Source: an uncultured Planctomycetia bacterium (GTDB lineage: Bacteria; Planctomycetota; UBA8108; UBA8890; UBA8898). Taken from it: a stretch of 36,201 nt of DNA. This document shows, piece after piece, positions 1-36,201 of this stretch. The position numbers and the translations under genes were made by a program. Position 1 is the stretch's first letter; each line of letters starts with the position of its first letter. Location: NCBI GenBank assembly GCA_964529985.1, contig CAZGYL010000001.1, positions 1-36,201 of the forward strand, in the 5' to 3' direction. The notes beneath the pieces were generated by a model. It was not told the origin of the DNA. It worked only from the letters and a program-made list of their open reading frames with translations, and ran no database searches.

Positions 1-49
1 CAGCCCGGAGAGGGCCGCCCGCTTCGACCAGGCCCGCAAAGAGTTCTGA

Positions 50-409
50 GTGTCGTCATGCCGGCCCACTACTGCTTGCAAGGGAGATGACCAACGCTTC
101 GAGCTCCCCGGTGTCTTCGAAGTCACTGTGACGGTTACGGACGACGACGGTCTTAAGGGGTCGGACAGCGTCACGATACGCGTAAGGTTGCGCGAGTCTA
201 TCGGCGATACGAACGGAGACAGGCGCCTTGATATAGGCGATGCGATTTATCTTTTGGGTTATCTCTTCGCCGGAAGCGATCCTCCTGCGTGCAGTGAGCC
301 TTACGATTGCGCCGATGCGAACGGAGACGGGAAGATCGACATAGGCGATGCGATTTACCTGCTCCAATATCTTTTTGCGGGCGGCCCTCTCCCGGGAGGA
401 GGTGGATAA
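50..409 (+). CDS. PKD-domain C-terminal fragment plus a type-I dockerin repeat pair; possibly the 3' part of a gene interrupted by the in-frame TGA at 47-49
   Basis: ORF 50..409. RFELPGVFEVTVTVTDDDGLKGSDSVTIRV reads as the F-G strands of a PKD domain. Two dockerin-like Ca-binding repeats follow: DTNGDRRLDIGDAIYLLGYLF and DANGDGKIDIGDAIYLLQYLF. The same frame is open from base 2 to the TGA at 47-49. Confidence 0.55.
   Translation: MSSCRPTTACKGDDQRFELPGVFEVTVTVTDDDGLKGSDSVTIRVRLRESIGDTNGDRRLDIGDAIYLLGYLFAGSDPPACSEPYDCADANGDGKIDIGDAIYLLQYLFAGGPLPGGGG
206..379 (+). repeat. Tandem dockerin (EF-hand-like) repeat pair, duplicated at the nucleotide level
   Basis: 206-271 and 314-379 encode D-x-N-G-D-x-x-(L/I)-D-I-G-D-A-I-Y-L-L-x-Y-L-F. 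The core ataggcgatgcgatttat / ataggcgatgcgatttac is nearly identical in DNA. Confidence 0.75.
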
Positions 410-459
410 TTCCCGAAGTGGGTTCCGCTTCCTTGCTCATAACAACGCCCGCACGTAGG

Positions 460-2451
460 ATGGGGCCGTTACTGCAACCTCGGCACTCTGCGGAACCACC
501 GGGAGGATTGAACGTGCAAAAATTCGGCGATCTCCAGGGTCGGTGCTTCGGTACGGCCGTGAACCTCGTTGTGCTTCTTATTCTACTGTGCGCCGCCGGG
601 CTTTTCGCCGCCGGGGTGCAGGACCTGAGCCGGAGTGAGCTGGCCGCTCTTCTGGAGAAAAAGGCCGCCTCTTATCGGCCTCCTCCTGAAGCAACGAAGG
701 TCTTGCCGTTTGATCCTGCCGGCTGGAAGACAAACAGCGATTACGCTCCGATCGGTGATCCCCGAGCGAAAAAAGGGGGGCGACTCACAAGCACATGGCA
801 GGCGTTTCCTCCGAATCTGAGGACCGACGGGCCGAACAGCAATCTCCTCCAAACACGGCTCTTGCACAGCCTCATCTATGAAAGTTTGTTGGGGCTTCAC
901 CCTGATACCCTGCAGTTTATTCCACAACTCGCCACGCACTGGTGGATCTCAAAGGACAAGAGGACTTTTCGGTTCCGCCTCAATCCCAAAGCACGTTTTT
1001 CAGACGGGAGCGAGGTTACCGCGGACGATGTTTTTTGGTCTTTCTGGCACCTTACCCAAGAAGACAGGCGTGATCCATACAATGTTTACCTTTTCGGAGG
1101 AAGCTTCGATCCGCCGAGAATTATAGACAAGTACACAGTGGAGGTCCACACAAAGAAGCTGAACTGGCGTCTCTTCCTCTACTTCGCAGCAGGCATGTAC
1201 ATATTCCCTGCGCAGTACATAAAGGTAAGCGGGGACGAGTATCTGGCCGGGTATCAATGGCGGTTCATTCCGGGCTCAGGCCCTTACACCATGCTTTCGG
1301 GAGATCTCAAGAAGCCCACCAGTCTTACACTTACACGGCGCGGGGACTGGTGGGCTCGCAGCGAGAAATGGGCCAGGGGGCTTTACAATTTCGATAAGCT
1401 GCGCTTTGTGGTCATTATGGACCGGGATCTTGAGTTTGAAAAATTCAAGCATGGAGAACTCGACTACTTCTTTGTCAGGAAAGCGCAGCGCTGGGCCGAG
1501 GAATGCGATTTCGAGGCCGTGCGCAAAGGATGGGTGAAAAAGCGTTGGATCACCACGGAAGCGCCTCAAGGGTTCTCCGGCTTTTGCTTCAACATGCGCA
1601 AGCCGCCTTTCAACGACAGAAGGGTGAGACTCGCCTGGGCGTATCTTTTCAATCGGAAGAAGCTCATGGAGAAGCTGTTTTTCAACCAGTACCAATATAT
1701 AGATTCGTATTACCCGGGGCGCATATGGGCGAATCCGACGAATCCGAAAATCAGGTACAATCCACGGAAAGCCGCAAGGCTGCTTGAGGAAGCCGGCTAT
1801 AAGCGCAGGAACAAGCAGGGGATCCTTATCGGACCGGATGGAAAGCCGTTTGAGGTGACGCTCGAATACGGCTTCGAGGATCTCAAGAGGATCTTCACCA
1901 TCATAAGGGAGGATTACGAGAAAGCGGGTATCAGGATAAATTTGAAGCTTATTGATCCGCGCACTCTGCTGAAGAAGAAAATGCAGCGTGAATTCACTGT
2001 GGTATATCAAAACTGGGGAGGGCTTTTGTTTCCGAACCCCGAATCTTCTTGGCTTTCCGATCTTGCGGACAAGCCCAACACGAACAACCTGCCGGGATTC
2101 AAGAACCGGCGCGTTGACCGTTTGTGCCGCCTTTATAACGTGTGCTTCGACCAGAAACGCCGCGTTAGAATCATCCGCGAAATAGACAAGCTGATCTTCA
2201 ATGAGCATCCCTATGCCCTGGGCTGGTACAGCAATCGGGTGCGCTTGCTTTACTGGGGGCGTTTCGGGCACCCGGCGACGTACTTTTCAAGAATCGGGGA
2301 CGAGAGCGATATTTTGAGCATGTGGTGGTACGATCCGGAGAAAGCCCGCCGGCTTGAGAGCGCCATGCGTTCGGGCCGGTCTCTGCCTCAGGGGACTGTG
2401 GAAGTTGATCCGTGGAAAGCGGGGGAGCAACGCACGGGCGAGCGGCCCTGA
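460..2451 (+). CDS. ABC transporter substrate-binding protein, family 5 (peptide/nickel; YejA-like), membrane-anchored
   Basis: ORF 307..2451 trimmed to ATG 460, because 307-409 overlaps the dockerin ORF; GTG 514 is an alternative start. Hydrophobic anchor AVNLVVLLILLCAAGLFAAG. Family-5 SBP region LHPDTLQFIPQLATHWWISKDKRTFRFRLNPKARFSDGSEVTADDVFWSF. About 660 aa, as for YejA-type binding proteins. Confidence 0.85.
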   Translation: MGPLLQPRHSAEPPGGLNVQKFGDLQGRCFGTAVNLVVLLILLCAAGLFAAGVQDLSRSELAALLEKKAASYRPPPEATKVLPFDPAGWKTNSDYAPIGDPRAKKGGRLTSTWQAFPPNLRTDGPNSNLLQTRLLHSLIYESLLGLHPDTLQFIPQLATHWWISKDKRTFRFRLNPKARFSDGSEVTADDVFWSFWHLTQEDRRDPYNVYLFGGSFDPPRIIDKYTVEVHTKKLNWRLFLYFAAGMYIFPAQYIKVSGDEYLAGYQWRFIPGSGPYTMLSGDLKKPTSLTLTRRGDWWARSEKWARGLYNFDKLRFVVIMDRDLEFEKFKHGELDYFFVRKAQRWAEECDFEAVRKGWVKKRWITTEAPQGFSGFCFNMRKPPFNDRRVRLAWAYLFNRKKLMEKLFFNQYQYIDSYYPGRIWANPTNPKIRYNPRKAARLLEEAGYKRRNKQGILIGPDGKPFEVTLEYGFEDLKRIFTIIREDYEKAGIRINLKLIDPRTLLKKKMQREFTVVYQNWGGLLFPNPESSWLSDLADKPNTNNLPGFKNRRVDRLCRLYNVCFDQKRRVRIIREIDKLIFNEHPYALGWYSNRVRLLYWGRFGHPATYFSRIGDESDILSMWWYDPEKARRLESAMRSGRSLPQGTVEVDPWKAGEQRTGERP

Positions 2452-2460
2452 GGGGGTGCG

Positions 2461-3558
2461 ATGCACGGAATGGTTTCCTATTTCATACGCAGAATTCTGC
2501 TTGTTCCGGTCACTTTCGTTTGTATCACCTTTCTGGTTTACGCGGTCCTGAGACTGACGCCGGGCGGGCCCATCGAACAGGCGATCCTGCGCATGCGCTT
2601 GGCGGCGCAAGGTGAAGCCGGGCTGGGTGCCGCCGGACTCACCGGAAGCGAGCTGCAGCTTACGGAAAAAGAGCTTGAATCCCTGCGGAAGTATTATCAC
2701 CTCGACCGATCCATACCGATCGGTTATTTGATTTGGCTGGGGCTTTGGCCGCAGGAGGACGGCCGTTTTTCAGGGATTCTCCAGGGTGACTTCGGCACTT
2801 CGAACGAGTTGAACGAACCTGTGCTTCAGGTCATAGCATCGAAATTCCCGATATCGCTTTACTTCGGCTTGATCGGCTACTTTGCGACATGGGCTGTTTG
2901 CGTGCCGCTGGGTATCCTCAAGGCGCTTAAACACCGCACGGCGCTCGATACGATAACCTCTGTGGCTGTGTTTTTCGGGTACGCCGTCCCGGGTTTTGTT
3001 GCATGCCTGCTTCTCATGGTGGGGGTGGCCGCCATTCCGACGCCGAGCGGCGAACCCCTTCTGCCGCTGGGGGACTTCCGCCCTCCTGACTGGGACGCGC
3101 GATGGGCTGCGGGTGATTTTTGGTACTGCATAACAAGTCAGATACGGCATACGATAATCCCGGTCATTGGTTATCTGATCGGCGGCTTCGCAACCATGAC
3201 GATCCTCATGAAGAACTCGCTGCTTGAAAATCTCGGTGCGGACTACGTGCGTACGGCTTTTGCCAAGGGCCTCACCGAACGGCGTGTAATCTTTCTGCAT
3301 GCACTACGCAACTCACTTATCCCGATTACAGCCGGGATCGGACATGCCCTCGGATTGCTCTTCGCCGGATCTTTTCTGATAGAGAAGACCTGCAACATCC
3401 ACGGCATGGGGCTTCTGGGCTACACCTCGCTTCTTGCGCGGGACTATCCGGTGATAATGGGAATATTGGTCTTCCTGGTCCTTATCCGCCTGACGGGCAA
3501 CATCATCTCCGACCTTGTTTGGGCGGCGATCGATCCCCGAATACGCTTCGGGACGTAA
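2461..3558 (+). CDS. ABC peptide-type permease (DppB/OppB/YejB-like)
   Basis: N-terminus MVSYFIRRILLVPVTFVCITFLVYAVLRLTPGGP is typical of this family. Multiple TM segments. C-terminal IISDLVWAAIDPRIRF motif. GAGGGGG lies 5 nt upstream of the ATG. Confidence 0.9.
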   Translation: MHGMVSYFIRRILLVPVTFVCITFLVYAVLRLTPGGPIEQAILRMRLAAQGEAGLGAAGLTGSELQLTEKELESLRKYYHLDRSIPIGYLIWLGLWPQEDGRFSGILQGDFGTSNELNEPVLQVIASKFPISLYFGLIGYFATWAVCVPLGILKALKHRTALDTITSVAVFFGYAVPGFVACLLLMVGVAAIPTPSGEPLLPLGDFRPPDWDARWAAGDFWYCITSQIRHTIIPVIGYLIGGFATMTILMKNSLLENLGADYVRTAFAKGLTERRVIFLHALRNSLIPITAGIGHALGLLFAGSFLIEKTCNIHGMGLLGYTSLLARDYPVIMGILVFLVLIRLTGNIISDLVWAAIDPRIRFGT

Positions 3559-3567
3559 GGAGGGATC

Positions 3568-5214
3568 GTGGTGCGCCTTCTTGTTTCGGTGGGGGTTTTG
3601 GTCGGAGGGTATCTCCTTACCGTTAAGATGATCCCGGCTCTTGTAGTGCGCACCGGACGGCTGCTTGGGTTTCGAATGGAGCTGAACCCGGTGACCCGCA
3701 AGCGGCTCGCCCGTTTCAGGAGGATCCGCCGCGGTTACTGGGCTTTTGTAACAATAAGCACATTCTATGTGATCTCCCTTTTCCTTGAGCTGCTTGTAAA
3801 CGACAAGGCGCTGATCATCTACTACAACGGCAAGGTGGCCTTCCCGGCTGTTGCACAATGGCTGAGCACGGTTCTTCCCTTTGTTGAAATCCCAAGTTAC
3901 GTGAAGAATTCGGATTTCGGACTTGTCGGCGAGGAGCCCGTTGACTTCCGCCTCTACAGGCGTTACTGCCTCAACCCCGAGCTGCTCCGTTTTGAACTCA
4001 AGAAGCGGAAAGCGGAGTTGGAAAAGCAGCGCGAATCCCTGAAAGAACGGGGAGAGGCGCCGAGCAAACCCAAGCCCGTGCCCAAACCGCCGCCTTTTGC
4101 GGAGCCCGAGCCTTCGCCGCCTCCCCCCGGCGCTTCCCCTCGGGAGCGCAAAGCGTATGAGGCTGCACACGCTGAATGGGAAAGGCGGCGCGATGCCTAC
4201 GAAGAAGCCCGGCTTGACGCCATCCTCGCATACGACGAGTATCAGGACGCTCTCCGCAGGTGGCAGGACTACCAACTCGACCTGAAAGTACTCAAAGATT
4301 TGGAAGCGGAAGTCCGGAAACTCACGGAAGCGTACGCGGGCTTCAAAGAGGGGAAGGCATGGGTACTTTTGCCTCTTTATCCTTATGGGCCTGAAGATCC
4401 GTTGCTTGACCTTCCGGGCAAGCCTCCGTACAGTCCTTCCTGGTGGCCGTACTTGAAGGCTTTCCTTACCGGACGGCCTCTCCCACGGGATCCTGAAGCG
4501 CGCGCGGCGCAGAAAATTCTGCCGCCGTGGTCACACCCGCTCGGCACCACGGATAACGGTTTGGACGTGGTGCCTCAGGTTTTGTACGGCTTCCGCATCG
4601 CCGTAACGTTTGCGGTTCTTGTAGCTCTGCTCGGGTACGCGGTGGGGGTTGTAGTCGGCGGGATCATGGGATACTACGGCGGGTGGACCGACATCCTGGT
4701 GCAGAGATTCATCGAGATTTACGGTTCCATTCCGTTTCTTTACACGATAATGATTCTCGCATCGATCACGCAGCCGGGTTTCTTTCTGCTTGCCGGAATG
4801 CTTGTCATCCTGCGCAGTTGGCTCGGTATTACGTATTACGTCCGGGGCGAATTTTACAGGGAGAAGGCAAAGGACTACGTGCAGGCCGCCATTGGAACGG
4901 GTGTTTCCGATCGGAAGATCATGGTCAAGCATATTCTTCCGAATGCGCTGGTTCCGGTGGTTACCTACGCTCCCTTTGATGTCGTCTCCTATATGCTGGT
5001 CTTGGTCTCACTGGATTATCTCGGCTTCGGACTGCCGCCTCAGACTCCCAGTTGGGGATACCTGCTTGAGCAGGGGAGGCGCTACGTGACGTCCTACCAA
5101 CACCTTATTTTGGTACCGACGATCGCGCTGGCCGGAACACTTTTCTGCGTTGTGGTTGTGGGGGAAGCGATCCGAGAGGCTTTCGACCCGAAGGTTTATT
5201 CCCGCTTGAGGTGA
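3568..5214 (+). CDS. ABC peptide-type permease (DppC/OppC/YejE-like) with an expanded periplasmic loop
   Basis: RKRLARFRRIRRGYWAFVTISTFYVISLFLELLVNDKAL matches the YejE/OppC N-terminal pattern. The conserved core runs from PLGTTDNGLDVVPQVLYGFRIAV to the end. AAGGAGGG sits just upstream of GTG 3568. A charged/Pro-rich segment of about 125 aa lies between TM1 and the core. Confidence 0.85.
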   Translation: MVRLLVSVGVLVGGYLLTVKMIPALVVRTGRLLGFRMELNPVTRKRLARFRRIRRGYWAFVTISTFYVISLFLELLVNDKALIIYYNGKVAFPAVAQWLSTVLPFVEIPSYVKNSDFGLVGEEPVDFRLYRRYCLNPELLRFELKKRKAELEKQRESLKERGEAPSKPKPVPKPPPFAEPEPSPPPPGASPRERKAYEAAHAEWERRRDAYEEARLDAILAYDEYQDALRRWQDYQLDLKVLKDLEAEVRKLTEAYAGFKEGKAWVLLPLYPYGPEDPLLDLPGKPPYSPSWWPYLKAFLTGRPLPRDPEARAAQKILPPWSHPLGTTDNGLDVVPQVLYGFRIAVTFAVLVALLGYAVGVVVGGIMGYYGGWTDILVQRFIEIYGSIPFLYTIMILASITQPGFFLLAGMLVILRSWLGITYYVRGEFYREKAKDYVQAAIGTGVSDRKIMVKHILPNALVPVVTYAPFDVVSYMLVLVSLDYLGFGLPPQTPSWGYLLEQGRRYVTSYQHLILVPTIALAGTLFCVVVVGEAIREAFDPKVYSRLR

Positions 5215-5217
5215 CCG

Positions 5218-6252
5218 ATGGCCGAGGGGCCCCCGTTGCTTGAGGTACACGACCTGAAGGTATACTTCGACGTCGAAGGCCGCACCGCCAAGGCGGTCGA
5301 CGGCGTGGATTTTTCGATAATGCCCAATGAGGTCTTCGGTCTTGTGGGGGAATCGGGATGCGGCAAGTCGGTCAGCGCTCTTGCGATTCTCCGGCTGATA
5401 CCCGATCCTCCCGGAAGGATCGTGGGAGGGCGTATCCTCTTCAGAGGACGAGATATCCTGCAGCTGCCGCTCAACGAGGTAAGGGCTTTGCGCGGCAGAG
5501 ACATAAGCATGATTTTCCAGGAACCGATGACGGCTTTGAATCCCGTCTTCAGTGTCGGGTTTCAACTGCGGGAATCGGTGAAGCGGCAGCGCGGAGGGCT
5601 TTCAAGAAGACAGGCCGACAGGAAGGCTGTAGAGCTCTTGCGGTCGGTCGGGATTCCGGACCCCGAGCGGCATCTTAAGAGTTACCCGCACCAACTTTCA
5701 GGCGGCATGCGGCAGCGCGTCATGATTGCAATGGCGCTTGCCGGGGACCCGAAATTGCTGATAGCGGATGAACCTACAACTGCGTTGGATGTCACGATTC
5801 AGGCCCAGATCCTGGAGCTTATCCTTTCGGTACGCGAGCGTTCCGGCTCAATGGCCGTATTGCTTATAACGCATGACCTTGCGGTGGTTGCAGAAACATG
5901 CAGCCGCGTGGCGGTAATGTACGGCGGAAAGATCCAGGAGATATCGCCCGTTGAGAGCCTTTTTGCGGAACCTCTTCACCCGTATACCCGCGGCCTCCTG
6001 CGATCGCTCCCAAGAGCCGACCACGCGCCCGGGTGCCGGCTTGAGGCCATACCGGGAGTTGTGCCTGATGCGATGGACTTCCCCTCGGGTTGCACGTTCC
6101 GTACGCGATGCCCGCTTGCCGAAACCCTGTGTGCGGAAGAAGAACCCGAGCTTATTGAGGTCATGCCGGGAAGGTATTGCCGTTGCCACAAGGTGAGTGC
6201 GGCTCCGGCGCTTCGCAGGGAGCCGCAGGGAAAACAACAGGGAACACCGTGA
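5218..6252 (+). CDS. ABC transporter ATP-binding protein (DppD/OppD-like)
   Basis: Walker A GESGCGKS, signature LSGGMRQR, Walker [14 protein letters not shown]-loop ITHDL. C-terminal Opp-type Cys motif [15 protein letters not shown]...YCRCH. Confidence 0.93.
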
Positions 6253-7274
6253 AAGAAGTACTTTTGGAACTCCGGGATGTCAAAATATATTTTCCCGTTT
6301 ACAGCGGGGTTCTGCTGCGTAAGACAGGTGACATAAAAGCGGTGGACGGAGTTTCGCTCAAGATATACAAAGGGGAAACCTTAGGCCTTGTAGGGGAATC
6401 AGGTTGCGGAAAAACGACCCTCGGCAGGGGGATCATGGGGCTTGTGCCTGTAAGCGGCGGGTCGATCCTTTTCAAAACGACGCAAGGCAATGTCATAGAT
6501 CTTGCGCCGCTTTCGCGCAGGGCGTACCGCCCGCTCCGCGCCGAGATTCAAATGATTTACCAAGACCCTTATTCCTCTCTCAATCCCCGCTGGACCGTGG
6601 ACCAGATCGTGGCCGAGCCCCTTGCGGTGCACAGGCCGGATCTCTCAAAGCGCAAACGCACCGAGCAGGTGCGTTTGCTCCTGAGCAAAGTCGGGCTTAC
6701 CGAGGAGCAGGCACACCGGTATCCTCACGAATTTTCAGGTGGACAGCGGCAGAGGATCGGTATTGCAAGAGCCCTTGCCACCGATCCGCGTCTTATTATA
6801 GCCGACGAGCCGGTTTCAGCACTTGACGTGTCGATCCAGGCCCAAGTCCTGAATCTGCTTCAAGATTTGCAGGATGAGTTCGACTTGACCTACATGTTCA
6901 TCGCCCATGACATCTCGGTGGTTGTTTATATGGCGCACAGACTTGCGGTGATGTACCTGGGAACGCTGTGTGAGGTCGGACCGGCTCTCGAGGTCTACAA
7001 ACGCCCCTTGCACCCTTACACCAAGGCTCTTATTTCAGCGGTACCTCTACCCGATCCGAGGCTCAAGCGGGCGGATCGCGTGCGCTTGGGCGGCGAAGTC
7101 CCGAGCCCACTTGCCGCTCCGGAAGGCTGCCCCTTCAGCACACGCTGTTCGGAAGCCTGCGAAGAATGTGAAAGCATTCGGCCTGAGCTCAGCGAGGTCG
7201 AATCGGGACGATTCGTCGCCTGCCATAGGGTCTCTCGGCCGAAGGCGGAACGGGAAACGGAGGCGGCGCGCTGA
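6249..7274 (+). CDS. ABC transporter ATP-binding protein (DppF/OppF-like)
   Basis: ORF 6177..7274 trimmed to GTG 6249, which overlaps the upstream stop as GTGA. Walker A GESGCGKTT, signature FSGGQRQR, Walker B LIIADEPVSALD, H-loop IAHDI. C-terminal GCPFSTRCSEACEEC...VACH. Confidence 0.9.
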   Translation: MKEVLLELRDVKIYFPVYSGVLLRKTGDIKAVDGVSLKIYKGETLGLVGESGCGKTTLGRGIMGLVPVSGGSILFKTTQGNVIDLAPLSRRAYRPLRAEIQMIYQDPYSSLNPRWTVDQIVAEPLAVHRPDLSKRKRTEQVRLLLSKVGLTEEQAHRYPHEFSGGQRQRIGIARALATDPRLIIADEPVSALDVSIQAQVLNLLQDLQDEFDLTYMFIAHDISVVVYMAHRLAVMYLGTLCEVGPALEVYKRPLHPYTKALISAVPLPDPRLKRADRVRLGGEVPSPLAAPEGCPFSTRCSEACEECESIRPELSEVESGRFVACHRVSRPKAERETEAAR

Positions 7275-7282
7275 TTGCGCTC

Positions 7283-8548
7283 CTACGAGAGATTCTTCAC
7301 GCCGAGAAGCATTCTCCCCAGAAGCGTCCAATCGTCCAACTGTTTCTCGTCGATTCCGATTTCAGCCAGATACCCCCGGTCAAGCTCAAGCTCTCTTTCT
7401 TCCTTTGCCTTTGTTTCCTCCAGTTCGATTGCGTGGGCGAGCCAATCCGCGACATGAACCGCTGTGAGGGGCAGGAATCCCGCCGTTTTTCTTTCCGAAG
7501 GTTCATGATGGTAGAGTGCAGCCTCAACAAGTGCATGCGGTAACCCCCAAAGGCCCAGTAAGTAAGCGCCTACTTCGGAGTGGGTTGTGCCGCAAAGGGC
7601 TTTTTCAAGCTCAACGAGAGGTACTCCTTTGCGCCAGCCTTCAATGACATGGCGGTAGGTATCGGGAATCATGCAGGACAGAACGAGCTTTCCCACATCG
7701 TGAAGTAAGCCGGCGGCGAAAGATGTCTCGACGACTTCTTGTCCTGCTCCTGCAGCCCGTGCGAAAGCTTGAGAAAGTGAAGCCACTTGCAGGGAATGTT
7801 CCCTCAGCTTTTGCAATGAAACAGGCGGGTCGTGCGGAGCCCGGAAACTCTCAAAAATGGCGAATGAACAGACAAGCACCCTCGTGCGCACAAGTCCGAG
7901 CAGGGAGACCGCTCTGCCCGGATCGCTCACCTCCGACCTCAAACCGAAGAAAGCGGAGTTGACCAATTGGAGAAATTTTGCAGAAAGCGCCGGATCCTGC
8001 TTTACGCATTGAGCGATATGCGGAATTGAAGGCTCGGGCCGGTGAAGCAAGTCCAGAAGTCTCGAGTAGACTTCAGGAACGGGCGGCAGAGTTTGAAGTT
8101 CCGCTACAATATCAGCGAGCCCGGGATCGGAGATCCGCTCCCGCAGTGCCCAAAGTCCCGCCAGTGAGCTCCTCAGTTCCCGAGGAGCGGAGAACTTGGG
8201 TATGAACCTGTGGACGAGAGTGGATGACCGCAGGATATCTCCGATTCGACTGTACGATCCGTAAACCGCACGGATAGTTTCGGGCGAATGTATCAGAGCC
8301 TGTTCGAAAAGCCCAAGTCCGTTTTGGCCCGGAAGATCGAGCTCTGCAAGCAGGAGATCGTACCGCTCCGAGGAAAGTCGTTCGACGGCCTCACCCGGAT
8401 CACAAGAAACGTTGACATTCCACTGGGATTCTTCGCTTCCGCGTAACGCATCCTCGACAGCCTGAGCACATTTTTTATCGCCGCTCACAAAGAGAAGTTC
8501 CATACGCCGGGTTGGTCTTTCACTTTCCATTGGTATTTCCCCCATCAT
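7283..8548 (-). CDS. Response-regulator receiver (REC) + HDOD domain protein
   Basis: REC-like N-terminus MELLFVSGD...YDLLLAELDLPGQNG...FIPKF. HDOD region LPPVPEVYSRLLDLLHRPEPSIPHIAQCVKQDPALSAKFLQLVNSAFFGL and HD-like GLLHDVGKLVL. Start is uncertain: ATG 8548, ATG 8530 (GGGGGA 7 nt upstream) or ATG 8503. Confidence 0.85.
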   Translation of the reverse strand: MMGEIPMESERPTRRMELLFVSGDKKCAQAVEDALRGSEESQWNVNVSCDPGEAVERLSSERYDLLLAELDLPGQNGLGLFEQALIHSPETIRAVYGSYSRIGDILRSSTLVHRFIPKFSAPRELRSSLAGLWALRERISDPGLADIVAELQTLPPVPEVYSRLLDLLHRPEPSIPHIAQCVKQDPALSAKFLQLVNSAFFGLRSEVSDPGRAVSLLGLVRTRVLVCSFAIFESFRAPHDPPVSLQKLREHSLQVASLSQAFARAAGAGQEVVETSFAAGLLHDVGKLVLSCMIPDTYRHVIEGWRKGVPLVELEKALCGTTHSEVGAYLLGLWGLPHALVEAALYHHEPSERKTAGFLPLTAVHVADWLAHAIELEETKAKEERELELDRGYLAEIGIDEKQLDDWTLLGRMLLGVKNLS

Positions 8549-8556
8549 GCACAGGT

Positions 8557-8586
8557 AAAAAAAGGGGGGCCGGAATTTCCGGCCCC
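8557..8586 (-). terminator. Rho-independent terminator (minus strand only)
   Basis: Minus strand reads GGGGCCGG-AAAUU-CCGGCCCC, then CC and a run of seven U (8563-8557). The plus-strand reading has no U-tract. It ends 8 nt before the first possible start codon of the REC-HDOD ORF. Confidence 0.8.
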
Positions 8587-8750
8587 TTGCGTGGTCCGTG
8601 TGCCGGGTCGTTCACCGGCTGATTATTCTGTATGGGCCAGATGCCCATTGCTTGGCGGGGGCCGGGAAGGTGGTAGGTACGCCGGCACAGCGCCCAATCC
8701 ACCGAAATGGGCCGCGCGCGGCCCACCTTCCCGACTCCCGTCATGCCGGT
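8557..8750 (-). ncRNA. Candidate structured leader or small RNA (about 190 nt), bounded by an ECF-type promoter and the intrinsic terminator
   Basis: A 17-bp helix with one A.C mismatch pairs GGGAGUCGGGAAGGUGG (8739-8723) with CCACCUUCCCGGCCCCC (8673-8657). It encloses the GGGCCG-CGCG-CGGCCC and CCAU-UUCG-GUGG hairpins. Further hairpins (AUGGGC...GCCCAU, GCCGG...CCGGC) precede the terminator. No credible ORF is present. Confidence 0.4.
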
Positions 8751-8754
8751 CAGC

Positions 8755-8782
8755 ATTACGTGCGGCGCAGCAACACGTTTCA
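8755..8782 (-). promoter_or_regulatory. ECF-sigma-type promoter candidate, TGAAAC-N16-CGTAAT
   Basis: Minus strand has TGAAAC (8782-8777), an exact 16-nt spacer, then CGTAAT (8760-8755). This resembles the GAAC/CGT class of ECF promoters. It lies about 15 nt after the stop of the 737-aa gene and about 15 nt before the long helix. Confidence 0.35.
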
Positions 8783-8796
8783 GCGGCGCAACTCGG

Positions 8797-11010
8797 TCAG
8801 CCCTGCCGGCCGACTTTGGATCCCGAAGTGCGCCGCACGGACTCGTTCTTCTTTTTCTCATTCACCTCCACCAGTTGGATCTGTACGGGACCCGGCGGAG
8901 AAATCAGCACATCCCCGACTGAGACATGAGTCACCCGGCCATTGCGGGTGCCCACACAGCGGTAAACGCCTTTTACGATTCCAGGGATTATGATTCCTCC
9001 TTGCGGATCGACGATGCATTTATGAAGTTGTCTGCCTGCGGAATCCAAGATTTCCAAGAAACGCGGAGGCCGACCGGAACTCACGTTTATACGGCCTCTG
9101 ACAAAAGGAGCCGGTGTGAGTTGGATCGAAATGGGACCGGCCGCGGGGACCTTAATGGAATGAAGTTCAACAGGTGCGAAGCCGTAGGCCGCAACAAGTA
9201 CGTCGTAGGTTCCGGGAGGAATCCCCTGGGCCACTCCTACTCCACGTTCGACTCGAAGCGCAGCGGGTTGATAACGCGAGCTGCCCTCACGGGCATACCA
9301 GAAGTTGACCCAAGAAAACTCAGGTGCAGCGCCTTCGACCGTCAGATTGAAAACCAGGCGTGTACCTTGAGTATCGTTCTGCTCGGGAGCCGGTTTGAGA
9401 ATCAGCACAACCTCTTCACCGAAGGAGTCGACCTGAATCGCTTCGCTTCTCAGCCCGGCGGCCCTTGCCATGATCAGGTGTTTTGCCTTTTCCAGGCCGA
9501 AAGCCAGGAATCCTCCCTCACCGTCGTAGAGAATATGAGTGGGGGCAACCGGCCTCCAACCGTTTGCAATGCCGGGATCGGAAACGCGCAAAACCACGCG
9601 CCCTCCCGGGACCGGCTGGCCGTTCTCGGTTATCATGCGGCCGTGGAGCTCCTCTCCTTTAGTGGCCGTACCGACCCAGGGGGTAAGTCGGGGGAGGACG
9701 ACTTCGCGTTCGCCTTCGCGCGAAGCCGCCATGGTGCGGTGCAGCCACCTTACGGCATAGCGGCCTGCGGGTACTCCTTCGATTTGAAACGCGCCGTTCC
9801 TATCGGTTCGCGCAACGAAAAGCTTCGGTTCAACAAACCTGCCTATTAGGAACTCAACGTTGTTCCAGTAAGACGGGCGATCGACCGGAAATATCTTGAC
9901 ACTGACACCGGCTACCCCTTTCCCCTCTTCGTCTACGATCCGCCCGGCGAAAGTGCATAGTTCGTTGAGTTTAACCGCAAAAGGCTTTCCGCTTTCAATC
10001 TCGCCCGCGCGATAGAGCGTCCAGCCGGGAGCGAAACCATCCGCGCTCGCCACAAGAACCGTTTCCCAAAGCACGCACGGGGCGTGCCAGGTAAAGCGCC
10101 CGCTGGCATCCGCAACGGTTTCGCGCCAGTCTTTTGAAGCAAAAAGCCCTTTTCGTACCAGCCAACTCCAACAAACTCTCGCGAAAGGTACCGGCCTTCC
10201 TGTGGGATCCAAAACCACGCCTTCCCGAGTGAGTGCCGGTTCAAGAAGGAAAAGAACCGGACGCGATCCGGTGTCGTATGCCTGAAGCCCCACCCAGCGT
10301 GTCGCTGCGGTGAATCCAGGGCATCTGACGTCTATTCTGAAAGAAAGGAGCTCCAACGTGCGGCGGGGGGGAGCGTCCGCTCTCAAAGTAATTCGAAGCG
10401 GCGGAAGGGGCAAAACACCGCAACCGTCCGGACCTGTACGTGCGCCTTGAAGAGGGGGGCCTTCAGGTTCCGAAACCGTGATCGTTGCACCTGCAAGGCT
10501 TTCCCCGGTCTGGGCGTTCAGCACTTTAACGCCGTATGACAGGTGGTCGGGAAGCGGCAATTCGAGGGGATTCGGCAGTTCACCTTGCGAGAGAAAGGTA
10601 ACGGGCGTGTAGTCCAGGTGCTGGACGTACAGTGTGAAGGAGGGGCCCCGATACGGAAGCGAAAGGCGGAACCTGCCGTTCTCGTCGGTTTGGATCTTTC
10701 CGCTCGGTCCCTCCTCCCACCGCACGGAGGCGCCGGGAATCGCCTCGCCGTCGCTCAAGCGTACGACGCGGCCTTCGAGCGTGGCCTGTTCCCCCTTTTT
10801 CCCTTCGGGTTCCTCATGCTTTTCCCCAGAAAACGGTGTGGGGGCGGGCCAGCGGTTCGCAACGGCAGGGTCGAACCGCTCGGCCTGCGGACGAGTGGTA
10901 CGGCCGGCAGGGTGGGAACCCCACGAACCCGCCCACCACCAGGCGTTGAGGGCGATCACGATTACAAAGGCGCCGAGGACCAACCACTCTCGTCGCCGTG
11001 AACCCATCAC
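8797..11010 (-). CDS. Membrane-anchored (N-terminal TM) protein with tandem carboxypeptidase-regulatory-like beta-sandwich repeats; paralogue of the sigma-fusion ectodomain
   Basis: N-terminal anchor EWLVLGAFVIVIALNAWWWAGSW. Repeated G-R-(V/I)-x-D-x-x-G-x-P-(V/I)-x-G/A-x-V motifs: GRVVRLSDGEAIPGASV, GVVLDPTGRPVPFARV, GRIVDEEGKGVAGVSV, GRMITENGQPVPGGRV. The start is GTG 11010 or ATG 11007. Confidence 0.8.
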   Translation of the reverse strand: MMGSRRREWLVLGAFVIVIALNAWWWAGSWGSHPAGRTTRPQAERFDPAVANRWPAPTPFSGEKHEEPEGKKGEQATLEGRVVRLSDGEAIPGASVRWEEGPSGKIQTDENGRFRLSLPYRGPSFTLYVQHLDYTPVTFLSQGELPNPLELPLPDHLSYGVKVLNAQTGESLAGATITVSEPEGPPLQGARTGPDGCGVLPLPPLRITLRADAPPRRTLELLSFRIDVRCPGFTAATRWVGLQAYDTGSRPVLFLLEPALTREGVVLDPTGRPVPFARVCWSWLVRKGLFASKDWRETVADASGRFTWHAPCVLWETVLVASADGFAPGWTLYRAGEIESGKPFAVKLNELCTFAGRIVDEEGKGVAGVSVKIFPVDRPSYWNNVEFLIGRFVEPKLFVARTDRNGAFQIEGVPAGRYAVRWLHRTMAASREGEREVVLPRLTPWVGTATKGEELHGRMITENGQPVPGGRVVLRVSDPGIANGWRPVAPTHILYDGEGGFLAFGLEKAKHLIMARAAGLRSEAIQVDSFGEEVVLILKPAPEQNDTQGTRLVFNLTVEGAAPEFSWVNFWYAREGSSRYQPAALRVERGVGVAQGIPPGTYDVLVAAYGFAPVELHSIKVPAAGPISIQLTPAPFVRGRINVSSGRPPRFLEILDSAGRQLHKCIVDPQGGIIIPGIVKGVYRCVGTRNGRVTHVSVGDVLISPPGPVQIQLVEVNEKKKNESVRRTSGSKVGRQG

Positions 11011-11082
11011 TGCGTTCTCCGCACTACCGGGGTAACCAACCTCCGCTGCTGTACAAAGCCTCCGCAGATCTCCAGACTCCCT

Positions 11083-11106
11083 TTACGTCTTGCTTCGTTA
11101 CGTCTT
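11083..11106. repeat. Direct repeat TTACGTCTT x2 (15-bp period) upstream of the 737-aa gene
   Basis: ttacgtctt at 11083-11091 and at 11098-11106. On the coding (minus) strand this reads AAGACGTAA x2, about 75-95 nt upstream of the start. Confidence 0.6.
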
Positions 11107-11119
11107 AACGCTGTGCACA

Positions 11120-11566
11120 TTACTCAGTGCAGTCTTGACAGTAATCACAAGGATCCGACCAAACCGGCGTTACGTAGTGCGTCGAAGGCGAAAGGCACGG
11201 AAGATAAATGTACACTTTCGCCCACGAGCCTCTTGGATCGTCCCAGTCGAACCTTTCCGACTCCAGGCACCAGTTCACAAGCGATACGTCCGACTCAACG
11301 TCGAAACAGTACTCATTCCAATCCAGGCCGACCCACAGCGTGATCGTGTGATCGCAAACGTTGAACGTGTCCGGACTGTAGAGGTAGAGGCAGAGCCAAC
11401 CTGATTCCGACCCCTCCTTTGTGACCTCACCGTCGCACCACTGAAGGCAGCTCTGGCAGCTCTGGTCCACATCGGTCGAGTAAATCGAGAGGTTGTTGCA
11501 GGTAAGGTCGCCTCCGGCCGGAATACCTATCAAAAGAAGAACCGCTGCAAGTGACGCGCGAAGCAT
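11120..11566 (-). CDS. Small secreted Cys/Trp-rich acidic protein (148 aa precursor), unknown family
   Basis: ORF 11120..11596 trimmed to ATG 11566, which has AAGGAGG 6 nt upstream. Signal peptide MLRASLAAVLLLIGIPAGG. The mature part has 12 Cys and 8 Trp. GC is locally lower, about 50-55% over lines I hand-counted versus about 60% in a neighbouring gene. Confidence 0.7.
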   Translation of the reverse strand: MLRASLAAVLLLIGIPAGGDLTCNNLSIYSTDVDQSCQSCLQWCDGEVTKEGSESGWLCLYLYSPDTFNVCDHTITLWVGLDWNEYCFDVESDVSLVNWCLESERFDWDDPRGSWAKVYIYLPCLSPSTHYVTPVWSDPCDYCQDCTE

Positions 11567-11796
11567 AGCCTTTCCTCCTTGGTCTGCGCGGTGCAACCGA
11601 ATTGTGGCTGCATCGCATGCTTCCTCATTGACTTATGCCCCGCAGAGGCCGGCCTGAGTGCCAAAAAATTTCCGCGTTTCCGATTTCTTTTTTTTCACGG
11701 AGGCGATAAAAGAGGCTTAGGCGGCGCGGGCGAGTGCGGCGGGAGGACCTGTGGACGAAGAGGCAGGGGGGTGAAGCAGGAGAAAAGGACCCTCAG

Positions 11797-14298
11797 CTAC
11801 CTGGGCCGAGCACGCTCGCTTCGCAGGCGGATTTCAATCGGGGAGCTTCTGGGCAGCTGGATATCGGTAATTTCCACGGGCCGGTAGCCCGGCACGAAAA
11901 TACCGATACTGTAGGCGTCCCCCTCAAGCCCGGCGAGCTGAACGACACCGCTTCTTGCGAGCGTGTGGTACTTTAGGGTTTCGCCGCCTGCCGACCTGAG
12001 GGTCAGAGTCACCCGTTCGCTTTCCAGAAGGCCTTGTTCGGTTGTCAGCCGCAGCAGCAGGGAAGGCTGAAGAGGAGCGTACGGCCTGCGGCCCGACGAA
12101 AGGACGAGCGCCAGGTCGGCTGCAGGGTACTCCAGGGTGATCTCTTGAGGAAGCCCTTCAGGAGAGGTGATAAGCAGGCGGCAGGGAAAGCGCACGCGGG
12201 GGTCGAACCTGAAACTGCCGTCAGCAAGGCACTCGACGGCGCTTGAACGCTTTAGCCCCTCAGGAAGGCCGCTGGCCCACGTAAGAAGCACCCGGGCACG
12301 CGGTATCGGCTTCAGCCGCTCGTCAAGCACTCTTCCCCAAAGCTCTCTGACTTGCACCTTTCCCACCCACGGTACATGACGCGGAACCGTTAGGCAGGAA
12401 TCCGCTGCGGCTGCGAGGCCCGACAAGGTCACCCGGTAGCGTCCCGGCGGTACCTTTTCAAGGTGAAAGGCTCCTGTACCGTCGGTTACCCCTTCAAGAC
12501 CGCGCCCTCCGGGAAACCGTTTCAGGAGGCTTGCCACCAGAGGCTCAACACCGGCCGGCACAAGTTTGAAAACCATGTGGGCAAGAGATGACCCGTCGGC
12601 CGCAAGCAGTTTGCCTTCAACCGAAAACGCTTGACCCAAGTGAATCGAAAGCGGTTGGTCCGGTTCTTTGACTTCGGTTTGAAGGACAGCAGGAGCAAAA
12701 GGCTCCCGCCATACTGCGATGGTGCAGGCTCTGAATCTGCGCGGAAGCGTCAGGGCAAACCGGCCGGATTCATCCGCAACTGCTGCCAGTGGGCCGGGGT
12801 TCGGCAGGATCGGACCTTCGTCCGAAATTGAGCTTACCCTTGCAAGTACCCGCGCACTTGCAACGGGTCGTCCCTCAGGGTCGAACACAATGCCTGTGAT
12901 AGTAATCCCTCTTGCCAGGCGGATGATTCGTTCGCCCGGGCGGGCGCTCAAGGTAATAGGAATCCTACGTGGGACGTAACCGGGAGCTGAGATTTCAACC
13001 GAGGCGCTTGGAGGCCAACTGCATATTCTTCCTGCTGCAACGTCGGCTTGCATCTCGCCCGGGCGCAGCGCGACTTCGCCCGTCTCACCGGTTGGACCCT
13101 GCGTGAGCTCGGGGCAGCAGGATATGCGAAGTCGCAACAAAGCGCCTTCAAGCGGCGAGGCGCTTTGTGCGTCGAGCACTTTGAAGCGGAAAGGCTTGTC
13201 CGGAAGCAGGTACAGAAGAAGCCTGGTTTCAAATGGATCAACCACAGTGAAGCGTGCAGGTAGAAAGCCTTCCCTCTGGACCGTAAGTTTGAGAAGATTT
13301 TCGTGCGAGCAACTCAAAATCGCGGTTCCGTCGCTCTGCGAGAGAGTAAATGACCGAGGATCAGAGGCGTCGGAAATTCCAAGGACCGCCCCTTCGATCG
13401 GTTTCTCTTCAGGCCACGAAACAACAACCGCTGATACGCGTCTCATATCGGGCCTGAGCGCGCTTCTTCGTCCCGCCTCCAAGCGCTCTCCGAAATGCCC
13501 GATCGTAGGGCCGATCAGAGCCACCTTCGGGACCCTATCCCTAGGAGTCTCGGGCTGCGTGTTTCGGCCTCCCAGCAAAATGATTCCAACGAGGCAGACA
13601 GACGGAATTGAAAGCAAGGCCGCAAGCTTCGCTGCAGCCGAGGCCGGCTGCAGCCCTCCGCCCGCCGGTGAAGCGGGAAGACTCTGAGCCGCTTTTAAAA
13701 CTGTTTTATCCAATTGCCCGGCCGGAAGTTCTGCAGCAGAGACTCGGTCGGGCCACCCTGCCAGAGCTGCAAGCACCCCTGCGCCGAAGGTTTTTTTCAG
13801 AAGCTCCCTGCCTCTGACAAGTCGGCGCTGAACCGTGCGGACGCTGCACGCCATAAGGTCCGCAACTTCCTCCCGCGTAAGCTGGGCGCAGTGAAAATAG
13901 TAAAGCGTAAGAGCAAGTTCTTTATCCAAGGAGTTCAGCATGTCCCAGATTTCGCTGAGCAGAGGATCGGGGGGCCGCTGCTCGTGATCTCTGTTCCGGG
14001 CGGCCCGCATTTCCCTCAGCCGCCTGCGCTCTTCGGTGCGTATCCAGCGGCTGGCAAGCTGGTGCGCAAGAACGACCAGGTAGATTCTGGGGCTGGCGGG
14101 AAGCGGAAGCGCCGGGCGGCTGAGAAGCAGCCCCAGAAACACGTCCTGCGCCACATCTTCAGCTGCAGCCCAATCGCCTGTCACGCGGTAGGCCGTCGTT
14201 AGGACCAGATTGCGGTATTCGGCGTATAGGGCAAGAAAATTCTCTCGCGTAGGGCAACGGAGATATCGCTCCAGGGTATCGCCTCGCATCTTCCCCAT
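11797..14298 (-). CDS. ECF sigma-70 family factor fused through one TM helix to a roughly 590-aa extracytoplasmic carboxypeptidase-regulatory-like repeat domain
   Basis: Region 2: AAEDVAQDVFLGLL...YLVVLAHQLASRWIR. Region 4 HTH: LTLYYFHCAQLTREEVADLMACSVRTVQRRLVRGRELLKK (aa 1-170, nt about 14298-13789). TM helix AAKLAALLSIPSVCLVGIILLGG (nt about 13632-13567). Repeats follow: ITGIVFDPEGRPVASARV, VEGKLLAADGSSLAHMVF, LWGRVLDERLKPIPRARV. GGAGG lies 8 nt upstream of the ATG. Confidence 0.85.
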   Translation of the reverse strand: MGKMRGDTLERYLRCPTRENFLALYAEYRNLVLTTAYRVTGDWAAAEDVAQDVFLGLLLSRPALPLPASPRIYLVVLAHQLASRWIRTEERRRLREMRAARNRDHEQRPPDPLLSEIWDMLNSLDKELALTLYYFHCAQLTREEVADLMACSVRTVQRRLVRGRELLKKTFGAGVLAALAGWPDRVSAAELPAGQLDKTVLKAAQSLPASPAGGGLQPASAAAKLAALLSIPSVCLVGIILLGGRNTQPETPRDRVPKVALIGPTIGHFGERLEAGRRSALRPDMRRVSAVVVSWPEEKPIEGAVLGISDASDPRSFTLSQSDGTAILSCSHENLLKLTVQREGFLPARFTVVDPFETRLLLYLLPDKPFRFKVLDAQSASPLEGALLRLRISCCPELTQGPTGETGEVALRPGEMQADVAAGRICSWPPSASVEISAPGYVPRRIPITLSARPGERIIRLARGITITGIVFDPEGRPVASARVLARVSSISDEGPILPNPGPLAAVADESGRFALTLPRRFRACTIAVWREPFAPAVLQTEVKEPDQPLSIHLGQAFSVEGKLLAADGSSLAHMVFKLVPAGVEPLVASLLKRFPGGRGLEGVTDGTGAFHLEKVPPGRYRVTLSGLAAAADSCLTVPRHVPWVGKVQVRELWGRVLDERLKPIPRARVLLTWASGLPEGLKRSSAVECLADGSFRFDPRVRFPCRLLITSPEGLPQEITLEYPAADLALVLSSGRRPYAPLQPSLLLRLTTEQGLLESERVTLTLRSAGGETLKYHTLARSGVVQLAGLEGDAYSIGIFVPGYRPVEITDIQLPRSSPIEIRLRSERARPR

Positions 14299-14328
14299 CG
14301 AGAAGACCTCCTGAAAGTCACTAAGAGC

Positions 14329-14357
14329 ATTATGAGGGGTTCTCGGGCGCTGATCAA
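14329..14357 (-). promoter_or_regulatory. Sigma-70-type promoter candidate TTGATC-N17-CATAAT for the sigma-fusion gene
   Basis: Minus strand has TTGATC (14357-14352), a 17-nt spacer, then CATAAT (14334-14329). The site is about 30 nt upstream of the ATG at 14298, with the SD sequence in between. Confidence 0.45.
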
Positions 14358-14394
14358 GGCCGAAAAAACGTCGGAAAGCCGGCCGGCGGGATTC

Positions 14395-15141
14395 TCAGGT
14401 ACCCACACCAAGCCATTTCTGAAGTAGAAAGGTGATTCGGCCGATCAGTAAGGACACCCTCGCCATGACCGTGTAACCGAAGGACGCACCAAAAGAGACC
14501 ATAAGGAAAAGCACGCCCACCCGACTTGCGATCCCCCAGGCGCCCTTGTGCTCCACAGAGAAAAAGAAGTAGAACAAAACCGTCATGACACCCGTAAAGA
14601 CCACCAGGGCGTTGACATCGAAGGCGCCGTGTGCCCAAAGGGGCTGCATGGTACCTGCGATTTGCTGGAAGATGTAGTTGGTCACATACCTGGGGATTGC
14701 GAATCCCGCAGTGAAGCCCACGATGAACGCGAAAGATATGCGGCTCAGGTACGCGAGGGGCCGGGAGAAACGCAGGAAGAGAAAGAGACCGAGCGAGGCG
14801 GGAACGGCGACCTTCAGAAAGTACCATGCTCCGGCCTGGCGGGGCGGGTTGCGGAGGGGCTCGATTACCTCTATTACTATAACCGGATACCAAACCTGGA
14901 GGAATGTGTACGCAGCGGCGACACCTACGTACAAGTGCTCGGCGAAGGTGAAAAGGGGATTATCCCGGTACAGGAAGCTGTAAAGACTCAAAGTCAGCCC
15001 TGCGGCGGCAATGATTCCGAAACCCGACCAATCGGCTTTCAGCCGACCTGCGAAAAACAAAAGCGCATTGATTCCGGCGAAAAGCACCATGAACGTCAAC
15101 ACCAGCGGAACGTTTCTTTGCTGAGATCGTTCATTTTCCAT
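14395..15141 (-). CDS. Polytopic integral membrane protein, unknown family (module gene D)
   Basis: ORF 14395..15195 trimmed to ATG 15141 (MENERSQQRNVPLVL...), which overlaps the stop of the upstream gene by 11 nt. It is hydrophobic throughout, with about 7 predicted helices. I recognise no catalytic or transporter motif. Confidence 0.7.
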   Translation of the reverse strand: MENERSQQRNVPLVLTFMVLFAGINALLFFAGRLKADWSGFGIIAAAGLTLSLYSFLYRDNPLFTFAEHLYVGVAAAYTFLQVWYPVIVIEVIEPLRNPPRQAGAWYFLKVAVPASLGLFLFLRFSRPLAYLSRISFAFIVGFTAGFAIPRYVTNYIFQQIAGTMQPLWAHGAFDVNALVVFTGVMTVLFYFFFSVEHKGAWGIASRVGVLFLMVSFGASFGYTVMARVSLLIGRITFLLQKWLGVGT

Positions 15142-15964
15142 AGCTCGGGATCCTCTTGCGTTGCAGCAGGAAGAGCGCGTTTCCGGTGAAAACAAGCAAC
15201 ACGATCAAAAGATGGGCCGCACACTGCGCGCGCATTCCCGCCATAGCGGGCCCGCTCCGCCCGGTGAGGTACTCGTACTCCGCGGCTCCGGCCAGCCCTC
15301 CAAGCAGCCCCTCCAACTGGCCTGTCTGGATCCACGGGTAAAGATCCGGCGCAACGACCGCCGTGCAGCCTCCTCCGACCGGTATATGGGCTTTGTCCTG
15401 CCCGTATACGATCCACCACTCAAGCGTTTCCCCGTGGGTTATAACCATAAGGTAGTTGAAGTCACCCAGATTCCGGATGTCAGAAGCAACCGGAAGCTTT
15501 GAGATCGGAGTTCCCCGCCAATCGCGATCAAACGCTGCTGAGAAGCGCTCCGTCATGGCGATGATGAGAGCACGCTCGCCGGAACGGTATCCCAGATAAA
15601 CGTAATCCTTGCCGTACTGTCTGCCGTATCGCTTCGCCTCTTCTTCGAGCACGGATCCCACGAGGCCTACTCCTGCAGGCTGGTGGGTCATCGCAACTAT
15701 GCGGATTCCCAAACGAAAGCAGTGCCCCAGGAGCGTATGTGCCATGGGGTTGAGCTCTTCTTTGGAGGAAGGATCATAGTCCATGGAAACCAAGATACGC
15801 GCGCCGGGCTTTCGTCCCAGTGATTCGATGCGCTCGAAAACACGCCTTGTCAGAGGAGAGGGCCTTATGGGAAGGCGGAACGGCACCAGTATCGCAGCGA
15901 CAACCGAAGAGAAGAGCAGGACGAAGATAATCCGCCGGTCGAGATCGGCAAGTCTGCTGAGCAC
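15131..15964 (-). CDS. Bitopic membrane protein (TM, about 200-aa domain, TM), unknown family (module gene C; paralogue of gene A)
   Basis: GTG start with AAGGAGG 5 nt upstream. N-terminal TM IIFVLLFSSVVAAILV and C-terminal TM AAHLLIVLLVFTGNALFLL. Topology and co-linear motifs are shared with the 326-aa protein. Confidence 0.7.
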   Translation of the reverse strand: MLSRLADLDRRIIFVLLFSSVVAAILVPFRLPIRPSPLTRRVFERIESLGRKPGARILVSMDYDPSSKEELNPMAHTLLGHCFRLGIRIVAMTHQPAGVGLVGSVLEEEAKRYGRQYGKDYVYLGYRSGERALIIAMTERFSAAFDRDWRGTPISKLPVASDIRNLGDFNYLMVITHGETLEWWIVYGQDKAHIPVGGGCTAVVAPDLYPWIQTGQLEGLLGGLAGAAEYEYLTGRSGPAMAGMRAQCAAHLLIVLLVFTGNALFLLQRKRIPSYGK

Positions 15965-16001
15965 TATCGCCTCCTTCCAAAGGGAGTCATTTCAGGAGAC
16001 A

Positions 16002-16652
16002 CTATTCGCCTCCGAGGTACGTGCGCTCGACGCCGAGGATGATCCGAAGCGAGGTCGCTACGATTCCCAGTCCCATGCCGATCAGAATCGCCCGCTTCAC
16101 CGCCATGTTGGGGTAATCAAGAAGCCAATCTGCAAGCTGTGGGATTCGGATGCCGAGCAGGTTGCCGATGGGGATCCGGCCGATCATAACCACAAGCGCA
16201 GCAAGAAGAAGCACGGTCGCCTCAAAAGTTTTTGCTCTAAAAGCACGGTAAGCGGCCGAAGCTATGAAAAACGCCAAAAGAGAAAACATGGTGGCGCTGC
16301 ACGGCACCTGTATGTAGTTGTAAAGCCAATCGACCCGGCGGTCCGCCAGCTCCGTCACGAAAGGCCCCTTGCCCCCGTTGTAGAGCCCGAAAAAAAGGGT
16401 GAGCGCGAATCCGACGAATACAACGAAACTGTAGGCGGATCCCGGACTCCGACTTCGAATTTTCGCCCAATGTACGCTCAGCAGGTTTACAAGTCCCAGA
16501 ATCAAGGCGAAGCCGAGTACGATACTTCCCCATTTTGAAAGCGTCTCGCTTACGGCATTTGCCGTCGGGTGGGAGCTCCAATAGACTGCTATGCACACAA
16601 CGCCGGTTATGGAAGCCACGGCTGTGGGAAGCACCCTGTGAAGGAACCTCAC
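16002..16652 (-). CDS. Polytopic integral membrane protein, unknown family (module gene B)
   Basis: GTG start with GGAGG 6 nt upstream. About 6 hydrophobic helices, for example IVLGFALILGLVNLL, SFVVFVGFALTLFFGLY, MFSLLAFFIASAAY, ATVLLLAALVVMIG, AILIGMGLGIVATSL. Confidence 0.7.
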   Translation of the reverse strand: MRFLHRVLPTAVASITGVVCIAVYWSSHPTANAVSETLSKWGSIVLGFALILGLVNLLSVHWAKIRSRSPGSAYSFVVFVGFALTLFFGLYNGGKGPFVTELADRRVDWLYNYIQVPCSATMFSLLAFFIASAAYRAFRAKTFEATVLLLAALVVMIGRIPIGNLLGIRIPQLADWLLDYPNMAVKRAILIGMGLGIVATSLRIILGVERTYLGGE

Positions 16653-16695
16653 GCCAACCTCCGGTTTTCTCTCTGCACAACAGCGCCCGCTGCGG

Positions 16696-17676
16696 CTATT
16701 TCAAGAGAAAGAAGTCCTTCAAGACATGGCAGCCGAGTGACTCAAGCAGGAAGCCGGCGGCCAGAGCGGCCATAAGCGCCGCCTTCGCGCAATCCTGAGC
16801 TTTCAGGCTTCCAAGAAGTACGGGCTGTCTAGAGAGGTACGCGCTCGCTGCGTAGAACTCATCGCCCATGATCACATAGTCGCAGGTTGTAACAAAAAAC
16901 GGCAACTGCGTGTACTTATCGGTTCCTGCGATCTGGAGAGTGCCGCAACTGAGCCCGGTCTCAGTGAGAATAAGTGATTCAGCGTAAAAAGGACCGAAAT
17001 ACAAGACCGAGGCCGGCCTCGCGCGCACGATAAGGCCGCTCAATGCTGCGGCGTAACTGAATTGCTCAGCTGCAAGAAAGACAACCGACCGGCGCTTGAA
17101 AGCGCTCCCCTTCGCCTCTTCTGTATACGCTTCCTTGACTGTTTCTTCGGTTACGGCATGTACTCCGGGATAAATGTTATACACTCTGAGCTCGGCTCCG
17201 TAACGAGCACAAAGTCGAGCCACATGTTTCAAGACATTTACAGCCGCTACGGTCGGGATCTCCGTAAGAGGGAGGAGCCCGGGTGAGAAGAAAAGCGGAC
17301 GGCCCATTTCAACGGCCCTGCCCACCGCCTGTTCGAGGGCATCCAGGCCGGGAATCCGACGCACGAAGATCTCAGGCCGCCTGCGGGCGTATATCGTCCA
17401 GCCCACAACGAGAATCGACATCAGAATGGTTACAACGGCATGGCCCGAGTACTTGGTGTTGAACCAACCGGGCTGCACGGAGGCTTTGCTGAGCACAAGC
17501 CTTCCCTGAGCGGGTCGCCCTTGGGAATGCGCGGGTTTCTCCCAATCGGCTCCGGCGGAAAAACACCTCAGGCACAGCAAGAGAACAAGAGCCGAAAAAA
17601 GCGTTCTAAAGTGCCTGATCCAGAAACCACTTTCCGGTTCACACAATTCGCTGCGACGAGGCATAAAGCTTTCCAC
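16696..17676 (-). CDS. Membrane protein (signal/TM, TM, about 200-aa domain, TM), unknown family (module gene A)
   Basis: ORF 16696..17676 starts at GTG; ATG 17664 is an alternative. Hydrophobic segments: FRTLFSALVLLLCLRCFSAGA, AVVTILMSILVVGWTIYA and C-terminal AKAALMAALAAGFLLESLG. The central region begins IPGLDALEQAVGRAVEMGRPLFFSPG. Confidence 0.65.
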   Translation of the reverse strand: MESFMPRRSELCEPESGFWIRHFRTLFSALVLLLCLRCFSAGADWEKPAHSQGRPAQGRLVLSKASVQPGWFNTKYSGHAVVTILMSILVVGWTIYARRRPEIFVRRIPGLDALEQAVGRAVEMGRPLFFSPGLLPLTEIPTVAAVNVLKHVARLCARYGAELRVYNIYPGVHAVTEETVKEAYTEEAKGSAFKRRSVVFLAAEQFSYAAALSGLIVRARPASVLYFGPFYAESLILTETGLSCGTLQIAGTDKYTQLPFFVTTCDYVIMGDEFYAASAYLSRQPVLLGSLKAQDCAKAALMAALAAGFLLESLGCHVLKDFFLLK

Positions 17677-17686
17677 GCGCTTCAGG

Positions 17687-17707
17687 CCGTTCCTCCCTGA
17701 GGAACGG
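17687..17707. promoter_or_regulatory. Perfect 9-bp inverted repeat with a 3-nt spacer between the kinase gene and module gene A
   Basis: Plus strand reads ccgttcctc-cct-gaggaacgg. In minus-strand RNA the 3' arm plus the loop contains AGGGAGGAA, the only SD-like sequence upstream of gene A. Confidence 0.5.
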
Positions 17708-17745
17708 TCGGCCTTTTTCCGTGTGGAGTATTTGGGTTTCCGACT

Positions 17746-19263
17746 TCAGGTCTCTTCTTTTGCAAGCCGGTCCAACTCATGGAGTATGTCCACCGTTTTG
17801 CCGTAGACCCGGCGATAGAGAGCAAAGCGTTTCCTGTACGAAGCTGCATCCTGCGGGATAGGCTCAAAGACCCGGCTTACCTTCGCAAGCGATCGGGCCG
17901 CCGCCTCAGGGTCTTCTATAAGTCCTGCCGCCTTTCCACCAAGCAAAGCCGCGCCGAACCCGGCTCCCTCCGTTGCATGGAGCGTAAGTACCGGGCGGTC
18001 CAAAATGGAAGCCGCTATCTGCATCCACACTTCTGATCGGGCCGCTCCACCTATCGCCTTGTAGCGTTCAATGGAAACGCCCGCTTCCTTCAGAAGCTCC
18101 GTGTTAAGAAGGATGTCGTAGGTTACGCCTTCAAGGATGGCCCGCGCTATATCGCGCCTCTGTGTTGTGAGGTGAAGACCGAGAATCGCGCCCCGGGCGC
18201 GGGTGTCCAAGTAAGGCGTTCCGGTGGTTGTGAAGTAGGGAAGTACAAGGAGCGCGGTGGGCTTCTGAGGCAGGTCCCCGCAGATTATGTCGTAAACGTC
18301 CCGTCCCGTTCTTTCCGCTTCCTCGCGCTCTTTGACGGCGAATTGGTCGCGGTACCATTTGAGCAGGCTGCCGCCTGTGAAGTTCCAGGCGAGCGAAACG
18401 TACTGGCCTTTTCCATAGGTCGGATAGGCGCAGAGGTTGTTTCTTATCATTACCGCCGGATCCGGGCTCCCGGTAAGCCGCACTCCGAGGCATACGACCG
18501 TACCGATGGCGTACATGGCCTCACCCGGACCGGTACCTGTGCCCAGAATTCCGGCAGGCTGATCGTGCAGTCCGGCGCCGATTACACAGTCCTCAGGGAG
18601 GCCCAAGTCGTTTTTCCCTATCTCGCCCACCGCCCGGCCGGGTTCCACAGGCTCGGCCAGCTTCTCAGGTCCGATTCCTGCGATTTCGAGCATGCGGTCG
18701 GACCAGCAAAGCCGCTTTACATCGAAAAGCAAAGTGCGTGCTGCAAGTGAATAATCAACAGCCGGCGGCAGCCCCATTGCGTTAACAAAAAAATCAGCGA
18801 AGCAAAGCCATTTATGAGCTCGTGAAAAGACGTCGGGCCGGTTCTTGCGGAACCAAAGCAGCTTGCAGATGGAGTGATAGCTGTTTATGGGGTGGCCCGT
18901 AACGGCGAAGCATTCCTCTTGTGAAAGTTTCTCCCGGAGCTCAAGCACCTCCTGCTCGCCCCGGCAATCGAACCCGATGATCGCGTTTGCAAGGGGCTCT
19001 CCGTTGTTGTCCACAGGCACCATGGCCTCGCCCAGCACGCTCCATGCGATGCTGCGGGGAGGGTCTTTTTTGGCTTGAGCCGCAACTTGGGCCAGCACCG
19101 TACGGATACCGGCGAGCACTTCCTGCGGCACCAGCTCAAGCTGGCCGGGTTCCGGACTCACCATGTTGTACTCGCGGTAAGCGGAAGCGATAACCCGTCC
19201 GTCAAGATCAAAGGCTACGGCCTTCGTGCCTGTAGTTCCAATGTCGAGTCCGATGATAGACAC
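17746..19263 (-). CDS. FGGY-family carbohydrate kinase (xylulokinase-like)
   Basis: ORF 17746..19287 trimmed to GTG 19263, which has AGGAGG 8 nt upstream. N-terminal SIIGLDIGTTGTKAVAFDLDG is the actin-fold phosphate-1 motif. GGSLLKW and IGGAARSEVWMQI are FGGY C-domain motifs. Confidence 0.88.
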   Translation of the reverse strand: MSIIGLDIGTTGTKAVAFDLDGRVIASAYREYNMVSPEPGQLELVPQEVLAGIRTVLAQVAAQAKKDPPRSIAWSVLGEAMVPVDNNGEPLANAIIGFDCRGEQEVLELREKLSQEECFAVTGHPINSYHSICKLLWFRKNRPDVFSRAHKWLCFADFFVNAMGLPPAVDYSLAARTLLFDVKRLCWSDRMLEIAGIGPEKLAEPVEPGRAVGEIGKNDLGLPEDCVIGAGLHDQPAGILGTGTGPGEAMYAIGTVVCLGVRLTGSPDPAVMIRNNLCAYPTYGKGQYVSLAWNFTGGSLLKWYRDQFAVKEREEAERTGRDVYDIICGDLPQKPTALLVLPYFTTTGTPYLDTRARGAILGLHLTTQRRDIARAILEGVTYDILLNTELLKEAGVSIERYKAIGGAARSEVWMQIAASILDRPVLTLHATEGAGFGAALLGGKAAGLIEDPEAAARSLAKVSRVFEPIPQDAASYRKRFALYRRVYGKTVDILHELDRLAKEET

Positions 19264-19293
19264 GGCTCTGACCTCCTGGTCCTCCAAACAGCG

Positions 19294-20118
19294 TCAATAT
19301 CCTTCGAAGATTTTCTTGCGCTCGCGCTTGTACTGCTCTTCGGTGATTATCTTCTTGTCCAGGAGCTCGCGCAGGTACTTGAGGCGGTGCATGCGTTCTT
19401 CATCCGAGAGCTTTGGCTTTTGCGGCTGTTTTTCCGAGGGAGCCTCTTGGGGAGGTTTGGTTTCCGGCTCCTGGGGCTTTCCACCCGCCAGATTTTCAAA
19501 GGGCACTTCAAGCCAGAGGCGATGGGTGCGGCCTTTCGGATCGCGGTGCAATCTTGCTGCAGGCGGGAGAATGAGCATGCAGGTGCTCACTGTGTGCCGC
19601 GTCGGATCGTCCCATTCGGTCCTGAAGAGCTCCTCCCGCCTGTCCGATTCAGGAGTATCGTCCACAAGGTCGAACGCTACGTTCAACACACCGGCCGGTT
19701 TGACGAATACCACTCCGCGTGAAACCCGCGTTATCGGGATAAACTTAAGCTCGGTGTGCGGATTGCTCATTTTGAACCTGATCCGCTCTGAAGGACCGCA
19801 ACGCGCAAGGCCTTCGGCTACGGCCTGAGCAAAAGCCGGGACCAGGTCCGAGGAGAAAACAGGAAGTTCCCGCGTGGTTAAGAGTCCCTCCGAGCGGTAC
19901 TTGAGTGAAGCGAAGAACTTCTGGAGATCCGCAACCGGGAGCCTCGCCGGGTGGGCGTAGCCCGCATCGACCACCGCCCCGCCTCGTCTCAGCTGTTCGA
20001 TCTCTACAACGAGGTGATTCTCGCTTACAAGCGGCACCTTAAGCTGCCATGTTGTAGCTGCACAGCCGCAAAGGAAGAGCAACCCGGAAAGAAGGAAGTT
20101 CACCGCGGCCTTTTGCAC
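19294..20118 (-). CDS. Lipoprotein with a C-terminal SHOCT domain
   Basis: ORF 19294..20157 trimmed to GTG 20118, which has AGGAGGAG 5 nt upstream. That start gives the signal peptide MQKAAVNFLLSGLLFLCGC with a lipobox-like LCGC. A Pro/Glu/Lys-rich linker follows. The C-terminus LSDEERMHRLKYLRELLDKKIITEEQYKRERKKIF matches the SHOCT pattern. Confidence 0.7.
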   Translation of the reverse strand: MQKAAVNFLLSGLLFLCGCAATTWQLKVPLVSENHLVVEIEQLRRGGAVVDAGYAHPARLPVADLQKFFASLKYRSEGLLTTRELPVFSSDLVPAFAQAVAEGLARCGPSERIRFKMSNPHTELKFIPITRVSRGVVFVKPAGVLNVAFDLVDDTPESDRREELFRTEWDDPTRHTVSTCMLILPPAARLHRDPKGRTHRLWLEVPFENLAGGKPQEPETKPPQEAPSEKQPQKPKLSDEERMHRLKYLRELLDKKIITEEQYKRERKKIFEGY

Positions 20119-20186
20119 CGATCTCCTCCTGCGGTTTCGTTTCCGAAGCGATTGCACGCAGAGCGGACTCTCGAGGTCGACTGTGG

Positions 20187-20215
20187 ATCATAGAAGCGCA
20201 GGGAAGCCTTGACAA
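20187..20215 (-). promoter_or_regulatory. Sigma-70-type promoter candidate TTGTCA-N17-TATGAT upstream of the SHOCT lipoprotein, kinase and membrane operon
   Basis: Minus strand has TTGTCA (20215-20210), a 17-nt spacer, then TATGAT (20192-20187). Each hexamer is a 5/6 match to consensus. The site sits in the 73-nt gap after the BNR gene. Confidence 0.5.
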
Positions 20216-20230
20216 GGCCGCTAAGGCGAA

Positions 20231-22177
20231 TCAGTGCTTCAGGAGGTGGAAACCGGCTCCATCGGTTCCCAACACAACGCGGTTTCCAGGCGCGGGGCTT
20301 GCGCGCATTACGGTGACAGGCCTCGGTCCCAAGCGGCTCTCAAGTTGCAGCCATTTGTTCCCTTCACCTGGAGACCACCACAACCCATCAGGCTCAAAAG
20401 CACCTGAATGAGCTTTGCCGAAACACGCAACAAGCCCCTTGGATCCCACCGGGACAAGCCCCCTCGGTTTCAGCGGGAGGCTCAAAACCCGCTCCCAAGC
20501 TTTCCCTGAAAACTTCCAGACGCCTCCCAGCGCTGCTGCGAAAAGTTCCGGGCCGCGCTTTGCAACCGGTCCGGTTGCACCGGGAAGAGCCGAAGCGAGG
20601 CGCAGCCAAGTTCTGCCTCCGTCGGTACTGCGCCATACGCCTCCTCTGGGGCCGTCCCACGTGAGGTAAAGCTCAAGCGGTGAGAAAGCCGTAAAGAAGC
20701 CTCTACGGCCGCCGGGCGGAAGCAGCAAGACGGGCAGCCAGCCCGATCCACTCCTTCGGTGGACTGCACCACCGAAAAGAGCAAGGCAGGCCGGCCGAAG
20801 CGGCTCAGGGGGCAGGAAATCCAAGACCGGCCCTCTTTCAATACGCACAAAGAGTCGCCAGGCAGGCGGGAAGGTGGAAGTCAGGTAAACTCGGGTACCT
20901 CGAGGCCCACCCAGTCTCCAGGCGAAAAGCTCGATGCGTTCACCTCCAGCGAAACGCACCCGGTCAGGGACCAGGTCGGGCTCGGGCAAGCGCAGCCTCC
21001 GCCAATGAGTTCCTCCGTCAAGCGAATACCAGGAAGTTCGGTCAGCCGTTATCACCATGAGCGGACTCCCGCCGGGTGCGAATGCTGCGTCTTCAGCCCG
21101 GAGAAAGGAAATTCCACTTCCCCGGAAACCTTGTTCCTCAGGAATGCTGCTTGGCATGAACGTTCCGCCGCGCTCAACAATAAGGTATTCAGGGGACCAA
21201 ACCGCAAGACCGGGTCCTCCTTGTACGCCTTTGAGGGGACGGCCCGTCTGCTTGACCGGCTCGGAATCGAGCAGTTTTCGAATCGGGTGCCATGAGGGCT
21301 CTCCGGCTGAACGTTTCCAGAGCCCGCCGCTCCGCGGGCCGCTGCAGACGCAGTACAGTGCGCCGCCGGAGAGTGCGAGCCGTTCGACGCGGCTGCCCTC
21401 AGGGAGGCCTTGCACCCAGGGTTCCCATGCTCCGGTGGGGCCGGTGGATCGGTAAACCCCCCCTCCTTCCAGCAGAACTACAAATGAGGTCGTACCGGGA
21501 AGGCGGGCGGCTTGAAGTGCTCCTTCGCGGGGCAATCCTTGCAAGGACCGGGTCCACCTCCTGCCGCCTGTTGTTGAGAGAAAGACCCCCAGTGAAGTCG
21601 CCAGGCAGCCCAGGCGCCCCGTCGCAAACGCACACGAGCGTACCGATCCAAGTCCTACGGCTGCAAGTCGCCAAGTGCGGCCGAAGTCTTCCGATCTGTA
21701 AAGCTTTCCTTCGTTGCTTACGGAGGACCGAGGGTAAATCTCAAGCTTCAGTCCCGTACCGGCCAGTAAGGTTTCCGGCGTCAACGGCACATGAACGAGT
21801 ACAGCCACAGGACACCCGAAGAAAGGGGATCGAGCAAGCGGCAGTCCGCTGCCGAAGCGCTCCCAGGTGACCCCGCCGTCCGAACTGCGCACCACTCCGT
21901 TGAGGGTTCCGGCAAGCACTGTATCGGGATTCTGGGGGTGGAAAAGAAAAGTCTGTACAGGAGGAACGCCCGGACTTCGGGCGATAGAATAAGTTCGGCC
22001 GCCGTCGGAGCTGCGCCAGATTCCTCCCCAGGGACCTGCGACCAAAAGGCTTCCCGCTTTATGGGGGCTGAAAACCAAAGCTGCAGGAGGCCCGCCCGGT
22101 CCCGGTTCACATAGAGGTTCGGTTGTAAACCGCCCGGTCGCAGAGGAAAAGAACAGAAGAAGGCACCAAGCAGGCAT
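20231..22177 (-). CDS. Secreted BNR/Asp-box repeat beta-propeller protein (sialidase/Ycf48/sortilin-like fold)
   Basis: Signal-like MPAWCLLLFFSSATG. Repeated S-x-D-x-G-x-T-W boxes: SSDGGRTY, SSDGGVTWERF, SEDFGRTWRLA, STTGGRRWTRS, SLDGGTHWRRL, STDGGRTWLRL. GAGGAGG lies 9 nt upstream of the ATG. Confidence 0.85.
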   Translation of the reverse strand: MPAWCLLLFFSSATGRFTTEPLCEPGPGGPPAALVFSPHKAGSLLVAGPWGGIWRSSDGGRTYSIARSPGVPPVQTFLFHPQNPDTVLAGTLNGVVRSSDGGVTWERFGSGLPLARSPFFGCPVAVLVHVPLTPETLLAGTGLKLEIYPRSSVSNEGKLYRSEDFGRTWRLAAVGLGSVRSCAFATGRLGCLATSLGVFLSTTGGRRWTRSLQGLPREGALQAARLPGTTSFVVLLEGGGVYRSTGPTGAWEPWVQGLPEGSRVERLALSGGALYCVCSGPRSGGLWKRSAGEPSWHPIRKLLDSEPVKQTGRPLKGVQGGPGLAVWSPEYLIVERGGTFMPSSIPEEQGFRGSGISFLRAEDAAFAPGGSPLMVITADRTSWYSLDGGTHWRRLRLPEPDLVPDRVRFAGGERIELFAWRLGGPRGTRVYLTSTFPPAWRLFVRIERGPVLDFLPPEPLRPACLALFGGAVHRRSGSGWLPVLLLPPGGRRGFFTAFSPLELYLTWDGPRGGVWRSTDGGRTWLRLASALPGATGPVAKRGPELFAAALGGVWKFSGKAWERVLSLPLKPRGLVPVGSKGLVACFGKAHSGAFEPDGLWWSPGEGNKWLQLESRLGPRPVTVMRASPAPGNRVVLGTDGAGFHLLKH

Positions 22178-22205
22178 CTGTGCAAGCCTCCTCAGTCTCG
22201 ATCTT

Positions 22206-22275
22206 CCGAACGGGACTTGCCCGGTCGCGTATCTATCTCAAGAATACAACGTAAGAGAGCAAGTCGCCGAACGGG
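22206..22275. repeat. Direct repeat CCGAACGGG x2 in the divergent intergenic region
   Basis: ccgaacggg at 22206-22214 and at 22267-22275, with a partial third copy ggaacggac at 22281-22289. These lie between the divergently transcribed BNR and metallophosphoesterase genes. Confidence 0.5.
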
Positions 22276-22292
22276 CTTTTGGAACGGACCCG

Positions 22293-23192
22293 ATGCGGAT
22301 CCTCATTACAGCGGACCTACACTACGAAAATCCGCGGAGCCGGCCCTCTGCGCGGGCTGTTGCGGCCAGAATCTGCGGTGAGGGCGGGGATGTGCTGATC
22401 CTCGGGGGAGATACTTTTGCGGTCGACCTTTCAATTCTCAAGGAATGCTTGGCGCTCTTTGATGACTTCCGCGGCACAAAGCTTCTCGTTGTAGGAAACC
22501 ACTGCCTTTGGGTTTTGGAGGAGGGCGATTCGTTCCGCAGGTATACCGAGGAAATCCCGGAGGTGGCTGAAAAGGCCGGTTGGCATGTTTTGGACCGCTC
22601 GCCCGTTGTGATCGGCTCTGTGGGCTTCGTCGGTTCCGTGGGCTGGTATGATTACAAGTTCCGCGATCCGAACCTCAAGGTGCCCGAGCGTTTTTACGCT
22701 GCAAAGATCGGACCGGGTACCGCGCGTTTTCTGGAGCGTTATTTCCCTTTACTTGAGAATCAGTCGGATCTGCTGCCGTGGCATTTCTCGATTCGAAGCC
22801 GGTGGATGGACAGCGAGTACATCCGCTGGCGTTTCACCGACCAAGAGTTCGCAGCTTACACGGCGCAAAGGCTTGAGGCACACTTGAAACAAATAGCCCC
22901 GCATGTGGAGACGATCGTCGCTGTCACGCATCATGTGCCTCTGGAGGAGATGGTCCGGCGGAAGGAGAACGATCCTTCATGGAATTTTGCAAACGCGTTC
23001 CAAGGATCGCCGCTTTTGGGCGAGGTGCTGAAGAAAGAGGCAAAGGTAAAGTATATCGTCTGCGGCCACGTGCATAAGCCTCAAGAACTTCAACTTGACG
23101 GCCGTCGGGCTTGGAACGTCGGGAGCGGTATACGCAGGAAGAGGATTGTACTTATAGACACAGAGAAGCCGGACGGCCGGTTGCTCGACTGA
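22293..23192 (+). CDS. Calcineurin-like metallophosphoesterase
   Basis: Canonical motif order is present: ITADLHY (DxH), ILGGDTF (GDxx), VVGNHC (GNHD/E-like), AVTHHVP, VCGHVHKP (GHxH). Confidence 0.85.
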   Translation: MRILITADLHYENPRSRPSARAVAARICGEGGDVLILGGDTFAVDLSILKECLALFDDFRGTKLLVVGNHCLWVLEEGDSFRRYTEEIPEVAEKAGWHVLDRSPVVIGSVGFVGSVGWYDYKFRDPNLKVPERFYAAKIGPGTARFLERYFPLLENQSDLLPWHFSIRSRWMDSEYIRWRFTDQEFAAYTAQRLEAHLKQIAPHVETIVAVTHHVPLEEMVRRKENDPSWNFANAFQGSPLLGEVLKKEAKVKYIVCGHVHKPQELQLDGRRAWNVGSGIRRKRIVLIDTEKPDGRLLD

Positions 23193-23208
23193 GCCGACCC
23201 GCCGGCCT

Positions 23209-24636
23209 CTATTTGACGAAACCCGAAAGCAGTTTATGTACAGTGGCGGGCACTTGGAAGACGCAGATATAGGTGAACGCGGCGAACGCCACTATAAGCC
23301 CTAAAGCGTGGTACCACCTCGGCTTTAGAATCGGCCAGCAGGTCTCCGGGATCAATCGTCTCTGGGCTACGAAAAGTCCCCACAACACGGCGAACGCTTG
23401 CAGGGGGACAAGAAGCAGTCCGTCGAAAATAGATCCAAGCTTTACAAGTGCGACGGGCTGCGTGCCGAAAAGCGCGAGTATAAGAAGGTTGGAAAGGATA
23501 AAAAGGATCAAGAACAGCCGGAATCTGGTCTGAACTTTCATTGACCGGAAAACCGGGAAGAGAATTCTTGCACAATCGGCAAGCAGCCGCGGCCAACCTG
23601 CGAACTGCCCCAGTTGAGTGCTTATCATTGCGGCTGATCCTGCAAGCAGGAAAAGCGTCGCTCCCAGGGAGCCCCATTTCTCCGAGAACAGGCGGGAGAG
23701 CTCAAAAGCGACCTGCTCTCCGTGAGGCAGTATGCGCGCGGGACGCAGAATCCCCGCCCCTGCGATAAGAAAAGCTCCTGTCACGATCGAGCCTATCACA
23801 AGGGCGCTGGTTGCATCCCACGCGACGACACGGATCCAGCCGCGTATGCTGCGCGCCTCCTCTTCGCTCAGGCCCGCAAGTCTCTTCTCGTCCGCCTTTT
23901 CACCCCAAGAGCGTTCCTGAGCCATTCCGTAGCCCGCTCCGAGCACCCAGTAACTGTACCATACCTGGCTTGCAAACCCGCCGGCGGCCCAGCCGATAAG
24001 CGGGAGAATCTCCGCCCATGCGGTCGTTATTTTGGGGTCGGTTTTGCGAACCCAATCAGGAACGGGAGGCACAGCGAAGCCGAAAAGATCGATAAGGAGC
24101 TGCTTGAAAGGCGGTAGGCTGTGCGCCGCCACATAGAGCACGCCCACAACGATGATACCTACAAGCAAGGCCATGAGCTGCTTCAGAAGCCCGAAGCGGC
24201 CGGTCAGTGCGACAAAGAAGGCAAACGCGGTAACGCCCGCCCCCCAAATCAGTATCCCGTTGGGACCGAGCGGAAAAAGCGTTTGAAGGAAGGTTGCAGC
24301 TGCAGTGGCAAGGGCGCCGATCGAGCAGATACCCGCTGCCACTTGCACGAAGAACACAACCGCCACAAGCCAATTGCGGGGTCCGGGCACGCGGCTGAAG
24401 CAATCAACCATGCCCTCTCCGGTCACAACAGTGTAACGGGCTCCGCAAAGACCGATCCAGTACTTCAGGAAGATACCGAACACAACGGCCCAAAGGACTG
24501 CAGGCCCCAGTGCGGCTCCGGCTCTGGTGGCATTGAGCACTTCTCCGGAACCGATGTATTCCCCGCACCAGACAAGGGAGGGACCCAGTACCAACAGGAC
24601 GCCCCAAAAACCCGCCGGAGCCTTTCGAACGGCCAT
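23209..24636 (-). CDS. Nramp-like (LeuT-fold) membrane transporter with non-canonical TM1/TM6 site residues
   Basis: 475 aa with about 11 TM helices. N-terminal GPSLVWCGEYIGSGEVLNATRAGAALGPAVLWAVV aligns by eye with the Nramp pattern GPG...DPGN...GA.fGY.LLW, but DPGN is replaced by GSGE. No MPH motif is present; the equivalent region reads AAGGFASQVWYSYW. AAGGAGA lies upstream of the ATG. Confidence 0.6.
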   Translation of the reverse strand: MAVRKAPAGFWGVLLVLGPSLVWCGEYIGSGEVLNATRAGAALGPAVLWAVVFGIFLKYWIGLCGARYTVVTGEGMVDCFSRVPGPRNWLVAVVFFVQVAAGICSIGALATAAATFLQTLFPLGPNGILIWGAGVTAFAFFVALTGRFGLLKQLMALLVGIIVVGVLYVAAHSLPPFKQLLIDLFGFAVPPVPDWVRKTDPKITTAWAEILPLIGWAAGGFASQVWYSYWVLGAGYGMAQERSWGEKADEKRLAGLSEEEARSIRGWIRVVAWDATSALVIGSIVTGAFLIAGAGILRPARILPHGEQVAFELSRLFSEKWGSLGATLFLLAGSAAMISTQLGQFAGWPRLLADCARILFPVFRSMKVQTRFRLFLILFILSNLLILALFGTQPVALVKLGSIFDGLLLVPLQAFAVLWGLFVAQRRLIPETCWPILKPRWYHALGLIVAFAAFTYICVFQVPATVHKLLSGFVK

Positions 24637-24845
24637 GGTTTCTCCTTGAGCTCTGCTTTAACCTGCACTCGGGCACGGCCTCAGCCGCTTAAGGTGAAGG
24701 GACATTGTATCGGAAAGACCCTGCAGCGCACAGAGGGTGAAGAAAGCCGGGCGGGAAGCTTTCAACAACAATCGGCAAGGCTTAGAATAGGCAATTCCCG
24801 TGAAACCGAACAAGAACTTTGTAATGGCTTCGAGGATCTCGCAAA

Positions 24846-25649
24846 GTGGAGCTTTTTGACGTCCACGCACACACAAATCTTTCGTATTGCGCTACGGAGG
24901 ATCTGACCCCGGAGGTCTACAGGAGCGCTCTTGACGATCCAAACGGCATCCTGGGGCGCCAGGCGCTTACCAACCATGGTTTTCAAGCCTACTTCCCTCC
25001 CGATTTGGCCTGGTCATGGAGGTGGTTGGATAAGCCCGAGCTTTTCGACCGTTACAGGGAAAGAGGTGATGAGCGCCTGCTCGGCTTCCGCAGTCAAGTG
25101 GAGGCTATGAAGGATGACCGGCTTCTTTTCGGAGTCGAGGTCGAGCTTATGGCCGACGGCAGGCTGACTTGCTCGGACGTAGTTTTTCGGCAGGCCGATA
25201 TTCTGATCGGCTCTCTGCATATGATGCCCGAGGCGTATCAAAGCGGCATGAGCCCTACGGAGCTTATTGATGCTTACCTGCTCTATACACGCGACCTGTG
25301 CGCTTCCGGCGTCGATGTCCTCGGCCACCCTTTCAGATGGCTGCTTGAAACATTGGGATTTGTGTCCCCCGCATTGATAACGGAGGTTGTTTCAATCTGT
25401 GCTTCGCACGGTGTCGCGGTGGAGCTCAACGTTCGTGCAGGCAGCGCGGGGCTTACCACTTTGATCCGTGAAGCTGTGGGTGCCGGCGTGCCTCTTGCGC
25501 TTGCAACCGATGCGCACAGCCCCGGTGAAGTGGGCCGATTGGAAGGGCACCTTGAAGCCATAAAGAAGGCGGGTTTCGATATCGCAGAGGTTTTGCTTTA
25601 CGAGGGTCGGCCGGCTGAACGGGACAGCGGAGCCGAGCAGCGCAAGTGA
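24846..25649 (+). CDS. PHP-domain metal-dependent phosphoesterase
   Basis: N-terminal FDVHAHTNLSYCA (HxH), then IGSLHMM, VLGHPFRW, VELNV and LATDAHSPGEVG (DxH), in the order expected for PHP / histidinol-phosphatase-like enzymes. GTG start. Confidence 0.75.
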   Translation: MELFDVHAHTNLSYCATEDLTPEVYRSALDDPNGILGRQALTNHGFQAYFPPDLAWSWRWLDKPELFDRYRERGDERLLGFRSQVEAMKDDRLLFGVEVELMADGRLTCSDVVFRQADILIGSLHMMPEAYQSGMSPTELIDAYLLYTRDLCASGVDVLGHPFRWLLETLGFVSPALITEVVSICASHGVAVELNVRAGSAGLTTLIREAVGAGVPLALATDAHSPGEVGRLEGHLEAIKKAGFDIAEVLLYEGRPAERDSGAEQRK

Positions 25650-25682
25650 GCGCCGGCATACGGCCGTCGTGTAGAGGGGGTA

Positions 25683-26807
25683 ATGAGGGTCGCTCTTGTC
25701 CATGACTGGCTTGTTGCGTTGCGGGGCGGCGAAAAAGTGCTCAAGCTGCTTTGCGAGCTGTTCCCTCAGGCACCGGTCTACACCCTGCTATACGTTCCGG
25801 GCAGCGTCGGGCCGCCTGTTGAAAACCGGCCGATCGTTACGACCGCTCTAAGCCGTTTTCCGGGTGTCCGCTGGTATTACAGGAGCCTGCTGCCGCTTTT
25901 CCCTGCACTGGCTCGAAGCATTAAATTGCGGGGATTCGATCTTGTAATCGCTGTGAGTCATTGCGTTGCGCATGGTTTCGCACGCGGGAACTGCAAGCGT
26001 TTTGTTGCATACTATCTGACTCCGATGCGCTATGCATGGATGCCAGAATTGTATCTCAGCGCGCGAAGCGGCTCTTGGGGCAGGTTTGCTCTGCGGTGGG
26101 GAGCGTTTGTATTCCGCGGGTGGGATCGGCGTGCTGCGCGGCGGATCGATCAGGCGCTCTGTGTGTCCGAATCCGTAAGGCGGAGGATCAAGCTTTGGTA
26201 CGGAAGAGATGCACTTGTAGTTTATCCGCCCGTAGATACGGACTTCTACCGCCCGCTGGGGTTGAAACGACAGGATTATTACTTGTGGGTCGGCGCTTTG
26301 GCCCCTTATAAGAGAATCGATTTGACGCTTGAGGCTTTCGCGCGCCTGGGTAAACCTCTGGTGGTTATCGGTGAGGGGCAGGGAATCAGAAGTGCGCAGC
26401 GGTTCGCCCCTCCTAACGTGCGCTTTTTGGGCCGCCTTACGGATCGGGAAGTACTTCAACATTACAATACGTGCAAGGCACTCGTATTCCCGGGAGAGGA
26501 GGATTTCGGTTTGGTCCCTGTTGAGGCGCAAGCCTGCGGCTGCCCGGTGATCGCCTACGGTAGAGGAGGTGCCGCCGAAACCGTGATCGACTTGAAGGAA
26601 GCATCAGAGCCCACCGGAGTTCTTTTCGGAGAGCCGAACGTGGAAGCGCTTTGTGCTGCGGTTCTTCGTTTTGAGCGGGCACGGAAGAGGTTCGATACGG
26701 AAGTCCTAAGGAGAAACGCTTTGCGTTTCAGCACTGAAAACTGCCGTAACGCATTCAAGAGTGCGCTCGGCCTGAGGGACGGCTTCGCTGCTTATAGAAG
26801 CGCTTGA
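25683..26807 (+). CDS. Glycosyltransferase family 4 (GT-B, retaining)
   Basis: [21 protein letters not shown]-terminus. C-terminal E-x7-E region [33 protein letters not shown]. Confidence 0.88.
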
Positions 26808-27900
26808 TGGCCGCTACGACCTCGACCTGCTCCGCTTCTGTAAGCTCGGGGAAAACAGGAAGCGCAAGCGTTTGGCGGGAGGCTTCGAAAGCGTTGGGGA
26901 AATCCTCGATTCTGTAGCCGTACTTCGCGAAGCAGGGCTGCTCGGGCAGGATAAAGGGGTAATAGATTTCAGAGCCGATTCCGTTTCGGCTGAGGAAAAG
27001 CCGCAGCTCATCGCGGTTCGTACAGCGGACGACGAATTGATTATAAGTATGGCGTTCGAAACGCTCTTCGGGAAGGCGTATTTGCTCAGGTACAAGCCCG
27101 GCCTCTTCAAAGAGCGCGCGGTACCTTGCGGCATTGCGCCTGCGGGCTTTTATCCACTCCTCAAGGTGCGGCAGTTTTACCAAGAGCACGGCCGCTTGAA
27201 TAGCATCCAGCCTGAAGTTTCCGCCCACGGTTTCGTACCGGTACTTGGGCCATGCACCGTGATCGCGGAGGATTCGAATCCTTTGCGCAAAGTCGGCGTC
27301 ATCGGTAAGTACCATGCCTCCGTCGCCTATACAGCCGAGGTTTTTCGAAGGGAAGAAGGACAAACAGCCCGCCTTGCCGAATGCACAGGCCTGCTTGCCG
27401 TCGTAGCGTGCTCCAAGTGCTTGCGCCGCATCTTCCACAACCGGTATTCCTCTTGCGCCTGCGACCTGGAGAATCGGCGTCATGTCGGCGCATTGTCCAT
27501 AGAGGTGAACCGGGATAATCGCTTTTGTCTTCTCTGTGAGAGCCGCTTCAAGGCGCGCCGGATCCAACGTGTAGGTTCCGGGGTCTATATCGACGAAGCG
27601 TACCTCAGCGCCAAGGCGCACAATACTGCCTGCCGTGGCAAAGAACGTATACGGTGTTGTAACCACCTCATCCCCCGGTCCGACCCCCAGAGCCATAAGT
27701 GCTGCAAGAAGGGCATCGGTACCTGAAGAAACGCCTACAGCATGCTGTACGCCCACATAGGCGGCAAGCGCTCCCTCAATCGCTTCGACCTTAGGCCCTC
27801 CGACGTAGCGGCCGCTTCGCGCGACTTCCAGGAGAGCCTGTTCTATTTCATAGCCCAACTGCTGGTACTGTCGGGTCAGATCCAAAAGCGGTACTGGCAT
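26755..27900 (-). CDS. DegT/DnrJ/EryC1/StrS-family PLP-dependent sugar aminotransferase
   Basis: ORF 26755..28116 trimmed to ATG 27900, which has AAGGAGG upstream. [41 protein letters not shown]-lysine region [19 protein letters not shown]. Confidence 0.9.
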
Positions 27901-28078
27901 GGAGATCAGCCTCCTTAGAGGGGCCAAGGACACGGCCGGATTGTATGCGCCGGGCGCGGGACGGTCAACCGCAGCGCGTAAGAGCATCTTTCGTCGGCGG
28001 CCTCTTGTAGGTATAGTCAACCCGGTCGTACCGGGACGGAAATGGTGAGGTCCTTTTCCCCTTGCAAGGAGGAGGGAA

Positions 28079-29488
28079 GTGCTTCGGCGTCCAAGCACGC
28101 TCTTTTTTGCGGTCACCGCTCTTTTGGATACCGCCGGGGCGGCCGGAGCATGGCTTGCGGCCAGCTGGCTTGCCGGCGGGCCTTTTGCAGGTTGGTTCGG
28201 CCCTGTTTCAAAGTCGGATATGATCCTTATGCTTCCGGTTGCGGTCGCCTGCGGCCTGATCGCGCTGAGTGCGGTAGGGCTCTACAGGCCGGCGCGCACC
28301 CGCTACCTCATGCGTGAGTGCATGCGGGCTACGAAAGCGGCGTTGCTTTCGTGGATTGCACTTCTTGCCGTGCTTCTTCTTTCGGGCAAGACGGCATACC
28401 GCCGGGAGTTTCTGCTACTTTATTGGGTTTGCGGTACTTTGTTTTTGGTTGGGGATCGTTTCCTGTTGCACAGGATTCTGCGTGCGTTTGCAAGGCGCGG
28501 AATCGGTCTGCGGCGCGCTGCGATCGTAGGTGTGGGAGAGCTGGGGCATCAGACTCTGGCGCGGCTTCGCTCAAACCCGTGGGTGGGTCTCAAGGTGGAG
28601 TACTTCATTGACGCGGATCCTGCCCAGGCGGAGTGGAACGAAGGTGAAACTTTCCACGGAGTCCCCGTTGCGTATCGGGGGGAGGACTTCCTGCCGGTAT
28701 TGGAACGCAACCCTGTTGATGCCGTGCTTGTTGCGGTACCGGCTCACCGTTCCGAAAGGTTGAACGCCGTTCTGCGCTCCCTTTCACGGCTGCCTGTTTC
28801 GGTTGCGGTCATGCCTGATTTCACGGGAGCTTTGCGCATAAGCGCAAGTGTGGGCGAATTCGAAGGTCTTCCGATCGTCGAGCTATGGGATACCCCTATT
28901 TACGGGTGGTATGCCGTTGCAAAACGCGTGATAGATATAGCGGTGTCGGCGGCCTGTTTGATTCTTTTCGGCTGGCTCATGCTGCTGCTCGCCATTCTGG
29001 TAAAACTCACAAGCCCCGGGCCCGTCCTTTTCAAGCAGGAGCGCATGGGGCTCGGGGGCAAGCCCTTCACCATACTTAAGTTCAGGACTATGCGGGTTGC
29101 AAGCGACGAAGAGAGTGATACGCGCTGGACGACTCCACAGGACGAGAGGATAACACCTGTAGGCCGGTTCATGCGCAGATTCAGCCTGGATGAGCTTCCC
29201 CAGTTTTTCAACGTACTCAAAGGCGATATGAGTCTGGTCGGGCCTCGTCCCGAGCGGCCGTACTTCGTGAAGCGATTCACCGAAGAGCTCCCGGCGTACA
29301 TGCTCCGCCACAGCGTGAAAGCGGGTATGACGGGTTGGGCCCAGATCAACGGCCTGCGGGGCGATACCTCCATTGAGGAAAGGCTCCAGTATGACCTGTA
29401 CTACATAAACAACTGGTCTCTGCAGTTCGATCTCTTCATTCTCTTGGTGACTCCTTTCGCCGGACTACTCGCCCGTAATGCGTACTGA
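28079..29488 (+). CDS. Polyprenyl-phosphate sugar phosphotransferase (WbaP/WcaJ-type initiating enzyme)
   Basis: N-terminal TM bundle. Rossmann-like [32 protein letters not shown]. Bacterial sugar-transferase domain [58 protein letters not shown]...[35 protein letters not shown] lies upstream of GTG 28079. Confidence 0.92.
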
Positions 29489-30959
29489 GGTCCTGAAGCT
29501 AGTGCTTAAGCGGATCGGCGCGCCTGGAGCGGCCGTACTGCTCGCTGCAGCGATCCAATCGGTTGTGATCCTTAGATCGCCCGCTATAGGGAGGGACGGC
29601 ATTACGTTCATAAACATAGCCCGGAAACTGCCGCAGGATTTTTGGGGAACATTGACCGGAGCCGATCAGCATCCCGGCTATCCGATTCTCATCCTTGCGT
29701 CGGTTCGCATTGTGCAGACTCTTGGACTTAGCGACTCTGTTGATCTGTGGATACACGGGGCTTTGATTCCGCCTTTTCTCTTCGGACTTCTGACGGTGAT
29801 ACTTGTTTACCTCTTGGCGAAGCGCGCCTTCGACGAGGCGACGGCCGCTTCCGTAGCTTTCGTTTTTGCTGTTTTCCCGCTTTTCAGGTGGAGCGCCGCT
29901 GATGCAATGAGCGATACCCCGCACTTGTTTTTCTACCTCGCAGGGGCTCTTTTCTTATCCGAGGCGGTGGAAAGCTTCCGCTTGAAAGCATTTATGCTTT
30001 GCGTTCTTCTTAGTGGTTTTGCATACCTGATACGCCCGGAAGGGCTTGCAGTGGCGGTTGCAGCAGGCGGCTTTCTTCTTGCCGGCTTACGGAAGAAGGA
30101 GACCTCAAAACGCGCCCTTTTGTATCTGGGGGGCATGGGCGCCTGCGCGGCCCTGGTCCTCGTCCCTTACGTGCTTGCAAAAGGGAGCCTTACCGCCAAG
30201 AAGAACATCTTTGATTTCTTCGGAAGGATCGTGGAGACGATTTCCTCTGATCCTCGAGGTGCGCTTGAGCGGACCTTTTGGGCTCTCAACGACATCGGAG
30301 ACATCTTTGTTGAAGACGGCATGAGGTATATCCTTTTCCTTCCCTTTCTCCTCGGTTGCTTCGCGGGAGGAATCCCTCGGGCTGCAGGAAGTCTGCGGGC
30401 CGTCGCTCTTGTTCTTTGCTCCATTCACGTTTTTTTGCTTTTTGCTCTTTTCTGGATCGCAGGCTATACAAGTTCACGCCATGCAATGGAGCTTGCCGCG
30501 TTCGCCATGCTGTGGGTCGGGCGCGGCGGCGGAGTTATCGCCCGGCGGCTTTCCCGAAGCTTTTCGGGGTATGGAATCAGGTTCTCAAGCCGCGCGTGGC
30601 TTTTTCTTCTTACAGCCTTTGTCGTTGTGGGGTTCCTCCCCAAGAGCTTAAGGGGCCTGCATCCCCAGAAAGCCCCCATAGTCGAAGCCGCCCGGTATGT
30701 CGGCTCGATCACCGAGGCGGATGACCTGGTGTGGAGCAATTCACCGTATCTGCCCTTCTATGCTGAGAGGAAGGGGGTGGTTGCAGAGGAAGAGGCGCGG
30801 TTCGATGCCTCGGCTCTCGGGCGCTTCGCCTGCTTGGTTTTTGAGATAAAGACCTACGGCCCCGAGCGGTGGCTCAGCCTCTTTAGAGAGGCCGGCTACC
30901 GGGAGGTGCCAGTACCGGGAGTCGAACCGGGCAAAGTGAGGCTTTTCCTCAAGCGTTGA
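29478..30959 (+). CDS. GT-C fold membrane glycosyltransferase (ArnT/PMT, GT39/GT83-like)
   Basis: 493 aa with about 11 TM helices. N-terminal loop GRDGITFINIARKL...HPGYPILI resembles PMT_2-type enzymes. A C-terminal soluble domain is present. ATG 29478 overlaps the upstream stop by 11 nt. Confidence 0.55.
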   Translation: MRTEVLKLVLKRIGAPGAAVLLAAAIQSVVILRSPAIGRDGITFINIARKLPQDFWGTLTGADQHPGYPILILASVRIVQTLGLSDSVDLWIHGALIPPFLFGLLTVILVYLLAKRAFDEATAASVAFVFAVFPLFRWSAADAMSDTPHLFFYLAGALFLSEAVESFRLKAFMLCVLLSGFAYLIRPEGLAVAVAAGGFLLAGLRKKETSKRALLYLGGMGACAALVLVPYVLAKGSLTAKKNIFDFFGRIVETISSDPRGALERTFWALNDIGDIFVEDGMRYILFLPFLLGCFAGGIPRAAGSLRAVALVLCSIHVFLLFALFWIAGYTSSRHAMELAAFAMLWVGRGGGVIARRLSRSFSGYGIRFSSRAWLFLLTAFVVVGFLPKSLRGLHPQKAPIVEAARYVGSITEADDLVWSNSPYLPFYAERKGVVAEEEARFDASALGRFACLVFEIKTYGPERWLSLFREAGYREVPVPGVEPGKVRLFLKR

Positions 30960-30978
30960 AGAATCCGATTTCTTCTTT

Positions 30979-31007
30979 TTGAAATTCTCCCCCCCGTGGC
31001 TTACTAT
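30979..31007 (+). promoter_or_regulatory. Sigma-70-type promoter candidate TTGAAA-N17-TACTAT
   Basis: ttgaaa (30979-30984), a 17-nt spacer, then tactat (31002-31007). The site is about 40 nt upstream of GTG 31049. Confidence 0.4.
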
Positions 31008-31048
31008 ACCGGCGGTGCAAGGGACGGCTTGCCGGGAGTTGAAGAGAC

Positions 31049-32674
31049 GTGAAGAGAAAAATGGATTGGCGGACGAAGATCAAAACGCGCCAGGAGCTTG
31101 CCCGCATTGTGGCTGAGCAGCGGGCGCGGGGTAAAAAAATCGTCCTTTGCCACGGGTGTTTCGATATCCTTCACCCTGGCCACGTACGGCACCTCGCCTG
31201 GGCCAAACAGCAGGGTGACGTCCTGGTTGTGACGGTCAGCTCCGATGCCGTGGTCCAGAAAGGGCCGGGCTGGCCTTTCGTTCCTCAGGAACTTCGAGCT
31301 GAAAACCTTGCGGCGATCGAGTTCGTTGACTACGTCGCTGTTGACGACGGCCAGTGGGCGGGGCCGATCCTCGAGCTTTTGAAGCCCGATGTCTACGTGA
31401 AGGGCAAGGAGTTCGAACACGTTTACACGGGCAGAATCGGCAGGGAGCGGGCGCTTGTCCAATCGTACGGCGGCCGTGTCCTTTTCAGCTCAGGCGACGT
31501 GGTCTACTCCTCAACAGCCATTTACCGCAAGGAGCGGCTGGAGTTGGGACTGCCGGATGAAAGGTTGAGGCGCTTCAGGCAACGCAACGGCGTCCTCCTG
31601 CAGGATCTGGAGAAGTTGCTTGAAGCAGGAGATTCCGGCCGCGTGGTCGTGGTGGGCGATATACCGGTTCTCCGCGAGGTAAGGTGCGCTGCTACAGGCG
31701 GTAGGTCCTCCGCACCTTTCAAGACGGCTGAAAGAAGATGCCGGCCTTCCGGGACCTGGGAGGTGGCTTCGGCTCTGCAACGGCTTGGGGCCGCCGTTAC
31801 CCTTTTGGGGGTTGTGGGAGAGGACCGTGCAGCAGACTACTTGGCCGACCAAGCCGGAAAGACCGAAATGGAGGTGCGGCTCCTCAGAGATCCCACGCGG
31901 CCTACAGCTTGTATTGAGAGATTCGTTCAGGGACGGGCGGTGCTTTTTGAAACACACGAGTACGAAGGCCACCCGCCCGAGCCTGGCGTCGAGGAGCGGC
32001 TTGTTGATCTCCTGGATCGGTTTGTGCCGGGAAGTGCGGCGGTTGTTGTGGTTGACTATGGAGCCGGTACGATCGGTGAGAGCATTGTGGCTGAAGTGAG
32101 AATGCGAAGCAGGTTTTCGGAAGCCGCAAGCCTGGGTTTTACCGATCCTTTCGACGGGTTTCCCGATCTCACCCGACTTGAAGGCCTGGAGATCGTTCTG
32201 GCGGACGAAGCGGTACTCCGGTTGAGTCTATGCGACGGTACCAGCGGCGTTGCTGAAATCGCGGCGCGGGCTGTGCGCGCTGTCAGGTGCCGCCACTTGG
32301 CGATCTGCCTTCCCGACGGAGGGGTGCTCCTGCTTCGGCCGCCGAGGCGTCCCGAGAAGCACCCCGCCGAGTCGGACTACGAATTGCGCACTTCAACCCC
32401 CACCGATTACCTTCCTTGCTACGGGCCGCACACTGAAGAGCCTCCGGTAACCGCAGCCGCACTTCTGGGGCCGCTGGCCTTCGGACTGAGCCGAGGGGGC
32501 TCTTTCATGGCTTCGGCGTATACAGCTGTAGCTGCGTGCTGTGTTGCAGCCTCCACCCACTTGAAGGGAGAGAAACTCAGAGAGGCGGTCTTGGATTACC
32601 TGATAAGCTATTCTCTGCTTCCGGACGAACAAGCCGAGGTGCGTCCGGGTCGGGTCGCTGTGGAGGAACTCTGA
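31049..32674 (+). CDS. HldE/RfaE-like fusion in reversed domain order: N-terminal nucleotidyltransferase, C-terminal degenerate PfkB-type kinase-like domain
   Basis: The N-terminus GKKIVLCHGCFDILHPGHVRHLAWAKQQGDVLVVTVSSD carries the GxFDxxHxGH cytidylyl/adenylyltransferase motif. The C-terminus VVVVGDIPVLREV...ALQRLGAAVTLLGVVGEDRAADYL is co-linear with the RfaE kinase domain. The position expected to hold the DVTGAGD motif reads HTEEPPV. ATG 31061 is an alternative start. Confidence 0.7.
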   Translation: MKRKMDWRTKIKTRQELARIVAEQRARGKKIVLCHGCFDILHPGHVRHLAWAKQQGDVLVVTVSSDAVVQKGPGWPFVPQELRAENLAAIEFVDYVAVDDGQWAGPILELLKPDVYVKGKEFEHVYTGRIGRERALVQSYGGRVLFSSGDVVYSSTAIYRKERLELGLPDERLRRFRQRNGVLLQDLEKLLEAGDSGRVVVVGDIPVLREVRCAATGGRSSAPFKTAERRCRPSGTWEVASALQRLGAAVTLLGVVGEDRAADYLADQAGKTEMEVRLLRDPTRPTACIERFVQGRAVLFETHEYEGHPPEPGVEERLVDLLDRFVPGSAAVVVVDYGAGTIGESIVAEVRMRSRFSEAASLGFTDPFDGFPDLTRLEGLEIVLADEAVLRLSLCDGTSGVAEIAARAVRAVRCRHLAICLPDGGVLLLRPPRRPEKHPAESDYELRTSTPTDYLPCYGPHTEEPPVTAAALLGPLAFGLSRGGSFMASAYTAVAACCVAASTHLKGEKLREAVLDYLISYSLLPDEQAEVRPGRVAVEEL

Positions 32675-32689
32675 GGTGCGCCGCACTGA

Positions 32690-33394
32690 TCAGCCCTCAG
32701 CGACAAGGACCGGAGTGAAATCCACGGCGTCCGCACTTACAAAATAAAATCTCGTACCCGATCGGCTGCCCCTTACAACTTGGGCGGGCGAAACGTTATG
32801 GAGGTGTCCGTAAACCACAGCTTCAGGCTCGTACTTTTTGAGAATTTCGGTGAACGGTGTTTCCGGCCGCTCGGGATAACACGGCGGGAAATGAAGGAGC
32901 GCGATAATGCGTCCGCCTGACTCTCCGGCGGCTCTAAGGGATCGTTCAAGCCGCTCGGCTTCACGCCTGCAAAGCCGATCCCTTTCCGCATTTTCCTCTT
33001 CGCTTGCTTGAGGGTCCGGAAGCTCCCAGCCTCGTGTGCCGGCGAAAACAAAGGGCGGTACGGAAAATGCATCGTTGTGAATGAAAACCAGGCTCGGCGG
33101 GGCGTTGGCATACAGCTTGCGCTTGGTTTCCCACCAATAATCATGGTTTCCCCGCACCAGGATCTTGTATCTGCCGGGAAGGGAGGCTATGAAGGAAAGA
33201 TCTTCCAAAGCATGTTTCAAGCGCATAGCCCAGGAAACATCCCCCGGAATAAGCACGATGTCCTCATCGGCGACGTTCGAGCGCCAGTTCCGGGCTATTC
33301 TCTCTGCGTGGTTCTCCCAGTGAACGCCGAATTTTTCCATGGTTTTCCCGGCATCGCCCGGTAAGTGAAGATCACTGAGTGCCCAAACACGCAT
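32690..33394 (-). CDS. Calcineurin-like metallophosphoesterase (small, about 234 aa)
   Basis: MRVWALSDLHLP (DxH), LIPGDVSW (GD), VRGNHDYWW (GNHD), LLHFPP, VYGHLHN (GHxH). The ATG is 6 nt after the stop of the upstream 912-aa ORF. Confidence 0.85.
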   Translation of the reverse strand: MRVWALSDLHLPGDAGKTMEKFGVHWENHAERIARNWRSNVADEDIVLIPGDVSWAMRLKHALEDLSFIASLPGRYKILVRGNHDYWWETKRKLYANAPPSLVFIHNDAFSVPPFVFAGTRGWELPDPQASEEENAERDRLCRREAERLERSLRAAGESGGRIIALLHFPPCYPERPETPFTEILKKYEPEAVVYGHLHNVSPAQVVRGSRSGTRFYFVSADAVDFTPVLVAEG

Positions 33395-33400
33395 CTGTCG

Positions 33401-36201
33401 TCAATCAAAAAAGGGAAGGTCTTTAACGCAGCCTTGAAGCAGGATCGTAGCTTCTGTGAGTTTGCGGCGCACTTCAGGATCGTCGTGCATTTTGAGGTAT
33501 CGGGCAAGCGCGGTGCGGGCCCGCTTGAAATGCAGAAGTGCGGTTTTGATCTCGGACCGAACCCCTCCCGATCCCGGAAGGGAGCGCCTCCTGTGACGCT
33601 TGCCGGCTTCAAGGTGTCGGAGTCCTGTTTTGAGAAGCTCAGCAGGATCGGATGGCAGGGGGCCTTCCAAAGGAGGCTCACCGGCTGAGATTGAACCTGA
33701 CTGGGGTGGAGACGCCGGCTCAGGCGCGCCGCCTCCCAGCCGTTGCGGACCGAGCGGGGAAGGCTTGCCTCCGGTACTTGAAGCTTCAGCCTCCTGACGG
33801 CCTTTTTCCGGCGGAGGCACCTGCGCCACCGCAGTGGGAGCTTCGCCCGGCAGCCCCAGGTCTTTGCGTAACGCCAGCAGTCTTTCTGACTCTTCGGGCA
33901 AAAACGTCCCGGCGATCCACGGGAAGCCTTCCGAGGCCACGAGCTCGCGGAGTAACTTTGTCGTTTCTTCGACAAGCCCGAGGCGCTTTGCAAGAAGCAG
34001 GGCCGAAAGAAGTTCACTTGCTTTGAGGCGGCCCCGGGCTCTGAGAGCGCGCTGCATTCGATCCGAAAGCAGTTTTTCAAGGTTGCTTTTCCACAGGGCC
34101 GCAGGGAGCTTCTCCTCGCCTCGCACCGCTGAAGCCGGAACGGTAAATACCGTGCCATCAGCCCCCTGTACGGTTACCCCCTTCGGGCTGCGTTCCAGAA
34201 TAAGAACGGTCCGGGTCGTTTCTTCCCCCTTCGGATTGCGGATCGTAAGTTTGGAGAGCTCCTTGGCCTTGAGGAAGGGGGAGAGCGGCACTCCATCAAG
34301 AAGAATCTTTCCTATTTCAACCAGAGCCAAATAGCGCTTGAGCGCCGCCCGTTTCTTCCGGTCCCGTTCCGTGGCAAGAAGCATCCTCAGGTGAAGCGCG
34401 GCTTCCCCGAAGGCCAACCTCTTGAGAGCTTCTTTGTAACCGGCGAGGGGCGAGGAGGCGACCACACCGTGCGTTTCGGTTTCAGCGGCAAGAGATCCCG
34501 CGGCCAGGAAGCCTTCGGGTTTGGGCGAAACGACCATGACGGCCCGCGCGAACGAGGCGGTAGCCTCTTTGGGTCCGTTTGGAGCGAATACGACCGTCGT
34601 TTCATCGGCGTAGACCGCAAAGCCGCACGCCCTGGCTGCCTCGAGAAGAACGCGGCCCAAGCTGCAGCCTTCCGAAATAAGGTTGATTCTACGTCCAGGC
34701 GCTATACCTTGGAGCCGTATCTTCACACCGAAAAGTGTTTTCACGATCGAGATAAGTTCGCTGAGCCGAGCGTCTCTGAGCGCGAGGTGAAAAGGCCGGC
34801 CCAGTACTTTTACAAGCGGCGCAAGCGATGCAGGGTAAAGGGGCTCGAGGTACCAAACTTCAAAAAACGACGAAGGAATACGCGAGGGATTGCGCAGCAA
34901 TCTTCCGGCGAGTCGATAGCGCCACTTTGCAGCCGCATTGTAGAGAGCTTCGGCCGTCCTGTGCGGATAGAGCTCGGGAAGTCTGCCGATGTGTTTTTTC
35001 CATGACCCCCTGTCCAAACGGCTTAAAGTTTTAAGGGCTTCAGGCCGCCAGGCGAATGCAATGAGCCGGGCGGGGGAGACCTCGCTGAGCACCGCGACGC
35101 TGAAATCGCTCAGTTGTTTTGTGCCCTTTATTGTAGCCGTGGTTACGGTGAAAACTCCGGCGTAGTGTTCCGGAAAGGCTGCGATCTCGAGGAGCGATTT
35201 GCCGGAGCGGCCCAGGAGGTCTTCGGAGCGCGGAGCCCTGTAAAGCGGTTTTCGGACGCATCTGAACAGATCAAATCTTGCGGCTGCAAGCGCGAAGCGA
35301 CATGCGTAGGAGATAAGAAAGGCCATGCGAAGTTCGGGCCTGCTTGCCGCCGCATTATACCTGCGGATCGCCTCATTGAGCGGGGTACGCGGGAGCGGCA
35401 CAGAAGGGATTACATCCCAGAAAATCCGCATTTCCTTCCAAGGCGGCTCAACCCGTGCGAGCTGAAGGAGCTCAGGCTGCGAAAGATCGAGCAGCGCTTT
35501 TGTTATCTCGGCGGTCGCTTGGCGAAGGCCGAGGCGGTGCATCCTCGGTGAAGTCAGAGTCTGCATGAGGACTTCTCTGATTCTGCTTCCTGCAGGGTCG
35601 GCGATCAGACAGGCAAGGCCGCCGCACGTCGGGCAGGGAACCACCGACCAGCCCCGGCACTTCGGGCAACGGCTCTTTCCGCCGCAAGATGCCGGGCAGG
35701 GCACGACGCCGGGAAATTCCGCTTCTCCGCAGTCCGGGCAGCGCGGGTACGGGCCTTCTCGCTCCAAGCCTTCGCGCCTGCGGAAAGCGTCTTCCAGAGC
35801 CTGCTGGCATTTCCCTGCTTCCCGGAGGAGTCGTGCCTCGGCCTCAGGATCCCCGCCTGCTTCCCGAAGTATGCGAAGGGCTTCGCGGTACTTCTTCTTT
35901 GCCTCAGACCAAAGGCCTTCCTGAGCCGCTTCCTGTGCTTCTTCAGCCAAAGCCCTCGCGCGCTTTATCGAAAGAGTTTCAGCCTGTTCGAGCAAGCGGG
36001 CGGCTTCCTTATGGCCGTAAGCCGAAACCAACTCGTGAAGCCGGCGCAGGGCGCGCTGAGTTTTTCCCGCTTCAAGCTCCAAGCGGGCAAGCCTGAAGGC
36101 AGCTTCGCTGTAAGAATCACTTTTACCGAGCTCAACCACTCGGCGATAACAAGTGCGGGCCCAAAGCCGGTGGCCGTTTTTTTCACACCATTTCCCAAGC
36201 C
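33401..36201 (-). CDS. Large TPR / DnaJ-like zinc-ribbon / unknown-domain protein; the reading frame is still open at the window edge (5'-partial possible)
   Basis: ORF 33401..36139 starts at GTG. The same frame has no stop from 36140 to 36201 (LGKWCEKNGHRLWARTCYRR...). Helical TPR-like N-terminus. Cys cluster CPDCGEAEFPGVVPCPASCGGKSRCPKCRGWSVVPCPTCGG (nt 35612-35740). A Pro/Ser/Gly-rich linker lies near the C-terminus. Confidence 0.7.
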   Translation of the reverse strand, partial: LGKWCEKNGHRLWARTCYRRVVELGKSDSYSEAAFRLARLELEAGKTQRALRRLHELVSAYGHKEAARLLEQAETLSIKRARALAEEAQEAAQEGLWSEAKKKYREALRILREAGGDPEAEARLLREAGKCQQALEDAFRRREGLEREGPYPRCPDCGEAEFPGVVPCPASCGGKSRCPKCRGWSVVPCPTCGGLACLIADPAGSRIREVLMQTLTSPRMHRLGLRQATAEITKALLDLSQPELLQLARVEPPWKEMRIFWDVIPSVPLPRTPLNEAIRRYNAAASRPELRMAFLISYACRFALAAARFDLFRCVRKPLYRAPRSEDLLGRSGKSLLEIAAFPEHYAGVFTVTTATIKGTKQLSDFSVAVLSEVSPARLIAFAWRPEALKTLSRLDRGSWKKHIGRLPELYPHRTAEALYNAAAKWRYRLAGRLLRNPSRIPSSFFEVWYLEPLYPASLAPLVKVLGRPFHLALRDARLSELISIVKTLFGVKIRLQGIAPGRRINLISEGCSLGRVLLEAARACGFAVYADETTVVFAPNGPKEATASFARAVMVVSPKPEGFLAAGSLAAETETHGVVASSPLAGYKEALKRLAFGEAALHLRMLLATERDRKKRAALKRYLALVEIGKILLDGVPLSPFLKAKELSKLTIRNPKGEETTRTVLILERSPKGVTVQGADGTVFTVPASAVRGEEKLPAALWKSNLEKLLSDRMQRALRARGRLKASELLSALLLAKRLGLVEETTKLLRELVASEGFPWIAGTFLPEESERLLALRKDLGLPGEAPTAVAQVPPPEKGRQEAEASSTGGKPSPLGPQRLGGGAPEPASPPQSGSISAGEPPLEGPLPSDPAELLKTGLRHLEAGKRHRRRSLPGSGGVRSEIKTALLHFKRARTALARYLKMHDDPEVRRKLTEATILLQGCVKDLPFFD

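What the first reader, a model, noticed from the sequence alone, without database searches (positions are those of the whole stretch)
8549..8796. ECF-type promoter, a 17-bp-closed multi-hairpin RNA and a canonical intrinsic terminator, packed immediately upstream of the REC-HDOD gene
Reading the minus strand after the stop of the 737-aa gene gives four elements in order. First, TGAAAC-N16-CGTAAT (8782-8755), an ECF-class -35/-10 pattern. Second, about 15 nt later, a 17-bp helix with one A.C mismatch (8739-8723 pairs with 8673-8657) that encloses the GGGCCG-CGCG-CGGCCC and CCAU-UUCG-GUGG hairpins. Third, two more short hairpins. Fourth, a GC-rich 8-bp stem followed by U7 (8586-8557). The terminator ends only 8 nt before the first possible start codon of the REC-HDOD ORF. 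No promoter can fit between them, so that gene can only be expressed by read-through. The 3' strand of the long helix (CUUCCCGGCCCCC) nearly duplicates the terminator 3' arm (UUCCGGCCCC). It can therefore pair with the terminator 5' arm, giving a classic 1:2 / 2:3 / 3:4 attenuator geometry. There are two readings. One is a riboswitch- or attenuator-type leader controlling the REC-HDOD regulator. The other is a stand-alone ECF-dependent sRNA of about 190 nt, comparable in concept to the sigma-E-dependent sRNAs of enterobacteria. I see no match to SRP, 6S, c-di-GMP or tmRNA signatures.
Basis: seen in the sequence. Interest (0 to 1): 0.62.

Follow-up and report, generated by a model that had tools for sequence, protein, structure and literature searches.

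The report
Orphan structured RNA with terminator
The gap in front of a response-regulator gene holds an unusually stable folded RNA followed by a strong transcription stop signal. It probably limits how much of that regulator is made, but it has no relatives anywhere, so its function cannot be tested by comparison.

Summary
All four elements are present on the minus strand at the stated coordinates.

**Beyond chance**
- **Folded domain:** it lies at 8750-8614 and consists of a three-way junction with a rod of about 30 bp. Shuffle z-scores are -4.3 to -4.6, and 1 of about 3000 random genome windows folds as well after GC correction.
- **Terminator:** 8586-8557 ranks 18th of 2701 T-run hairpins in the genome. 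It is the only convincing minus-strand terminator in the stretch 7000-26000.

**Not beyond chance**
- **ECF-like promoter:** TGAAAC-N16-CGTAAT has 0.11 matches expected in the window. Genome-wide there are 40 hits against 23-42 at control spacings, and the motif is absent upstream of the sigma gene.
- **Attenuator geometry:** the 1:2/2:3/3:4 arrangement exists only formally. Energies are -36.6, -20.8 and -22.8 kcal/mol, and blocking strand 1 still leaves the terminator in the best fold.

**Comparisons**
- No Rfam family matches, and the element is single-copy.
- A covariance model finds nothing in about 490 genomes of the phylum.
- Both flanking genes lack close homologues among 5.8 billion proteins.
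- One 99.7%-identical strain contig adds nothing. Covariation is therefore untestable.
- The tool for finding sequencing runs was closed, so there is no transcript evidence.

**Best reading (about 40%):** an intercistronic attenuator gating an atypical REC-HDOD regulator whose phospho-acceptor Asp is replaced by Glu. A stand-alone sRNA or a plain 3'UTR remain live alternatives. Interest is modest.

The parts
8797..11010 (-). Upstream 737-aa gene with CarboxypepD_reg repeats. Its stop codon is at 8799-8797.
   Evidence: ORF list. Pfam PF13620 at 3.9e-40. No homologue at E<=1e-30 among 5.8 billion proteins other than itself.
8755..8782 (-). ECF-like hexamer pair TGAAAC-N16-CGTAAT. It is present but statistically unsupported.
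   Evidence: Sequence. The window has 1 match against 0.11 expected. The genome has 40 hits against 23-42 at control spacers. The second exact copy is antisense inside a long ORF.
8614..8750 (-). 137-nt three-way-junction domain. P1 is 8750-8741 paired with 8622-8614. P3 is the hairpin 8648-8632. The A/U-rich single strand ACAGAAUAA lies at 8631-8623.
   Evidence: MFE and centroid folds. Shuffle z -4.3 to -4.6. GC-corrected genome-background z -4.2, reached by 1 of about 3000 windows. The C8749T difference in strain L051 keeps P1 paired as a G.U pair.
8602..8619 (-). Short hairpin GCCGG-UGAACGAC-CCGGC. Its 5' arm is the 3' strand of P1, so the two are mutually exclusive.
   Evidence: The 159-nt fold forms this hairpin. 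The 202-nt fold forms P1 instead.
8557..8586 (-). Intrinsic terminator: 9-bp stem GGGGCCGGA/UCCGGCCCC, loop AAU, CC spacer, then U7.
   Evidence: Terminator scan. Hairpin energy -23.8 kcal/mol, rank 18 of 2701 T6+ runs. It is the only convincing minus-strand terminator in 7000-26000.
8528..8543 (-). Shine-Dalgarno-like GGGGGA (8543-8538) and the probable start codon ATG (8530-8528) of the REC-HDOD gene.
   Evidence: Sequence. The 415-aa product on record, called from this ATG on L051, is in the protein collection.
7283..8530 (-). Downstream REC-HDOD gene, encoding an atypical receiver. The acidic pocket DD is replaced by SG and the phospho-acceptor Asp by Glu.
   Evidence: Pfam HDOD at 5.5e-54. 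Response_reg scores 25.2 bits, below the cut-off. Alignment with 11 homologues.
8520..8756 (-). 78-codon open frame that runs through the whole structure and the terminator. JGI called it as a gene on L051. It is rejected here as a conserved protein.
   Evidence: JGI gene call. An exhaustive phmmer search of 1.84 billion representatives finds only itself plus low-complexity hits. There is no Shine-Dalgarno sequence. GC by codon position is uninformative.

Best explanation
The 266-nt spacer encodes, on the minus strand, a non-coding RNA module made of a very stable 137-nt three-way junction, a short hairpin and a strong intrinsic terminator.

I think it most likely acts in cis as an intercistronic attenuator. 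Transcripts arriving from the ECF-sigma / Cys-rich / 737-aa genes, or from an unidentified local promoter, mostly end at 8557. This leaves a stable, structured 3' end. Only the fraction that reads through reaches the Shine-Dalgarno sequence and the ATG at 8530, and so makes the REC-HDOD protein.

That protein's receiver domain lacks the phosphorylatable Asp, so its activity would be set mainly by its abundance. This fits a gene gated at the level of transcription.

- **Shown:** the fold, the terminator, the lack of room for a recognisable promoter, and the atypical receiver.
- **Inferred:** that the region is transcribed, that termination is partial (suggested by the CC spacer between stem and U-tract), and that read-through is the gene's only source of mRNA.
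- **Unknown:** whether read-through is conditional, through a ligand, a protein or temperature.
For: - **Fold stability and strand bias:**
- **Terminator:** it is strong, and it is the only convincing one on this strand in 7000-26000.
- **Promoter space:** no sigma-70-like promoter in 8000-9300, and only 26 nt between the U-tract and ATG 8530.
- **Distance from the upstream stop:** the U-tract ends 240 nt after the upstream stop. The median for terminators behind co-oriented genes in this genome is 106 nt and the 75th percentile is 201 nt, so about 140 extra structured nucleotides sit between stop and terminator.
- **Not a conserved protein:**
- **Atypical receiver:** the receiver has E in place of the phospho-Asp. 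The canonical paralogue sits directly behind a histidine kinase with no leader.
Against:
- No homologue exists, so there is no covariation or conservation test.
- Thermodynamic modelling shows the junction domain and the terminator as independent modules, with no competing antiterminator unless the -36.6 kcal/mol helix is opened.
- A near-perfect long rod is not typical of ligand-binding aptamers.
- Other REC-HDOD genes examined have no such leader.
- The promoter rules of this lineage are unknown, so a promoter overlapping the terminator cannot be excluded.
Confidence: 0.4

Rival explanations
1. It is a stand-alone small RNA of about 190 nt, transcribed from its own promoter just after the 737-aa stop codon. 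That promoter may be the ECF-type pair at 8782-8755. The RNA ends at the terminator and acts in trans, for example through the single-stranded ACAGAAUAA stretch. REC-HDOD expression would be a side effect of leakage.
For: - The predicted start, 6-8 nt after CGTAAT, coincides with the 5' end of closing helix P1 at 8750.
- The size, the strong terminator with U7, and a single-stranded A/U-rich segment between hairpins all fit an sRNA.
- Canonical terminators are rare in this genome, with about 54 intergenic sites. They are about 15-fold more frequent after RNA genes (8 of 47 tRNAs) than after protein genes.
Against: - The promoter motif occurs at chance level. It shows no enrichment at the diagnostic spacer and is not found upstream of the ECF sigma gene.
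- There is no second copy and no homologue in about 490 genomes of the phylum.
- No target or chaperone evidence was sought.
Confidence: 0.2
2. It is an ordinary long 3'UTR of the 737-aa gene. The rod protects the mRNA from 3' exonucleases, or is an RNase III processing site, and the terminator simply ends the ECF operon. REC-HDOD would have an unrecognised promoter overlapping the terminator region, or would be barely expressed.
For: - It is the single convincing terminator of the gene train on this strand.
- A coaxial duplex of about 30 bp is long enough for RNase III, by general knowledge of that enzyme.
- There is no sign of a switch in the energy model.
- The locus is lineage-specific, so a young, non-optimised arrangement is plausible.
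Against: - The distance from stop to terminator is unusually long for this genome.
- The stability is extreme, in the top 0.03%.
- No promoter-like site lies between or over the terminator and the ATG.
- A good Shine-Dalgarno sequence and ATG follow immediately.
Confidence: 0.25
3. Translation-coupled control in the manner of pyrBI. The 78-codon frame (8756-8520) would be translated, so that a ribosome following the polymerase prevents the terminator hairpin from forming. The frame's stop codon lies 8 nt past the REC-HDOD ATG and would couple translation of the two.
For: - The frame is open through the terminator and overlaps the REC-HDOD start.
- JGI's gene caller annotated it.
Against: - None of its ATGs has a Shine-Dalgarno sequence.
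- It has no homologue among 1.84 billion representative proteins.
- At 64% GC, my own estimate is that an open frame of this length across the spacer is expected in roughly a quarter of cases on one strand.
- Its product looks like a translated GC-rich hairpin.
Confidence: 0.04
4. It is a DNA-level element rather than an RNA, for example an inverted repeat left by a mobile element or a protein-binding palindrome.
For: Long, near-perfect inverted repeat.
Against: - It is single-copy in the genome.
- The minus strand folds better than the plus strand (z -4.26 against -2.64).
- The arms are 49 nt apart and enclose further hairpins.
- A directional terminator follows it.
- No integrase or transposase gene lies nearby.
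Confidence: 0.05

Closest known systems
Terminator-type riboswitches and protein-dependent attenuator leaders
   Same: A structured multi-helix junction domain of about 140 nt is followed by an intrinsic terminator about 26 nt before the Shine-Dalgarno sequence and start codon of the controlled gene. The 3' strand of the closing helix P1 can alternatively pair downstream.
   Different: No conserved aptamer can be shown, because the element is a singleton. The energy model gives no convincing mutually exclusive antiterminator. The main helix is a near-perfect rod. There is no match to any Rfam riboswitch.
Intercistronic attenuator of the E. coli rplKAJL-rpoBC operon (rplL-rpoB spacer, with an RNase III site and a partial terminator). 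This comparison is from my own knowledge.
   Same: A long spacer between co-directional genes contains a long duplex and a terminator. The terminator lets only part of the transcripts reach the distal gene.
   Different: There is no sequence relationship. Partial termination and processing are unproven here.
Sigma-E-dependent and 3'UTR-embedded sRNAs (MicL within cutC, DapZ, RybB, MicA). This comparison is from my own knowledge.
   Same: An ECF-type -35/-10 pattern sits at the 3' end of a protein gene. It is followed by a structured RNA of about 190 nt that uses the terminator of that locus.
   Different: The promoter motif is at chance level in this genome. No conservation, seed or target has been shown, and the organism is unrelated.
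Leader-peptide attenuators (trp type; pyrBI type)
   Same: The formal 1:2/2:3/3:4 arrangement is present, and an open frame runs through the terminator.
   Different: There is no short leader peptide with a Shine-Dalgarno sequence or regulatory codons. Helix 1:2 is 16 kcal/mol stronger than 2:3.

Membership tests
Intrinsic (Rho-independent) terminator | G+C-rich hairpin immediately followed by a U-tract on the transcribed strand. | tested here: met
   9-bp stem with 8 G-C pairs, a 3-nt loop, a CC spacer and U7. Energy -23.8 kcal/mol.
Any Rfam 15 family (riboswitches, 6S, SRP, tmRNA, c-di-GMP, ribozymes) | Score at or above the family's gathering threshold. | tested here: not met
   There were 0 matches at gathering thresholds over the window. 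In E-value mode there were only sub-threshold miRNA-type or terminator-only matches. ARAGORN found nothing.
6S RNA | End-to-end closing stem, a large central bubble and a terminal stem. Match to RF00013. | tested here: not met
   The fold is a three-way junction followed by a separate terminator, with no central bubble. RF00013 finds nothing anywhere in the genome, and the control detects it in only 5 of 14 genomes, so sensitivity is limited.
Riboswitch with terminator expression platform | Aptamer conserved, with covariation, across species. | tested here: inconclusive
   No homologue was found in about 490 genomes of the phylum, in the family searched with lax filters, or next to homologous genes. 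The only other copy is a 99.7%-identical strain.
Riboswitch with terminator expression platform | Mutually exclusive terminator and antiterminator folds. | tested here: inconclusive
   The 2:3 duplex is possible at -20.8 kcal/mol. It does not form in the best fold even when strand 1 is blocked. The terminator is worth 17 kcal/mol.
Riboswitch with terminator expression platform | Binding of a specific ligand. | not testable with these tools
   Needs in-line probing or ITC.
Leader-peptide (trp-type) attenuator | Short translated leader ORF with a Shine-Dalgarno sequence and regulatory codons overlapping strand 1. | tested here: not met
   The only frame with ATGs is the 78-codon frame, which has no Shine-Dalgarno sequence and no stop before 8520.
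ECF-sigma-dependent sRNA | Functional ECF-type promoter, seen as a motif shared with the sigma factor's other targets or its autoregulated promoter. | tested here: inconclusive
   The motif is present. It is at chance frequency, shows no spacer enrichment and is absent upstream of the sigma gene.
ECF-sigma-dependent sRNA | Discrete primary transcript. | not testable with these tools
DUF2294/MpsC-linked leader RNA of Planctomycetota (earlier notes of this scan) | A DUF2294 gene close to the leader, and a multi-copy rod-plus-terminator RNA. | tested here: not met
   There is no PF10057 match in the whole genome. The RNA is single-copy.

The most novel reading that the evidence does not exclude
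The junction domain would be the sensor of a new, lineage-specific conditional terminator, either a riboswitch or the target of an RNA-binding protein. Its own promoter would be driven by the neighbouring membrane-tethered ECF sigma factor. An envelope signal would then be relayed through regulated read-through into a phosphorylation-independent REC(Glu)-HDOD regulator. The terminated product would double as a small RNA.
Probability: 0.1. Interest if true: 0.6.

Novelty: new member of a known kind. Interest (0 to 1): 0.3.

Why it matters
If the module really gates the REC-HDOD gene, it would show an atypical, non-phosphorylatable response regulator being controlled at the RNA level, downstream of a membrane-tethered ECF sigma cluster. 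It would also add an RNA leader or sRNA from a poorly sampled lineage. As it stands it is a single-lineage candidate. It is worth a line in an annotation and a look in any metatranscriptome of the source habitat, but it opens no general question.

Tried and rejected
**Searches for relatives that found nothing**
- Rfam at gathering thresholds found nothing, and in E-value mode gave only sub-threshold matches.
- BLAST of the 252-nt region against 60 relatives gave only short chance matches.
- Scans for relatives of REC-HDOD in metagenome and genome contigs found nothing.
- An exact 21-mer scan of metagenome contigs found nothing.
- REC-HDOD has no relative above 39% identity, apart from one 99% cluster.
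- The 737-aa protein has only itself at E<=1e-30 among 5.8 billion proteins and a 27% hit in the family.
- Covariance model R1 was searched over 100 relatives, the family with lax filters, 400 genomes of the phylum, and 20 loci next to homologous genes. None gave a hit.

**Comparisons without power**
- The strain contig L051 has 44 differences in 13,248 nt. None fall in 8557-8748, and 7 fall in about 405 nt of the other spacers.
- Those differences cluster in the sigma / Cys-rich region. By my own rough estimate the contrast is only marginal (p about 0.07), and I do not use it.

**Readings rejected**
- The 78-aa ORF is rejected as a conserved protein.
- The DUF2294-linked leader family suggested by earlier notes is rejected, because the genome has no DUF2294 gene.
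- 6S RNA is rejected on the shape of the fold, and RF00013 finds nothing in the genome.

**Checks that led nowhere**
- Other REC-HDOD genes, including the in-genome paralogue, have no terminator-bearing leader.
- A rough ORF-based survey of terminator-to-next-gene distances was too noisy. It was repeated with a crude gene set.
- The attempt to name the organism through an ABC ATPase gave only a phylogenetically mixed list, so the taxon remains unnamed.

Full report
**Setting**

The window is a contig of a fragmented metagenome-assembled genome of 5.8 Mb in 1018 contigs, 89% complete and 57.5% G+C. Two minus-strand genes flank the region. Upstream is a 737-aa protein made of CarboxypepD_reg repeats (8797-11010). 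Downstream is a REC-HDOD protein (7283-8548 from the first ATG). Further upstream on the same strand lie a small Cys-rich gene and an 833-aa ECF sigma fused to a CarboxypepD_reg ectodomain. The JGI gene call on the near-identical contig L051, and the 415-aa product on record for the window's own contig, start REC-HDOD at ATG 8530. That start is preceded by GGGGGA. The true spacer is therefore 8531-8796, 266 nt at 63.5% G+C.

**Observation**

- The helix 8739-8723 / 8673-8657 has 17 positions, with one A.C mismatch and one G.U pair.
- RNA folding extends this helix into a rod of about 30 bp (8740-8656).
- Folding adds a hairpin AUGGGC-AUCUG-GCCCAU (8648-8632).
- A helix pairing 8750-8741 with 8622-8614 closes the whole, giving a 137-nt three-way junction.
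- A further hairpin (8619-8602) shares its 5' arm with the 3' strand of the closing helix, so the two exclude each other.
- The terminator is a 9-bp stem with 8 G-C pairs, a 3-nt loop, two C residues and then U7 (8586-8557).

**Is it more than chance?**

For the fold, yes.
- The 202-nt stretch folds at -104.9 kcal/mol, z -4.62 against dinucleotide shuffles.
- The 159-nt stretch gives z -4.26, against -2.64 for the opposite strand.
- Against about 3000 random 137-nt windows of the same genome, the GC-corrected residual is z -4.2. One window equals it, and none has a lower raw energy.

For the terminator, yes.
- Its hairpin ranks 18th among 2701 runs of six or more T in the genome.
- It is the only convincing minus-strand terminator in the stretch 7000-26000. 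The overall count of terminator-like sites there equals the shuffle expectation.

For the promoter, no.
- TGAAAC-N15-17-CGTA has 0.11 matches expected in the window, and 11 of 100 shuffles contain one.
- Genome-wide it occurs 40 times, against 23-42 for seven control spacers.
- The only other exact TGAAAC-N16-CGTAAT lies antisense inside a 1319-aa ORF.
- The ECF sigma gene, which would be expected to autoregulate, is preceded by TTGATC-N17-CATAAT and not by this motif.
- One point in the promoter's favour is that the start it predicts coincides with the 5' end of the closing helix.

**Coding?**

A 78-codon frame (8756-8520) is open across the structure and the terminator, and JGI called it as a gene. 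It has no Shine-Dalgarno sequence. An exhaustive HMMER search of 1.84 billion representative proteins finds only itself and low-complexity proline-rich matches. GC by codon position does not discriminate. I treat it as a chance open frame and keep a pyrBI-like translated-leader idea only as a minor rival.

**Known families**

- No Rfam family reaches its threshold anywhere in the window.
- The permissive scan gives only sub-threshold matches: eukaryotic miRNA, snoRNA and lncRNA models that score hairpin-like sequence, and two bacterial sRNA models matched over the terminator only.
- ARAGORN finds nothing.
- RF00013 (6S) finds nothing in the whole genome. However, the fold here has neither an end-to-end closing stem nor a central bubble.

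**Relatives**

The element is single-copy in its genome.
- BLAST against 60 relatives gives only short chance matches.
- REC-HDOD has one 99%-identical cluster and nothing else above 39% among 5.8 billion proteins.
- The 737-aa protein has no relative at E<=1e-30 except itself and only a 27% hit in the family.
- Scans of metagenome and genome contigs found nothing.
- A covariance model of the junction domain (R1) finds only itself in four searches. These covered 100 relatives, the family with lax filters, 400 genomes from 288 genera of the phylum, and 20 loci next to homologous genes with filters off.

The one related sequence is a 79.7-kb JGI contig, L051.
- It differs at 44 of 13,248 positions.
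- In the spacer it differs at 8749, a C to T change that keeps the P1 pair as G.U, and at 8545.
- No differences fall in 8557-8748.
- Other spacers carry 7 differences in about 405 nt. These cluster in a locally variable region, so the contrast has no real weight.

**Attenuator geometry**

Duplex energies are 1:2 -36.6, 2:3 -20.8 and 3:4 -22.8 kcal/mol. However, strand 2 is captured by strand 1 about 70 nt before strand 3 is made. When strand 1 is forbidden to pair, the best fold still contains the terminator. Removing the terminator costs 17 kcal/mol and gives its 5' arm no new partner. There is no leader peptide to occupy strand 1. The geometry is formal, and the model shows two independent modules. 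The only clear alternative pairing is between the closing helix and the 8619-8602 hairpin.

**Context that bears on the mechanism**

- **Promoter space:** no sigma-70-like promoter is detected in 8000-9300. Only 26 nt separate the U-tract from ATG 8530, so REC-HDOD mRNA must pass the terminator unless an unrecognised promoter overlaps it.
- **Distance from the stop:** in a crude gene set, terminators behind co-oriented genes end a median of 106 nt after the stop (75th percentile 201). Here the distance is 240 nt, so the structured domain is an insertion between stop and terminator.
- **Terminator usage:** canonical terminators are rare in this genome, with about 54 intergenic sites. They follow 8 of 47 tRNA genes, a much higher rate than for protein genes. 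This mildly favours an RNA product.
- **Terminator strength:** the CC spacer between stem and U-tract should weaken termination. This is an inference from general knowledge of terminators.
- **The REC domain is atypical:**
  - Eleven homologues have FVDD(E/D) and D-M/I-R-M-P. This protein has FVSGD and E-L-D-L-P, so the acidic pocket is lost and the phospho-acceptor Asp is Glu, while the conserved Lys remains.
  - The canonical paralogue elsewhere in the genome sits directly behind a histidine kinase, without any leader.
  - A regulator that cannot be switched by phosphorylation is a natural candidate for control through its abundance.
- **Other REC-HDOD genes:** those examined have no terminator-bearing leader.

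**Verdict**

This is a real and unusually stable non-coding module ending in a real terminator, placed where it must gate the REC-HDOD gene.
- My best reading is an intercistronic attenuator, possibly conditional, at about 0.4.
- A stand-alone sRNA (about 0.2) and a plain long 3'UTR with an mRNA-stabilising or processing rod (about 0.25) remain open. These three partly overlap.
- The ECF-promoter call and the classic attenuator claim are not supported by the tests that could be run.
I tested that lead, and this genome has no DUF2294 gene.

The element is an orphan without relatives or expression data. It is a modestly interesting candidate, not a discovery.

Noticed in passing
window 7283-8530 (-): The receiver domain of the REC-HDOD protein is a pseudo-receiver. 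The acidic pocket DD is replaced by SG, and the phospho-acceptor Asp by Glu (AELDLPG against the family's TDMRMPG). The conserved Lys is kept. Its Pfam Response_reg score is below the cut-off.
   Followed up: partly
G000:C5:25715-26794 (L046 1498-2754): A canonical REC-HDOD paralogue (35% identity) lies directly behind, and slightly overlapping, a histidine-kinase gene, with no leader. The window copy is therefore the orphan, atypical one.
   Followed up: partly
window 23690-23860 (-): This is the second most stable local fold of the window (-83.5 kcal/mol, z -3.1). It lies inside a 475-aa ORF (23209-24636), so it is probably an incidental or intragenic structure.
   Followed up: partly
G000:C68:5482-5710 (-): A 230-nt spacer carries two successive hairpin-plus-T-run terminators, the first right after the upstream gene and the second about 100 nt further on. 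This looks like a small independent RNA gene. There is no Rfam match.
   Followed up: partly
G000:C78:4263-4784 (+) and G000:C711:585-791 (+): These are further long, highly structured spacers that end in a terminator right at the next gene's start, with no Rfam match. The genome may hold several uncatalogued leader-type RNAs.
   Followed up: no
window 11597-11796 (-): The spacer upstream of the Cys-rich gene carries 5 of the 44 differences between the two strains. It also contains an A/T-rich stretch with TGGCAC, a half-site resembling the sigma-54 -24 element, without a matching -12 element.
   Followed up: no
whole genome G000: Canonical intrinsic terminators are rare, with about 54 intergenic hairpin(<=-15 kcal/mol)+T6 sites for about 4400 genes. 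They are relatively enriched behind tRNA genes (8 of 47). No 6S RNA is detectable with RF00013.
   Followed up: partly

Follow-up and report, generated by a model that had tools for sequence, protein, structure and literature searches.

The window, i.e., the whole stretch of 36,201 nucleotides of DNA from an uncultured Planctomycetia bacterium that was analysed, carries on its minus strand a block of four genes that encode, in this order, an ECF sigma factor fused to a large ectodomain, a small Cys-rich protein with a signal peptide, a sigma-less paralogue of the same ectodomain and a REC-HDOD-HD protein (Table 1). The first three ORFs had been described in an earlier note on this DNA, and all of them are present on this strand with the coordinates listed. 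The ORFs scanned in the window include neither a protease gene nor a TonB-dependent receptor, and the window contains no Rfam families and no tRNA.

Table 1. Features of the four-gene block and its surroundings, with positions counted from the first nucleotide of the window
Feature	Position	Strand	Evidence
Candidate sigma-70-like promoter 5' of the sigma-fusion gene, TTGATC-17-CATAAT after a T run	14329..14357	minus	Consensus match only
Sigma-fusion gene, 833 aa (ECF sigma, linker, one TM helix, tandem beta-sandwich ectodomain)	11797-14298	minus	ORF, Pfam, NCBIfam, hydropathy, AF2
Sigma region 2 (aa 24-91)	14026..14229	minus	Pfam Sigma70_r2, E 4e-12, 46.1 bits, cutoff 24
Sigma region 4 (aa 116-167), helix-turn-helix	13798..13953	minus	Pfam Sigma70_r4_2, 26.6 bits, cutoff 25.7
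Cytoplasmic linker, ~50 aa (aa 173-220)	13639..13782	minus	No anti-sigma domain, no Cys/His zinc motif
Single TM helix (about aa 221-244; Pro, Ser, Gly inside)	13567..13638	minus	Kyte-Doolittle peak, AF2 helix
Predicted extracytoplasmic domain 'type A' (aa 245-833, 589 aa)	11800..13566	minus	Pfam CarboxypepD_reg, AF2
Bipartite promoter-like motif, T run + TTGGCA + 21 nt + CATAAG	11632..11666	minus	Located 5' of the small-protein gene
Small secreted Cys-rich protein, 148 aa, 12 Cys, signal peptide	11120..11566	minus	ORF, AGGAGG before the ATG
Sigma-less paralogue, 736/737 aa, N-in signal anchor and 'type B' ectodomain	8797..11010	minus	ORF, Pfam, BLASTP
N-terminal membrane anchor of the paralogue (aa 10-28, RRRE before)	10927..10983	minus	Hydropathy peak
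Terminator-like hairpin 3' of the paralogue, 9-bp stem, 8 GC pairs, then T run	8566..8586	minus	Sequence scan
REC-like/HDOD/HD protein, fourth gene of the block	7283..8548	minus	Pfam HDOD E 5.5e-54, HD E 3e-11

Profile searches clearly indicate that the N-terminal part of the fusion belongs to the ECF (group 4) sigma-70 factors, since regions 2 and 4 are present above the curated cutoffs and region 3 is absent from the Pfam and NCBIfam matches; the NCBIfam model TIGR02937 (sigma70-ECF) matches residues 23-169 with 59.5 bits (cutoff 42.9), and region 2 is modelled by AF2 with a pLDDT of about 80-90. The searches did not reveal a named ECF group or equivalog for the fusion, as all NCBIfam subfamily and equivalog models stayed far under their cutoffs, e.g., 50.2 bits for SigE-fam_strep (cutoff 141.6) and 25.6 for TIGR02989, a Rhodopirellula/Verrucomicrobium family (cutoff 124.6). 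The linker that follows contains neither Cys nor His, is predicted to be unstructured (AF2 pLDDT <50) and is weakly conserved across 133 sigma-cassette homologues. Pfam and NCBIfam searches recognised no anti-sigma domain, be it in the fusion or in the genes on its two sides, and zf-HC2, RskA and FecR gave no match in the fusion at E up to 1; as the linker lacks a folded anti-sigma domain, active inhibition of the sigma factor, beyond mere tethering, is unsupported. The 266-aa membrane protein encoded upstream was considered as a candidate anti-sigma factor and rejected, having no family match and not being conserved beside the sigma gene of the related locus L007.

The fusion has one hydropathy peak only (Kyte-Doolittle 2.46 at residues 225-243), modelled by AF2 as a helix (221-241), and the charges flanking it do not clearly follow the positive-inside rule. 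Pro, Ser and Gly are helix-destabilising residues typical of site-2 protease substrates, and their presence in this helix is suggestive of regulated intramembrane proteolysis. The ectodomain is composed of about six prealbumin/CarboxypepD_reg-like beta-sandwiches, with CarboxypepD_reg (PF13620) matching in five stretches (90.5 bits, cutoff 32.3), and AF2 predicts an all-beta structure for residues 286-830, with pLDDT mostly 70-90; a Foldseek search revealed a resemblance of the model to pilin and adhesin stalks (E 1e-9 to 1e-11), and a PDB sequence search with the fusion returned designed repeat proteins only. The predicted place of the shared ectodomain is outside the cell, because the sigma-less homologues bear classical N-in signal anchors, which locate it independently; with its sigma core at the N-terminus, its single TM helix and its extracytoplasmic C-terminal part, the fusion has the make-up of a membrane-tethered hybrid. 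Orthologous over the full length are P0022 (33% identity, 359 bits) and P0023 (30%, 276 bits), and the architecture is kept in both of them as well as in P0025, P0026 and P0029. A gene-fusion artefact, caused by a frameshift or misassembly, is ruled out by the conservation of the fused ORF in many independent assemblies. The earlier note had read this gene as an 833-aa ORF with ECF regions 2 and 4, one TM helix, about 590 aa of extracytoplasmic beta-sandwiches and no separate anti-sigma gene next to it, and the searches and models described above agree with it in each of these respects.

The likely start of the second gene is the ATG at 11566, with AGGAGG 7 nt before it, which gives a protein of 148 aa and not 158 aa, and public gene calls likewise give 148 aa; the small disulfide-rich secreted protein that had been supposed here stands, with its start revised. 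Its sequence is acidic (24 D+E versus 7 K+R), with an N-terminal signal peptide. Neither Pfam, NCBIfam nor PDB contained a match (the PDB profile search gave none at E up to 10), a word-indexed homologue search returned the protein itself only, a metagenome contig scan found nothing, and the single-sequence AF2 model has a pLDDT of 37.8. Relatives were recovered solely via the neighbourhoods of ectodomain homologues, in L007 (51% identity), L018 and L009; judging from these neighbourhoods, the small protein founds a so far unannotated family and is a conserved companion of this ectodomain family. The 150-aa secreted protein encoded after the L015 sigma fusion has no detectable kinship to the small-protein family and was not counted as a trio, and the small proteins encoded next to the distant fusion P0003 (L001) are likewise unrelated.

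In public gene calls, the sigma-less paralogue has its start at the next codon, the ATG at 11007 (736 aa). Its anchor has the motif LN[AG]WWW in common with P0035, its orthologue in L007; CarboxypepD_reg matches in five stretches (136.5 bits, cutoff 32.3), and an extra C-terminal domain of about 100 aa is absent from the sigma fusion. The ectodomains of the two window proteins are colinearly homologous, with about 24-25% identity over 565 aa; BLASTP gives a single colinear HSP between residues 297-825 of the sigma fusion and 74-631 of the paralogue (25% identity, E 2e-26), and all the segments that the earlier note had matched by eye lie on the same diagonal. The local alignment score is 305, compared to 124.6±30.3 after permuting the order of 85-aa blocks of the paralogue (0 of 200 permutations reach 305) and 43.9±5.8 after residue shuffles, which places the similarity above the level generic to repeats, a test that the earlier note had set. 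Of the two window proteins, the sigma fusion scores 214 bits to its L007 counterpart versus 100 bits to its window neighbour, the paralogue scores 437 bits (P0035) versus 93 bits, and ectodomain clade A, comprising the window sigma fusion, P0022, P0023 and P0026, is separated from clade B in 200/200 bootstrap replicates. On these comparisons, the sigma ectodomain goes back to an ancient duplication of the ectodomain that the N-anchored protein two genes further downstream carries, and both duplicates are retained in both genomes.

All four genes occur in the same order in L007 (GCA_975963735.1), with identities of 33%, 51%, about 36% and 34% (the last over 410 aa), the small protein being the best conserved member of the block, and the flanking genes differ between the two loci. 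The complete block was found in these two genomes only, plus one partial third case, L008, which contains the sigma gene, the promoter-like motif and a signal-peptide start; genome and metagenome contig scans added one organism, Planctomycetes bacterium ADurb.Bin069, without an adjacent sigma fusion. The named relatives are this bacterium and a Verrucomicrobiae MAG. In L009/L019 and L018, the small protein precedes sigma-less type-B proteins with no adjacent sigma fusion, and the pair of small protein and sigma-less anchored protein seems to be basic in its own right and not subsidiary to the sigma factor; beside the sigma-fused type-B relatives in L013 and L017, there is no adjacent small protein and no adjacent sigma-less paralogue. 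The earlier proposal of a three-gene module is upheld as regards gene order and adjacency, which are kept in L007 beside a sigma fusion only 33% identical, but the REC-HDOD-HD gene is a fourth member, and the small protein and its sigma-less partner also occur without an adjacent sigma gene. The interpretation in that note is partly supported: the ECF matches, the single TM helix with the shared domain outside the cell, the colinear ectodomains and the kept gene order withstand all the refuting conditions listed there, and the roles in release and modulation that it suggested are putative.

The bipartite promoter-like motif that precedes the small-protein gene has a single counterpart in each of L007 and L008, in the equivalent position, so that three loci share it; it is found once in the window versus 0.01 expected, the pattern itself having been derived from the loci that share it. 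The motif is unlike typical ECF promoters and has an unusual spacing of 20-21 nt, and a bipartite k-mer search revealed no shared ECF-type promoter (-35 GGAAC / -10 CGTC). A sigma-54 reading of TGGCAC within it was rejected by inspection, the GG-GC spacing being wrong.

The locus is a variant of a known signalling design and not a new kind of system. IutY of Pseudomonas putida, an ECF243 sigma/anti-sigma hybrid from which processing by Prc and RseP frees the sigma factor (PMC8999054), likewise has its ECF sigma at the N-terminus, a single TM helix and its C-terminal part outside the cytoplasm, lacks a separate anti-sigma gene, and is adopted here as the mechanistic template. IutY has a FecR-type anti-sigma/sensor part, a TonB-dependent receptor as a partner and a role in iron signalling, whereas the window fusion differs from this ECF243 FecI-FecR type in having no FecR domain and no receptor gene, with a CarboxypepD_reg stalk and with the paralogue and the small protein as partners. 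ECF52 (SCO4117), ECF48 and ECF53 of Actinobacteria, for which proteolytic release has likewise been proposed (PMC8999054), are similar in their long C-terminal extensions with TM helices and an extracytoplasmic domain (PMC8999054, PMC5826349). Their extensions include an anti-sigma element of the zinc-finger (ZAS-like) type, besides a Pro-rich region and a domain that binds carbohydrates; in contrast, the linker of the window fusion has no Cys/His motif or folded domain, and its relatives are of PVC type, another lineage. The RpoE-RseA-RseB-(RseC) system shows a similar operon logic, in which the sigma factor and a membrane sensor/inhibitor come first and RseB follows, a small secreted protein that attaches to the periplasmic domain of RseA and gates site-1 cleavage; in the window, however, one polypeptide unites sigma factor and sensor, the small protein, which has no family match, is not related to RseB, and there is an extra, sigma-less paralogue of the sensor. 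In E. coli, the release of RpoE runs via RseA/RseP and ClpXP (PMC8103513).

The literature searched contained neither a paralogue-adjacent arrangement nor a small Cys-rich partner for tethered ECF sigma factors. Planctomycetes reportedly have WD40-type 'ECF01-Gob' ECF sigma factors, attributed to Jogler et al., 2012. In the available part of the study by Pinto and da Fonseca (2020), extensions of Planctomycetes ECF sigma factors are described as swapped, with duplicated sigma sequences inserting before existing genes (PMC7671368); the window fusion resembles the ECF sigma factors described in that part, where the sigma2-sigma4 core is constant and large unrelated extensions are exchanged. For recently duplicated Planctomycetes ECF clusters, the same part of the study reports no conservation of genomic context (PMC7671368), and the window differs from them in its four-gene block, conserved over deep divergence.

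We would give an even chance to the explanation that the locus encodes a one-component, membrane-tethered ECF sigma factor in a conserved four-gene block, with proteolytic release and feedback on cell-surface assembly. Tethering would keep the sigma factor away from RNA polymerase and promoters, and a change at the ectodomain, most plausibly in that contact with the small protein and/or homotypic contact with the paralogue is lost or gained, would permit site-1 cleavage. Intramembrane (site-2) cleavage would come next and yield a sigma fragment of roughly 220 residues, as has been demonstrated for IutY and suggested for ECF52 SCO4117; by analogy with such hybrids, the sigma factor is probably released by proteolysis. 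The freed sigma factor would most likely drive the small-protein/paralogue unit from the promoter-like element at 11632-11666, and the outcome would be feedback control of cell-surface assembly. In favour of this explanation are the architecture and topology, the ancient paralogy, the kept gene order, the motif shared by three loci, the recurrence of the design in L022 and the precedent of IutY; against it speak the flanking charges of the TM helix, the window's lack of a protease gene, the atypical motif, the small number of complete blocks, and L013 and L017 with no adjacent partners. Since the sigma ectodomain is a duplicate of that of the neighbouring surface protein, the proposed feedback would make the sensor a copy of what it monitors.

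The sigma-linker-TM cassette is found on large, diverse ectodomains in 122 of the 150 top clusters, and one ectodomain family occurs both with and without it, a direct illustration of the published insertion scheme; such cassettes on large ectodomains are common and have already been the subject of discussion in Planctomycetes (PMC7671368), which means that this architecture as such is not new. The nearest cassettes beyond the orthologues are fused to FG-GAP propellers (P0027, P0028 and P0030; 104-105 bits) and are as close to the window cassette as those of P0023 and P0025, and sigma-fused and sigma-less members interleave in clade B, where P0113 and P0025 are 38% identical. Together with the resemblance of the ectodomain to a generic adhesin or pilin stalk, and with exactly such cassette insertions in Planctomycetes in the available part of the published study (PMC7671368), this fits an evolutionary by-product, in which a mobile cassette was duplicated and inserted before one tandem copy of a surface protein, the ectodomain is structural or adhesive, the genes are neighbours by descent with no modulation, and regulation of the sigma factor is generic (turnover, basal intramembrane proteolysis). 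Such an origin without function for the arrangement seems somewhat unlikely, as the four-gene order was kept although identity fell to about 33% and the genes on both sides changed, and as both duplicates were kept in the window genome and in that of L007. Moreover, a fusion beside its paralogue evolved a second time on another fold, and without selection this would hardly be expected: the gene for the sigma-TM-FG-GAP fusion P0027 of L022 (cassette 105 bits to that of the window) stands before one for a sigma-less protein paralogous to the P0027 ectodomain (567 bits), and, by these matches, the design recurs with an unrelated fold in the one case examined.

A wider proposal, which we consider unlikely, is that 'paralogue-mimicry' sensing is a recurrent design in PVC-type bacteria; a cassette grafted on a duplicate of a surface protein would let the sigma factor co-assemble homotypically with the sigma-less original and the small protein and be freed only when this assembly is absent or damaged. 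Instances would be the beta-sandwich stalk (the window and L007) and, independently, the FG-GAP propeller (L022).

A decoy or titration reading, which takes up the suggestion of the earlier note that a decoy-like paralogue and/or the small protein might modulate the sigma factor, would have the small protein as a ligand or co-sensor and the paralogue competing and setting the threshold of the sigma factor, both of them modulators and not targets. The homology of the ectodomains along their whole length, the small protein as a conserved companion of the ectodomain family, the position of its gene between both ectodomain genes and the analogy with the rpoE operon, where RseB binds the periplasmic domain of RseA, are consistent with it; nevertheless, we find it quite improbable, given that ectodomains about 24% identical have long diverged, so a shared ligand specificity is not assured, that the additional C-terminal domain of the paralogue is missing from the sigma fusion, and that the small/sigma-less pair occurs without an adjacent sigma fusion and so has a function of its own.

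Sigma factors are not known to work while anchored in the membrane, and this speaks against activity in the tethered state, in the manner of ToxR/CadC, where the flexible linker would let the membrane-bound sigma factor recruit RNA polymerase and the ectodomain would control clustering and not release. This last reading, with which an unstructured linker of about 50 aa without an anti-sigma fold, a block without a protease or anti-sigma gene and the finding of planctomycete ECF sigma factors in detergent-soluble fractions (PMC8567305) would agree, is very improbable, since IutY, the sole experimentally dissected hybrid, needs proteolytic release (PMC8999054) and the TM helix contains Pro, Ser and Gly as in site-2 protease substrates.

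The preferred explanation, a tethered sigma factor that would be released by proteolysis and feed back on surface assembly, bears on a large group of proteins: TM-extended ECF sigma factors are numerous in Planctomycetes and Verrucomicrobia, and almost none of them have been studied. The locus offers a compact, conserved test case, with a tethered sigma factor, a candidate ligand, a sigma-less copy of the sensor and a candidate target promoter in between. If the sensor does not read its own paralogue, the locus nonetheless illustrates clearly the grafting of sigma cassettes onto membrane proteins that already existed. If it does, this would explain why ectodomains of a 'structural' kind are frequent in these fusions and would provide a rule for deriving inputs and regulons from gene neighbourhoods; 'paralogue-mimicry', if true, would represent anti-sigma-free feedback control of cell-surface structures.

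The sigma fusion gene, the small-protein gene and the gene of the sigma-less paralogue are arranged head to tail, all on the minus strand. Pfam searches of the fusion placed Sigma70_r2 at residues 24-91 (46.1 bits) and Sigma70_r4_2 at residues 116-167 (26.6 bits), both passing the curated cutoffs, and NCBIfam TIGR02937 (sigma70-ECF) scored 59.5 bits (cutoff 42.9); none of the named ECF subgroup models of NCBIfam came near its cutoff. The sole strong hydropathy peak (residues 225-243) marks a TM helix that includes Pro, Ser and Gly, and the last 589 residues contain five CarboxypepD_reg stretches (Pfam). AlphaFold2 modelling with 12 family members as input (mean pLDDT 70.9) predicted a confident helical sigma core (residues 10-180), a low-confidence linker (184-283) with one helix inside (221-241) and an all-beta part (286-830). 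Neither Pfam nor NCBIfam recognised an anti-sigma domain in the linker, and none was folded by AlphaFold2. A Foldseek search against the PDB revealed similarity to pilin and adhesin stalks of Gram-positive bacteria in which beta-sandwiches follow one another like beads on a string (TIE, SdrD B domains, BcpA). E-values went down to about 1e-9 to 1e-11; global TM-scores were low, which is to be expected when a multidomain chain is flexible. The sigma regions 2 and 4, the one TM helix and the beta-sandwich ectodomain of about 590 aa claimed in the earlier note are thus borne out, and it is close to certain that the tethered-sigma architecture is real. The fusion gene also has a good ribosome-binding site.

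Coordinates of the genes and elements discussed (window positions unless a locus is named)
Feature	Position	Strand	Remark
REC-like/HDOD/HD protein gene	7283-8548	-	L007 counterpart 5729-6970
78-aa ORF (public JGI and ENA annotations)	8520-8756	-	between paralogue and HDOD gene
Strong terminator-like hairpin	8566-8586		downstream of paralogue
Paralogue gene	8797-11010	-	736/737 aa
Bipartite promoter-like motif	11632-11666	-	between sigma and small-protein genes; L007 2918-2952, L008 3746-3779
Sigma fusion ORF	11797-14298	-	833 aa
Sigma-70-like promoter candidate of the fusion gene	14329-14357
Genes of four predicted membrane proteins	14395-17676	-	directly upstream of sigma gene
Polysaccharide or glycoconjugate biosynthesis cluster	25683-32674
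912-aa ORF	33401-36139	-	no Pfam match at E up to 0.001

The paralogue begins with RRRE and a hydrophobic signal anchor and likewise contains five CarboxypepD_reg stretches (Pfam). BLASTP gave a single colinear alignment of 565 columns between residues 297-825 of the fusion and 74-631 of the paralogue (25% identity, E 2e-26), and a windowed score matrix of both ectodomains contained a main diagonal and a weaker off-diagonal repeat signal. The full local score of 305 compares with 124.6±30.3 after permutation of the order of 85-aa paralogue blocks (305 reached in 0/200) and with 43.9±5.8 in residue shuffles. In an exhaustive homologue search covering 1.84 billion representatives, the paralogue was matched in one long stretch (query 365-826), and generic multi-CarboxypepD_reg proteins in several short, lower-scoring ones. 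The colinear match claimed earlier holds up, and the likeness of the two ectodomains, judged from their sequences, exceeds repeat-level similarity. Sigma-less homologous proteins have classical N-in anchors, which is independent evidence that the shared domain is extracytoplasmic.

Two hits of the same search, P0022 (832 aa, 33% identity, 359 bits) and P0023 (835 aa, 30% identity, 276 bits), are orthologous to the fusion over its full length; others include additional sigma fusions (P0025, P0026, P0029) and sigma-less proteins of the same type as the paralogue (P0035, P0053, P0113). The locus carrying P0022, L007 (NCBI GCA_975963735.1), has the four-gene order of the window, with a small protein (148 aa, 13 Cys, 51% identity to the window's), the sigma-less P0035 (437 bits against the window paralogue) and a REC-like/HDOD/HD protein (34% identity over 410 aa) following the fusion; the flanking genes differ. 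In L008, which carries P0023, the contig stops 300 nt past the sigma gene, and those final 300 nt again have the promoter-like motif, together with the beginning of an ORF whose N-terminus resembles a signal peptide. The gene order is therefore retained in L007 and partially in L008, giving two complete instances of the block and one partial. A neighbour-joining tree built from 544 alignment columns of the ectodomains placed the window fusion, P0022, P0023 and P0026 in clade A (bootstrap 200/200) and the window paralogue, P0035, P0053, P0113, P0025 and P0029 in clade B; the split indicates a duplication older than the divergence of the two genomes, window and L007, each of which retains both copies. 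Two distinct sigma fusions of the ectodomain family occur in separate neighbourhoods both in GCA_041308185.1 (L013, L015) and in GCA_975963735.1 (L007, L017), so the family has expanded within genomes.

The most likely start of the small-protein gene is the ATG at 11566, preceded by AGGAGG; the 148-aa product, which agrees with independent public gene calls, is acidic and contains 12 cysteines as well as a signal peptide. It had zero matches in Pfam, NCBIfam and the PDB. A four-homologue profile located relatives directly upstream of sigma-less proteins with the paralogue's type of ectodomain (type B) in L009/L019 ('Planctomycetes bacterium ADurb.Bin069') and L018, and no sigma fusion adjoins these pairs. 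By gene neighbourhood, the small protein is a partner of the ectodomain family, not of the sigma; the order of the proposed trio stands in L007.

In the REC-like domain of the fourth protein of the block, Glu apparently replaces the phospho-acceptor Asp ('LLLAELDLPG' and 'VLVAELRTPP') and the Pfam receiver match is below cutoff (25.2 versus 30.2); the domain may be a pseudo-receiver. The 78-aa ORF is probably no gene, since it has no family match and encloses the hairpin; the corresponding gap in L007 is only 20 nt. One of the four upstream membrane proteins contains DUF6754 (E 7e-92) and three are without significant family; an FGGY sugar kinase comes after this run, which is not conserved beside the L007 sigma gene. 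The biosynthesis cluster encodes a GT4 glycosyltransferase, DegT aminotransferase, Bac_transf priming transferase, PMT_2 glycosyltransferase and a cytidylyltransferase/PfkB fusion.

Sigma-less and sigma-fused members interleave within clade B (P0113 versus P0025, 38% identity), and the presence of the sigma cassette (sigma, linker and TM helix) is, on such comparisons, evolutionarily labile. Among the best 150 50%-identity clusters, 130 possess the cassette, 122 have a TM peak at most 150 residues past sigma region 4 and 111 are longer than 600 aa; the attached ectodomains include CarboxypepD_reg repeats, nine at most, or FG-GAP repeats. The cassette, as it appears in these clusters, is common and promiscuous. 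Orthologues aside, the cassettes nearest to the window's belong to P0027, P0028 and P0030 (104-105 bits), all sigma-TM-FG-GAP fusions. FG-GAP/dockerin proteins flank P0027 in L022 (1-10174); the one lying downstream is paralogous to the P0027 ectodomain but has no sigma (567 bits versus at most 116 for other FG-GAP proteins), so the pairing of a tethered sigma with an adjacent sigma-less sensor copy is seen again with an unrelated fold. FG-GAP proteins some 1190 aa long occur in L009/L019 and L018 and beside the sigma-fused relatives of L013, L015 and L017, and dockerin-like C-termini are present in FG-GAP proteins of L009/L019, including the L009 one of this size, and of L022, and in a 233-aa protein of L017; the window ORFs scanned include no large FG-GAP gene of this type.

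The cassette's promiscuity, like PMC7671368, favours a by-product explanation in which the cassette inserted into a surface-protein gene that had been duplicated in tandem, and in which cross-talk is absent. Conservation of the block across a deep divergence and the independent recurrence in L022 speak against this explanation, which we consider rather unlikely.

The promoter-like motif (T run, TTG[GA]CA, 20-21 nt, CAT[AC][AT][AG]) has a position common to the window, L007 and L008, and about 37 nt downstream lies a second common block, (A/G)GAAGC(A/C)T.GC. The spacing is odd for sigma-70 and differs from that of typical ECF promoters. The motif occurs once in the 36-kb window versus 0.01 expected; the pattern was derived from these same loci, which makes it a lead, not a test.

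The overall reading, a tethered sigma with proteolytic release and feedback on its partner unit, seems to us evenly poised between right and wrong. The TM tether would keep the sigma at the membrane and, given the linker's lack of a recognisable or folded anti-sigma domain, tethering itself may inhibit. A site-1 cut in the ectodomain and subsequent intramembrane cleavage would free the sigma, on the model of IutY and of the proteolysis proposed for ECF48, ECF52 and ECF53 (PMC8999054). The stimulus would most plausibly be altered contacts between the fusion's type-A stalk and the small Cys-rich protein, the type-B paralogue or both, and the small-protein/paralogue unit would likely belong to the regulon via its own conserved promoter-like element. 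Anatomy, the topology argument, ancient paralogy, the conserved block and the recurrence of the design are shown and support the signalling module suggested earlier in part; release and partner feedback we infer. The earlier note's model, pure decoy or titration, appears improbable, and a ToxR-like sigma, active while tethered, very improbable.

Sigma/anti-sigma hybrids (IutY/ECF243; ECF52 SCO4117) offer a parallel, as the window fusion is proposed to work alike, but it has neither a FecR domain nor a zinc-finger anti-sigma domain; the window ORFs scanned include no TonB receptor. The fusion fits the class of Planctomycetes ECF sigma factors whose C-terminal extensions have been swapped (PMC7671368); the accessible text of that work reports that genomic context was not conserved within the recently duplicated clusters examined there. 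The literature searched contained no description of a CarboxypepD_reg-type sigma fusion, of the small Cys-rich family or of the paralogue-adjacent arrangement, each of which the group descriptions of the ECF re-classification may mention briefly. The tethered-sigma architecture is already known and abundant in sequence databases; what is new is that a block of four genes is conserved, that the small proteins form a family so far without annotation and that sigma fusions occur repeatedly next to sigma-less paralogues of their own sensor domain.

Follow-up and report, generated by a model that had tools for sequence, protein, structure and literature searches.

What do four consecutive membrane-protein genes without an obvious transporter or enzyme motif encode, and do they form a unit beyond the genome in which they were noticed? 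The genes lie within a 36,201-nt stretch of DNA from an uncultured Planctomycetia bacterium (hereafter, the window). In the original prediction they were read as an operon that had arisen by tandem duplication of a two-gene module and that was connected with an adjoining sugar kinase gene.

The four genes and their predicted products

Gene A (16696..17676, minus strand) encodes a DUF6754 protein of 326 aa, gene B (16002..16652, minus strand) a predicted six-TM protein of 216 aa, gene C (15131..15964, minus strand) a 277-aa protein in which an alpha/beta domain is flanked by two predicted TM helices, and gene D (14395..15141, minus strand) a polytopic protein of 248 aa. The ORF coordinates give exactly the spacing first reported, with gaps of 43 nt between A and B and 37 nt between B and C, and an 11-nt overlap of C with D, the latter read from the ATG at 15141; the good Shine–Dalgarno sequences claimed for three of the genes are of the GGAGG type and lie 5′ of A, B and C. 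A can start at a GTG (17676), giving 326 aa, or at an ATG (17664), giving 322 aa, the latter being the gene callers' choice. On a near-identical 79.7-kb contig, independent JGI gene calls yield products of 322, 216, 277 and 248 aa in unchanged order. All four are real genes, since hundreds to thousands of homologues were found for each with E-values below 1e-40.

Motif searches were negative for Walker A/B, as originally stated, and also for LSGGQ and EAA (EAAxxxG) motifs in A–D. No match to MFS, RND, TRAP or other characterised secondary transporters was found for A–D in Pfam, NCBIfam or PDB profiles, and searches with 31 members each of B and D gave no BPD_transp_1, ABC2, FecCD or MacB-type match at E ≤ 1. 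The PADLOC anti-phage models matched neither A–D nor the four upstream-partner proteins that accompany them in other genomes (see below). The description of an uncharacterised membrane-protein module without transporter or enzyme signature is therefore upheld by the Pfam, NCBIfam and PDB profile searches. The further statement that no family could be recognised is correct for B, C and D, none of which has a match in Pfam, NCBIfam or PDB, but not for A, which belongs to Pfam DUF6754 (PF20539) with 307.7 bits (cut-off 27; E = 7e-92). A is a full-length member that passes the gathering threshold and aligns to model positions 3–256 of 257 (254/257); the family is a catalogue entry without known function, covers A alone and is uninformative on B, C and D.

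The topologies that follow are predictions from hydropathy and the positive-inside rule only. A is predicted to begin with a signal-like helix and a short periplasmic linker, followed by a TM helix (approximately residues 78–98), a highly conserved alpha/beta domain of ∼190 aa on the cytoplasmic side, and a C-terminal TM helix (approximately residues 298–318). Most DUF6754 members (∼400 aa) carry a periplasmic Ig/FN3-like N-terminal domain, which is missing from the A of the window. More than 3855 homologues of A were found, and ∼70 residues are invariant in 30 homologues from several phyla, with invariant motifs that include GRATEMG, IQIAGTD, QLPFFxTTCDY and YAASAY. C has a predicted N-terminal TM helix, a flavodoxin/Rossmann-like alpha/beta domain of ∼210 aa, which positive-inside analysis places in the periplasm, and a C-terminal TM helix carrying an invariant His251 and Asn262. 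The AF2 model of C has a mean pLDDT of 88.7 and a pTM of 0.82; Foldseek against PDB returned no match at E < 1e-3, the best being generic Rossmann or flavodoxin-like folds. A known fold could be hidden in A, for which the AF2 model is of poor quality (mean pLDDT, 57), or in B and D, which were judged by sequence comparison.

B and D had both been described as polytopic with 6–7 TM helices. For B we predict six helices with both termini inside, and for D about 7–8. The loop between TM4 and TM5 of B, predicted to be cytoplasmic, contains an invariant SAAYRxFRA, and the predicted periplasmic loop between TM3 and TM4 is a hot spot for domain insertions among B homologues, of which there are 2872 clusters (50% identity, E ≤ 1e-3). 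The inserted part may be a domain resembling C (E = 3.5e-42), a WD40 domain or an A-like periplasmic motif. The homologue with the C-like domain belongs to an A, B, C locus, and its insert is, judged from sequence, a physical link between B and C in the form of a natural domain fusion; its position in an outward loop agrees with the periplasmic placement of the C domain. Six of 31 B homologues also gave weak matches in their TM part to positions 173–310 of 335 of the archaeal DUF373 membrane proteins (PF04123), themselves uncharacterised; the best E-value, 0.025, is far below the family threshold, and we treat this as a lead only. In D, an invariant Glu197–His198 is predicted to lie at the cytoplasmic membrane interface and is followed by a conserved C-terminal FGxxFGYTxMxR.

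Conservation of the block and its genomic neighbours

The four genes co-occur in other genomes, as the idea of a module had implied: B, C and D follow A in that order in 69 of the 72 loci with enough downstream sequence, across ∼12 phyla. Homologues number in the thousands, sequence conservation of the subunits is very strong, and the lineages include Gemmatimonadota, Planctomycetota (with anammox genera), Latescibacterota, Nitrospirota (Nitrospira), Methylomirabilis, WOR-3, Zixibacteria, Poribacteria and Myxococcota, among others. Homologues of D (240–249 aa) stand after C in 73 loci. Coupling is tight in L001, with 4-nt overlaps at both B/C and C/D. In three loci (L044, L066 and L070), whole ABCD blocks are repeated in tandem, so that evolution has treated the four genes, and not a pair of them, as the unit.

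The block is usually the distal half of a larger cluster, which opens with genes for two small proteins (the first a membrane protein, the second soluble), continues with those for a GlmL-like, actin-fold ATPase and a barrel-sandwich (barrel-sandwich-hybrid) protein, and ends with A–B–C–D. Of the 55 loci with enough upstream sequence, 39 carry the genes for this ATPase and the barrel-sandwich protein; the upstream partners are missing from ∼16 of these 55, and so are not obligatory in cis. In the 36-kb window, none of the four partner genes has a homologue at E ≤ 10, and the eight-gene cluster is absent there. The ATPase matches PF13941 (E = 2.7e-126) and thereby resembles the GlmL/MutL-family accessory ATPases of B12-dependent mutase operons (PF13941, TIGR01319). 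It differs from GlmL proper in scoring below the NCBIfam cut-offs (219 vs 475 bits, and 152 vs 204 for the subfamily model), in having ∼120 extra C-terminal residues, and in the absence of mutase genes nearby.

In many other genomes, genes of Opp/Dpp-type (peptide/nickel/opine) ABC importers, for binding protein, permeases and OppD/F-like ATPases, recur beside ABCD or are interspersed with it. The window itself contains a complete Opp/Dpp-type operon (307..7274, plus strand; Pfam), 7 kb from D, consisting of SBP_bac_5, two BPD_transp_1 permeases and two ABC_tran+oligo_HPY ATPases. Two OppD/F-like ATPase genes follow D on the same strand in 10 loci, the spacing ranging from 4 nt of overlap to 139 nt of separation, and SBP_bac_5 stands directly upstream of the cluster in nine. 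L049 and L057 have two permease genes on one side of the barrel-sandwich gene and ABCD, and two ATPase genes on the other. A complete opp operon converges with ABCD in L004, and the same convergent ATPase pair is found in L008, after which the contig ends. ABC genes are missing from the surroundings of many ABCD loci, and in the window no ATPase gene adjoins the block. The Opp association is phylogenetically clustered: in the Latescibacterota and Gemmatimonadota loci, the ATPases next to D fall into a single clade, so that there may have been only three to five independent events. In addition, Opp operons are common in general.

A putative membrane complex linked to peptide uptake

The reading that we prefer, with low confidence and a probability of roughly 40%, is that A–D would together make up a single conserved four-subunit complex in the inner membrane, which would act in translocation or transduction and be tied to peptide-type ABC uptake. 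A would hold its alpha/beta domain at the cytoplasmic face by means of two TM helices, and C would hold its Rossmann/flavodoxin-like domain at the periplasmic face likewise. B (six TM helices) and D (7–8), which appear mutually unrelated, would form the membrane core, with their invariant charged or polar residues placed in loops and at membrane interfaces. Such a module, for translocation or for coupling across the membrane, might work together with peptide-type ABC uptake, and its power or its regulation might come from cytoplasmic ATPases encoded as separate proteins; in the organism studied here, ABCD would stand alone, without the upstream partners. Three of the four proteins (B, C and D) are in no family database, and sequence comparison points to no characterised relative for the complex. 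The genomic context, namely the GlmL-like ATPase, the barrel-sandwich protein, the interleaving with Opp/Dpp genes and the B–C fusion, yields testable hypotheses. If ABCD proved to be a new membrane partner of ABC or actin-fold ATPases, it would represent a new architecture in bacterial transport or envelope biology; if it were only an accessory of peptide uptake, it would still account for a so far missing component of how environmentally important lineages acquire nutrients.

It is also conceivable, although we think it unlikely, that ABCD constitutes the membrane component of a primary transporter of an unrecognised kind. B and D would then be its non-canonical transmembrane domains and work with an OppD/OppF-type ATPase heterodimer and/or the GlmL-like ATPase; C and A would use their tethered domains for reception or coupling, on the outer and the inner side respectively, and SBP_bac_5 proteins would be optional receptors. 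OppD/F-like pairs directly after D that have no permease or binding-protein gene within 8–10 kb, found in eight loci (L001, L011, L013, L016, L017, L022, L023 and L025), would be explained in this way, as would the lone SBP_bac_5 genes ahead of the cluster in nine loci. In L022, the first ATPase gene overlaps D by 4 nt, and Pfam detects neither BPD_transp_1 nor SBP_bac_5 nearby. The ATPases are of two different kinds, as are the polytopic subunits; the presence of two unlike polytopic subunits is a feature that ABCD shares with ABC importers. The invariant cytoplasmic loop of B could dock a partner. In E. coli, the non-ABC Trk system for potassium uptake owes its ATP dependence to SapD, an OppD-like ATPase. 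However, A–D have no ABC family match, EAA loop, Walker or signature motif, and no similarity to ABC transmembrane-domain families. Furthermore, the window and many other loci are without an adjacent ATPase gene, and the orphan ATPases share ancestry with the embedded ones and may serve permeases encoded elsewhere. Canonical permeases are retained in the same operon in L049 and L057, which indicates that ABCD need not itself transport. For the broader proposal that ABCD is the membrane core of an unrecognised class of ATP-driven transporters or mechanotransducers, widespread in poorly studied phyla, with two unrelated polytopic subunits and tethered Rossmann-like domains on opposite faces, powered by OppD/F- and/or GlmL-like ATPases and able to use SBP_bac_5 proteins, we judge the odds to be similarly low.

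Origin of the block and remaining readings

The view that A and C, and likewise B and D, are homologous products of a two-gene tandem duplication, and would form a pseudo-symmetric complex, now seems improbable. A and C do share, as had been noted, a predicted layout of TM helix, soluble alpha/beta domain and C-terminal TM helix, and in their models, A's being poor, both begin helix, strand, helix, strand, helix, strand; a strand–helix–strand–helix–strand start is, however, generic for Rossmann-like folds. BLASTP of A against C and of B against D gave no match. Profile comparison by hhalign puts A and C co-linear over their whole length and recovers the first of the two motif pairs that had been cited as evidence (GRPLFFSP/GARILVSM, with the following helix and strand), but does not align the second. 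The full-length score of 23.6 (P = 0.02; hhalign probability for A/C, 1.6–2.1%) lies inside the range of 19–25 obtained with reversed-sequence controls, so that the co-linear motifs are not above chance. When the comparison was confined to the soluble domains, the score (19.7) was slightly above those of the reversed controls (13.8 and 14.6). The B/D score (18.1) was below its controls (23.8 and 24.8), and these two proteins differ in the number of TM helices, six against 7–8. The domain of A is predicted to be cytoplasmic and that of C periplasmic. Moreover, no isolated A–B or C–D pair was found in any genome, and the duplications observed are of whole ABCD blocks. The duplication claim is not supported by the BLASTP results, which were blank, or by the profile scores, which were at or near those of the controls; the helix numbers of B and D differ, and the predicted sidedness of A and C is opposite. 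An ancient fold-level relationship between A and C may nevertheless exist, because the order of secondary-structure elements in the models is the same at the start.

A more doubtful suggestion is that ABCD forms an Rnf/Nqr-like redox or ion-translocating complex, with flavodoxin-like cofactor domains on both faces, a cytoplasmic barrel-sandwich subunit comparable to NqrA/RnfC and a pair of small polytopic subunits. In overall composition the system does resemble Rnf and Na+-NQR, with its cytoplasmic barrel-sandwich subunit (encoded in other genomes), membrane subunits that are small and have six helices, and a subunit with an anchored periplasmic domain. The sizes of the subunits and the sides of the membrane to which they are assigned are reminiscent of NqrA, C, D and E. 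Foldseek aligns the flavodoxin/Rossmann-like C domain with 6y01, a molybdenum-cofactor-binding flavodoxin-like protein, at a probability of 0.98, and the upstream 372-aa barrel-sandwich protein of other genomes matches RnfC_N (28.5 bits; cut-off 25.6) and, more weakly, NQRA_N. Invariant residues include a Cys in A and a His in both D and the TM helix of C, and three ‘solo A’ loci adjoin a gene for a flavoprotein with Fer2_4, Pyr_redox_2, Fer4 and BFD domains. Against this, none of A–D matches Rnf-Nqr, FMN_bind, NQR2_RnfD or another redox family at E ≤ 1, and the fold of the C domain resembles Rossmann/flavodoxin proteins and differs from FMN_bind. No cofactor motifs were found, nor any conserved Cys/His clusters able to hold haem or Fe–S. 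With the barrel-sandwich profile, neither NqrA nor RnfC chains were recovered from PDB; the barrel-sandwich domain has a generic fold, and the protein itself is absent from the window.

Finally, a sugar-uptake system coupled to the FGGY kinase encoded upstream of A, and co-transcribed with it from a promoter-like site at 20215–20187, is very improbable: the kinase is a genuine FGGY protein (best model XylB, 263 bits), on the same strand as A and separated from it by a 69-nt spacer without a canonical terminator, but A–D carry no sugar-transporter signature, and neither the kinase nor its 287-aa neighbour has a homologue in 85 other loci (genome loci L006–L085 and contig loci L001–L005). The originally proposed link to the kinase is refuted by this comparison, the kinase being adjacent to ABCD in no other genome, and on these comparative grounds the position of the block behind it is incidental. 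The promoter-like element is present, with 10 of 12 matches, but at chance frequency (two found against 1.9 expected in the region). The kinase–A spacer, whose predicted fold is unremarkable (−30.4 kcal/mol; z = −1.67 vs shuffles), also contains an 11-bp stem-loop (17685..17709, minus strand), a further point against co-transcription and a candidate only as to function. It has no U-tract on the gene strand, and its 3′ arm contains the GGGAGGA Shine–Dalgarno sequence of A.

Four genes inherited as one unit

The four consecutive minus-strand genes are A (16696-17676; 326 aa from GTG, or 322 aa from the ATG at 17664), B (16002-16652; 216 aa), C (15131-15964; 277 aa) and D (14395-15141; 248 aa from ATG). 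Their reported spacings, gaps of 43 nt and 37 nt followed by an 11-nt overlap, were confirmed exactly, and GGAGG-type ribosome-binding sites lie 5' of A, B and C. A near-identical 79.7-kb JGI metagenome contig carries gene calls of 322, 216, 277 and 248 aa, matching A-D. Because each protein has numerous homologues at very low E-values, all four are genuine coding genes.

The original prediction saw no recognisable transporter or enzyme motif in the four proteins. B, C and D gave no Pfam or NCBIfam match, either singly or when 31-35 family members were scanned one by one; the precomputed Pfam field was blank for every listed B and C homologue. A does belong to a family, Pfam DUF6754 (PF20539; 307.7 bits), as a full-length member. 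Weak matches of B to DUF373 were retained as a lead only. PADLOC returned no match, no paper mentioning DUF6754 was found, and the literature on PF13941, GlmL, DUF373 and Q1Q4A2 yielded nothing relevant. Three of the four proteins belong to no family, and none of the four has a characterised relative. As far as tools and literature show, the four-gene system and the extended cluster around it are undescribed, the family of A being known as a DUF only.

A query with the single A sequence against species genomes found no match, and an alignment-based query succeeded: scanning one genome per species, it detected an A homologue in at least 596 species genomes. The best 80 loci, which were examined, come from Gemmatimonadota, Planctomycetota (Brocadiaceae, Scalindua, Anammoxibacter, Phycisphaerae, Planctomycetales), Latescibacterota, Nitrospirota, Methylomirabilis, WOR-3, Zixibacteria, Poribacteria, Stahlbacteria, Edwardsbacteria, Myxococcales and Thermodesulfobacteriota. 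A was followed by B, C and D, in that order, at 69 of the 72 loci having at least 3 kb downstream of A; at one contig locus (L001) there is a 4-nt overlap at both the B/C and the C/D junction. A-D are a single unit, conserved and inherited together, and all four encode membrane proteins. As an unknown it is genuine, very widespread and strongly conserved, and there are concrete leads to follow.

Five loci carry A without B, C and D. At three of these solo DUF6754 loci the divergent neighbour encodes a flavoprotein of ~700 aa with Fer2_4, Pyr_redox_2, Fer4 and BFD-like 2Fe-2S domains (L026, 7090-9186; L042, 3351-5492; L045, 7301-9451), possibly a redox partner of the solo form.

Predicted topology and fusions

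A typical A homologue has ~400 aa and consists of a signal peptide; a periplasmic Ig/FN3-like domain with the motif DTPNDAGGSxxxxW, in some cases with long insertions of coiled coil; a TM helix; a domain of ~190 aa that is very strongly conserved; and another TM helix at the C-terminus. In the window, A is without the periplasmic domain. In 30 A homologues drawn from several phyla about 70 positions are invariant, and GRATEMG, SQEVVKE, IQIAGTD, TQLPFFxTTCDY and YAASAY are among them. A positive cluster, ARRRxxxFxRR, follows TM1; taken with the signal peptide and outer domain at the N-terminus of the homologues, it puts the conserved domain on the cytoplasmic side. AF2 modelled A poorly (mean pLDDT 57), with moderate confidence in the initial strand-helix-strand-helix-strand only; the second half, which is the most conserved, was not confident.

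The AF2 model of C was good (mean pLDDT 88.7, pTM 0.82) and has a TM helix at each end, the C-terminal one long and with invariant His251 and Asn262, and a Rossmann/flavodoxin-like alpha/beta domain between them. The termini of C are more positive than the flanks of its domain, so both are predicted to be cytoplasmic and the domain periplasmic. Foldseek searches of the PDB with the C model yielded only Rossmann-like folds of a generic kind, none of them at E<1e-3; such hits, obtained with this model and with the poor A model at E>1e-3 and low TM-scores, were not taken as homology. B is predicted to have six TM helices with both termini inside, its conservation peaking in the cytoplasmic TM4-TM5 loop (SAAYRxFRA). 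D has ~7-8 TM helices, an invariant Glu-His at a cytoplasmic interface and, at its C-terminus, a conserved motif.

A full HMMER scan with the B profile produced 2872 clusters at 50% identity. Among the best 150, which were inspected, 63 homologues exceed 245 aa, and most of them have an insertion between TM3 and TM4 that interrupts the profile match; P0365 (L087, 165-1505), P0423 and P0441 are B homologues with large insertions in this loop. One insert is a C-like domain that matches the C profile over positions 32-185 (E=3.5e-42), found at a locus in which A is followed by the B gene with its insert and then by C. Another is a WD40 propeller, and a third has A's periplasmic DTPxDAGGS motif (E about 1e-3), together with what by eye appear to be repeats of carbohydrate-binding type. 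Through these fusions B is physically linked to C, and they agree with the C domain and the B TM3-TM4 loop lying on one side of the membrane, predicted to be the outer one. We infer that A, B, C and D form one complex, with A probably directed towards the cytoplasm and C towards the periplasm; the fusions show that its periplasmic face is variable and its membrane and cytoplasmic parts fixed.

Partner genes and a possible link to peptide uptake

Four more conserved genes lie directly 5' of A at 39 of the 55 loci with enough upstream sequence. They encode a small membrane protein (~134 aa), a small soluble protein (~135 aa), an actin-fold ATPase of the GlmL/MutL family (595-623 aa; PF13941, E=2.7e-126; under the NCBIfam cut-offs for GlmL proper) and a very conserved protein of 372 aa whose barrel-sandwich-hybrid domain is of the RnfC_N type (28.5 bits; cut-off 25.6). 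None of the four occurs anywhere within the 36-kb window, and the Brocadiaceae loci likewise do without them. PDB sequence-profile searches with A, B, C, D, the barrel-sandwich protein and the GlmL-like ATPase returned nothing meaningful.

On the other side of the block, D is directly followed at 10 loci by a same-strand pair of OppD/F-like ATPase genes (ABC_tran plus oligo_HPY), the spacing ranging between a 4-nt overlap and a 139-nt gap. At the Anammoxibacter locus (L022) the ATPases were confirmed by Pfam, and no permease or SBP_bac_5 gene lies within 10 kb. A single-domain response regulator (14169-14567) sits between the two ATPase genes there, and a hybrid histidine kinase is encoded upstream of A. 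The gene order at L049 and L057 (binding protein, permease, permease, barrel-sandwich protein, A, B, C, D, ATPase, ATPase) places the block inside an opp-like operon. An SBP_bac_5 gene lies directly 5' of the cluster at nine Latescibacterota loci; at L004 D is convergent with a complete opp operon, and at L008 with the same kind of ATPase pair, where the contig ends; and 7 kb from D the window has its own complete opp operon (307-7274). The ATPases next to D at the Latescibacterota and Gemmatimonadota loci group in one clade, apart from the canonical opp ATPases found in the window and at L004/L008, and the independent associations therefore number perhaps three to five, not twenty-five. The GlmL-like ATPase, the barrel-sandwich protein and Opp/Dpp components are the partners that recur in other genomes.

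Our preferred reading, to which we assign a probability of about 0.4, is that the complex may move or couple something across the inner membrane in a manner linked to peptide-type ABC uptake, and that the separate ATPases would power or regulate it. Alternatively, B and D could stand in for the canonical permeases of a new ATP-driven transporter. The ATPase pairs next to D are compatible with this, and SapD, an OppD-like ATPase of E. coli that activates the non-ABC Trk potassium system, is a precedent. No Walker A/B, LSGGQ or EAA motif was found in A-D, as the original prediction had reported for Walker and ABC signatures, and we consider such a transporter unlikely. Every membership test of the four-gene system for known transporter, redox and defence families failed, and we therefore rate it as outside known kinds; for B and D, either of which could conceal a known fold, this rating is a sequence-level one.

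Duplication, redox and sugar-kinase alternatives

A tandem duplication of a two-gene module, with A related to C and B to D, had been proposed and appears rather improbable. BLASTP found no similarity in either pair. Profile-profile comparison by hhalign (alignments of 60-190 sequences) scored full-length A versus C at 23.6 (P 0.02), against 19.3-19.8 for their reversed-sequence controls and 19-25 across all reversed pairs; the soluble domains alone scored 19.7 (P 0.03; controls 13.8 and 14.6), and B versus D 18.1 (P 0.09; controls 23.8 and 24.8). Neither method gave a significant A/C or B/D signal against the reversed controls, and at the level of sequence the members of each pair appear unrelated. 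The hhalign alignment of A and C is co-linear, and their models, that of A being poor, share the order of secondary-structure elements; the first of the co-linear motif pairs was indeed aligned (GRPLFFSP/GARILVSM, then helix and strand), but the second was not. However, a strand-helix-strand-helix-strand start is generic among such folds, the A domain is predicted to be cytoplasmic and the C domain periplasmic, B and D differ in helix number, and the repeats seen in nature are of the whole ABCD block (L044, L066, L070). A/C duplication is thus unproven and B/D duplication unsupported. Two blocks also lie in tandem or close together at L081, L070 reads A B C D A B C D, and L068 has an additional C gene 3' of D.

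An Rnf/Nqr-like redox or ion complex, which the RnfC_N-type domain of the barrel-sandwich protein might bring to mind, is distinctly improbable given the failed redox-family tests. A kinase-linked sugar uptake system, suggested by the FGGY kinase gene 69 nt from A, is scarcely credible: no homologue of the kinase, or of its 287-aa neighbour, was found in any of the 85 loci searched, so the proposed coupling was rejected and the link is incidental.

The promoter-like site at 20187-20215 is present, but at a frequency only that of chance. Within the kinase-A spacer, an 11-bp stem-loop (17685-17709) holds the GGGAGGA ribosome-binding site of A in its 3' arm, with an A-run before it and no U-tract on the gene strand; as a regulatory element it lacked statistical support, its fold being unexceptional against shuffles (z = -1.67). 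In the window and at seven stand-alone loci, Rfam detected neither a riboswitch nor any other RNA close to the operon. A Brocadiaceae locus (L046) has the Acido-Lenti-1 RNA motif (RF01687, 44-48 bits) in four copies at 16983-19210, several kb 3' of ABCD.

A Sortilin/BNR-repeat protein is encoded two genes upstream of the window's operon (20231-22177, minus strand), and another, with a Por secretion tail, adjoins the solo DUF6754 gene of L039 (6028-8664, minus strand); this is probably coincidence. The window also encodes an 833-aa protein (11797-14298, minus strand) that begins with ECF-type sigma-70 regions 2 and 4 and runs through a hydrophobic segment into several CarboxypepD_reg repeats, an arrangement that would make it a fusion of a sigma factor with a large domain of extracytoplasmic type, and, just downstream, a 737-aa CarboxypepD_reg protein (8797-11010).
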